Part shown: positions 1-64,000 of the stretch, piece after piece | How the letters are laid out: the number at the start of each line of letters is the position of its first letter | Numbering within the stretch: position 1 is the stretch's first letter | Source: Azolla caroliniana | Lineage: Eukaryota > Plantae > Polypodiophyta | Direction of reading: 5' to 3' | NCBI GenBank assembly: GCA_043228905.1 | Contig: JBHGNT010000015.1 | Span: 20,212,001 to 20,276,000 of the forward strand | DNA length: 64,000 bases | Translations under genes and position numbers: made by a program | Notes under the pieces: generated by a model | What the model saw: the letters and a program-made list of their open reading frames with translations, nothing else | Databases searched by the model: none | Told to the model about the DNA's origin: nothing

Positions 1-1556
1 CACCAGATATGGGCACTTCGAGTATACGGTCATACTGTTCGGCCTCACTAATGCGTCGACAGTCTTCCAGCACATGGCTAATGATATATTCCGAGATCTA
101 TTGGATGATTGTTTGATCATCTATTTGGATTATCTACTAGTTTATTCAAAGACCCAAGAAGAACATGATTCTCATGTACTATCAGTACTAAAACGACTTC
201 GAGAACATGGTTTGTATGCAAAGCTGGAAAAATGTAGTTTCGGGTGCAACCAAGTGGAATTTCTGGGCTACATCATTTCGTCAGAAGGCATCTCCATGGA
301 CCCAGCTAAGGTCAAAACGGTGGTAGAATGGCAGACTCCGCGTTCAGTGCGGGATGTGCAATGCTTCCTAGGCTTTGCCAATTTTTACCGGAAGTTCATA
401 CAAAATTACTCAAAGATCGTTCTACCTCTCACACAACTTACCAGGAAGGGACAACCGTTCATCTGGTCTGAAGAAACGGACATGGATTTCGAGAGTCTTA
501 AAAAGGCATTTACATCGGCTCCAATTCTAGCTCATGTCGATCCGGAAAAAGCATTCATTATCGAAGCTGACGCATCGGATTTTGCATTGGGGAGCATTCT
601 GTCACAACAGGGGAATGATGAGAAGCTACATCCAGTGGCTTTTCACTCACGCAAGTTTGACGCCGCCGAAATTAACTACGAAATTCATGATAAGGAGCTA
701 TTGGCAATAGTGGATTCTTTTATGCAATGGAGGCATTTTCTGGAGGGATCCTCTCATCCAGTCACCGTATTTAATGATCACAAGAATCTTGCCTACTTTC
801 AGGATGCTTGTGTGTTGAATCGACGTCAAGCTTGGTGGGCCCACTTCTTCACGCGTTTCGACTTCAAAATTACATATCATCTGGGGAAGCACCAAGGGAA
901 GGCAGATGCATTATCACGACGTTCGTATCTAGCACCCCGTCCCGGCGAGCCAACTTTCGATAACAAAAAACAAGTCATCTTGGGACCGGCACGACTACAA
1001 GCAACACAGATCTTTGACATGCCCATGGATTCCCGCGTTATCGATACCATACGTGAAGACTTGAAGACAGATGCGTTCGCCCAAGCTATACTAGCACAAA
1101 TTTATCCCTCTCGAGCGTCGTGTTCATAGTCGCAACCACCAGGTACGGACTATCGACAATTCAAATACCATGATGGATTACTCTTCTTTAAAGAACTTTT
1201 GTATGTTCCTAATGGTTCTTGCCGCCTTCGAGTAGTTCAAAACTGCCATGACACATATATAGCTGGGCATTTTGGTAGTACTAAAACATTACATTTAGTA
1301 CAACGATCATTCTGGTGGCCCTGTATGCGACAATTTGTCGAGGATTTTGTTCGGACTTGTGATACATGTTGCAGAGCGAAAATGCCAAGGCATCATCCAT
1401 ATGGTTTATTAGAACCATTACCAATTCCAAGCAAGCCGTGGCAATCCATTGCTCTAGACTTCATCACAGATCTTCCAGTCTCTAAGGGGTTCAATGCGAT
1501 TCTAACGGTGGTCGATCGATACACGAAGATGGCTCATTTCTTGCCATATCATGACA
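1..1556 (+). mobile_element. Ty3/gypsy (Tcn1-like chromovirus) pol fragment (RT-RNase H-integrase N-half), truncated and capped by an inverted 17-nt LTR start
   Basis: ORFs 74-1129 (YLDY, EADASDF, NYEIHDKELLA) and 1199-1547 (HHCC, LDFITDL) are nearly identical to 46808-50308. 1540-1556 CTTGCCATATCATGACA is the reverse complement of the LTR start at 2570. Confidence 0.93.
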
Positions 1557-3084
1557 GCACGCGCCATGATGCATGAGAAGCACATGGCGAATTTCTATTG
1601 GGCTGAAGCGGCATCCACGGTCGTCTATCTCATGTATCGATGCACCGCTAGTGGAGTGCATAAGCTAACTCCCTACGAGCTCCTTGTCAGAAGGAAGCCG
1701 ATCCTGTCGCACCTCAAGGTGTTCGGAAGCATTGCGAATGTACGCATCCTGAACGAAAATTGATTGAAGCCCGACGTGAAGTCAGAGAAATGTATTCTCG
1801 TAGGATAGTGGTCCGAGAAGAAGGCATACAAGTGCTATAACCCTTCGACTCAACCGGTTCAGGTGAGTTGAGACATAGTCTTTGACGAATCGACATCATG
1901 GTATAAGCCTGATTCTGCTCCACCTGACTTGACCGAGGAAGAGTTGAACGTCAACTCAGAGGAAGATATTTGGACAAGTTCTCTACCAAAGGACAATCCA
2001 AGCCCTCCTGAGCCTTCAAGCATTCCAAGCACGTTGCGGCCAAGTACGACCTTGGACAAAGGCAAAGGGAAGATGCCCGACTATGAAGTCAACCATCCCG
2101 ACGACAGTGATTCAGATGTATCGGTGCGCTCACTAGATAGTGAGTTTTGGTGTACCCATCATGTGGACACCCGGAGTAAAGAAGGCGCTCACATCGGCGG
2201 GCGAAAAACTTCGACATTCTTCTAGAGAGAAGAATCCTGTCACTCAGCTTGGTCGTAACAAGTGTGAAAAGAACAACGTGCGGAAGCCATAGAAAGGAGA
2301 ACGTAGGAAAACATAGGTTTAATGGAGAGCTTGGACACACACACAGTACGTGAGAGAGACAATACACACAACTCAATTAAAAAATAATACTCAGTTTGTA
2401 CATAGGATGTGCTTAGTGAGCACTTTTATACAAGTCCATACGGACTAACAGAAGTATTGACACGTACTTCAATGCTCATAAATGAGCTCTACACCAACTC
2501 CCAAAATATATTCCTACGCAGAATATCTTTCCAACGGGCTCGCGGTTTATGTACCACTACGGCTTCTCGTGTCATGATATGGCAAGACTCGAACCCATAA
2601 CCTTATGCTACATGGGTCAAGCTCTTACCATTAGACTATGAATTGTAATTTATAGGATATTATTTTCATTTATACTTTATCATAGAAAATTGATGTATAT
2701 TCCAGATCTCTCTGGAACATTCTAGAAGCTTCAGGATTATTCCTAAAAACACTATAAAAGGAGGCACAAGGCATTGTTTTGAACCAAATTGGTTCAACGC
2801 CAGTCTTAAGCCTCTTAGCCGCTTTGTACTTATCTTTCACATAATATATTAGCTGCTGTCATCATCTTTCTCTCTCTCTCATTCTCGCTATCTCTCTCTC
2901 TCCTCTTCTCACTTCCTCTCTCGGGAGTCTTACGCAGTCCCGTCCTCTTAGTACTAATAGTACTGCTCTTCTTTAGTACTAATTCCATCTCTGTTTTAGT
3001 ATTATTCCTGACAGTTTGAACCAATTTGCTCTCCTCCAGCCTACTTGTCACTCTCCCTGATCCTCCTACCCTTTTCCCTATACT

Positions 3085-4242
3085 ATGGCTATTGTTAGCG
3101 CCCAAGAATACCAATCTGTTTTCTCCGAGCTACAATGCCTAAAAGAAAAGTTTGTTGCCCTGGAACAAGAAAACCAACGGTTGATAGGGGATCTGCAACA
3201 AATCGCTCTAGAAAAACAACAAACGCAACAACAACATGGGGAGTTAGTGTTACGGGTACAACAACTCGAAGCAACGTTGCAACAACAAGGATCAAGTCCC
3301 CAAGGATTTCATAAAGAACCCAAGATTGGACTTCCTGTGAAATTTGATGGAACGCGATCGCAATTCCGGGGATTCCTTAATCAGGTACGCTTAGTCATCC
3401 AGATGCATCCTTCCTGATATCCCACTGATGCATCTTGAGTCGGCCTAATAGGCACGCTACTTAGCGGCTCAACCTTGCCATGGTTTGCTCTGCTTCTAGA
3501 AAAACAATTGCCCTTGCTTAATCACTTTGAAGATTTTATTGGTGAGTTTAAAGCCTGCTTTGGAGATACTGACAACATCAGGACAATGATCAACAAGATC
3601 CGAAGATTGCGTCAAGGCGATCGTCTAGCCTCTGCCTACGCGGCAGATTTCCGTCTACTCGTCTCAGATATCCCCTGGGATGATCAGGCCCTCATGGAGC
3701 AGTTTCGCTACGGCTTGCGCAACGATGTCAAAGACTTGCTTTTAACCTTCCCCGAAGAACCAAAGTCTCTTACGGAGGCAATCAGTCGAGCGGTCCGATG
3801 CGACAACCGCCTTTTCGAACGACGTTCGGAACGTCAGTTACAAATACCACGCTCTCGGCCGGAACCCACATACGCCTCAGTCACGGCTAAACCGTTTGCA
3901 CGCGATGTACCTCAAGCCAATATTCCGACACCGATGGAGATCGACACCATGCGTCGACGCGGCCCGTTATCGGAAGAAGAAAAGCAGCGACGACGTGCCA
4001 ATCGATTATGTCTTTATTGCGGTGGACCAGGGCATATTGCCATCAATTGTCCCCATAGGCCAAGAAGACAGGTAAATCAAATCATCACCTGTACTAAACC
4101 CAAGCCAATTCATCCCTTTGGAGTGTCTGATAGTATTAATAGTACTAATAGAGTGTTAGATAGTATTCATAGTACTAATAGCCCAAGTATCTCAAATAAA
4201 TTTGAAATCCTTAGTCAATTAGATGAAGAGTTAAACTATTGA
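3085..4242 (+). pseudogene. gypsy gag with in-frame stops near 3415 and 3436
   Basis: PVKFDGTR, PTPMEID and CLYCGGPGHIAINC zinc knuckle. Confidence 0.9.
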
Positions 4243-4310
4243 GTCCAGCCAAAATAGGAGCCGTTTGGTTGGACAACAGCCCTAGATCTGTACAGCCCAT
4301 TAGTGGTTCC
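4230..4310 (+). promoter_or_regulatory. -1 ribosomal frameshift signal (G TTA AAC + predicted H-type pseudoknot)
   Basis: pol is in the -1 frame of gag. Stem 1 4243-4253/4264-4274, stem 2 4257-4262/4305-4310. Conserved at 35656-35739 and 50270-50347 (-). Confidence 0.75.
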
Positions 4311-7300
4311 ATTCCTTCCAAGCAAGTTAGCAATGTGTTCCTAGCCCAAGTCATTGTTAGTACTAAAAGTACTCCCCCAGTACCCGTCCCAACACTTTTA
4401 GATTCCGGAGCTAATTCTTGTTTCATGGATCGAAATTTTGCCCAAGCTTCTCAGATATCCTTAAGAAAACTTCCTTGTCCCGCATCTGTAGTAGTCATTG
4501 ATGGTCGTCCCATTGCTTCCGGGAATATTGTAGAAGAATCAGAACCCATTCAAGTTGTCCTAGGTAGTTTTGTGTGTATAATATCATTTAATATAATTAG
4601 TAGTCCAGAGCATCCCATTGTCCTAGGATTACCTTGGTTTGAATTACATAATCCAGCCATAGATTGGAGAACAAGAGAAGTCCGATATCGACCACCCCAA
4701 GAATCAACTCACCGAGTTTCGACCATTTCACTCCATCAACTACGCGAAGAAGGACCCAAGGAGGCAGTGTTCCTATTTGCAATATCAGTACATCCTTCCA
4801 GCACTATTAAGAAGGACTCCTCAGTACAACTTCCGGCAAAATATCATCCTTATGCCGATGTATTTGACAAGGTAAAAGCCGGTACCCTTCCTCATCACTG
4901 TCCCTATGACTGTCCCATTGATTTACAACCAGGAACCGAGCCACCATGGGGACCAATTTACAACTTGTCACCTACCGAGTTAGAAGTCCTTCGAGCCTAC
5001 ATAGAGGAGAACTTGGCAAGCGGGTTCATCCATCATTCGAAATCTCTGGCCGGTGCACCCATCTTCTTTGTCAAGAAGAAAGATGGCTCACTTCGTCTCG
5101 TCGTTGATTACCGCGGATTGAATAAAGTCACCATCCGGAATAGGTATGCACTTCCTCTTATATCAAGTCTTTTAGAGCGAGTTAATGGTGCCAAGTTTTT
5201 TACTAAAATCGACCTACGAGGAGCGTATAACCTCGTGCGGATCCGATCGGGAGATGAATGGAAGACTGCCTTTCGCACGTGGTATGGGCATTTCAAGTAT
5301 ACTGTTATGTCGTTCGGCCTAACCAATGCACCCGCAGACTTCCAACACATGGCAAATGATATATTCAGAGACCTCTTGGATATCTGTTTGATCATCTATC
5401 TGGATGATCTATTGATTTATTGGAAGGCCCAAGAAGAGCACGATTCTCATGTACTATTAGTACTAAAGTGACTCCGCGAGAATGGTCTTTATGCCAAGCT
5501 AGAAAAATGTAGCTTTGACTGCAAGCAAGTGGAATTTCTAGGCTACGTCATCTCCTCAAAGGGCATCGCCATGGATCCAGCTAAAATCCAAATTGTACTA
5601 GAGTGGCAAATTCCACGGTCGGTACGAGATGTACAATGTTTTCTAGGTTTTGCTAACTTCTACCGTAAGTTTATACAGGATTACTTGAAGATTATTTTAC
5701 CTCTCACACAACTTACAAAGAAGGGCCAAGCATTTCTTTGGCCCATCGAAGCAAATATGGCTTTTCGGCATCTTAAGAAAGCCTTTACATCAGCACCGAT
5801 TCTAGCTCATGTGGATACAAGCAAACCATTCATCATGGAGGCCGACGCATCAGATTTCGCCCTCGGTAGCATCCTTTCTCAACAAGGAGATAAAGAAGAG
5901 TTGCATCCGGTGGCTTTCCATTCGCGCAAATTCGATGTCGCAGAAATCAACTACGAAATACATGGCAAGGAGTTATTAGCCATCGTGGATTCATTTGTGC
6001 AATGGTGGCATTTCTTAGAGGGCTCTCCATATCAGGTCATTGTCTTTAGCGATCATAAAAATCTTGCTTATTTTCAGAATGCTCATGTACTAAATCAACA
6101 GCAAGCTCGGTGGGCGCAATTCCTCACGCGTTTTGACTTCAAAATCACATATCGACCGGGGAACCAACAAGGAAAAGTAGATGCACTATCACGACGTTCA
6201 TATCTTGCACCTCGTCCTGGTGATGCAACATTTGATAATCAAAAGCAAGTAATCTTGGGACCAACACGATTGCACACGACGCAGATTTTTCACACCCCGA
6301 TGGATTCACGGATTACCGATGACATACGTGCAACCTTGAAGACGGATAGTTTTGCTCAAGACATCTTGGCGCACATTGATACTTCTCGGGCATCCTGTTC
6401 TCAGTCTGAACAACCAGGTATTGACTACCGACAATTCGAATATCATGATGGTTTGTTATTCTTTTAAAAGCGCATATATGTCCCCGATTGCTCCTGTCGC
6501 GTTCAAATCGTCCAGCATTGTCATGACACCCATACGACGGGACATTTCGGTAGTACTAAGATGTTGGAGCTAGTGCAACGATCTTTTTGGTGGCCCCACA
6601 TGCGCCGTTTTGTCGACGACTACGTTTGGACCTGTGATGTTTGCTACCGAGCAAAGATGCCACGACACCATCCATATGGCTTGTTGGAACCCTTACCGAT
6701 TCCAAGTAAGCCGTGGCAGTCTATTTGTCTTGATTTTATCACAGATCTGCCGGTCTCGAAAGGGTTTGATGCTATCCTAACTGTCGTCGATCGATATACG
6801 AAGATAGCACATTTTGTGCCGTGTACTAAAGCCATCACTAGCGAGGAAACCGCCGCCCTTGTTATGCGTGAGGTATTTCGGCATCATGGCCTCCCAAACA
6901 GTATCATCAGTGACCGAGGACCGCAATTTGTCTCCAAATTTTGGCAGCATCTCTTCAAGATGCTCAAGGTCTCCTGCAACCTCTCCTCCGACTACCATCT
7001 TCAGACCGACGGGCAGGCGGAATGAACAAAACAAACGCTGGAGCAATATCTCCGGTGTTTCCTGAGTTATCAACAGGACGATTGGGCCTAGATTCTCCAC
7101 TTTGCGGAGTTTGCGTATAATAATGCTATTCACTCCTCGACTCGGGTCTCCCCATTTTTCGCTTCTACCGGTTTCCATCCTCGCTGGTCGGTGATCGACA
7201 CCCCGGAGCTACATACCAACCCTCGTGCCGAGGATCATTTGGAGAGGCTACACAAGATCCAGATGGATCTCTCTACTCACCTTCGTCATGCTCAACACAT

Positions 7301-7530
7301 AGAAGACTTATGCGGATCGTCATCGGATTCTCTCCTCTTTTGCCATCGGAGATCGAGTATGGCTCTTACTTCGTCACATCAAGACTACTCGACCGTGCGA
7401 CAAGTTGGATTATCGACGACTCGGTCCCTTCCGTATTACGGGTAAGATTAATGATGTCACATTCCGCCTTGAGTACCCGGACAAACCCGGTCCGCAATCA
7501 GCACCGACTCGTTCCACTCGTCGTCTTTAA
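4230..7530 (+). pseudogene. gypsy pol (PR-RT-RH-IN), stops at ~5469, 6465 and 7023; chromodomain deleted near 7470
   Basis: LLDSGA, YLDD, DASDF, SDRG motifs. The sequence jumps from FRL to EYPDKPG compared with the intact relative at 32095. Confidence 0.9.
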
Positions 7531-8164
7531 GGGGGAGATAGTGTCATGATATGGCAAGACTCGAACCCATGAACTTATGCTACATGGGTCGAGCTCTTAC
7601 CATTAGACTATGAATTGTAATTTGTAAGATATTATTTTCATTTATGCTTTATCATAGAAAATTGATGTATATTCTAGATCTCTCTGGAACATTCTAGAAG
7701 CTTCAGGATTATTCCTAAAAACACTATAAAAGGAGGCACAAGGCATTGTTTTGAACCAAATTGGTTCAACGCCAGTCTTAAGCCTCTTAGCCGCTTTGTA
7801 CTTATCTTTCACATAATATATTAGCTGTTGTCATCATCTTTCTCTCTCTCTCTCATTCTCGCTATCTCTCTCTCTCCTCTTCTCACTTCCTCTCTCGGGA
7901 GTCTTACGCAGTCCCGTCCTCTTAGTACTAAGAGTACTGCTCTTCTTTAGTACTAATTCCATCTCTGTTTTAGTACTATTCCTGACATCTCGTTGCGCAC
8001 CGGTTTACGCACCTGGTTTACGCACTGGTCTGGCCTAACCGATCTGGTTCTCGTCTTGCACAACCGATCCGGCCAATGTTGAACTCGTATCTCAACATTC
8101 CCCCTCAAGCTCAACTTGAGGCTCTTCTGGTTCTTCCGGGTCACCGCTCCGGTTTCTTCTAACT

Positions 8165-11100
8165 TCACGCCTTGCTCGCGCTCCTCGATCTGTTCGATTC
8201 CGCCCGCCTCGACCCTTGAAAGTCGAGGTCGGTTTGTGTGCTCGTGCGGCCCTTCTCAGCTCGCTTGCTATCGCAGTGTTGGCCCCTCTTTGGCTGCCCT
8301 TTCTTCCAATTGGCCCTCGGTTGATTCGGCGTCTCCGAATCAAACATGCGAACCGAATCAGCTTCCTCTGATCGGTTTTCGCTCTTGTCTGAGTTGGATT
8401 CATCTCCTCCATGCTTGGTTGGCTCCGGCTCTTCCTTTCGGCTGCTACCCTCACGTCCGCTTTCGAACTCTTTCGCGGATCCGCCCTCGGCTTCTTCAGC
8501 CGAACCGAAATTGAATTCGTCATCCGACTCGGCGTCACGGTATCTTCCGCTCCTTTCCTGCTCCCTTCCGTGGTCATCCGAGACTTCTCTCCCCCTCAAG
8601 TTCGGCACATCGAGGTGGCGTAACCCAAGCGCACCCGAGAATTGCCGTAACTTGTCGAGACCAAGGGGCTTTGTGAAAATGTCGGCGGTCTGCCGATCTG
8701 TCGGAACATACTCAAGTTCGACTTCACCGGAGAGGACACGCTTGCGGACAAAGTGGTAGTGCACCTCAATGGGCTTAGTCCAGGTGTGGAAGACAGGGTT
8801 CTTCGCTAACTGGATGCTGCTGAGGTTGTCGTAGTAGATCATCGTCGGATCGGATACCTCCACTTGCAGATCCTTAAATAGCCGTTTCAGCTAGATGGTT
8901 TCGCATGTGGTGAAAACTGCTCCTCTATACTCGACTTCGGTGCTCGACAGTGCAACTGTCGGCTGCTTCTTGCTACTCCACGCGATCATAGTGCTCCCAA
9001 GAGAGAACGTGAATCCAGATGTGGATCGGCGGTCGTTGGCGTTTCCGGCCCAATCAATATCGAAGTAACCGACTATCTGCGCGGAAACACCAGTCCGATA
9101 TAGTAGCCCCTGGTCCTTAATGCCACTGACGTACCGGAGTACGCGTTGTGCGCACTGAAGGTGCTCCTCGGTTGGCCGCGCCATGAACTGACTAATCACA
9201 CCGACCGGGTAATTGAGGTCTGGTCGAGTGATAGTCAAGTAGATGAGGCTTCCGACAATATGTCGGAACCTCTTCGGGTCGCAAACCTTTCCGGAGTCGG
9301 GGCGAAGCTTGACGGTTCTATCTAGAGGAGTCGAGACAGACTTACAATCTGCCATCCCAAACTTGAAGAGCATACCCAACACGTAATGCCGTTGGGTGAT
9401 CAGTATGCCTTCGGGGGTACGGATTAGTTTGATCCTGAGGAAGTAATGAAGGTGCCCCAGGTCCTTCATGTCAAATGATGCCGTGAGCTAGAGCTTGACG
9501 CGGTCAATTTCACTTAGGTTGGCGCCGGTGATGATCAAGTCATCAACATAAAGTAAAATACTAACCGGCCTGAGGCGAGCTTTCCGAATGAACAATGAAG
9601 AGTCTGATTTGGACGTCGCAAATCCCATCCGACGCAATCGCTACGTGATTTTCGCGTTCCAAGTAGGTGGGGCTTGCTTTAGTCCGTAAAGGGACTTCTT
9701 CAACTGGCAGACCGCCGAGGTGTTCATTCCGGAGTGAAATCCGGGGGGCTGTACCATGTACACCTGTTCCTGAAGCTCGCCTTGCAGGAACACATTCTTG
9801 ACATCCATCTAATATAAAAACCACCCCTTCGGCACAGCTACCGCAAGCCAGACATGAACGATCGTCATCTTTGCGACCGGCGCAAATGTTTCATCGTAGT
9901 CGATGCCGTGTTGTTGCGCGTAGCTTTTCGCTACTAACCATGCCTTGTATCGGTTGACCGAGCTGTCGGTGTTGTACTTGACCTTGTACACCCACCTACA
10001 TTTGATCAGCTTCACACCCATCCATGCGTCAACCAGGTCGCAGGTTTCATTCTTCGCCAAGGAGTGCATCTCTTCCTCCATTGCGGTACGCCAATTTGCG
10101 TCCTTCGCCGCTTCTGCGTAGCTCTCGGGCTCACGCACTTCCCCTACACGCGTCATGTATGTGTAATGATGGGCCATGTACTCGTTGTATCCGAACCACA
10201 CAACATGGTTCTTCTGGCGGGTAGATCAGCGTAATTGCTCATTAGCCGATGTTGAGGCTTTTTTGACTGACGTGGACTTCACTCTCGAAGGCCTGTCATC
10301 GCTCTTCTCGGAGTCGATTTCACGTCGATCCGACTCGCCCTTATTCGTGCCATACTCCGACATCTTCTTCTTCCCTTTTTCCTTGCACGTAAACTGTCTC
10401 CTCGGCTTCCTGTGCGGGGAATCTGGCTCTTCTTTGGACTGGTCAAACCGACCTAGTCGCTCGTTCAGTCCACTTAGCCGAAATGAAATCGGACTCTCAT
10501 TGAGGGTCTCAATTTCGCGGTCATTCGGAGGCATTTCAACCTCGTTTACCTCATCATCGGAACTCGGGTCCGGAGATCCGGAGTTGGAGTTGAGGTCCGG
10601 AGTCAGAGGCAAGTACCAGGACGCGGACTCGTCAAACACAACATCGCGGCTCAAGCGAGCTTGTTTGGTTCGGGGGTTATAACACTTATAACCCTTCTGT
10701 TTGTCCGAATAGCCGACCAAGATACACTTCTCGGCTTTCGCGTCCAACTTCCTCCGTTTCTCCTTCGGCACATGCACATACGCAATGCTACCGAAAACTC
10801 TCAACCGTTGTAGATTCGGCTTTCTTCCAAAGTACAACTCATGCGCCGACACTTTGTCTCCGATCCGATTCAGGATGTAGACCGCGGTTCGTACCGTTTC
10901 GGCCCAATAGAACTTGGGCAAGCTCTTTTCTTCCAGCATTGCCCGCGCCGCTTCCACACTCGACCAATTTTTCCTTTCAGTTACACCGTTTTGCTCTGGC
11001 GTATACCTAGAACTGAATTCGCGCCGAATTCCCATTTGTTGCAGATAACTGCTCAATTGACCGGAAAAGTACTCTTTTCCGCCATCCGACCGCAGATCTT

Positions 11101-12853
11101 TCTCCATGTTTCCCTTTCTACGAAGCCTTTGAGGTCCCGGAAACAGTCAAAGACTTCACTCTTCTTTTCAATGAGATAGATCCACGTGTGTCGCGTGTAG
11201 TCGTCGATGAAGGAAACAAAATATCGACTCCCGCCAAGATAACGTTCTGTGCCGACCTGCATACATCTGAATGTGTCAAGTCGAGCTTGTTCCGGCTCCG
11301 GTTATGCTTGTTGGGGAAAGGAAGTCGGTGTTGCTTCCCTAGCTAGAAGGCTTCACAATTTGGGCCTTCTGGCCACTTAATTTGGGCAATCTGAACACAA
11401 CTTGTTTCGAATGCAAGTCGTGAAGCCTTTGATATTTGACGTGGCTTATCCACTTGTGCCACAAGTCGATGTCCGACACGATTTTTTGTCCTTTTGCGAA
11501 CATTGCGGTGCCAATATCATTTGTGTTGAGGATAAACATCCTCCCGTCTCTGCGCCCTTGCACAATAACTTGGCCTTCCTCCTCGATGAAGCACCCGAGA
11601 TGCGTGAACCGGACTTGCATCCCCTAGTCGACGATCTACCCGACCGACACCAGATTCTTCGTGATTGTCGGGACGTGTAACACGTTCATCAGTTTCCCTT
11701 TTTGCCCGACATGGCTCAGGGGAACTTCACCGACATTCTTGATCGGATGCGGAGTGTCGTCTCCTGTTGCGACTACTCCCGGTTGCATCGGTTTCTCAAG
11801 GTATGAGAACCACTCCTTATGGCTTGTCATGTGGTTTGACGCGCCGGAGTCTACGTACCACACCTCGTTCAATTTCGGGGTGCTCTTGTTCATCGAGTTC
11901 GCTTCGTGTCTCGTCACAAAGGCTGCCCCCTTTCCAACTTTTTCGGATCCATCGGCGTAGTGCGATCGCTGCCGATTTCCTTTGTCGGTTTGTCTGAATC
12001 CGGATCTGGTTTTCTCAGAATCAGCGCGCTTCTTCCAGCACTCACACTCCTTGTGGCCTTTCTTGCCACAATACCAGCATTCCGCGACTGATTTCCCTTG
12101 CTGGTTCTCATCGCCTCGATTCCCCTTGTTTCCAAAGGGTCCGGAATTGCTGTCTGTATCACTTCGGTGCCTTCTTCCTTGATCCTGTCGGCCACTTCCA
12201 TTGCGCACCGATTCACGTTGTCCGCCATGAACACGGGGCCTATCTTCCTCCGTGTACAACATCTTGCTATCGGTGTGCGTACTCCTCGACGCACCCGCGT
12301 GGTTCTCCTCTATAAGGAGCATCGACTGTAGGTCGAAAAACGATGACGTATTCTCCCGTGTGCACATAGCAGTTCGGAATGCTCCGAACTTCGATGCCAG
12401 TCCCCCGAGACAGATCTGCACCATCTCGCCTTCCTTGACGTTCACATCGATGGAGGCTAAGGAGTCGCATATATCTTTGATCTTCGAGATGTAATCAGCC
12501 ACCAACAAATCGCGTTGTCGCAAGTTGCTCAACTCCTGTCGGAGTTGGAGCTTTCTGGCTATGGTGCTTGTGGCAAAAATCTTTTTCAGATTTCCCCAAG
12601 CATCCTTCGACGTTTTTGCATCCCGAATATAGCTTAGAAGCTATTCGCCCACACAAGACGTGAAGTAATAGAGAACTTTACTTGCCGACTATTCCCAAGC
12701 CAGGAAGTCTTTGTGTGTCGAATTGGGTGTTGTGTCATTTGCTCCATCGACATAGCTCCAGTATCCATGTCCGAGCAGGTACTGGTGCATCTTGTACGAC
12801 CAAGATGCGTAGTTGTTTCTGTCAAGCTTCTCGGTCGGAAGCGAGCTAGCCAT
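8165..12853 (-). pseudogene. copia gag-PR-IN-RT-RH polyprotein, multiple stops and frameshifts
   Basis: CWYCGKKGHKECEC knuckle, WYVDSGASNHM protease, LRSDGGKEY / PEQNGVTER integrase, DYDETFAPVA and MKDLG RT, DIFTKPL RNase H. Confidence 0.93.
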
Positions 12854-14059
12854 GTCTCTATCCATTTGTTTTTCCTGTTCTTTACGAAGGTTAGGTTTTC
12901 TTCTCGAACTAAGGTTGGCTACAGAGGTTCTCAACCCTCGCGCTTTGATACCATGTGAAAAGAACAACATGCGGAAGCAACAGAAAGCAGAACGTAGGAA
13001 AACACAGGTTTAATGGAGAGCTTGGACACACACACTGAGTACGTGGTAGAGACAAAGAGAGAGAGACAATACACACAACTCAATTAAAAAATAATACTTA
13101 GTCTGTACATAGGATGTGCTCAGTGAGCACTTTTATACAAGTCCATATGGACTGACAGAAGTATTGACACGCACTTCCATGCTCATAAATGAGCTCTACA
13201 CTAACTCCCAAAATATATTCCTATGCAAAATATCTTTCCAACGGCCTCACGGTTTACGCACCGGTGTGGCTTCTCGTTACGCACCGGTTTACGCACTGGT
13301 CCGGCCTAATCGATCGGTCCTAACCAATCCGGTTCCCGGCTTGCACAACCGATCCAGCCAATGTTGAGCTTGTATCTCAACAACAAGTATATGGCCCATT
13401 ATTATGCCTTCACAATGAAGGTAGCGGCCGAACAAGAGCCCGAGAGCTCTACAGAAGTGGCTCGTGACCCACGATGGGTGAAAGTAGTTGACCCAAGCCT
13501 TCGTCACAGGCTTGAGGGGGAGGAAGCGAAATTGGCACGAAAATATCGATACCGAAAACTAGACAATGCCGAAAGCAACACCAGATGTCGGACACCTCAC
13601 ACTTGATTTTGAGGGGGCGTGTTGAGATATCAAGCTCAACTTAGTTTAGTCGTTTAGTCAACACGCGTAACTTAGTAGTTACCTAGATAGAATCTAGTTA
13701 GTGTGTTGACCTTAAAGCCTTAAATAGGATTTTGTACTTGAGTGGGATACATTGTAGATCCTTCACTCCCATGTTCATTTAATATAGGACTTACACCTTT
13801 GTACCTATATTCGACTCACACATGTGCACCTTTGCACATGAGATGCTTTTTAATATAGTTAATCATCCCCCAGCTTGTCTCGTTGTTCATAAGTGTTAAC
13901 CTCCTCTCTCTCTTCCTCTCACACACATACACACACATAGCACCTAATCTTTCACAGCTGCTTAATCACATAATTAGGTACTAATTAACCCATAGTTAAT
14001 TACCTAAATCTTAAAAGTTGCCTAATCCAACTCTCAACCAATGTTGTATATGGTTGATT

Positions 14060-14820
14060 CTTCCTATTTGCTTAATTGCGTAGGTACGAACAATTTGGCT
14101 AGGCTCTCGACAATGAGGACAATGGATTTGGTTGTGGCGTCATTGTTTTCCATTTTTAAGATGGGTCTATGTGTCTTCCTAACATCAATTTGCATGGGGC
14201 CTTGTTCATCTAATGGTGTTGATGGTGAAATAAATAGAGGGTGCATGTGTAGGTGAAGGTTGGTTGGTTTCTCCTCCACTCCTTGTAGCATTCAAAGGGA
14301 TGATTATCACATTGAATGGATGTAGAAATTACACATTGAAGAAGTACACATAAAGAGTAATTCTTGATTTCGTCCTAAAACCAGTTGAAAACTAGGATAT
14401 TATAACTTCTTCATTCCAATCATGATTGCAAACAAATGTTGAAAATCAACAAAGAAAATAGGAATTGGCCGATTGCCTCGACAAAGGTTTCATATTTTAT
14501 ATGCAAATGCATATTGGTTGTCATTTGTGCAAAAAATGGACACCATCTCGATCAACAAGGCTTTGAAATAGTTGAGGAGAGAAGACTAATAGATCAATAG
14601 AGCAAACCAAGGAAGGGCAATTCATGCAAGCAAAGTTCCAACCATGCCTACTTTCGTTGTGTCGAAGGATAATTTTGACGGTGAACCTACATCACAAACT
14701 TCATTTAGTTGATGAAACCTATGAACTTTGAAGTGATGATAAGCTCTAGCAAACTTCACAAACAGATTTAGTAGTCTTACCTTCATTGGTATTGAGTCCT
14801 AATAGATCTTGCTTGTGCCC
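14060..14820 (-). pseudogene. highly decayed Tcn1-like gag relic
   Basis: Fragments SKFIGFIN, PMQID and a CLYCG-like knuckle on the minus strand. Confidence 0.6.
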
Positions 14821-14979
14821 CAATGATGGTATCACAAGCCCTTACAACCATCACATTGTTGCCCCCAATTCTCACATTCACACACACAATATTTACTAGT
14901 TTAGTCTCTCTCATAAACTCTTCACTAGTGATGATGTTTCGTAGAGAAATGCGAAGTAAAATAATAAAGACATAAATAT

Positions 14980-17900
14980 TGTGGTATTACCACGGACCAA
15001 GGCCCCACCTAACCAGGGTCACATTGACCACACCCAAAGTAGGCCCCTACCAAGCCCCCATAATTAGAAGAGCTAATTGGAGCGGGAAAACACCTATGAC
15101 GCTAAGAGTATCCTATAAGATTTACTAAGAGTAGCCTATAAGATGTAACTTAGAACGTAATGGAAAAGGAGCTATTTTGAGAGCATTTCACATCTTGGTT
15201 CAACTGATGTGTTTGATCCGTGTACATATGGGTGGAAACGATGGAATGCCCATACGATGGCGTGCAACTCTTTTTCGGTTGTCGAGTAATTTTGTTCGGC
15301 TTTGGTAAGTGATTGGCCTATGTAGGCAATCGGGCGTAGTTGGTCGTTGTCGTCGGATTGGAGCAGGACTGAGCCAAGGGCGATGTTGGAGGCATCCGTC
15401 TGCAGATGGAAAGGCTTCGTGAAATCAGGGTGTGTCAAGTGGTCAGAGGCTTGGAGCGTTCGCTTGAGCTGCAAGAAGTTGGATTTGCAGGCGTCGGTTC
15501 ATAGGAAGGGTGTGTCTTTTTGCAGGAGCACGCGTAGTGGGGCTGACAGGTCGGCTAGCTGTGGGATGAAGCAGAGAGAGAACGTGAGGAGGCCGAGGAA
15601 ACGTTGAAGCTGCTTGATTGTGGTGGGGCGTGGGAATTTTTGGACTGCTTCCGTCTTCTTTGGGTCCATCTATGTTCCATCGGAGGAGATGACGTACTCG
15701 AGGAAGCGGAGGCGCGTACTACCCCAACGACACTTCTTCCACTGCAACTGCAATCGATAGGCTCGTTGAACACAAGTTAGGACCTCTTGAAGGACTTGGA
15801 GGTGTTTCGCCCAGGTGCTTGTATGTATCAGAATATCATCCAGATAGACGATGACGACGCGGCGGGTGATGAGATCGTCGAAGATGGCGTTAGCCATTCG
15901 TTGGAATGTGCTCCCATCGCCAGATATGCCGAAGGGCATCCGTGTGAACTGAAAAATGCCTTTCCTAGTGCGGACTGCAGTTTTGTGGGCATCTTCAAGA
16001 TTCATAGGGATCTGCCAATATCCCGAGGCCAGATCGAGGGAGGAGAAGTACTTTGATTTGCCGAGCTGGTCGTCGATACGAGGGAGAGGATATCAGTCAT
16101 GGGTGGTGATATGGTTCAGTTGTCGGAAGTTGACACAAAAATGGTAAGAGCCATCCCCCTTTTTTACCATGTGTGGCTCCGAGATCCACTCGCTCTTGGA
16201 AGGTGTGGTAATCCCCTATTGTAGCATAGTTTTGACGGCATTGTCGATGCGCTCGTGGTTGAGAGGGGAGCGATGTCGTGGAGCTATGTTGATGGGGCGG
16301 GCGTTGCCTGTAGGAATCATGTGGTGGATCGGAAAGCGGACCGAGGGAGGTTTTGCAGGTGGTGTAAACAGCGAGGGAAAGGTGGCTAGGAGCCGTCAGA
16401 TGTCGTGGATGCGTTCTGTCGGTGATACTAGGTACTGTGTGTTGCTAATGTTGGTGGTATCTCGCGGATTAGTGAAGAGCGCGATCGGAAGGTGATTGGG
16501 GAGGACGAGTTGTTGCGAGGAGAAATTGAGACAGGCTTGACTATGGAGGAACCAATCGCAGCCTAGGGTGATTGGGAACCATTGGCGCGGGAGGACGTAG
16601 AAACGATGTTGGATCCAGGCGGAACTGATGGTTAGCATGCACATGACTTGTGTATGTGAGTGGTACAACCGCTGCTGGTCGCCGAAGAGGATTTTAATGG
16701 GCGGTGTGTGGCTCGTGGGAAGTTGCAATTGGGTGACTAAATTTGCGTTGATGGAAGAGATGTTGTTGCCGGAGTCGAGGAGAACTTCTTGGTTCATGTG
16801 CTGGAGGCGGGCGATCGTGGTACAAACGGGAGAAGATGATGTGGAGGCATGGACATGCGGGGGCGGCTCTCACTGCGGCACCCCGCGCATTAGTTTTCCG
16901 AGAGCTCAGAGAGGGAGGCAACGTCGGCTAATTGGACGTTTTGCTTCTGTTGTTGATTTTGCCACTTTTGGCAGTGACGCCGGATGTGGCCATAGTTGTT
17001 GCAGTAGAAATATTTGGGGCGTCCCTGGCTGTCTCGTTCGGGCAATGCACACTTGGTGCGTAACTGCGCGTTCTGGATGTCGACGTCCATGGGAGTGGCG
17101 ATTGGCATAGTGTTTGTATGATCGTGACTGAGATTACTTGGTGTGTGCAGGTCATGTGTGTTTACAACTTCGATGTGTTGAGCGGTGAGGATGGCTTCAT
17201 GTAGTGTCTTCGGGCCTTGATCGCGTACATGGCGGCGAAGGTCGTGTCGGATACGTGGCCAAAAGAAAAACAACTTCATGTCTTCTGACATGTTGGTGTC
17301 AGCCCGATGTAGGATCTGTACAAACCGAACCGCGAACTGGGTGATGGGTTCGCGTGGCTGTTGGGCGATTGACTCGAGTTGTTGTAGGGCCATTTGATGG
17401 GAGTTCTGATGAGCAAAATTCTGAATCATGGCTGCCCGTAACAGATCCTAGTCGTTGCGTGTCTCCTCGGGTTGTTGTAAGAGCCATGTTGCAGCGATAT
17501 TCTCGAGGAGTGTCTTCATTTCCATTGCCTTCCGGGGGTGTGGCCACTAGTGGTAACTGGCCACCATTTCGAAATGATCTAGCCAAGAGAGGACGTCTTC
17601 CGATGGTAGGCCGAAGAATGGTTTTGGGCGAACTCGGTGGTCCGGGAGATTCTATTGTGGCTCGGATCGTGTTGAGAGGAATGACAACATGGCTTGGTTA
17701 GTATGGTTAACTTGTAAAATAATGTTGGATAGGGCCTGAACTAGTTGGTCGATTGGTGATGTGGGTTGATGTTCTTGAGTTTGTTGTTGTAGGAATTTTG
17801 GATTCATGGAGTTTGCGTTGCCGCTATTGTTGTCGTGTTACATCGTGGCGTGTGTTGTTGGGGTCCTGAATTGGGGTTGTTTTGTCCGTCTTCTCCACCA

Positions 17901-18078
17901 AGATGTGAAATGCTCTCAAAATAGCTCCTTTTCCATTACGTTCTAAGTTACATCTTATAGGCTACTCTTAGCATGGTGGGTGTTTTCCCACTCCAATTAG
18001 CTCTTCTAATTATGGGGGCTTGGTAGGGGCCTAATTTGGGTGTGGTCAATGTGACCCTGGTTAGGTGGGGCCTTGGTT
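14980..18078 (-). mobile_element. Ty3/gypsy element (5' LTR 17904-~18078, PBS TGGTGGAGAAG, gag-PR-RT-partial RH) ending in an inverted LTR (14980-15192)
   Basis: The two ~175-210 bp arms are reverse complements. LLDSG, DLASGYWQI, YLDD, QTDAS and NYSTTEKE motifs. GGAAAAC slippery site at 16893-16899. Confidence 0.88.
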
Positions 18079-18295
18079 ACGATTCGTGATCAAATTATAT
18101 TACACAAAAATGTATATAGGTCCTACTATACACAATAAAAGCTTTGGAGTTAATAAGAATCAATATTTTTATATTTTCATGTTACATAAATCAATATTTA
18201 TATATTTTAGGCACGTCAACATCCCAACATCAATCACCTTTATCTTCAATGGGAACTTTCCTATTTAAAGACCTTTTTTCCTAATATAGCATATA

Positions 18296-18330
18296 TCCTA
18301 CATGCATACATACATACATACATATACATA
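18296..18330. repeat. (TACA)n microsatellite
   Basis: Read directly from the sequence. Confidence 0.8.
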
Positions 18331-19210
18331 TTATGGCATACTTGTCATGTTTACACATGTTCGAAAACCAACAACCTTCACCACCCCACTCCCATTGCCA
18401 AGTCTCACAACTACGTCAACCAAGGAGGGACCCCATCATACTTGGACAACAAGTGCATTGATGGTTTGGGTCATGATACATTGCCAATAGGGTAGTTCAC
18501 TATCCAAACCTAAAAGCGAGCTCTATGAGGCATAATTCTTATCAAGAAGATGAAGACATGTAACTCAAGTATGGGACACACCAATAAGCATCCTATTTGA
18601 ACATTATAGGAGAGCTGATGTCCAAATATGTGAAAAGGGACGTAATTCTAAATACTCAAATGCAAAATCAGTGCAAAGATGAAAATATAAGGTCTTTATA
18701 CACTTCTTCATCATTTTGGAGTCTACACTTAAGCTAAAGCGTTTTCTTAATCTCTTGTGCTCTTCCTCTCTCAAACCTAATTTTAGTTGAATTGTTTTAT
18801 GTCCAACCTTAAGACTTAAGTTTTTAGCTTCAAACACTTAAAGCTCAATTTCATGTTAAGTATGGCTAATGGAAATATGGAGATGTTGGTGGTTAACCAT
18901 TGTGTTTGGTTTCTTGTGTTTATGTTAAGTGCTTTAAGTGTGAATTAAGTCATCCACTATGTTAATCTTTCTATTTTATTTGTTATTTGCGAGAAGTACA
19001 TGATAAGGGATTTTTCTTAGGTAGGCTAGAGGATCTCATATAATATGTTTGAGATTGGTTTACACCCACCTCTCACTTGCCAAACCTGTGCACATATGCA
19101 TGATCCCTTGCAATGATTTAACATGAAGTTGACCAATATGTAATATCTCATTGTGTTGAACCAACATGATATTAGTTCTACTAATAGGGGGTTAGATTGA
19201 TGTCCACAAG

Positions 19211-20725
19211 TGTTACGGTCATGACCATATAATATCTTGTGGTAAGATTATACCATAGTATTCTATACACGTGGATAAAGTGTGAGGGTTAAACAAGAGT
19301 GTAAAGAAGGGAATGATTACTTTTAATCCTTGGGATTGAGACAACCCATTAAGGCCAAGTGTGAACTTGCCTGGGGGCCTTAGGTCTAGCTACCCTCATT
19401 TGACATATTATCGACTACATCGAGACTATATCCTCGTGGTGATCAACTCTTGAAGCGAGCATGCCAGTACGAGGTACGACTCGATGCCACGATGGTGGTA
19501 TGGGATGCCGATCAAGGTTTGAGTCCGTCTCGATCCCTTCGCTCGGGGGTGGGCGGGTGGATCGGCACCCTTCTTTCTCTCTCTCCTCTCTTATCTAGTT
19601 ATATTAGGATCATCTTTGACAATTGGATACCATGTATATATATGTGTTCTAACATAGATATGTTTATCACATGTATACGATCAAATACGTATACACGTGA
19701 TTACATATGTATATATTAAAGAATCGTTAACATAACATAGCCAACGAATGATGTAATCGAGATACATCATTGAGGCATATAGCCTCTATGCACACGAAAC
19801 ATCCAAAATAAGGGTGAACGTATACGCAATCGAGGTATTGACCTCTTACGTATACGACACAAATTGTATATCCTATATATAACAATTGAGGTATTGACCT
19901 CATACATATACGTAACATATGTAAGTGAATGTAATACGCAACCGAGGTATTGAAATCTTACGCATACAACACAAATCGTATATAAATATATAGCAATCGA
20001 GGTATTGACCTCATACGCATACATATGTACGTTTTATACAACCAATCGCTTACCACTACAACATAATTGAATCAATGAAAAAAGAAATCACATTTTGAGT
20101 ATACATGATTAGATTGGGAGAGGAAAGAATAGAAAAAGAAGAAGAAAGAGTTACCGACGTTTGCTTGTTAATGCTGTTTTGGATCAAGCTTGATCGCACA
20201 TCGATCGATCATCATCCAACAAAAAAAAACCATCAACAAATGAAACATTAGAAGAAAAGCTCTGATACCAACTGTTAGAGCTTGATCCTAATGTAAGCAT
20301 ATGATATGGAAATATAATATAACTAGATAAGAGAGGAGAGAGATAAAGAAGGGTGTTGATCCACCCGACCACCCCCGAGCAAAGGGATCGAGACAGACTC
20401 GAGCCTCGATTGGCATCCCATACCACCGTTGTGGCATTGAGTCATACATGATATTGGCACGCTCGCTTCAAGAGTTGATCACCACAAGGACATAGTCTCG
20501 ATGTAGTCAATAATGTGCCAAATGAGGGTAGCTAGGCCTCATATTTATAGCTAGACCTAAGGCCCCCGGGCAAGTTCACACTTGGCCTTAATGGGTTGTC
20601 TCAATCCCAGTGATTAAAAGTAATAATTCCCTTCTTTACACTCTCGTTTAACCCTCACACTATGGTATAATCTTATACTATGGTATAATCTTACCACGGG
20701 ATATTATATGGTCATGTCCGTAACA
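19211..20725 (-). mobile_element. Non-coding chromovirus derivative with inverted LTRs (19211-19612 on +; 20273-20725 on -), PBS 20259-20270 and part of the 5' leader
   Basis: The arms are reverse complements and the unit is flanked by ACAAG/ACAAG. LTR and leader resemble the element at 51524-63619. Confidence 0.9.
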
Positions 20726-21732
20726 ACAAGTGTCTTATTGAGTTTTCTGTAAGTTCTCGGGCGAAGAAATAATCTTCTCATTACCACCAATTTGATAATT
20801 TTGAATAGGGTTAGGAATTTGACTCAATCATGGACCAACTTGGAAGAAATGAATCATCCTTGGAATTCAAGTGCAAATCATATTAGTCTTCATATTTGTG
20901 TGAGTTTGAGACCATGCTGAATACAAGTTTTGTCCAAGCTTATTGTGATATTGGTGGGCAATCTTCATGCCTTTCATCTAGATAAAACATCTTTCAAGCC
21001 CGTTCGCCCAAAATCCCTAATTTCCTATCCCTTTTAGCACGACTACTAGAGACACATACGCCTTCCTTTACCGTCCAATACCTTTGCCACAACCAACCCC
21101 CAATGCAACTCCCCACCAACTCAATAGAGCAACAACACACCACTATAGTCTATACTCCTTGTTGATGACCTATGTCGATCTCTTCCAACTTCACCTCCAC
21201 CCAATTCCATCACCTCATCTTCCCCACAACTTCAACTCATTGGCTTGTAATTGTTCCCTTCTATGTTTGGTACAACTTAGAACAACCACTCCTTTTCTTT
21301 TTGTGTGATAAGGAGAGTAGTTGAGGCTTAGGGGAGGAAATAGGATTATGACAGTATTGTAAATAGTGAAATGCAAAAGAAGTACAAAGATGGAAATATA
21401 AACTTTATATATATATTTCCTTCATGTTGAGAGATTACCCTTTAAGCTAGAGCTCTCCTTTAAAATCTATGCTCTCCCTCTCGTAGTCTTCATCTTAGTT
21501 GAACTCTTTGTGCCCAAGCGTAAGTATTAAGCTTTTAACCAACACTTGTGCTCCATTTCATGTAAGTGTGGCTAGTAGATATACAGAGATGTGTTAGTTA
21601 ATCTCTATGTTTGATTTCTTATGTTTTCTCTTTTAGTTTAATGTTTACGCATGAGTTAAGTGATCCAGTAAGGTAATCTTTTTACTTGATAGAGGTACAT
21701 TATTGTGGTGTTTGCTTAGATAGCTTATATTA

Positions 21733-21890
21733 TAGGCATAACCTTACAAACCAATCCTATAGCTAATCTTAATGGGTTAAGGGTAGGATAGTCGAGAAAT
21801 TGTCCCAAATGCTAGGATAATTGGGTTCCTAAATATGTATCCTTAACCCATTAAAATTAGCTATAGAATTGGTATATAAGTTCATGCCTA
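21733..21890. mobile_element. Foldback MITE-like element
   Basis: Imperfect ~55-bp inverted arms TAGGCAT...TAATGGGTTAAGG / CCTTAACCCATTA...ATGCCTA. Confidence 0.6.
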
Positions 21891-22948
21891 AACAAACTAG
21901 GTGATCTCACTAGATATACTCAAGAACGGTTGACACCCACTTTTGTCCTACCTCACCCGCAAAAGGGTGTATGTTCACCTAATTCCTTGCTATGATCTAA
22001 CATGAAGTCAACCATTAGCTCATTTGATTACCTAGTGTGACATCATCTCTCGTCAACGCAAAGGTTTATAGAGTAATCTTCAAGTAGTTCAAAACAAGTA
22101 CTTGTGTTCTTAAAACATTTTTATAAAATGCTTTAAATCTATTGTTTGAAACTACAACTATTAGCTTGTTTTCTTTTATGAGTTTATTCTTGATACATTT
22201 GTAAGTGCAATATAACTATTTATTTAATGACGTTCAAGGCATGCTTAGTCTAATCATTACAACTTTGAAATATATGATTTACATAGGACATGAACTAAAT
22301 TAGACACCCCATAGACAACTCAAGGCAACCATTTTGCAAAAGCCACATAACTTGTAATCTCTTAATGTTGTCCAATGGTGTCATTTAACAAGAAAAGAAG
22401 AAGAGTTGTGGCTCAATAATGTGGAAAAATTATATTTATTTTCAATAAGTAGTTTGTTCACTTGTTTAAGCTAATGCAATTATTCAACCACTTCAACAAC
22501 ACAAAATTGTAGTCAAGCATGCCCAACACCATGGCTTATATGAATAACATCCTCATAAGATCTTATATAAGATGATATTCTAAAGCTCGAAATGTAACCA
22601 TGGTATGCGATAATGAAGCAACTTTTTGAAACCTTGAATTCGGTACTTCTTATCATTTTGGTTAATTGTGTGTGGATGGGTTCATACAATAACTCAAAAG
22701 CATATAGTAGGGCAACTTTTCATGAGCTACGAATTTCATTGTAGAAATTGGTGACATGTTTAAAAAGTGAATCTTTCCATGGAGAACTATTTGTCTCCTT
22801 TAATGGATGGGATGCATTACAGAAATAAAACAAGTCATGGAAGTGGAAGCTATTGTAGGAATGGTGATGCTCATAAGGAAATAGAGCTAAAAGAAAAGAT
22901 GTACGATACTAAAAATAGGAAACCAATAAATAGGTGGATTTGATTTAA

Positions 22949-22975
22949 TGTGTGTGTGTGTGTGTGCATGTGCCT

Positions 22976-23007
<32 letters not shown>
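22949..23007. repeat. compound (TG)n/(AG)n microsatellite upstream of the MYB gene
   Basis: Read directly from the sequence. Confidence 0.9.
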
Positions 23008-23010
<3 letters not shown>

Positions 23011-24304
23011 ATGTGATATGTTGGGGGTGAAGAACCAAGTCTTTGAAGTGGTGTCAAGAGTCGTGATGGGAGAAAGCATTGATAAAATAGTAAAGGAAAT
23101 AATGAAAGATTCTAATGGAACATGAATGGAAAAAGTTGCCAAGTGAAAAAGAAAATCACTGAGAGAGATACATATAATGGCAATATGTCGGGAGTCGCAT
23201 TAATATATAGACAAATAAACATATAGAGAGAAACAATAAGGCATATATAAGAAAGAGAGCGACATTATGTACGGATTAATGCATAGAGATGAAAAAAGGG
23301 GGATGGGAATGGGGCCTATGCGTGAAGAAAGTCATTGTATGACAACTTGATAAGACACACACATAGTTTGGGCATGTAAGGAGAGAATGAGTGTATGTGT
23401 AGGTAGTGAACGTGTGTGTGAAAAGAGATGAGAGAGACAAGTATAAAGAGGCCAACGTGGCTTGTGAGACCAGCACAATAGACATACTAGAGCTTGTTCA
23501 CTTGTTTGAAAAAAAGAAATAAGTGAAACCACCCACATAAAAAAAAGAGAAAACAAGATTGACCATGTTGGCCCATCGCAAAGAGATATTACTATTGTGC
23601 TTGTAGAGTCTCGACCCAAGTCTACGATATTGCTTGCTAATTATGCTCTTATGTGTTTGTTGAGTGAGTGTGGCACTCTTCTCACGAGTGGCTTGGGTTC
23701 TCCTATATCTAAGTTCTTCGGTTCTTCAACCTCCATAAAGCCTTGGGGGGGAGGGTGTACGTGTACGTGAGCGTGAGTGTATATATTTAAAGGTCAAATG
23801 GAGTGTTTCCATCAATTCTTAATAATGGGCATTAGAGTTTGTAAACCATTCTCTTTCATACTATTTTCAATCATTATCAATGGATGCTAGAACCTCCAAA
23901 ACACATTCTCCTTACCGACATGGACAATTACGCACATAATCATAATCAATCCCCATATAAATGTAATAGTCTAATAGATAATATGAACACACGACTACAC
24001 GTATACTATACACACTTGACTTATTTATTTATTTATATTAGATGTGCTCATGTGCTTAACAATGGGGTGACAATAGGAACATTAACAATACCAATAATAC
24101 TACTAGTAATAGAAGTTTAGTCTTTAGTATATTTAAATTGGGCAATGACCAACAAGGATTCTACAATGTATAAATTAATTAAACCTCATCCTTCCATAAC
24201 TTAGGTGTCATTTAGGACCCTTTGTAATTGATCTCCATGCTTTGTTTGTCATCCTTAATATTACCAAACCAGTGGATCTACATTTAGAGGCAACTAGACA
24301 AGCA

Positions 24305-24739
24305 ATGGAAACCAATGTTCATAACCACAAGTGTTGCCAAAAGCAAAAGCTAAGGAGAGGGCTATGGTCACCTGATGAAGATGAGAAACTCAAGAACCAC
24401 ATGATGTCCAATGTCGGATCAAAGTCATGTACTTGGAGCTCAGTGCCTGAACTCACAGGTACCCACCATCAAATTCATGATTTAAGATCCAACTCTTAAT
24501 CGTTATGATGGCGATGATGATGATTGCCATTAAGAGTACCATTAAGAATAACAACAATGCAATGTAGTAGTGAGAAAATTCTAGCAATTAGCTACAAATT
24601 AATGTACCTAGGTTTGTATCACAACTCGACCTAACTAGTAACAATGTCCAATGTCCAAATTACGTTTGTTTGGTCACGACCTATCTACTATTATGTTGAA
24701 GTGTTGGAAAATTTATATTGTCCAAGTTAATATGTATAC

Positions 24740-24773
<34 letters not shown>

Positions 24774-25731
24774 GTGTATTTGATTATATAATGAGATGTT
24801 AATCATGATAGTGGATGTAATTAATTTTGATTATACTAGGCATCCAAAGGTGTGGTAAGAGCTGTAGATTAAGATGGATTAATTATCTACGTCCCGATCT
24901 CAAGCGAGGTTCCTTCACTCCGTCGGAAGAGAGGCGGATCATCGATCTCCACCGCATTCTCGGAAACAAGTATGTAACATTTGCTCCATGGCCCTCTACA
25001 TGTTTGTACAAATACATTCATACATTGATCAAAAGATTTTGCCCTTAAATCCTATCAATTTTCCTTCTTCTTCTTTGCTATATTCCAACAGGTGGTCAAG
25101 AATTGCATCATATTTCCCTGGGAGAACAGACAATGAGATCAAGAATCTATGGAATTCCAGCTTGAGGAAAAGGATGCTAGTAGGAAAAGCAGGGGCCATG
25201 AATTATAGTAGAGCTCATATGCCATCCAAATATATCAACATCATTGCTTCTGCTAATGATCCTAATATAATTGCATTAGGAGCCTCAGCCTCACGTGTTA
25301 ATCACATCATTAATGACACTGATCATATTTGCCCCACTACTTATCCTTCAGTGAGCAACACTAATTCCATCTGCCCAGTGGCTAATCCTTCCCTTATCAC
25401 CATTAACCCCATCTCCCCAATTCCTAATCCCTCCCTAATCACCAGTAATCATGAAGTATTAATCACCCAAGATTCTCTAGGACATAATCCACAACAAAAT
25501 CCTAATACCAATGTCATTGATTCTATGGGGGAACATCCCACCAAGCCTATTTGCCTTGTGGGTTGTGACATGGACCAATCACCTTGCGCCACATGGCACT
25601 TCCACGACATGCCGTCACCTTCGTCAATCCCGTCTCTATTGGACTCGTGCCCAGAAGATGTGAGCTTGCATTGGTTTGATCCTGAGGAGGTCACAAGCCT
25701 TGACCAAGTAATTGGGCCGTTTCACAAGTGA
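24305..25731 (+). CDS. MYB: R2R3-MYB transcription factor, 307 aa; exons 24305-24458, 24840-24969, 25092-25731; resembles the MYB26/67/103 and subgroup 13 (MYB55/61/86) group
   Basis: [42 protein letters not shown] and [26 protein letters not shown] introns in phases 1 and 2, canonical 130-bp exon 2, 924-bp spliced ORF. Confidence 0.95.
24734..24779. repeat. (TATATG)n microsatellite in MYB intron 1
   Basis: Read directly from the sequence. Confidence 0.85.
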
Positions 25732-26113
25732 CAAACAAGGCTACAATGCGTCAAGTTTTGTCCGACGAGAAACAATGTGTGTATAAATGATGACTTGAGT
25801 AAACTTGCCTTTGCTCTCTGTTTCGATCCTTGGTTCTCCCTTTTCAAGATAGGTGATGAAGCCATAATATTCAAGATGTCCCAAAGTTTTCAAACTCAAT
25901 TGGCTAGAACACACTTATGTGCATATGGAATTAGTAAAGTTCTCAAGTATGTATGTTTTGTTTGCCCAATAATACCAAAGAAAAAATGGATATATCTAAA
26001 ATTTGCCCTCCCCCCAACCACCTTTGCCCTTTGTAAAAAATAGAAACATAAAATTTGTCCCCACATCTTTGCTCTTTGTAAAAAACATACCGTTGTCTTT
26101 CACATCACCGTAG

Positions 26114-26365
26114 GGGATGCGATACTTTTATTCTCATTCATCCTCTTCGTCATTGAGTTCCTACTTCAACGAACTTTGTTTCAGTAATTTAACTTTGTGT
26201 TGTCAAACCTCTCCAATATATCCATGTCTCTTTAAGTTTAACTATGGGATGTCATACTTTTATTCTCATCCATCCTCTTAGTCATTGAGTTCCCACTTGT
26301 AAAAACTTTGTTTTAGTGATTAGACTCCATTGTGTCAAATGTCTACAACATATTCGTATCTTTTT
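26114..26365. repeat. diverged ~131-bp tandem duplication
   Basis: GGGATG..ATACTTTTATTCTCAT..ATCCTCTT..GTCATTGAGTTCC occurs at ~26115 and ~26246. Confidence 0.7.
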
Positions 26366-26514
26366 AACATTCATTGCTTTTTCTGACATAAACAATGTTC
26401 TTGCATATTTGAATTTGTGAATCACTTGGAAAATAACTCGTCACTATATTCGTACACAGACAACAAGTTCTGAATCACTTTTCAACACAATGTTGACATC
26501 ATCTTCTAAGATAT

Positions 26515-28275
26515 TGTGGTGTGCATGTGTTCCTTTGTGCCACCCTTTTAGCATACCCTTTTTAGGATGCATGTACCTAAGCCAACCCAAATGGGTACCT
26601 TTGTATGAACTATAAATTGAGTAAGAAGTAAGAAGTAAGAAGCTAACTAGGATGGTTTTGATCTCTTATGTGCATTTCACATATTGGTGGAGAAGCGGGC
26701 ACCAGTCCCCCACGTCCAAGTATCTACCTCTTCCCCCTCACCTTAGGTTGTCCACTAACTTCTTGTCCCATGAGTTTCTCCGATCCCCTTCTTACACGAT
26801 AGTCCTCCTGTCCTCCACCCCAGCCAAGTCCAGGTGGCCCTCAGTCCATAGGAGTGACTGATCTCTTTCCGCCTATAGCCCTCCTGTCTCCCACCTTAGC
26901 CAAGTCTAGGTGGCCCTCAGTCCACTGAAGCGATTGATCTTTCTCTGCCAATTGATCTTTCCTTGATCCCCCTCCGATACGATAGCCCTCATGTCTCCCA
27001 CCTCAGCCAAGTCTAGGTGGCCCTCAATCCATAGGAGCGATTGATCTTTCAGACAAATGGCCTCATCGAATACCGCAACAAGACCCTCAAGCAAGAGATG
27101 ACCACACGAATCAACCCTTTTCGAGCACTCTATGGGGGTGATCCTCGCCTCCCACCAGAATTGTCCATTGACGTCCATTCCAACCTTGCCAACATGGATA
27201 GTGCCCCATTGGGGACTCTATCTCCAATAGATGCACCCCCTCCTTTGACAAGCCAGCTCCCGAAACCTACAAAGTCGCACAACAACGCCAGAAGCACCGA
27301 GGGATTCGGCTCGTTCACCGTAGTTCGTCCCATCAGATCCACCACGTACTTACTCTAACGTGATTCCAACAACTAATTCACCTCCTCCTATGTTTCCTGC
27401 ATCAAGCCCTATGCCACCCCAGGCCCAACTTTTGACCCTCGTTCTTTCCCCATGTCGTAAACCTCCTTGTTTCTCTTAGGGGGGAAATGTTGTGTGCATG
27501 TGTTCCTTTGTGCCACCCTTTTAACATACCCTTTTTAGGATGCATGTACCTAAGTTGACCCACCCTTTAGCACACCCTTTTTAGCTAAGCCAACCCAAAT
27601 GGGTACCTTTGTATGAACTATAAATTGAGTAAGAAGTAAGAAGCTAACTAGGCTGCTTTGATCTTTCTCCGCCAATTGATCTTTCCCTAATCCCCCTCCG
27701 ACACGATAGCCCTCCTGTCTGCCACCTTAGCCAAGTCTAGGTGGCCCTCAGTCCACAAGAGCGATTGATCTTCCAGACAAATAGTCTTGTCGAATGCCGC
27801 AACAAGACCCTCAAGCAAGAGATGACTGCACGAATTAACCCTTTTCGAGCACTCTATGGGTGTCATCCTCGCCTCCCACCAGAATCGTCCATTGACGTCC
27901 ATTCCAACCTTGCCAACATGGATAGTGCCCCTTGGGGGCACTATCTCCAATTGATGTTCCCCCTCCTTTGACAAGCCAACTCCCGAAACCTACAAAGTCG
28001 CACAACAACGCCATAAGCACCGAGGGATTCGGCTCGTTCACCGTAGTTCGTGCCCGTCATCTCCACCAGTATGTGAAATGCACATAAGAGATCAAAACCA
28101 ACCTAGTAAGCTTCTTACTTCTTACTTAATTTATAGTTCATAGAAAGGTACCCATTTGGGTTGGCTTAGCTAAAAAGGGTGTGCTAAAAGGGTGGGTCGG
28201 CTTAGGTACATGCATCCTAAAAAGGGTATGCTAAAAAGGTGGCACAAAGGAACACATGCTTCCATGCACAGCACA
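26515..28275 (+). mobile_element. Small non-autonomous gypsy (TRIM-like): LTR 26515-26681, PBS 26685-26702, integrase relic, PPT, partial LTR 27488-27652, duplicated internal segment, then inverted PBS + LTR 28050-28275
   Basis: QTNGLIEYRNKTLKQ / PFRALYG integrase relic at 27041 and 27741. Three LTR copies, the last inverted. ATAT on both flanks. Confidence 0.87.
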
Positions 28276-28371
28276 ATATCATGCAAAGAGTACTCTATGA
28301 TTATCAATACAACGTTGGCATTGTCATTAAAATAGAGATTCTCTCTCTCAATATCTTTTATTATAAGTACC

Positions 28372-28566
28372 TTACCCTAATGGTAAGATGTTACACTACA
28401 AACACTATGCCTTGGGTTCGAAACCCAATTATCTCACCTCTCTATTACATACTTCATACATATCTGATTCTCTTTTCAATTCGCTAGATGCCACTGTGGA
28501 AATGTAAATATTGAACCCATGACCTACTGGTCTCCATTGGTCGACCTTACCAACTGAGCTACATCC
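28372..28566. other. two convergent tRNA-derived (SINE-head-like) A/B-box units
   Basis: Plus unit: TACCCTAATGG 28373, GGTTCGAAACC 28415. Minus unit: TAGCTCAGTTGG 28561-28550, GGTTCAATA 28517-28509. No cloverleaf. Confidence 0.5.
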
Positions 28567-29970
28567 ATCTAGGCAACCAATTCTCTGTCTCTCTCTGTCT
28601 CTCTATCTCTCTCTCGTAAAAGCACACAATTATATTAATGGTATGTAAAATCCACTTAGTTACAACACTTCTTAGTCTCCTCTACCTATCATATGCGTAT
28701 GTAAGGAGAGGGACGTTCTGTAATGCTATTTAAAAACCCAAATATGCATTTGAGCAAACAATCCCCACATGCTCTGACATCCAAAAATTCCACATGAGAA
28801 TACGTTTCAACTTCTTTATATAGGCCTTCACCCCATGTCTATTATCAAACATGAAAGCATTACGCATATTCCAATTGTGTTGTAGACCCCAATAACGTAA
28901 AAATTGGAACAATATCTCCATCTCATCATTTGAACCATTTTGAACATATTGAGAAAAAACCCATTGTTAACGTCTCAAACAACAACGGGTTAAAACTTGC
29001 CAAATGTCTGATAAGTACTTCCAAATGGTACACGCTATATGACATTTAATGAACCGTTGTTGTGAAGATTTTCGGCAACGGTGTGAAAATCATGTGGAAC
29101 AAACAAAATCAAGAAAGTGTAATGTGCACTCAAACATTTGTAAATAAAATAAGACTAAAGCCTAGTAACCTTTGTTAGTTCATACAAACTCAAACTAGAC
29201 GCGAACTCCGGCACCAAAGCGTGTGAGCCGACTCAGTATCGGCAACTCATCGGGAGTCTCATCTACCTCACGATCACACGACCCGATCTCAGTTATCCGG
29301 CGGTCTCCTTAGCCAATTCATGCAAACACCGCGTGATACTCACTTGGATTGCGCTAAGCGAGTTCTACGATACGTGAGCGGCACAATGGATTGTGGCATC
29401 CTCTACAAGACCGCGATGCCAATATGCCTCAAGGGGTACACAGACGCTGATTGGGCCGGCTACAAAGCCGATAGAAGATCAACCTCCTGAGCAATATCCT
29501 AGAGCAACAAAAAGCAACCAACCGTCGCTCTTTCGAGCACAGAGGCAGAATACAGGGGCGCGACAGTGGCCGCATGTGAAGCCGTATGGCGCAAGAGGAT
29601 ACTCAAGGATTTGGGCGTACCCATCAAGGATCCGACTTCCCTTTACTATGACAACATGAGCAGTATCTACCTGGCTCGGAACCCGGTGTTCCACGCGCGG
29701 ACAAAGCACATCAAAGTGCACTATCACTTCATCCGAGAGCGCGTTCTGGCTGGCGATGTCGACCTACAACACATTAGCACCAATCTTCAAACGACCGACA
29801 TCTTCACTAAAGCCTTAGGAGCCGACAAGCTATGGCAATTTATGACCGATCTTGGATTGACGATCCCTGACCTACCAAGCTTGGGGGGGAGTACTGAAGC
29901 CACTACGCAATAACGTGTTGGGATTACGGTCCCTCCGGATGGGACGGTCGGATGTCCGGGAATCGGGAAT

Positions 29971-30054
29971 GAAGACCCCGGTTACGGAGCCGGATGATGA
30001 AGACCCCGGTTACGGAGCCGGATGATGAAGACCCCGGTTACGGAGCCGGATGAC
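29971..30054 (+). repeat. 3 x 28-bp tandem repeat in copia U3 (also 40911-40994)
   Basis: GAAGACCCCGGTTACGGAGCCGGATGAT repeated three times. Confidence 0.9.
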
Positions 30055-30552
30055 GAATGTACCCGGAGAGAGATCCGGATGCGGGGACATATTTGTGAAT
30101 ATGTTTGCCAAGAGCCCTTGAGGCTATATTTGTAAATAGCCCGAAAGTCATATGTGTATAAATATGACTTAGGGCAAACAGTTTATTGGTTGTTGCTCAT
30201 TTTATGTTTTCAGCCGAGAGAGTGAAGTGAGAGCAGCCGAGAGAGAGAGAGAGAAAGGAAGGGGTCGACGCCTCTGTGTATTACCGCCGCCTGTGGCGAA
30301 GACAGTGAGCTCAAGGTTGTTGCCTTGTAGCTTCACCATTGTACATCTCTGTGTATAGTGATAGTTGGAGTTTGATGACTCCCGTGGTTTTTCCCATTTA
30401 GGGTTTTCCACGTAAAACACCCTGTGTACTCTCCTCTCTATTCTACTTCGTGCATTTTGTATTTCCTGTTTTCTGTGAATTTATCCTATTACTCGGTGGT
30501 GGCTGAGCACTGTTTTACAACAAAGTGGTATCAGAGCACGGTAACACAGAAA

Positions 30553-31555
30553 ATGGAAGGCGGCGGTAGTGGGCCTCCGGGCATGATGGTGCTGAACTCA
30601 CAGAACTACGCCGACTGGAAGATAAAGATGGAAGACCTTCTCATCGTCCGAGACCTGTATGAACCGATCGACAATGCCGAGATACCCAAGGGGGTAATAG
30701 AGTCGGAGTGGAAGCTCCTGAACCGGAAAGCCGTAGCGACGATCCGGCAATATGTCGATGTAAGCGTTCTACAACATGTGGCGAATGACACCAACGCATA
30801 TGAGATGTGGAAGAAGCTGTCGGGCCTCTACGAGAGGAAGAATGCGTTGAACCGAACCTCCCTGATGAGGAAGATAGTGAACCTCAAGTACCGGGACGGC
30901 GAGAATATGGTGGAACACGTGAGCACGTTCATGGGATTCGTGAACCAGCTTGCGGCGATCAAGTTCCCGTTGGAGGATGCAATGCAAGCCATCATTCTGA
31001 TGTGTACATTGCCGGAAAGCTGGGAGAACTTGGTGGTGACTCTCAGCACCTCCTGCACCGAAGATAACTTGTCTCTACAAACGGTAAAGACAAGCATTTT
31101 GAACGAAGAAGCGCGTCGGAGAGATAAAGAACCGGCCTCCGACTCGAAGGCGCTGCTTACCGAATCGGATCGGGGAAGACAATGGAACCGGAGTCCGCAA
31201 AGACGGGAGAAGTCGGGGACCCGGTCGCATTCAAGAGGAAGGCCCACATGCTTCCACTGTGGGAAGCCGGGGCACTTCCGGAAGAATTGTCGGCATTACC
31301 GAAAGGACAACGGAGCCGACGACACCGATTCGAAGAAGTCACCGGAGAGAAACGGTGCATACCGGGGAGCCACGGACCGAAGAGGTCCGGATCGGCGAGG
31401 GCAGGACCGGAGAGGAACGACGGCACTCGCGGCAAGTGAAGAAGAGATAATGCTCATTACCGAAGAGAGGGAGCTGAACCTTGCCGGTGTAGAGATGACC
31501 TGGGTGGTCGATTCCGGAGCATCGTTCCACCTGACCCCGGAGAGAAGATACTTCT
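30553..31555 (+). pseudogene. copia gag-protease N-part, interrupted by a gypsy insertion
   Basis: CFHCGKPGHFRKNC knuckle and WVVDSGASFH protease; the frame resumes at 37788. Confidence 0.92.
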
Positions 31556-32094
31556 TGTCGTGACTCTTGAGTAGGAAGCAGAGAGAGAGCGATGGCGATA
31601 GAGATAACGATAACGATAGAGATGGCGAGAGCGGTAGAGATAGCGATAGTGATAGAAAGAGAGTGAAAGAGGGAGAGAGTGCGAGAGAGAGAAAAGTATA
31701 AGTGAGAGATAAGAAATGGGAATGCGATTATATTATGAGAAAGAAGATTACAAGGAGTAGGCTAAGGGCTAAAGACTGGTGTTGAACCGAATGAGTTGTG
31801 ATGAGTATATGGACTCTTATTTATAGGCCCTTATGGAGTATTCTAGAATGTTCTAGAATATTTTAGATATTTATGAATAATAATAATAATAAATATAATC
31901 ATGAAATATTCAAGAACATTCTAGAATAATCTAGAATGTTCTAAATATCTCGTAATAACTAAACATATAATTATTATGATTACATCTCACATATGTTATT
32001 ACAATGGTTAAAGTACAATATGTAAACCAAGAGGTTATGGGTTCGATTCCTGGTTCGCCAAGATGAATGTCATGATAAGCCAAGATGTATGTCT

Positions 32095-35000
32095 TCATGA
32101 CATTATCCCCCCTTTTCGATGACGAGTTGCACGAGTCGGAAGAAAAGAGTTCAGACTTGGTTTATGAGGATATTGGTTGTGAAATGCAACAACCATGTCG
32201 GAGGCATTGGCAAGATGTTCGGCAGGCTCCCATGTTCGATCATTAGGTGTATAGCCTAACCAATCAACCAAGTAGTATAGTTTGTTGCGAATGATCTTGG
32301 AGTCGAGGATAGCGGCAACCTCATATTCAGAGCCATTGGAAACGTCAATTGGAGGTGGGGGAGGTGTAACACGACCCGGAATAGAGCTCGTTGTGTAAGG
32401 CTCCAAAAGTGAAACATGGAAGACCGGGTGAAGACGCATATGAGGAGGAAGATCAAGTCGAAATGTCACATCATTGATCTTACCACTTATGACATATGGG
32501 CCAAAACGTTGATAATCCAATTTGTAGCAAGGTCGGGTCGTTTTAATGCTACCTTGTAAGAGCCATACACGATCGCCTACTTGAAATGTAGTCGATGAAT
32601 CACGCCGATGACGGTCAACAATCTTCTTTTGAGTGTTTTGGGCTTCACATAAATGATGCAAAAGCATATCCTGAACTTCTTGGAGTCGAGTGAGCCGATC
32701 TTCAGCAGCTGGGTTTTTTGGGAGTTCAGGATGTTCAAGCATCGTCCAACGAGGATGGTACCCAATGTTTGCAAAAAATGGGGAATATCCAGTAGAAGAA
32801 TGCTCGGAGTTGTTATAAGCAAATTCTGCCAAAGGTAGTAAATCCACCCAATCATCTTGTTGATAGTTGACAAAACAACGTAGATATTGCTCGACTGTTT
32901 GGTTGGTGCGCTCACTCTGCCCATTAGTCTCTGGATGGTAGCCGGAAGAGAGTTTACAAGAAGTATGTAAGAGTCTGAACATGTGCCGCCAAAATTTCGA
33001 GATGAATTGGGGACCCCGATCACTGATAATATCATCTGGAAGACCATGATGGCGAAACACCTCCCGCATGAGTAAATCAGTTGTCTCTTGACTAGTAATG
33101 GTCTTTGTGCATGGAAGGAAATGTGCCATCTTCGTAAAACGATCGACAACCGTGAGAATCGAATCAAATCCCTTGGAAGGTGGAAGATCCGTAATAAAGT
33201 CCAAGGAAATAGATTTCCATGGGCCCTCCGGAATAGGCATTGGCTGTAATAAGCCATATGGATGATGTCGAGGCTTTTTTGATCGGCAACATGTATCACA
33301 GCTACGAACATAATCCGTAACAAAATGGCGAAGCCGTGGCCACCAATATCGGCGAGAAATCAACTCAAAAGTCTTGTGGATGCCGAACTGTCCCGCCATT
33401 GGTGTGTCATGACATTGTTGCATGACTTTGAGTCGAGAAGGACCGTCAGGCACATACAAGAGAGTTTGTCGAAAAAGTAACCCATCATGCCAACTAAACT
33501 GGGTGTAGTCTAGACGAGGATTTTGAGTTTGGGAGCTAGATGCACGATTTGGGATAATATGGCTCAAAACCTCTTGGGCGAACGCATCAGTCGCAATCTG
33601 CTCACGAATGGAATCAAGAAGCCTTGAATCTCCCGGTGTGTTGATGGTATGCATTGCCATTATTCGTAGACGATCAGGACCTAAGAGGATTTGCTTTTGG
33701 CTTTCAAATGCGGCCTCTCCAGGTTGAAGTTCCATATACGAACGTCTAGATAAAGCATCTGCTTTTCCTTGTTGCATCCCAGGGCGATATAGAATTACAA
33801 AATCGAAACGAGTTAAGAACTGCGCCCAACGAGCTTGTCGTCGATTCAAGACTCGAGCACTTTGAAAGTATGTTAGATTTTTATGATCATTGTAGACAAT
33901 AATCTGCTGAGAAGAACCCTCCAGAAAATGACGCCATTGTTGAAAAGAATCCACAATGGCAAGAAGCTCTTTGTCGTGAATCTCATAGTTGATTTCTGCG
34001 GCTTCAAATTTTCGTGAGTGAAAAGCCACCGGGTGCAGTTCACCATCATCACCAATTTGGGATAGTACACTTCCGAGTGCGAAATCCGATGCATCAGCTT
34101 CAAGTATAAAGCGCCTCATTGGATCGACATGGATTAAGATTGGTGCGGATGTACATGCTTGCTTTAAACCCTCAAATGCAGAGTTCGCATCTATACTCCA
34201 TACAAATGATCGATTCTTGTGCGTCAGTTGAGTGAGGGGCAACACAATTTTTGAATAGTCTTTGATGAACTTGCGATAAAAGTTTGCGAACCCCAAAAAA
34301 CATTGCACATCTCGCACAGACTGTGGTGTTTGCCAATCCAAAATTGTTTGAACCTTTGATGGATCCATAGAGATGCCATTTGAAGAGACTATGTACCCCA
34401 AAAACTCCACTTGACGTTGGTCGAAACTACACTTCTCCAATTTTGCATAGAGACCATACTCTCGTAGCCGTTGCAAAACTTGGCGAACATGTATATCATG
34501 TTCTTCTTGAGTTTTTGAGTAGATCAAGATATCATCCAGGTAAACAATGATGAAGATATCGAGAAAGTCTCGAAAAATATCATTCGCCATATGTTGGAAG
34601 ACTGCTGGTGCATTCGTGAGGCCAAAAGGCATCACTGTGTACTCAAAATGACCATAGCGAGTGCGGAACGCCGTCTTCCATTCATCCCCAGGACGAATTC
34701 GAACAAGGTTGTAGGCACCTCGAAGATCTAACTTCGTGAAATACTTTGCTTCACTGAGGCGTTCTAGAAGGCTTGAGATCAATGGGAGAGCATATCGGTT
34801 TCTAACGGTCACTTTATTCAAGCCTCGATAATCCACGACCATACGAAGCGTACCATCTTTCTTCTTAACGAAAAAGATGGGTGCACCAACAGGAGATTTT
34901 GAATGTTGGATAAAACCATTTGCCAAGTTCTCATTGATATATTCTCGAAGAACCTCTAACTCCGTGGGCGAAAGATTATAAATTGGTCCCCATGGAGGCT

Positions 35001-35739
35001 CTTTTCCTGGCTGCAAATCAATTGGGCAATCATATGGTCGATGCTCTGGTAGTCTATTAGCCTTCACCTTATCGAACACATCGGAGAATTCTATGTACTT
35101 CTTTGGTAGTTGGACCCCCAATTCTTGTGAGCTAGATGAGGGAGTTGCTAAAACCGCAAATACCATCATGTCTTCCTTTCTTCCATCCTCTCGTAATTGA
35201 TGTATAGAGATTGTTGAAATTGTGGGGGATCCTAGATCCTTAGTTGGAGCTTCAAGAGACTTGGATTGTACGGTGACCTCTTCAATAGTTCTTTTTCTCC
35301 AATCAATGGTTGGGTTATGTAACTCAAACCAAGGAAGACCAAGAACTAGAGAGTGCTCCGGACTACTAATGATGTTAAATGAGATGACACTAGCCAAATT
35401 ACCTAGGACTACACGAATTGGTTCAGACTCTTCGACTATATCTCCTGATGCTATAGGGCGACCATCGATGACTCCTACAGCTACTGGGTTTGGGAGTTTT
35501 TTCAAGATGATGTTTTGAGTCAATGCAAACTCGCGATCCATGAAACAAGAATTGGCTCCGGAATCTAGGAGGGCAGAGGCTAGGGCGCGATGACCTGTAG
35601 ATGTGCTAAGCTCGACTTGTGCAGAAAAAACTCTACTAACTTGATTTGATGAAATGGAACCACAACTAGGTACTGACTCTACATAACTAGGATGGTCCAA
35701 CCAAATGGCTCCTATTTTGGCCGGACTTATTCGTTTAAC
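32095..35739 (-). CDS. pol: gypsy Pol (PR-RT-RH-IN-chromodomain), open, probably expressed by -1 frameshift
   Basis: 1201-aa ORF with LLDSGA, YLDD, DASDF, D-D-E integrase, GPY and YLVDWLGY..TWEP. The second His of the HHCC motif is Gln. Confidence 0.93.
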   Translation of the reverse strand, partial: VKRISPAKIGAIWLDHPSYVESVPSCGSISSNQVSRVFSAQVELSTSTGHRALASALLDSGANSCFMDREFALTQNIILKKLPNPVAVGVIDGRPIASGDIVEESEPIRVVLGNLASVISFNIISSPEHSLVLGLPWFELHNPTIDWRKRTIEEVTVQSKSLEAPTKDLGSPTISTISIHQLREDGRKEDMMVFAVLATPSSSSQELGVQLPKKYIEFSDVFDKVKANRLPEHRPYDCPIDLQPGKEPPWGPIYNLSPTELEVLREYINENLANGFIQHSKSPVGAPIFFVKKKDGTLRMVVDYRGLNKVTVRNRYALPLISSLLERLSEAKYFTKLDLRGAYNLVRIRPGDEWKTAFRTRYGHFEYTVMPFGLTNAPAVFQHMANDIFRDFLDIFIIVYLDDILIYSKTQEEHDIHVRQVLQRLREYGLYAKLEKCSFDQRQVEFLGYIVSSNGISMDPSKVQTILDWQTPQSVRDVQCFLGFANFYRKFIKDYSKIVLPLTQLTHKNRSFVWSIDANSAFEGLKQACTSAPILIHVDPMRRFILEADASDFALGSVLSQIGDDGELHPVAFHSRKFEAAEINYEIHDKELLAIVDSFQQWRHFLEGSSQQIIVYNDHKNLTYFQSARVLNRRQARWAQFLTRFDFVILYRPGMQQGKADALSRRSYMELQPGEAAFESQKQILLGPDRLRIMAMHTINTPGDSRLLDSIREQIATDAFAQEVLSHIIPNRASSSQTQNPRLDYTQFSWHDGLLFRQTLLYVPDGPSRLKVMQQCHDTPMAGQFGIHKTFELISRRYWWPRLRHFVTDYVRSCDTCCRSKKPRHHPYGLLQPMPIPEGPWKSISLDFITDLPPSKGFDSILTVVDRFTKMAHFLPCTKTITSQETTDLLMREVFRHHGLPDDIISDRGPQFISKFWRHMFRLLHTSCKLSSGYHPETNGQSERTNQTVEQYLRCFVNYQQDDWVDLLPLAEFAYNNSEHSSTGYSPFFANIGYHPRWTMLEHPELPKNPAAEDRLTRLQEVQDMLLHHLCEAQNTQKKIVDRHRRDSSTTFQVGDRVWLLQGSIKTTRPCYKLDYQRFGPYVISGKINDVTFRLDLPPHMRLHPVFHVSLLEPYTTSSIPGRVTPPPPPIDVSNGSEYEVAAILDSKIIRNKLYYLVDWLGYTPNDRTWEPAEHLANASDMVVAFHNQYPHKPSLNSFLPTRATRHRKGGIMS

Positions 35740-36854
35740 ACATCCTCTAATTGGCTCAAGACATCAAATCTATTCTCATGGCATGGGCTAGTAGGCTTAG
35801 TACTTAAGTTATTAGAAGTGATAGTAGAACTTGATGTAGGGTTGTCATGTGCACTTACTTGGTAAACTTGACGCCTGGGTTTATGTGGACAATTCACAGC
35901 TATATGTCCTGGACCACCACAGTAGAGGCATAGGCGATGCGCCCGACATCGTTGTTTCTCAGCATCTGATAAGGGCCCTCGACGTTGTGTCGACTCTATT
36001 TCCATCGGAGTGGGACCATCCCTCGTAACGGGTCTAGAACCTTGTGGCGGTGTGGCGACTATAGAAGCGTATGTCTGTTCCGGTTGGCGGCGTAACATTT
36101 GTTGACGTTCAGAACGTCGCTCAAATAGGCGATTATCACATCGCACAGCTCGGCTAATAGCTTCAGTAAGAGACTTTGGATCTTCATGGAAAGTAAGAAG
36201 AAGATCTTTGACATCGTTACGCAAACCCTGACGGAATTGATCCATTAAGGCTGCCTCATCCCAAGGGATGTCGCATGCCAAGAGACGGAAATCTGCGGCA
36301 TAAGCTGAAGCGGGACGATCTCCTTGTCGGAGTCTTCGAATCTTGTTTATTGCAGTCCTAGTGCTATCCGTATCTCCAAAACTAGCTTGAAACTCCTTAA
36401 CGAATGCCTCGAAATCCTCCAGTAATGGTGATTTCTTCTCAAGAAGTGGTGCAAACCATGCTAACGCTGTACCGCTTAGCAAGGTTCCTATTAATCCCAC
36501 ACGGGCAGCATCAGTTGGATACCGATTGGGATGTAACTGAATCACCAAACGAACTTGATTCAGGAAACCTCGAAAGAGAGATCTGGTACCATCAAACTTG
36601 GCAGGGAGGCTAATCTTTGGTTCCCTTGGGGAGTTTTGAACCCCCGCCGCTTGTTCTCGTAATGTTAATATAGTAGCCTCAAGTTGATGAACCCGTTGTG
36701 ATAACTCCTCATATTGATGAGCTTTCTCAGTACTGACTTGTTGAAGATCCCCGAGTAGCCTTTGATTTTCTTGCTCTAATGCCACAAACTTAGTGGTGAG
36801 CATATCGAGCTCCGAAAGGACACGCATATACTCTTGCTTGCTGACCGACTCCAT
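35727..36854 (-). CDS. gag: gypsy Gag, 375 aa, open
   Basis: Coiled-coil N-terminus, PAKFDGTR, CLYCGGPGHIAVNC. Confidence 0.93.
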   Translation of the reverse strand: MESVSKQEYMRVLSELDMLTTKFVALEQENQRLLGDLQQVSTEKAHQYEELSQRVHQLEATILTLREQAAGVQNSPREPKISLPAKFDGTRSLFRGFLNQVRLVIQLHPNRYPTDAARVGLIGTLLSGTALAWFAPLLEKKSPLLEDFEAFVKEFQASFGDTDSTRTAINKIRRLRQGDRPASAYAADFRLLACDIPWDEAALMDQFRQGLRNDVKDLLLTFHEDPKSLTEAISRAVRCDNRLFERRSERQQMLRRQPEQTYASIVATPPQGSRPVTRDGPTPMEIESTQRRGPLSDAEKQRCRAHRLCLYCGGPGHIAVNCPHKPRRQVYQVSAHDNPTSSSTITSNNLSTKPTSPCHENRFDVLSQLEDVLNE

Positions 36855-37787
36855 AACCGCGGGGGAAAAAGAAAGAAGGATAAAGAAGAAAGCTTGCTAG
36901 AGTTATTGGAGAAAGGGAAAAGAAATATTCGGTTCAAACTGTCGTGATTCTTGAGTAGGAAGCAGAGAGAGAGAGCGATGGCGATAGAGATAACGATAAC
37001 GATAGAGATGGCGAGAGCGGTAGAGATAGCGATAGTGATAGAAAGAGAGTGAAAGAGGGAGAGAGTGCGAGAGAGAGAAAAGTATAAGTGAGAGATAAGA
37101 AATGGGAATGCGATTATATTATGAGAAAGAAGAATACAAGGAGTAGGCTAAGGGCTAAAGACTGGTGTTGAACCGAATGAGTTGTGATGAGTGTATGGAC
37201 TCTTATTTATAGGCCCTTATGGAGTATTCTAGAATGTTCTAGAATATTTTAGATATTTATGAATAATAATAATAATAAATATAATCATGAAATATTCAAG
37301 AACATTCTAGAATAATCTAGAATGTTCTAAATATCTCGTAATAACTAAACATATAATTATTATGATTACATCTCACATATGTTATTACAATGGTTAAAGT
37401 ACAATATGTAAACCAAGAGGTTATGGGTTCGATTCCTGGTTCGCCAAGATGAATGTCATGATAAGCCAAGATGAGTTGTGATGAGTGTATGGACTCTTAT
37501 TTATAGGCCCTTATGGAGTATTCTAGAATGTTCTAGAATATTTTAGATATTTATGAATAATAATAATAATAAATATAATCATGAAATATTCAAGAACATT
37601 CTAGAATAATCTAGAATGTTCTAAATATCTCGTAATAACTAAACATATAATTATTATGATTACATCTCACATATGTTATTACAATGGTTAAAGTACAATA
37701 TGTAAACCAAGAGGTTATGGGTTCGATTCCTGGTTCGCCAAGATGAATGTCATGATAAGCCAAGATGTATGTCTTCATGACACTTCT

Positions 37788-40700
37788 CATCCTACACAGC
37801 CGGTGAGCATGGCTGTGTTCGGATGGGAAATGAAGGTACGTGCCGGATTGCCGGCATAGGAGACGTGTGGTTGACAACCCCGACCGGATGCAAAATGCTG
37901 TTGAAGGATGTCCGACACGTTCCGGAGGTTCGATTGAACCTGATTTCGGCCGGGAGGCTAGACGATGAAGGCTACACAGGTAGCATCCGGAACGGCGTGA
38001 TGAAGTTCAGCAAAGGGAGCCTGATAGTGGCTCGGGCCCGGAAGGTCAATACATTGTACCTGATGAATTCCCGGCTATGTCCGGAGGAGCTGAACGTGGC
38101 AGCCGACACTGCCGGAGAGCTGTGGCACAAGAGACTGTGCCACATGAGTGAGAAAGGGATGAAGAGGCTTGCAGAAGACAACCTTATTCCAGTGAAGCAT
38201 GTGCACCTGGAGAAGTGCACCGATTGCCGAACCGAACCTCCTTCCACTCAAGGCCACCGACGAGACGTAGCGCACCATTGGAGTTGGTGCATACTGATGT
38301 GTGTCAGGTAGAAACGAAGTCACACGGCGGAGCCCAGTACTTCGTGACTTTCATTGATGATCACAGCCGGAAGCTGTGGACAGCACCGTTGAAGACAAAG
38401 GACCAAGTATTGTCCGTCTTCAAAGAACTCCACGCGAGAGTGGAAAGGGAATCCGGCAAGAAGCTGAAAACGATACGAGCGGATAACGGAGGGGAATACC
38501 GGGGGCAGTTCCAGGAGTACTGTCGCTCGAAGGGAATCCGGCTCGAGTTTACTGTGCCGAAGACGCCGGAACTGAACGGGCTGGCCGAGAGGATGAACCG
38601 GACCATAATGGAGAGGGTCCGGAGTATGCTGGCGCATGCGAAATTACCCAAGGGATTTTGGGCTGAGGCAATGTCGACGGCGACGTATGTGATAAATAGA
38701 TCACCCTCAGTACCTTTGGACGGAGACACGCCGCAGAAAGTGTGGACCGGTAAGGAAGTGTCCTACCGGCATCTGAAGGTGTTCGGGTGTCTCGCATACG
38801 TGCATGTGGCAAAGGACCGGAGAGGAAAGTTAGATCCAAAGACCTGGCCATGCATATTCCTCGGTTACGGCGACGACGAGTTCGGCTACCGAGTATGGGA
38901 CCCGGTCGACAAGAAGATATTCAGGAGTCGAGACATCATCTTCATGGAGGACAAGACACTCGCCGACTGGGAGTCGGAGAAGAAGATGAAGAGCTCCAAG
39001 TCGACCGGTGAGGATCAACTCTACGAGGAGCAGTCCCGACCGCCAAGGGACCGGTTAGCACTCGAGGATCCGGCCGAAGACGGTGAAGAAACCGAACCGG
39101 CCGAAGAAGACGAAAATGATACCGGAACCGGCCCCGATCCCGAAATGGATTCGGATGAAGAAGAATCGGAAGAACCGGTTACCGAAGCTCCGGAACGGAG
39201 ATATCCTCTAAGAGAGAGAAGGGCCCCCCGGAGATTTCCGGAACCAGAGCACGTGCTGCTAACCGACGAGGGGGAGCCGGAGAGCTTTGAAGAAGCAAAG
39301 CATGACACCCAGAGCCGCAGGTGGTTGAGTGCCATGCAGGACGAGATGGATTCCCTGCATGAGAACCACACATATGAACTTGTGGAGTTGCCGAAAGGAA
39401 AGCGGGCACTTCGAAACAAGTGGGTGTTCAAGCTGAAACCGGGAGATGCCGGAAACCCCCCGAGATACAAAGCCAGGATCGTGGTGAAGGGGTTTCAGCA
39501 GAAGAAGGGCGTCGACTTCGACGAGATTTTTGCCCCGGTAGTGAAGATGACCTCCATCCGGACGGTGCTGAGCATTGCGGCAAGCATGGACCTCGAGGTA
39601 GAACAGATGGACGTGAAGACGGCATTCCTTCACGGTGACCTCGATGAAGAGATCTACATGCAGCAACCGGAAGGATTCGAGAAGAAAGGGAAGGAGCACC
39701 TGGTATGCCGGTTGAAGAAGAGCCTTTACGGACTGAAGCAGGCTCCCCGGCAATGGTACCGGAAGTTCGACTCCTTCATGACCGACGAAGGGTACCTCAA
39801 AACGCAGTCCGACCACTGCGTGTTTGTGAAGAAGTTCGAAGGAGGAGACTTTCTAATACTCCTCCTGTACGTGGACGACATGTTGATCGTCGGACGGGAC
39901 CAGGTCAAGATACGGATGCTGAAGAAGGCTCTTCACCGAACCTTCTCAATGAAGGACTTGGGTCCGGCGAGGCAAATATTAGGGATGCACATCATCCGGG
40001 ACCGGAAGAAGAAGCAGTTGTGGCTGTCACAGGAGAAGTACGTGACGAAGGTGCTTCACCGGTTCAACATGTCGGAAGCAAGACCGGTCGGGTCAACCCT
40101 CCCGGCAAACTGCAAGTTCTCCAGCAAGCAAAGTCCCAAGACAAAGGCTGAGAAGGAGGACATGATGAAAGTGCCATATGCCTCTGCCGTCGGAAGCTTG
40201 ATGTACGCAATGGTGTGTACAAGACCGGACATAGGATATGCAGTCGGAGTGGTGAGCCGGTACATGAGCAATCCCGGCAAAGAGCATTGGAACGCGGCCA
40301 AGTGGATACTCCGATACCTGAAGGGCACGGCAAACGTGTGCCTCCGATTCGGCTCCGGTAAGCCCGAACTCGACGGCTTTACCGATTCGGATATGTCGGC
40401 TGATGCAGATACCAGCCGGTCCACATCAGGGTATGTGATGACGTACGCAGGGGGAGCTGTTTCATGGCAGTCGAGGCTGCAGAAGACGGTTGCGTTGTCA
40501 ACCACGGAGGCGGAGTACATGGCGGCTGTTGAAGCCGGCAAGGAAATAATATGGATGAAGGACTTCATTAGAGAGCTCGGTATCCAGCAGGAGGAGTACC
40601 GACTCTACTGCGACAGTCAGAGTGCCATCCACCTTGCGAAGAACGCGGCCTATCACTCCCGGACGAAGCACATCCAGCGAAGATATCACTGGATCCGGGA

Positions 40701-40845
40701 AAGGATAGAAGACAAGGAGTTCGTGCTGACGAAGGTCCACACGGACGAGAACGGGTCGGATATGCTGACCAAGGTGCTCACACCTGACAAGCTGGAAGCA
40801 TGCCGGAAGAGGATCGGATTGGAGAGACATCCCATGCCGAAGTGA
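37788..40845 (+). pseudogene. copia pol (PR C-part, IN, RT, RH); frameshifting deletion near 38229
   Basis: LWHKRLCHMS..CTDC then frame change; IRADNGGEY, LYVDDML, DMLTKVL. Confidence 0.92.
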
Positions 40846-42035
40846 AGGGGGAGTTTGTTGGGATTACGGTCCCTCCGGATGGGATGGTCGGATGTCCGGG
40901 AATCGGGAATGAAGACCCCGGTTACGGAGCCGGATGATGAAGACCCCGGTTACGGAGCCGGATGATGAAGACCCCGGTTACGGAGCCGGATGACGAATGT
41001 ACCCGGAGAGAGATCCGGATGCGGGGACATATTTGTGAATATGTTTGCCAAGAGCCCTTGAGGCTATATTTGTAAATAGCCCGAAAGTCATATGTGTATA
41101 AATATGACTTAGGGCAAACAGTTTATTGGTTGTTGCTCATTTTATGTTTTCAGCCGAGAGAGTGAAGTGAGAGCAGCCGAGAGAGAGAGAGAGAAAGGAA
41201 GGGGTCGACGCCTCTGTGTATTACCGCCGCCTGTGGCGAAGACAGTGAGCTCAAGGTTGTTGCCTTGTAGCTTCACCATTGTACATCTCTGTGTATAGTG
41301 ATAGTTGGAGTTTGATGACTCCCGTGGTTTTTCCCATTTAGGGTTTTCCACGTAAAACACCCTGTGTACTCTCCTCTCTATTCTACTTCGTGCATTTTGT
41401 ATTTCCTGTTTTCTGTGAATTTATCCTATTACTCGGTGGTGGCTGAGCACTGTTTTACAACATAACGCGTGGATTCCGCAAACCGCGCACACTACGCAAT
41501 AACGCGTGGATTACGCAACCGCGCAACAAAGCCGCGAAGAGCTGATCTACCGCGCAAAGCTGCGAACAAAGAGGCAAGCCAAAGCGCAGACTTCGCAACT
41601 ACACACAACGCAAGCTGGAGCACATATTCCGCAACTCCGCATAAATGCGAGTCGACGCGGACTCCGGAATGCGAGTCGAAGCGGATTTCAGATACCGTCT
41701 GAAACCGAGCTGGCTTGAGCTTGAGGGGGCATGTTGAGAATCAAGCTCAACTTGGTCTAGTGTGTGAACTCACCTTGAGAGTGAATAGACACTCCAACGG
41801 TCAAGAGTCACCATTATGTCACCTCTTTGTATTCTAGCATTTAGTATGAGTCATAGAATCATATTCTATGACACATAACTTATGAGCTTTCACATTCCCC
41901 ATGCTCCATGAGTCTTGTAGTTAATGAAGAGAGAGGGTGACTACATAAAGCACCCTCCTCCCACCTTGTACATAGGTACCGAGTCTTTCTCCTTTGTTAA
42001 TATACTTTTACCTTGCGTATTCTCTGTTTCTTATT

Positions 42036-42084
<49 letters not shown>

Positions 42085-42736
42085 TATGCGAGCTATGTAG
42101 CGAAGCTACGATAGCGATGAGCCGGTTCTTGGTCGTCGGCATGGAGCACAACACACGATCACGATGAGGCGAATGGGCTAGATCAAGCTACCAAATCGCT
42201 CTGATACCATGTAAAGAATCAAGAGATGGATTCTTGTGAAGCGGAAGAGATATGAGTTATGTGTGTGTATGAGAGAGAGAGAGTGAATGAGTCAAGGAAT
42301 AAGACACAGAGAATACACAAGGTAAAAGTATATTAACAAAGGAGAAAGACTCGGCACCTATGTACAAGGTGGGAGGAGGGTGCTTTATGTAGTCACCCTC
42401 TCTCTTCATTAACTACAAGACTCATGGAGCATGGGGAATGTGAAAGCTCATAAGTTATGTGTCATATAATATGATTCTATGACTCATACTAAATGCTAGA
42501 ATACAAAGAGGTGACTCTTGACCGTTGGAGTGTCTATTCACTCTCAAGGTGAGTTCACACACTAGACCAAGTTGAGCTTGATTCTCAATAGGGTGCAAGC
42601 AAGGCTTGAACCTTGCACCTCTATGATAAGAGACGAATTAACTTACCACTAAAGCAACGCTTTAGATTGTGTATATTTTCTCTTCATATTCAATATTTCG
42701 TACGAAACGAACATATAAAAACCGTGGGCACAAAAA

Positions 42737-42870
42737 CCATGGTTTTAGCCCATGGTTTTAGCCCGTGGTTTTAGCACCCCTGTGGTCTTAGCCCATGGTT
42801 TCTACCCGTGGTTTTAGCCCATGGTTTCAGCCCACGGTTTTAGCCCGTGGGTTTAGCCCATGGTTTTTGC
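42737..42870 (+). repeat. ~10 x 13-bp CATGGTTTTAGCC array directly upstream of the LTR TATA box (42882)
   Basis: Read directly from the sequence. Confidence 0.85.
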
Positions 42871-45800
42871 ATGGAGAGACCTATAAAAGCCTATAGTGGG
42901 GCTTGTGTAAGGGCAAGTGATGTAAGTAAAAAAAAAACTTGTAATCAAAGATCTAAGTTATCCTAATGGTGATGTATCTTGTCTCATAAAACTAAAGTCA
43001 AGGGTTCAATCTCTATCTCAATCTCTTCATCCATCTATCTATCTTCAATACTTTCTCGCTTACGTTGTTAAAAACATTGAATCCTTCCGATCCAGGACCC
43101 CGGTGGTCCCGCTTCATTTCACGAACACGCGAGGATTTCCTCGACATCTTACTTGGTGAATGAGGCGATAGGGAGGATCTCAAGTACAACGATGGCTTCG
43201 ATAAGCAAAACTCAAGGAGAGGAATTAACGAAAGGTATGGTGTCCGTAGTGGAATACATGTTGAAGGTGAGAGATGGAGAAGCTTTAATCGACAAAGCTA
43301 TTGATCGTATGGTCGAGATAGTTGGACGATTTGGTGGCAAGAACATCATGAATTTCCTTGCTACCTATCGGAACAAGATGTAGCAGAGGGATGTCAACAA
43401 TCTCAAACAAATTTCTAGCTTCAAAAGTGTGGTGGAACGAGGTATCCGCAAGCATGTCATGGAGATCCAAAACGAGCACACAACTTGGGTGGAGTTCGAA
43501 AAGGCGCTTCTCGCTGAATACATGCTTGAAGATGCGTCACAGATGACTTGACATACGCTAATGATGTGGATCGAGAAGAAAGGGAAGAATATGTGTGTGT
43601 CTGGAGCATATGCCGAATTCGACTAGAAGTACAACCGACTTCCAAGTGTAGATCAACGAGTTCTTGATGGAGATAAAGTCCTACTATTCCTAAAGGCAGT
43701 GGATGTGAAAGATCAGCGAGAATTGGGAAACCTTTTGGAGGACGAAACACAACCAAATTGTTTGGTAGCGGACTGGGCGGCGTTGAAGAAGACTTGTAGC
43801 CATCTTGATAAGCGTCGACAATGGCAAGAGGAAACTGATATGGAGAATCCACAATCGTGGAGGCGGAAGGCGCCTATGACGATCGAGCCTAGCAAGCCGA
43901 TCAACAATTTCGACAAGAAAGTGATGGAAGAATCCATAATTGAAGAGATCTCCAAGAAGTTTGAAGCGGTATCGTTGGCCAACTTAGGTCGATGTGGGCC
44001 CAATGGAAAAGAAGCGTATAGATGTGTGTGGTGCGACAGCTTCGAGCACTCGCGAAGGGAGTGCACTGACTTGCAAGATGCGATTCGCAAGAACGTCGTC
44101 TATTTGGACGGCAACATGATTCATTCGAGCGAGACTCGGAAGCCACTACGAGTGAACTTCGAAAGACGCGGGCTGAAAAAGATCGTGCACTATGCTGCAT
44201 TGGCCAGGATATGAGTTGGAAGAGAGAATCTAAAGACGATCAAGCCGGGAGTTGGGTTTTGGCAAAATCGATTTGAAGGATCTACAACTTGCTGATCGGA
44301 ATGTGCGATGAGTTACCGGATGGTCGGATCCAGTCAACGATAACACAAGCTTTGCAGAGGTTGTGTATGACAACTATGAAGCTCTTGTCGAAGAGAAGAG
44401 GAAAAGAACTGATGAAGAAGATGACACATCAAAGCGTCACAATACGAGGAATGAACGGAAAGAAGGACAAGCCCAACCTACGCCACGAAAAGAGATAGGA
44501 GAAACAAGCATGAAGCCCGGTGGATCGAGCCAACCTTCTCGGATTGAAGTCGATGAATCTGTGAAGAAAGGAAAAGAACGAGTGGTGCCGCTAAGGTTGG
44601 ACATAGAACAAACAACCGACTTGTGGAAGGTCCTTGAGGAGAAGGTTTTAGACAGTCATGTCGACCTTACTTTGAGAGAGCTACTTGGGATCGCTAAGAA
44701 GGAGTTCCACGATACTATTGTGGAATTGATTAAGCGGAAGAGGCAACAAGCAGATGAAGAGGAGGTGAAAACAAGTGCCATAACTATGGCAAGATCGGAA
44801 GAGGAGAAAGAAGAAGAAGTGATGGTGGACAACCATTACTCTCAGCCTCATTGGGCAAGAGCGACAACGGAGACGCCGGTGAAGATCAGGGAGAAGAAAG
44901 AGACTGTGGTAGCTTTGATTGACCATGGTTCGGAGATTAACCTCATGTCGACTCAGGTCTACAAAAAGGGAAGATGGCCGATTAATACAAACCACAGATG
45001 GAAGATTCGAGCGGCAACGAGGGCCACGGAGGACTTGTATGGAGCTTGTCCCAATGTTAAAGTCATAATTGGGGATGTGGAGATGGATCAACACTTCTTC
45101 GTGCAAGAATCGGCTTTGCATCCTGTCATCCTGGGTCAACTGTATATCACATCATCTCGGTTGGAGACCAAGGTGTTCAATAATGGAGCAGCCTTCACGC
45201 GAATCAAGAGTCTTGACAATCAAAGATTTGTTCAATTCCTAACAGTGCGAGCTAATCATGAAAGAAATCGAGATAGTCTTGGAGGTGAATCACCAGATTT
45301 TTAGAGCGGAATATTGAAGCATGGGGCACAAATAGTCCGATCGATCGCAAGTGCCCACAAGGGAGTAGACCGCGTGGATTGCGAGGAGAAGCAACATATG
45401 TCACACCTAGTGGCACATGTAAACTAGTACTACCCGACAAGAAGGACAAGCGTCAGATACAAGACTTCGAGAAGATGCAGAAAGAAGAAAGCATAATAGA
45501 AAAAGAAGAGTTCGTGACTCATATTATGGAAGAAGCCTCATTTAACGACACCATCAGCAAAATTGAGGATGTCGTGGACTTGAGCTATCTACACGATCAT
45601 CGTGTGATTTCGGTTAGCTCCATCAACATGTACGCTATCATCGATGAATATCATCGAAACATCTTGATGAAGGAAGCTGACATCAACACAAAATATAAAA
45701 CATTGGATAGGAAGATCAAGCCAATTGCGGTTCCGCTACCGGAAGATAGCTGGCAAAAGATGAAGGAAGTCGCTAACGATCCAAGCTTAAGAGATCCAAA

Positions 45801-46393
45801 GACAATAGGTCATGTCTTCACCGAAGAGACGAAGGGGAAGTTACAGGTTGGAAGGGAGGATTTCCTCCTCCCTGAAGAGGAGCGAATGTTTCGCGACATG
45901 CTTGAGAGACATGGGAAGGCTTTCGCATTTTCCCCACAAGAAATCAGATGTGTTGATCCAAGGACAATAGAGCCAATGGTAATCTTCATGGTGCCGCACA
46001 TGCCTTGGAATTTGAAACCGAAACCGGTTCCGAGAGCACACCTACCGAAGTTGATCGAGCTCTTAAAGGAGAAGGTGGATATGGGAATTTTGGAACCGTC
46101 GAATGCTCCCTATTCTAATAGGTGGTTCACGGTGTCGAAGAAGAATGGATCATTGCGATCCATCCAAGATCTTCAACCCGTCAACAAGGTGACAATTCGA
46201 AATGCTGGAATCTGTCCGAGCATGGACGAATTTGCCGAGGCATTTGCGGGCCGGTCCATCTAATCCATTGGTGATCTCTACTCCGTATATGACCAATTCC
46301 AGTTAGCAATCGACAATCGTGATATTACGACCATGAGGACTCCGATCGGGCTCGTGTGGATGTGTACCTTACGTCCAGGTGAAATGAACTCGG

Positions 46394-49300
46394 TGTCAGG
46401 AACAGTACTGAGACAGAGAAGGAATTAGTACTAAACGAAGGATTAGTACTATGAGAGGTGTAGAACTTCTTCGAGAGAAGGAAGGAGTGAGCAAGACGGA
46501 GAGGAAGAGAGAGAGAGTGATGATAAGAAAGATATGTATTATATGAAGAGAATATACAATGGTGGCTAAAAGGCTTAAGAATGGCGTTGAACCAATTTGG
46601 TTCAACATAATGCCTAGTGCCCTCTTTTATAGTGTTTTCAAGAGTAATCCTGAAGCTTCTAGAATGTTCCAGAGAAATTTGGAATATACACTAATTTCCT
46701 ATAATAAAATGTAAATGAAAATAATATTCTACGTATTACAATAGATGGTCTAATGGTCAAGAGCTCGACCCATATAACCTAAGGTCATGGGTTCGAGTCT
46801 TGCCATATCATGACACTATCCCCCCTTTAAAACGACGAGTGTCACGAGTCATCTTTGATTGAGGACCCGGTTTGTGTGGATATTGACGATGGAAGTCTTC
46901 AAGAAGAGCACGAGCGTTGGTCACATTCTCGATCGGTTCCCAAGTACGATCGCTGGGACTATAGCCTAGCCAATCGACTAGATAGTAGAGCTTGTTGCAA
47001 ACAATCTTGGAATCAAGAATGGCGGAAACCTCGTACTCCGGCCCATCTTCAAGCTCGATCGGGGTTGGAGGTTGGATAAGACGTCCTGGGATGGTGCTCT
47101 CGTGGTAGGGTTCAAGGAGAGAACTATGAAACACCGGATGTATCCGAAGTTGAGGAGGTAGATCGAGACGAAAAGCGACATCATTAATCTGTCCAATAAT
47201 ACGGAAAGGACCTAATCGCCGATAATCCAACTTCTCACATGGGCAAGTAGTCTTGATGTGTCGTTGTAGCAGCCACACCCGATCACCAATATTAAAACTG
47301 GATGGAAGTCGATGACGATCCGCGTAGACCTTGTGTGTTTGTTGAGCTTGCTGGAGATGAGTAGATAAATCCGCTTGTATCTTGCGTAACCGCTCCAAAC
47401 GATCCTCCGCGCACGGATTTGTGGACACCTCTGGGGTTTCAAGTATACTCCACCATGGGTGACATCCCGTATAAGCATAAAATGGCGTAACTTTAGTGGA
47501 TGCGTGGATAGAGTTGTTATAGGCAAATTCGGCGAAGTGGAGAATATCTGCCCAGTCATCCTGATGATAACTGAGAAAGCACCGCAGATACTGCTCCAGC
47601 GTTTGATTTGTTCGTTCAGCTTGGCCGTCGGTTTGTGGGTGGTAGCCGAAGGAGAGGTTACAAGAGACCTTGAGCATGTTAAAAAGGTGCTTCCAAAATT
47701 TTGACACGAACTGGGGTCCACGGTCGCTGATGATACTATCGGGAAGTCCATGATGCCGACATACTTCACGCATGACAATTTCGGCAGTGTCTTCACTGGA
47801 GATCTCCTTAGTACATGGCAAGAAATGAGCCATCTTCGTGTATCGATCGACCACCGTTAGAATCGCATTGAACCCCTTAGAGACTGGAAGATCTGTGATG
47901 AAGTCTAGAGCAATGGATTGCCACGGCTTGCTTGGAATTGGTAATGGTTCTAATAAACCATATGGATGATGCCTTGGCATTTTCGCTCTGCAACATGTAT
48001 CACAAGTCCGAACAAAATCCTCGACAAATTGTCGCATACAGGGCCACCAGAATGATCGTTGTACTAAATGTAATGTTTTAGTACTACCAAAATGCCCAGC
48101 TGTATATGTGTCATGGCAGTTTTGAACTACTCGAAGGCGGCAAGAACCATTAGGAACATACAAAATTTCTTTAAAGAAGAGTAATCCATCATGGTATTTG
48201 AATTGCCGATAGTCCGTACCTGGTGGTTGCGACTATGAACACGACGCTCGAGAGGGATCAATTTGTGCTAGTATAGCTTGGGCGAACGCATCTGTCTTCA
48301 AGTCTTCACGTATGGTATCGATAACGCGGGAATCCATGGGCATGTCAAAGATCTCTGTTGCTTGTAGTCGTGCCGGTCCCAAGATGACTTGTTTTTGGTT
48401 ATCGAAAGCTGGCTCGCCGGGACGGGGTGCTAGATACGAACGTCGTGATAATGCATCTGCCTTCCCTTGGTGCTTCCCCGGACGATATGTAATTTTGAAG
48501 TCGAAACGCGTGAGGAAGTGGGCCCACCGAGCTTGACGTCGATTCAACACACGAGCATCCTGAAAGTAGGCAAGATTCTTGTGATCACTAAATACGGTGA
48601 CTGGATGAGAGGATCCCTCCAGAAAATGCCTCCATTGCATAAAAGAATCCACTATTGCCAATAGCTCCTTATCATGAATTTCGTAGTTAATTTCGACGGC
48701 GTCAAACTTGCGTGAGTGAAAAGCCACTGGATGTAGCTTCTCATCATTCCCCTGTTGTGATAGAATGCTCCCCAATGCAAAATCCGATGCGTCAGCTTCG
48801 ATAATGAATGCTTTTTCCGGATCGACATGAGCTAGAATTGGAGCCGATGTAAATGCCTTTTTAAGACTCTCGAAATCCATGTCCGTTTCTTCAGACCAGA
48901 TGAACGGTTGTCCCTTCCTGGTAAGTTGTGTGAGAGGTAGAACGATCTTTGAGTAATCTTGTATGAACTTCCGGTAAAAATTGGAAAAGCCTAGGAAGCA
49001 TTGCACATCCCGCACCGAACGCAGAGTCTGCCATTCTACCACCGTTTTGACCTTAGCTGGGTCCATGGAGATGCCTTCTGACGAAATGATGTAGCCGAGA
49101 AATTCCACTTGGTTGCACCCGAAACTACATTTTTCCAGCTTTGCATACAGACCATGTTCTCGAAGTCGTTTTAGTACTGATAGTACATGAGAATCATGTT
49201 CTTCTTGGGTCTTTGAATAAACCAATAGATCATCCAAATAGATGATCAAACAATCATCCAATAGATCTCGGAATATATCATTAGCCATGTGCTGGAAGAC

Positions 49301-50764
49301 TGTCGGCGCATTAGTGAGGCCGAACGGCATGACCGTATACTCGAAGTGCCCATATCTGGTGCGAAACGCGGTCTTCCATTCGTCTCTTGGTCGGATACGT
49401 ACGAGGTTATATGCTCCCCGTAAGTCGATCTTCGTGAAGAACCTGGCACCATTGATCCGTTCTAAAAGACTTGAGATAAGGGGAAGAGCATACCTATTCC
49501 TGATTGTAACCTTATTAAAGCCATGGTAATCTACAACGAGACGAAGCGATCCATCTTTTTTCGAAACCAGGAAAATGGGCGCGCCGGCTGGAGATTTCGA
49601 ATGTCGAATGAAACCATTTTCCAAATTCTCCTCAATATAGGCCCGAAGGACTTCCAGCTCGGTTGGTGACAAATTGTAGATCGGTCCCCATGGCGGCTCT
49701 TTTCCCGGTTGTAAATCGATGGGGCAATCGTACAGTCGATGATGAGGAAGTGTGTTGGCTTGTACTTTATCGAACACATCGGCGTAATGACGATACTTCT
49801 CGGGAAGTTGAACGGTGGAATCTTCTTTAATGGTGCTGGAGGGGTTTACTGAAATGGTTGCCATCTTCTGAGTTGTCCCTTGGATTTGTCGACATCGGAT
49901 TTCTCTTGTTCTCCAATCTATGTCTGGGTTATGTAACTCGAACCACTGTAATCCTAAAACTATAGGATGTTCTGGGATACTAATAATATTAAATGATACT
50001 ACACATGCTAAGTTATCTAGGACAATATTAATGGGCTCTGACTCTTCTATGATATTTCCGGAAGCAATGGGACGTCCATCAATGACTACTACAGAGGCTA
50101 GACACTGGAGTTTTCTTAGGGATATCTTATGAACTTGAGCAAATTTCTTATCCATAAAGCAAGAGCTAGCTCCGGAATCTAGGAGTGCTAGGACATGTAC
50201 TAGAGGGGTACTTTTAGTACTAACTATTACTTCGGCTATGAACACATCACTAACTTGCTTAGAGGGAATGGAACCACTAATGGGTTGCACAGATCTAGGG
50301 CTGTCCAACCAAACGGCTCCTATTTTGGCTGGACTTAGTCGTTTAACTATTCTTCTAACTGACTAAGGACATCAAATTTGTTTGCTAGATCTGGGCTATT
50401 AGTACTATTAGGACTATCAGATATCCCTACTGAAATAGGCTCGGGTTTAGTACAATTAGAACTACCGACTATTTGGTTTACCTGTCTTCTTGGCCTATGG
50501 GGGCAATTTATTGCGATATGTCTTGGTCCACCGCAGTAAAGACATAGTCGATTTGTACGGCGTCACTGCTTTTCTTCTTCGGATAATGGCCCTCGACGAT
50601 GTGTAGTGTCAATCTCCATTGGAGTCGGAGTATTCGCTGGAGGCGCATTATATGACTCCCTCGGAAAAGGTCTTGCTACCACTGAGACTTAGTACTAAAC
50701 GAAGCATTAGTACTATGAGAGGTGTAGAACTTCTTCGAGAGAAGGAAGGAGTGAGCGAGACGAA

Positions 50765-50818
<54 letters not shown>

Positions 50819-51113
50819 TGATAAGAAAGATATGTATTATATGAAGAGAATATACAATGGTGGCTAAAAGGCTTAAGACTGGCGTTAAACCAATTTGGTT
50901 CAACATAATGCCTAGTGCCCTCTTTTATAGTGTTTTCAGGAGTAATCCTGAAGCTTCTAGAATGTTCTAGAGAAATCTAGAATATACACTAATTTCCTAT
51001 AATAAAATGTAAATGAAAATAATATCCTACGTATTACAATAGATGGTCTAATGGTCAAGAGCTCGACCCATATAACCTAAGGTCATGGGTTCGAGCCTTG
51101 CCATATCACGACA
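46394..51113 (-). mobile_element. Tcn1-like chromovirus; 3' LTR 46394-46815, truncated 5' LTR ~50681-51113; PBS and most of gag deleted
   Basis: TSD CTCGG at 46389-46393 and 51114-51118. The LTR is homologous to 2570-3013. Confidence 0.95.
46808..50347 (-). pseudogene. gypsy pol (PR-RT-RH, stop at 48233, IN-chromodomain)
   Basis: ORFs 48233-50308 and 46808-48163 are in the same frame, separated by one TAG. Confidence 0.92.
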
Positions 51114-53002
51114 CTCGGTGGCTCATATGGTGAATGCCATGAACAAGGTCTTGAAGGATTGCATACCAGATATCACGATGCCATTCTTGGAGGATATTCC
51201 GATAAAAGGATGTTCGAATGAGAAGAAAGATGAATCGAAAGATAAGGAAGGGTGTAGAATGTTCGTCACGGATCATATGAAAGATTGTGAGAAGGTGCTT
51301 CAAAGGCTCGAAGATGCGAATTTGACATAAATCCACATTCGGGCAACCAGAGATCTTGGTGGTACATTATATGGACTACTAAAGAAAAGAATGAAGTTCA
51401 AATGGCGAAGCAAGCATACAAACGTGATGCGAAGATTGAAGAAACTACTTCTTGAAGCTCCAGCACTAAGGAAGGCCGACTATACCTAAGGGAAGCTGAT
51501 TTATGTGACTATAGATACTAGCCTATTAGAGATCTAGGTACTAAAGTTAGCTTAAGATAAGGATAAAGTAATGATAGATAGAAAGGAGAAAGAGAAAGAA
51601 GGGTGCCGATCCACCCGACCACCCCCGAGCGAAGGGATCGAGACGGACTCGAGCCTCGATCAGCGTCCCATACCATTGTCGTAGCGTCGAGTCGTACCTG
51701 ATGCTAGCGCACTCGCTACAAGAGTTGACCCACCACAAGAGCAGAATCTCAATGTAGTCAAAAGATCATCAAATGAGGGTAGCTAGGCCTATTATTTATA
51801 GCGATACCCAAGGCCCCAAGGCAAGTTCACACTTGACCTAATGGGTTGTCTCAATCCCGAGGATTAAAAGTAATCCTCCCCTTCTTTACACTCTCGTTTA
51901 ACCCTCACACTTATCCACGTGTATAGAATACTACGGTAAATTCTCACCACGGGATATTAAATGGTCATGCCCGTAACATACTCCCCCTCTTTAAAACATT
52001 GCACTCTTGCAATGGAAAGTTGGGGAAATTAGTTCTGAGAGTATTTTCACGTTCCCATGTGGCATCTTTTATTGATTTATCCATCCATTTTATTTTAAAT
52101 TCTCGGATTTCTTTAGTACGTAAATTTTTTGTTTTAACATCGAGAATTCTTTTTGGTACATGTGGTTTAGATGATAATTCTTCAGAAGTAGCCAGAGTTT
52201 CAGTTGTAATTGTATTGTCGCCAGAACCTAGAAGTTCTTTTAGACGACTCACATGGAAGACTGGATGAATTCCAACACCATCGGGAAGAGCAAGACGATA
52301 GGTTGATGACCCAATGCGTTTGAGGACTATAAAAGGTCCACAAAACCGTGGGGCTAACTTAGCGCACTTACCTGTAGACAATGTCTTAGAATTGTCAGGT
52401 ACACGTTGTCGTGAAGAATTTCGGCCAGAGGCGGAACCCGGGAAACATTGGCTACATCGGCGGGGTGCAGCGTGTGTACGCACCCATGTACATTTAGTGT
52501 GAATAACGAGGGCGCCTTTATGGCGCCGAAGAGTAGTCAAGTCGGGACAGACGGTCCCATGTAAGTCGGGGTTTATCCCACATTGTAACGCATCCCTGTC
52601 CTTGTTCTATAAAAGGAAGGGAACGCCCTTTGTGAAGGGGTTGCCCATTTTGCATTAGAGGGTATACCGTTAGGATTAGAGTTAGTTTCTTCTTCTTCTT
52701 CTTCCCCCCTTCGTGTTCGCTTAGGGTTTGCTTCAGCTCATCTCCTGCGCAAGACCCCGACCGGTGGCTTGGCAGCTGACAACTACTGTAACCTACCTCG
52801 GTCCGGCTTGACGCCGGGAATGTATTCTTCTTATATATATATATATATATATATATACGTTTGCGTCTGTCTGTGTATATTCGCGTCTTCGTTGGTGTCG
52901 GGTGCTTCCCCTTTCCTGCGTTTCCTGTACTTAAGGGTGTGAGTCGGGTTGGCCTATGTGTGTGTGTGTGTGCGTGAGTGTGTGTGCGTGAGTCGGTGTT
53001 AA

Positions 53003-53040
<38 letters not shown>

Positions 53041-53204
53041 GTTGCTTCCGGTGTGCTTCTGGGATGCCCCGGAAATGGTGAAGCACGACTTCCTACGCTC
53101 CATCACTCCCTAGTCCAAGACCCCCGTGGTCCCGCCTTTCTCCACGCACGCGCGTAACAACGCGACATATTTGGTGAACCTAACGTGAAAGGTGGCAAGG
53201 GAGG

Positions 53205-54263
53205 ATGGAGTCGGAAGACGATGACCTTGCGGAGATGGTGGCCGAAGTGGTGTTGGAGTCAGCACGAGTGGTGATGAGGCGAGAAGTAGCGCAACAAGCG
53301 GTTGAGCGAGTGGTCGAAAGAGTCGATCGTTTCAACGGGGACAAAGTCCCATCTTACTTGGAAGCCTACAACGCGGAAATGGAGGAGCGTGGCGTAGACG
53401 AGGCGTTAAGGCTGGAGTTCTTCTGTCGGGTCCTGGCTGTCCGGATGCATGCGGAAATAAAGGAGCTCCGTGAGGCTCATAGTTCGTGGGAGGCCTTCGA
53501 AGAGGCACTCCTGAAGGCATACGGAGGACGGCGGAAGAGCCGGGGCCGACATGACTTTGACCAGTGGGTAGCATCGGCAAAGACCCACCGGGGCGCGGCC
53601 AAGGCGTTTCGAGAGTTCGAGCGGCGGCTTGCTCAGCTCCCGGAGCGGGAACAAGGTTTGGTGGGGGCAAACAAGGTCCTATTGTTCCTCAGGTCGATCG
53701 ACCGAGTGGAACGGGAGGCCATCGGGATTGAGCTCGAAGACGATGATGGAGCGAATGGGCTTACGGAGGACTGGTCGAAGGTCGGAAGGGTGTGCCAACG
53801 GCTAGACAACGAGCGAGCCGAGAAGGCCAAGAGGAAGGTACGCGACGGCGTGCCATCACAGCGGAAAGAGGCCGAACGGCAAAGAGAGTCGGCAAGGGTC
53901 GGCGTTGGGTCAGGATTGCAGAGGCGTACGCAGCTCTCGAGGCGATGCTCGAGGAAGAGGAAAGACGGAGGCCGCAAGCTGAGACTGAGGAGACGGACTT
54001 GCCCGACGCAACGACGGAAGATCGGTACCACGGTACCACGGGAGAGGGTGCGGAACGAAACGCCCTCTCGACTTGCGGAGATAGAACGGCCAAGGACGAG
54101 GCCGAGATATAGATCGCGGAACCGGAACGTTGGGACCAACGGTTTCGGGCATGTCAGCCCGAGATCCCGGTCATTGGAGAAGCAAGCCCAGACGGGGCTT
54201 GCGCGATCGGTAAGAAGACGACCGTCAACCACGAAGAGTCGGTGGCTACGGACAAGGGCGTAA
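53205..54263 (+). CDS. Gag-like protein (N-terminal ~230 aa credible, tail probably frameshifted)
   Basis: VDRFNGDKVPSYLEAYNAEM and NKVLLFLRSID..ELEDDDGANGLTEDW parallel the host gag at 43192 (VGRFGGKNIMNFLATY; DKVLLFLKAVD..LLEDETQPNCLVADW). Confidence 0.7.
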   Translation: MESEDDDLAEMVAEVVLESARVVMRREVAQQAVERVVERVDRFNGDKVPSYLEAYNAEMEERGVDEALRLEFFCRVLAVRMHAEIKELREAHSSWEAFEEALLKAYGGRRKSRGRHDFDQWVASAKTHRGAAKAFREFERRLAQLPEREQGLVGANKVLLFLRSIDRVEREAIGIELEDDDGANGLTEDWSKVGRVCQRLDNERAEKAKRKVRDGVPSQRKEAERQRESARVGVGSGLQRRTQLSRRCSRKRKDGGRKLRLRRRTCPTQRRKIGTTVPRERVRNETPSRLAEIERPRTRPRYRSRNRNVGTNGFGHVSPRSRSLEKQAQTGLARSVRRRPSTTKSRWLRTRA

Positions 54264-55050
54264 AACGGACGGGCAATTCTTTGTGTCTTCCCACACTTGC
54301 TCCCAAGACGATGGCAGTCGGGCCCGAGTGCCCATGTGAGTCCCAAGCGGAGGAAGGCGGCGGCGAAAGGCCAAGAATCACCGGCGAGACGATACGGGGA
54401 AGGAGCAGACGAAAGCCCACGGACCCAATTCCGGAGAACTCGACATTCGGGCCCGTATACCCATGTAAGACCGAGGAGATGGATAGCGGTACTGAGGAGT
54501 CCTGGCACAATGCTAGCGAAGATGGATGGGAAACAGCCTGCGAGGAGGCCGAGGACGGACGCGGCACGAGGAGATCTGCATTCCGATACGGGTGGAGCGT
54601 GATCCGGCTATGGATTGTTCAATCGGGGCCGGATTCGGCGTAAAGGTGCCGATACGGGAGAGGGTGCGGGACGAGCCGCCCTCTTTTACATGGGGAGAAA
54701 GACTGACTGGGCGAAGGTCGAGAGTTGGAAGGAGAATGAAAGCCGGTCCTATGGAGTTCCTTACACCGATCCGGCTGCCGGCCCGAATGCTGGCGTGAGT
54801 CCTATAAGAGAGATCGGTGGCGACAGGAGAATGGGACTCGGCAATCCGGAGAATGCCGAACGGACCCGGACGAGAACCAGGCGGAGCGGACTCCTGGACG
54901 ACCATTCCGGGAGGGAGGAAGAAAGCAGGCCTACGAAGAGGCCGAGGACACGGTACGTCGGTACCACGGGAGAGGGTGCGGAGTAAACCGCCCTCTCGGC
55001 ATGCGGAAAAGGACGACCCGGGGCAGGGTCGGGAAGACAAAGCGGAGGCC

Positions 55051-55510
55051 TACGGAGGATCCGTCACACCGGTTCTAGAGACTTCGGCAGTCGGCAACGC
55101 GGTCGACGTAAGACCAAGATACTGACGGTGGCGGCGAGGTGACGAAGGCAAGGGCTACGGATGGGCGGTCTACGGAGGATCCTTCACACCGGTTCTAGAG
55201 ACTTCGGCAATCGGCAACACGGTCGACGTAAGACCAAGATACTGACGGTGGCGGCGAGGTGACGAAGGCAAGGGCTACGGATGGGCGGTCTACGGAGGAT
55301 CCTTCACACCGGTTCTAGAGACTTCGGCAGTCGGCAACGCGGTCGACGTAAGACCAAGATACTGACGGTGGCGGCGAGGTGATGAAGGCAAGGGCTACGG
55401 ATGGGCGGTCTACGGAGGATCCTTCACACCGGTTCTAGAGACTTCGGCAGTCGGCAACGCGGTCGACGTAAGACCAAGATACTGACGGTGGCGGCGAGGT
55501 GACGAAGGCT
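55051..55510 (+). repeat. ~4 x 120-bp tandem repeat
   Basis: Units start at 55051, 55171, 55291 and 55411; stops in all three plus frames. Confidence 0.93.
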
Positions 55511-55836
55511 ATGGGCGTAAGGATGTCCGGTCCTACGAGACTCCGGCAGTTCGGCCAACGTGCCAACATGAGACCAAGAGAGAAGGTTGGTGGCGGCGGG
55601 AAACGGGACCCGACTACGCAGAAGACACGAGGAGAGTCTGGGAGGGACTCAAACAAAAGACACCCGAATTTTGGCAAGCATAGAAACGGAGCCCGGTCCT
55701 ATGGGACCCTCACACCGAGCCGAAGACTCCGGCAGTTCGGCCAACGCGGCAACATGAGACCGAGAGAGAAGGTTGGTGGCGGCAGGGAACGGGACCCGAC
55801 GACACGAGGTTTCGGAAGGAGCCGGTAGGGGCAAAC

Positions 55837-56019
55837 ACGGGGAGGTGTGTCCGGCCAGAAAGGCACACCTTGGACAGAACAAGAGTCTCGCAAGTGGCCA
55901 TCGCAGGCCAGATCGAAGCGTGACTACGGGGAGGTGTGTCCGGCCAGAAAGGCACACCTTGGACAGAACAAGAGTCTCGCAAGTGGCCATCGCGGGCCAG
56001 ATCGAAGCGTGACTACGGG
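55837..56019 (+). repeat. 2 x 89-bp tandem repeat
   Basis: Units start at 55837 and 55926. Confidence 0.88.
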
Positions 56020-57317
56020 ACGGTGTTCGGCGCGGGCAGGGCCGAACGAAGGAAGCGGAAGACGGCACAAGGGAGAAGCCGGGAACAAGGTGACAGGTGC
56101 CTAGTGGACTACGCCGGGTCGGAGTCAGGGATGGCAAGAGAGGCCGGAGGAGGATCCTCCACACTCGCTTCGTAGATCTTGATAGCTCTGTCGAAGTAGC
56201 GAAGACTAGCACGGCAAGCCCGGGGTGACAAGCTGGTGGGGGCGAGGGGACGACGGCAAGCGGAAGACTCAGAACCTATTGCAGCAGCACGAAGACGGGA
56301 AGGGCCAAGCAGGCTACTACGGGGTGTTCCTAGGATGCAAAGGACACCAGTATGCGGGGAGCGGCGATGCACGATCTGGCCGGAGAAGGGGCCGACAAGG
56401 CGTGCAATGAACCGGAGTACAATACAGGCAGTGCCAAACAACGGACGAGGGTATGTGGCACACGGAGGTGCCGGAGCGAGAAGGCGAGCGCGGAGAAGAC
56501 CGAAAGGGAATCCTCCACACCGTTCCGGAGACCATGGCGGTTCGAGCCGACGCGGCGATGTAAGACCATGGAGAGGGAAGGTGGCGGTGAGAGGACAAGG
56601 GCAGACGACGAGAGCGGGGCGTTCATATGGCCGAACAAGGGCCAGTGGAAGTACACGTACTACGGAGATCGCGGTAGAGGACCCATCGACTGGTCGAACC
56701 AGCCTACGGGGAGGTAAGCGCGAAGGAAGAATCGAAGCTGACGGATCAAACCGGCAGCGAGCCGGGATGCAGATCACGGAAGACCGGTTTCTCACCGGCC
56801 GAAATCTCTCACCCTTCAACCGGACTTGGCACATACCGGTGGATGTGCAGTTAGGTGGGGGCGGATGTCGTGAAGAATTTCGGCCAGAGGCGGAAACCGG
56901 GAAACATTGGCTACATCGGCGGGGTGCAGCGTGTGTACGCACCCATGTACATTTAGTGTGAATAACGAGGGCGCCTTTATGGCGCCGAAGAGTAGTCAAG
57001 TCGGGACAGACGGTCCCATGTAAGTCGGGGTTTATCCCACATTGTAACGCATCCCTGTCCTTGTTCTATAAAAGGAAGGGAACGCCCTTTGTGAAGAGGT
57101 TGCCCATTTTGCATTAGAGGGTATACCGTTAGGTTTAGAGTTAGTTTCTTCTTCTTCTTCTTCCCCCCTTCGTGTTCGCTTAGGGTTTTCTTCAGCTCAT
57201 CTCCTGCGCAAGACCCCGCTCGGCGCGACGAGCCCGTGAGCTCCCCGACCGGCGGCTTGGCAGCTGACGACTACTGTAACCTACCTCGGTCCGGCTTGAC
57301 GCCGGGAATGTATTCTT

Positions 57318-57354
<37 letters not shown>

Positions 57355-57659
57355 GTTTGCGTCTGTCTGTGTATATTCGCGTCTTCGTTGGTGTCGGGTG
57401 CTTCCCCTTTCTTGTGTTTCCTGTACTTAAGGGTGTGAGTCGGGTTGGCCTATGTGTGTGTGTGTGTGTGAGTGTGTGTGCGTGAGTCGGTGTTAAGCGC
57501 GCTCTCTCTCTCTCGCTCTCTCTCTCTCTTCGGTTGCTTCCGGTGTGCTTCTGGGATGCCCCGGAAACGGTGAAGCACGACTTCCTACGCTCCATCACTC
57601 CCTAGTCCAAGACCGCCGTGGTCCCGCCTTTCTCCACGCACGCGCGTAACAACGCGACA

Positions 57660-60600
57660 ACGTAAAAATACCTTCTGTCCAAGGTTGAATACACGAGGTT
57701 GCCTATGATGATCGGCATAAAAACGTGCTCTATCTTGAGCTGTTTTTATATTATCTCGTGCAATATGCAACATATATTGCATATCCCGAAGAAAGTTTTG
57801 CATACTTCGCAACTCATCATGATGTATATTAACATCAATCGGGACTTGTGGCTGAAAACCATACATCAACATAAAAGGACTATATCCCGTCGATGTATGC
57901 TTGGAGCTGTTATAAGCAAACTCCAAAATTGGGAGATAACGTTCCCATTTTGTTGGTTTTGCACCAACGTATGCTCGAAGCATGTCCTCAATAATTTGAT
58001 TTACTCGTTCTGTCTGTCCATCGGATTGAGGATGATCCGTGGAGCTCATGCTCAACGTAGTTTCTAACTTCTTAAAGACTTGCGTTCAGAAGTCACTAGT
58101 AAACTTTGGATCTCGATCACTCACGATATCCATCGGTAACTCATAAAAACGAAACAATTCGTCAACGAATTGGTAAGCCAATTCAGGAGCTATTACCGTG
58201 GTTTTAGTAGCAATAAATCTGGCCATTTTAGTTAGTCGATCAACGACAACCCAGATGGCATCATAGCCTTTTTGGGTGCGAGGAAGGCTAACAATAAAAT
58301 CCATGGATATACTTTCCCACTTATTATTGGGAATGTCCAAGGGATGTAAAAGTCCTGCGGCTTTAAGTCGCTCGGCTTTGTTAACCTGACATTGGTGACA
58401 TTTAGTCACATAGCTATATATGTCAGGACGCATCTTAGGCCAATAAAATTGAGTGGAGATGAGAATGAGTGTACAATGTATTCCAGGGTGCCCTGCTGAG
58501 GGTGCATCATGGCATTCAAAAAGAATCCTCTTTTTGACCTCGAGTAAATCTGGAACACAAACCTTCCCATTACGGTAGAGCAAACCGTTAGCAATGTGGA
58601 AGTATTCCTTCGAGGATGTGGTGGTGTCTGTTCTAGACTCAACTCTTGCCCAGTATTTTGCAAAATAACTGTCATCAGGATACCTTCCTCGAAGGTGATC
58701 ATAAAGATCTGATGTTATTTCAGTGAAGCTAAGCATGTTAACTTCACGGATGCGACTTAGTGCATCAGCGACAGTGTTCATGGAACCTTTACGATATCAT
58801 ATGGAAAAATCAAAGTCCTGGATGAGATCAGCCCATCATGCCTTACGACCTTTTAGGTCTTGTTGGTCACAAAAATATTTCAAGGACTCGTGGTCCGTAG
58901 TTACCACAAAGCGATTTCCATAAAGATAATGGCGCCATGTTTTGAGCGCATGTATAACTGCAAATAATTCCTTTTCTTGAACGGTATACCGACATTGAGC
59001 AGAATCAAGTTTCTTACTCTCGAATGCTATTGGTTTACCATCTTGATACAAGACAGCACCTATAGCATAATCGCTTGCATTGGTTTCAACCTCAAAAGGT
59101 TTTGAAGGATCAGGTAAAAGAAGTGACGGAGCCTTGCAAACCATGTCCTTGAGTTCCTTAAAGGCGAGGTCTAGTGTAGCATTCCACACAATAGGTTTTG
59201 TAGACTTACGTGTTTGACCTTTTAAAAGATCAGTAAACGGCGTCGTCAATTGGGAGTAATTACGAAGAGACTTTCGCAAAAACCCTACAAAACCAAGGAA
59301 TGATCGAACTTCTCGAATATTCCGAAGAGTGGGCCAAAGCTTGATTTTCTCAATGCGAGAAGGATCAATTTCAACTCCTCGTTCGGTTATGAGATGTCCA
59401 AGATAAGAAATTGATTTCTTGAAGAACTCACATTTTGAGATCTTCGCATAAAACTGTTTGTCACGCAATGTTTGTAAAACAAAGCGGACATGTCTAGCAT
59501 GTTCTTGTAATGTACGGCTATAAACTAAAATATCATCCAAGAAAATAACGACAAATTTTCCAAGTTGTTCACAGAAAATGTCATTCATTTCTTGTTGAAA
59601 TGTAGCCGGAGCATTGGTCAAACCAAAAGGCATAACCAAAAACTCGTAATGGCCATAGCGTGTACGAAATGTCGTTTTAGGAACATCGTCCTCACTTATT
59701 CGTATTTGATGGTAGCCAGTACGGAGATCAAGTTTTGTAAAATACCGAGCTCCCTGGAGACGGTCAATTAGATCGTCAGCACAGGGCAATGGATACGAAT
59801 TCTTGATCGTCACTTTATTCAAGCGTCGGTAATTAATACACATACGCCATGTGCCCTCTTTCTTTTTAACCAAGAGAACTGGTGCACCCCATGGAGATTT
59901 ACTATAACGTATATAACCCATTCGTAAATAGTCCTTGAGTTGCTTAGATACCTCATCTTCTTCGGATCGACTTAAGCGATACGGAGGTATACTTATTGGT
60001 GCAACACCAGGTACAATATCTATACGATGGTCTATATTTCGTTTAGGAGGTAACCCATCAGGTAGTTCAGTTGGAAAAACATCATGAAAATCATTTAAGA
60101 TTTCATCAAGTTGTTGTTGTTCAAAATATGTTAATTGAACCGAGACATTATCGATATTATAAACGTGAATGTCTGGATCAAGTACACAATAAAATAGAGT
60201 AGAACAAGACAACTCGGATATTGATGGACACGAGGAAACAATCGAGAGGGATTGTTTTTTTACACATTGAATAAAATGCGTACAATCGTTCAGTACAAAA
60301 GAAATGGAATGACGAACCCAATCAATAAATAAAGAAGAGTTTTTATTATAAAACCAGGGATAACCCAGTATTACATCAGTGGTACAAAGATTCATTACAT
60401 GGAAGTCTACTTCCTCTATATAAGTATCAATAGAAATTCCTAATGAATGAATCGCCCCGTTGATGTATTGTACTCTTCCATCAGCCAAGTGCACCATGTA
60501 GGTGTGATCACTTACGGTGGGTTGGATTCCCCATATCTGAACCAAACGATCATTCACAAAATTGTGTGAGCTTCCCGAATCAAATAAAAATTGTACGGGA

Positions 60601-61544
60601 GATCTTTTGATATACCCGTTTGCACGTAGTAAATCATTGGGACCCAATACATAGTGAGGGAAAGAACATTGACAATTACTTAAATGATGTGTATAGACCT
60701 GAAGGACATTAGGAATCTGACCTTTATGGTCTGCAGCTTTAGCTTTGTTGTCATGCTCTTTCCGTTCAACAAATTGCGACTGCTTAGTCCCGGGCGCTTC
60801 GTTGGGTTTGTTGTGGTCCTTCTTCGAAGTGCGTTGATAGCGAAGAACTATTTCAACGGCCTCTTCGAAGGATTTTGGATCCTTATCGTGCATTATCCAA
60901 TGATAGTCCGAATTGGGGATGCCATTGACAAAACAAGCTATCAACCAATTGTCCCCTTCTAGACCCGATTTTTGGATTTGGGTTCTAGCATGGTGAACAT
61001 AGTCTTCTAGAGAGGAAAATTTCCTGCTAGAGAGGTTCATTAAAGCTTGTGCTGCCTCGGTTCGAGAGGGAGGTTGCAGAAATTGGCCCTTAAAAACTGT
61101 GACAAAATCTGTCCAGGTATCGGGCAATTTCCCAATAGTACGGAGCCCACGCCACCAGGCGGCGGCCTTACCCCCGAGTTCTCGGCCGACATATGCAATC
61201 TTCGTACTATCTGGCGTGGGATAGAGCTCAAAATGAGACTCCCATTGTCCCAGCCATGTGCAGATTGCGTCTTCGGTTCTTTCCTTTTTGTCTCCCGTAA
61301 ATGGCTTAACGACAAATGATGGTTCACCTTGTCGCTCATCAGGTCTATTAGTCTCACATTGTAGACTAATGACACGTGCCTCAAGAGCACTCTGAGATTG
61401 CCGAAGTTCGGTCATCTGTTGAGCGGTGAAACTAAGGTATTGGGTTATTTGTGCCAAATACATCTCAGTGGACATTTGTCCAGGAGGATTCCCTTGAGTT
61501 CCTTCCGCTTGAGCGGATGACATCGGGTCGTTAATTTGAGCCAT
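57660..61544 (-). pseudogene. single-frame gag-pol with stops near 58836 and 58086; IN C-terminus and chromodomain continue at 52406-51980
   Basis: [22 protein letters not shown]; KLAPRFCGPF and IKWMDKSIKDATWE after the insertion. Confidence 0.9.
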
Positions 61545-64000
61545 TAAAGATTATTTCTGGAAAAGAAATAGGATAAGGTCAGAGATATAGTCATAACATC
61601 ATGTCGTGATGTAAACATATCATGGGCGAGCATTAATCGATATCATTATCTCACGTCAATACCCCTCTAGACGTATGAGATGAGGTTCAAGATCAGGTTA
61701 CTATGGTATCACAAAGGTGTTTTAAAAACCATGGGGGTGACAATTTAATGTCTTTCCCTAATCTCTATATCGATTTTTTCATGGTGGCTCCCCGAGGCTC
61801 AACCATGTATGTTCGCGTCATGAATAGTTTATACACGAAAAAAATGTTAACAATAAACTATGTTTCGGTGCCCACATATGTGGTTTCGGCTCTTTAAGTC
61901 CTATTACAAGGACCCCGAGGTGCACTTAGACCTTAAGTCTAAACATGTGTTATAGTCATATGTATCAAGGATGTTGTATGGTCTTGGTCATATTTGAACT
62001 CGAGACCTCGAGAACAAATACATTAAACACTTGAGCCAACCAAGTAAGTTGCTCTTCTTGAATGTTTAATGTTTGATGCGTATAAGAGATATGCGAGATC
62101 ATATATGTTTTTTCTAAAAGAACATATATGTCAAGGGTCCTTATTTCGCCCTCATTTACCAAAACTATGTTGGTACGTTACCTAACCTCAAGTCTCGTAA
62201 TTACGATGGCATACGCCAAAGTGCAACCTAATGGTCAAGCCAAATGAGCCTTCGTTTCGTAGTAGGCCCACGTGGCCCATCACATGGTCACGTCATTACG
62301 AATGCCTCTCGTAAGAACGAGCTCATGGTGGCATCGTATCCATGTAACGAGGGAGGGATGTTGGATACGTGTGTCATTGGAGCAACCTCACTTGAATGGG
62401 TCAAGCCCTACGTACTCAACATCGTTATGGCTATAGGCGTTTCTTTACGTAACGAAATCGAGGTCATCAACGGGGTTGTCAACAATAAAAAATTGTTGAA
62501 AAAGGGATGGTGACAACGCCATTCTCACAAAAATGTGAGGACGGCCACCAACATCCTTTTCCCGACAAGGACAACTTTCGATATAATCACGTAATAACGA
62601 ATATACACATATGTTTACTTATCACATATATACGATCAAATACGTATATACATGACCACATATGTCTATATCAACATATCGTTATATTAAATAGCCACAA
62701 ATGATGTGATCGAGATACGTAATCGAGGTATATACCTCTACGCACACAAAACATCCACAAATAAGAGATCATCGTAATACGCAATTGAGGTATTGACCTC
62801 TTACGCATACGAGACCAACCGCATATCGTTTACAACAAATCAAGGTATTAAACTCATACGCAAACGTAACATATGTTCGTGAACGTAATACGTAATTGAG
62901 GTATTAACCTCGTACACATACGACACTCATCACATGTCAAACGAGGTATTGACCTCGTGCACATATGTAAACGTTTTAGATAATCAATTAAAGACCACTA
63001 TAACATCATTGCCTTAATGAAAAAAAATGACATATAAACTAAACACATGATTAGATGGGAGAAGAGAGAATAGAAAGAAAAATTATGGAAAGAAGTTCTT
63101 TGTTGATCGTTGTCTGGATCAAGGCCGACCGCACATCGCTTGATCAGCATCAATCAAAAGACAAATGAAAAACAAGGAAACATTAGTACATAAATCTGAT
63201 ACCAAATATTAGAGATCTAGGTACTAAAGTAAGCTTAAGATAAGGATAAATTAATGATAGATAGAAAGGAGAAAGAGAAAGAAGGGTGTCGATCCACCAG
63301 ACCACCCCCGAGCGAAGGGATCGAGACGGACTCGAGCCTCGATCGGCGTCCCATACCACCGTCGTGGCGTCGAGTCGTACCTGGTGCTAGCGTGCTCGCT
63401 ACAAGAGTTGACCCACCACAAGAGCAGAGTCTCGATGTAGTCAAAAGATCATCAAATGAGGGTAGCTAGGCCTCTTATTTATAGCGATACCCAAGGCCCC
63501 CAAGCAAGTTCACACTTGACCTAATGGGTTGTCTCAATCCCGAGGATTAAAAGTAATCCTCCCCTTCTTTACACTCTCGTTTAACCCTCACGGGATATTA
63601 AATGGTCATGCCCGTAACAGAGCCCAACCGGAATCAGGTGGGTCATCAACCAAGAAGGAGAAGATAATGCGCGGTATGCCATCCGATTCTCAGTGAGCGA
63701 CAACAAAGATACGCCCAAGTCAAGCAGGAACTTTGGGGTATTGTGTCGGCAATGAAGACGGATAAAGACTACCTGATCGGGTCGGAAGAAATAATTGAGA
63801 CAGATTGTCTCCCAATCCTCGGGTTGATCTCAGGATTTGTGACACCAGATCTAGCTATGCTAAGGTGCATCGCCTATATCAAGTCTTTAAACCCAGAGAT
63901 CCGCCATATTGTAGGGAAGAAGAACGTCATGGCTGACATGTTGTTGAGGGCAAGATTTGAAAATGAAGGTGACGTGGTTTTGGAAGATGAAGATGTCACC

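Follow-up and report, generated by a model that had tools for sequence, protein, structure and literature searches.

An antisense tRNA-type A and B box pair at the U3 tips of putative Tcn1-type chromoviruses: a probable Pol III/TFIIIC element kept by selection

Why would LTRs with a predicted Pol II promoter of their own carry, at the outer tip of U3 and in antisense, a pair of boxes like those inside a tRNA gene? The preliminary description of the window (the whole 64-kb stretch of DNA analysed here) had reported such a pair in the first LTR of the element now called E1, and it is present there, with the A box at 2638-2628, a spacer of 32 nt and the B box at 2595-2586. The recurrences claimed at 7610-7558 (-), 46746-46799 (+) and 51044-51097 (+) were recovered as well, and in a second family, for which a B box ending at 32050 had been described, the module was confirmed at 31997-32050 (+). 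Two further modules, absent from the earlier description, lie at 37383-37436 and 37677-37730.

The window consists of nested plant LTR retrotransposons, among them three insertions of one chromovirus clade, E1 on the plus strand and E2 and E3 on the minus strand, each with TG...CA ends and a 5-bp target site duplication (TSD). The two LTRs of a pair are 97.7% (E1), 95.9% (E2) and 99.4% (E3) identical. Reverse transcriptase (RT), RNase H, integrase and chromodomain were found in E2 and E3, and E1 has decayed. The features are:

2570..3013, plus strand: E1 5' LTR, TGTCA...TGACA, TSD TCTCG, 97.7% identity with its own 3' LTR
2628..2638, minus strand: E1 A box TAGTCTAATGG (tRNA positions 8-19)
2585..2595, minus strand: E1 B box GGTTCGAGTCT, at tRNA positions 52-62, separated from the A box by 32 nt
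2595-2586, minus strand: the same B box read as GGTTCGAGTC, with 16 nt between it and the LTR end (2570)
2579..2631: imperfect inverted repeat, seen only in the E1/E2 lineage, in which positions 15-36 pair with 48-68 as a rod hairpin
2639..2700, minus strand: stretch of 84% A+T upstream of the A box, with CAA right before the A box; predicted TFIIIB seat and Pol III start
2752..2759, plus strand: TATA-like box, predicted Pol II promoter
2785..2797, plus strand: predicted start of R, complementary to the primer binding site (PBS), self-primer
3016..3028, plus strand: E1 PBS, 13-nt complement of 2785-2797, of the Tf1 self-priming type and not a TGG-type tRNA site
7529..7541, plus strand: E1 polypurine tract (PPT)
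7542..7987, plus strand: E1 3' LTR, with A+B module at 7610-7557 (-)
46746..46800, plus strand: A+B module of the E2 3' LTR (LTR 46815-46394 (-), TSD CCGAG), spacing 33 nt
51044..51098, plus strand: A+B module of the E2 5' LTR, B box GGTTCGAGCC; the LTR starts at 51113, U5 end and PBS deleted
31997..32050, plus strand: A+B module of the E3 3' LTR (LTR 32102-31556 (-), TSD AGAAG), A box TATTACAATGG, spacing 32 nt
37383..37436, plus strand: A+B module of the E3 5' LTR, inner U3 copy of a 294-nt tandem duplication
37677..37730, plus strand: A+B module of the E3 5' LTR, outer U3 copy (LTR 37782-36940)
32095..35763, minus strand: E3 pol frame with RT, RNase H, integrase, SH3 and chromodomain

The chromodomain (PF00385) of E2 and E3 has its aromatic residues Y, W and Y visible, and the PBS complement, 13 nt long in E1 and 11 nt in E3, lies about 30 nt below the TATA box, in agreement with the signature by which PMC6317226 describes self-priming in Tcn1. 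By chromodomain and self-priming PBS, the clade of E1, E2 and E3 is provisionally assigned as a Tcn1-type chromovirus. The aromatic chromodomain, predicted self-priming, TG...CA ends, 5-bp TSD and occurrence in non-seed plants are features in common with the published Tcn1 clade (PMC6317226, PMC2864245), which in plants is known only from mosses and club-mosses according to PMC6317226. The named hits, at 41-45%, came from Closterium, Microbotryum and vertebrates; those of a neighbouring gypsy element in the window were from Riccia and Adiantum. The restriction of Tcn1 to mosses and club-mosses and the Riccia and Adiantum relatives make a non-seed plant the likely host. A role of the module as primer at the PBS was considered and rejected, since it is the beginning of R to which the PBS is complementary. 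In the E3 5' LTR the U3 duplication (37177-37782) is perfect, ends at the predicted start site and gives two modules and two TATA boxes; a similar U3 duplication occurs in a metagenome locus, L020. At the left end of the window lies an E2-like integrase fragment (1-1547) to which an inverted U3 tip of 18 nt (1539-1556) is joined through a 9-nt microhomology, as if PPT-primed plus-strand synthesis had switched template within the hairpin arm.

The pattern ATGG-N32/33-GGTTCRANYC has 7 matches in the window, against 0.03 expected and no more than 2 in 100 shuffles. They fall one to each U3 tip, the duplicated E3 U3 supplying two, and they are not independent events since only three insertions of two lineages are involved. 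In all tips the module is antisense to gag-pol. The DNA upstream of the A box is 79-84% A+T, and a CAA near the A box, at +1 to +3, is present in most tips of the E1/E2 lineage (lineage A) and is not retained in the E3 lineage (lineage B). In plant tRNA genes the CAA lies earlier, between -7 and -3 relative to the mature end (PMC3082873). No B box was found in the other LTR families of the window (E4, 19211-19606, copia, 52407-53167); the module is therefore not required by every element.

An independent sample was obtained by scanning metagenome contigs with the PPT and the first 8 LTR bases, the boxes lying outside the query. The scan yielded 49 loci, namely 29 clade tips, recognised by a pol end 1-3 nt before the tip (24) or by LTR likeness (5), 4 distant gypsy loci and 16 unrelated ones. 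The B-box region was present in all 29 clade tips and both boxes in 25; the A box was missing from L006 and L018, cut before it, and from L015 and L049, which are rearranged and count as one insertion because rearrangement and flank are common to both. Twenty-five loci were aligned with 5 window tips, excluding the cut loci and L024 and L028 (tip duplicates of L014 and L012). With the rearranged pair also excluded from the statistics, the aligned tips comprised 21 of lineage A and 7 of lineage B. Behind the pol of ten distantly related gypsy loci, which share 32-42% pol identity and in several cases have a cut LTR, no antisense box was found. In viral collections the R-region pattern had 0 matches and the PPT pattern 35, none with pol, and protein scans gave 2, 0 and 6 loci; a scan of prokaryote genomes gave no match. 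The family is very abundant: in each of four runs, which carry four different organism labels, 3,195-5,377 contigs align to a single LTR. For this reason it could be a source of numerous TFIIIC sites or small RNAs in these genomes. As minor observations, L034 has a decayed second copy of the U3 tip directly upstream of the PPT region (878-968), and a search for a Myb ORF gave a single, unnamed match.

Comparison of the boxes with the adjacent U3, proposed in the preliminary description as a test, could be made with this alignment, and the boxes were the more conserved both between lineages and within the E3 lineage. Ten positions that we take to be invariant in tRNA (8, 14, 18, 19, 53-56, 58 and 61, box consensus and numbering likewise being assumed) were fixed before the comparison, the other 44 positions in 8-62 serving as reference. 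Only 12 of 280 cells at the ten positions departed from the tRNA-type consensus. Identity between lineages A and B was 0.94 at the ten positions and 0.55 at the 44 others (p = 8e-5), and within lineage B 1.00 and 0.68 (p = 1e-4), in statistics that treat positions as independent, though they are not, and with the deep comparison being a single split. Within lineage A the advantage of the boxes was small (0.90 vs 0.79, p = 0.05), because the hairpin described below constrains the spacer too, so that the earlier claim of conserved boxes is clear between lineages and within lineage B and holds by a narrow margin in lineage A. Box positions that are free to vary did so between lineages (positions 12, 13 and 59 were 0.17, 0.29 and 0.15 identical), position 10 was T in 7/7 lineage B tips, and seven non-box positions (20, 35, 38, 40, 46, 47 and 51) were conserved as much as the boxes. 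Looser forms of the A and B boxes are given in PMC4267658.

The divergence against which the boxes have been kept is considerable. Between lineages A and B pol is 65-71% identical (E2 and E3: 71% and 65%) and 60-73% of four-fold sites differ (60% and 73%), synonymous sites being close to saturation. Between E3 and L007, L036, L025 and L016 the spacer differs by 44, 36, 28 and 8% and four-fold sites by 37, 20, 13 and 8%, respectively, with 0/10 invariant positions differing in each. On a rough tree, parsimony placed 0.3 internal changes per site at invariant positions, 1.0 in the spacer and 1.6 upstream; the ratio of changes on internal to terminal branches, on the same poor tree, was alike for boxes and other positions (3:6 vs 52:85, p = 1). 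The distance between the boxes, 32 nt in 15 tips and 33 nt in 13 (28/28 aligned intact tips), differs mostly by one base at D-loop position 20a, and the tail to the LTR terminus has six lengths in the same tips (14, 15, 20, 21, 30 and 52 nt). Variants were also read from about 1750-1860 contigs per run aligned to the E2 tip, in which shares of contig depth are crude. Among the variants listed, none fell at positions 15-20 and none was an indel, and the only B box variant above 6% was C56T at the CpG, with 10% (X1) and 8% (X12) of depth. The 5' half of the A box was variable in X12 (T8G 22%, G10A 33% and A14G 23% of depth), and G10A had 17% in X1. As judged from the aligned DNA, the conservation of the boxes at fixed spacing demonstrates purifying selection on the outward A+B pair, which lies about 115 nt from the TATA box with a stretch of 80% A+T between them.

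That the stems of a tRNA are not kept, as had been stated earlier, is true of the cloverleaf: in lineage A 51% of its cells pair, 29% in the anticodon stem, with no covariation. ARAGORN predicted 0 tRNA genes in the window and none at the 95% threshold in the 30 tips, and Rfam gave none; a functional tRNA was therefore rejected. Relaxed ARAGORN calls were inconsistent in anticodon, so the donor tRNA cannot be named. The earlier proposal that boxes rather than a tRNA fold are kept, in the manner of a tRNA-derived type 2 promoter, is supported by the box conservation together with the lost cloverleaf. In the E1/E2 lineage, however, the same stretch forms another, long hairpin.

The U3-tip module is probably a genuine Pol III/TFIIIC element under selection. 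More tentatively, and with somewhat less than an even chance, it is a captured tRNA or SINE-head promoter that acts at the DNA level, by TFIIIC loading, open chromatin or a barrier. The A and B boxes would work as an outward type 2 RNA polymerase III promoter, TFIIIC would bind them, and TFIIIB would load onto the A+T-rich stretch behind them. This would produce a nucleosome-poor zone or barrier between the flanking heterochromatin and the Pol II promoter 110-120 nt further in. The divergent Pol III/Pol II arrangement would shield the element promoter from flanking silencing or read-through, its outward orientation keeping Pol III out of the Pol II promoter. tRNA genes are found where nucleosomes are sparse, TFIIIC takes part in organising chromatin (PMC11346459), and the moss chromovirus RLG1 is transcribed despite its location in heterochromatic islands (PMC7466625). 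As methylation impairs TFIIIC binding (PMC11346459) and the B box has a CpG, the majority of copies in the genome may have no activity, with selection working through those that do. A DNA-level role is favoured by the would-be RNA not being conserved across lineages, rod and terminator both varying; against it, the copy in the 3' LTR would stand head-on to the element's own transcript. In the available text of the literature examined, no barrier activity of tDNAs in plants is reported. The module offers a testable answer to how chromodomain retrotransposons, which are thought to target heterochromatin, still get transcribed.

The A box retained at tRNA spacing suggests real transcription, and this would fit equally well with a compact Pol III gene whose product, a 60-105 nt antisense RNA with a hairpin in lineage A, either supplies small-RNA silencing or diverts it as a decoy, or else base-pairs with the PPT and U3 tip of the element's RNA. 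Such a gene is the main rival reading and is rather unlikely. The lineage A rod is about 55 nt long, with about 20 pairs between positions 15-36 and 48-68 and the B box in its 3' arm; 90% of its cells pair, against 24-50% in slid controls, and 13 cells have double-sided changes (reached in 1 of 500 shuffles). The folding z is -4.5 and -7.3 for the two E1 tips and below -3 in 12/21 lineage A tips, vs 0/7 in lineage B, where the rod is absent. Most of the double changes are at one pair (26-59), along one subgroup split, and the folding strand is ambiguous, with 17 G-U vs 27 A-C cells. Quasi-palindromes can moreover be perfected by template switching without selection. The possible terminators are similarly divided. 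One lineage A subgroup has T4-5 right behind the B box, which would give a unit of about 60-63 nt, and in 7/7 lineage B tips a T4 run is first met just past the PPT complement, at a distance of 10 nt from the 3' LTR. In lineage A the first such run lies inside the LTR, next to the B box, in 10/21 tips, 10-63 nt beyond in 5 and not within 300 nt in 6, the last including the E1 3' LTR, E2 and three loci. As the length, end and fold of any RNA thus differ among tips, the shared unit is the boxes.

A combination of the two, in which outward Pol III units bracket the coding region as TFIIIC barriers and the unit of one lineage is also a hairpin gene of pre-miRNA size, is unlikely. If true, it would make the family a plant retrotransposon counterpart of the foamy-virus U3 Pol III genes and would mean that thousands of TFIIIC sites have been planted across the host genome.

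Barriers formed by tDNAs and TFIIIC (PMC11346459), and ETC sites, are known from host chromosomes of yeasts and animals, and in the literature examined we know of no case built into the LTR of a retrotransposon. The module resembles them in having boxes that possibly bind TFIIIC beside a Pol II promoter. The Pol III miRNA genes of foamy virus (PMC3993851) and BLV (PMC4267658) share with the clade A and B boxes, an autonomous LTR element and a hairpin of pre-miRNA size, and those of foamy virus are located in U3 (PMC3993851), like the module. The viral genes are proven by RNA and mutation and require a terminator at the hairpin base (PMC3993851, PMC4267658), whereas in the clade the hairpin is confined to lineage A and terminators vary. 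In BLV the B boxes are behind the terminator (PMC4267658), and in the clade the B box is in the 3' arm of the rod.

Among plant elements, the preliminary description had drawn a parallel with Cassandra, which is apt for the presence of a Pol III promoter within plant LTRs (PMC10886601, PMC12786077); the Cassandra promoter is, unlike that of the clade, 5S-derived and of type 1, makes the element's own RNA, and belongs to non-autonomous elements. Closer are the Helenus TRIMs (TRIMp3; Kojima 2024, PMC10886601), which have tRNA-derived LTR sequence with conserved boxes A and B and no working tRNA, and of which one family is found in a non-seed plant, Selaginella. Helenus elements are non-autonomous, shorter than about 1.3 kb and tRNA-primed, with the Selaginella LTR boxes in sense (PMC10886601), whereas the boxes of the clade are antisense at the U3 tip of autonomous self-priming elements with a separate TATA promoter. 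Membership of TRIMp3 (Helenus/Cassandra/Ajax) was rejected, as the elements are 5-6 kb long with gag-pol and the boxes are antisense. It has been argued that autonomous partners need Pol II and are unlikely to have Helenus-type LTRs (PMC10886601). For autonomous elements an outward, selected Pol III promoter would be something new, the described plant LTR cases being miniature, non-autonomous and in sense. The accessible Tcn1 literature does not mention a Pol III element ('polymerase III' has 0 matches in the available text of PMC2864245), and none was found for Tcn1 or other autonomous plant LTRs in the literature, most subscription journals and Repbase reports aside. The feature may have been noticed before, as 'not a few LTRs' are said to hold part of a tRNA (PMC10886601).

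That statement, made of LTRs in Repbase, also agrees with the module being a passenger, a relic SINE or tRNA head in the ancestral LTR that is functionless now. Four extra A+B units occur in the window outside the clade LTRs, at 28373 (+), 28561 (-), 42656 (-) and 42959 (+), found with a tip profile and a relaxed pattern (11 matches in 64 kb vs 0.44 expected), and from them tRNA/SINE-like heads appear to be common in the genome. Three of the four have spacers like lineage A (p = 0.003 vs shuffles), a likeness that may reflect only common tRNA ancestry. With changes of 13-44% in the spacer and at synonymous sites, however, neutral decay would not have left the invariant positions untouched, nor would it be expected to hold the spacing fixed beside six tail lengths, and a functionless passenger is quite improbable. 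The extra units have more to say about origin: the donor of the module is likely to have been a dispersed tRNA-derived repeat. Two separate captures of a tRNA/SINE head are less likely than a single ancestral one, because place and orientation match and because the A box of L033 is of the lineage B type while its body is that of lineage A.

Two of the extra units, 28373-28429 (+) and 28561-28506 (-), are convergent in unannotated DNA and are possible SINE heads, the second with a full 12-nt A box. The other two belong to a non-chromovirus gypsy LTR region (42593-43100), one antisense near its probable left end (42656-42603) and one in sense below a TATA box (42959-43009), with a T-loop-like stretch at the expected PBS.

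The module might instead be a signal for reverse transcription or integration by the PPT and att site, in which a hairpin or protein site is selected and the boxes ride along. Its start 14-52 nt from the terminus is in line with this, as are the ability of the sense strand to form the rod as well (8/21 lineage A tips with z below -3) and the aberrant copy at 1539-1556, in which integrase runs into 18 nt of U3 tip. For the full set of 30 tips RNAalifold also pairs positions 46-52 with the terminal repeat, a helix with a double change in only 1/7 pairs. In both lineages, nevertheless, it is the Pol III box positions that are conserved, and the rod is missing from lineage B, which leaves a signal of this kind with a low probability. 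That the boxes are a landing pad, attracting elements that insert upstream of Pol III genes, which Ty3 and Tj1 target, is very improbable: LTR breakpoints are scattered among the 29 loci (33, 44, 59, 114, 187 and 192) without a common distance to the boxes, 0/7 window tips have an insertion behind the A box, and a landing pad would be a by-product with no reason for conservation.

Other LTR structures were observed in the window. At 41733-42588 two copia-type LTR copies meet head to head and form an inverted repeat of 329 nt; one follows a PPT, the other precedes an iMet-type PBS. The LTRs of the E4 family at 19211-20725 form an inverted pair around a non-coding internal piece. An element at 52407-57659, nested in E4, has LTRs of 760-790 nt ending in TCACGACA like those of E3, no Pfam domain, and 120-nt tandem repeats.
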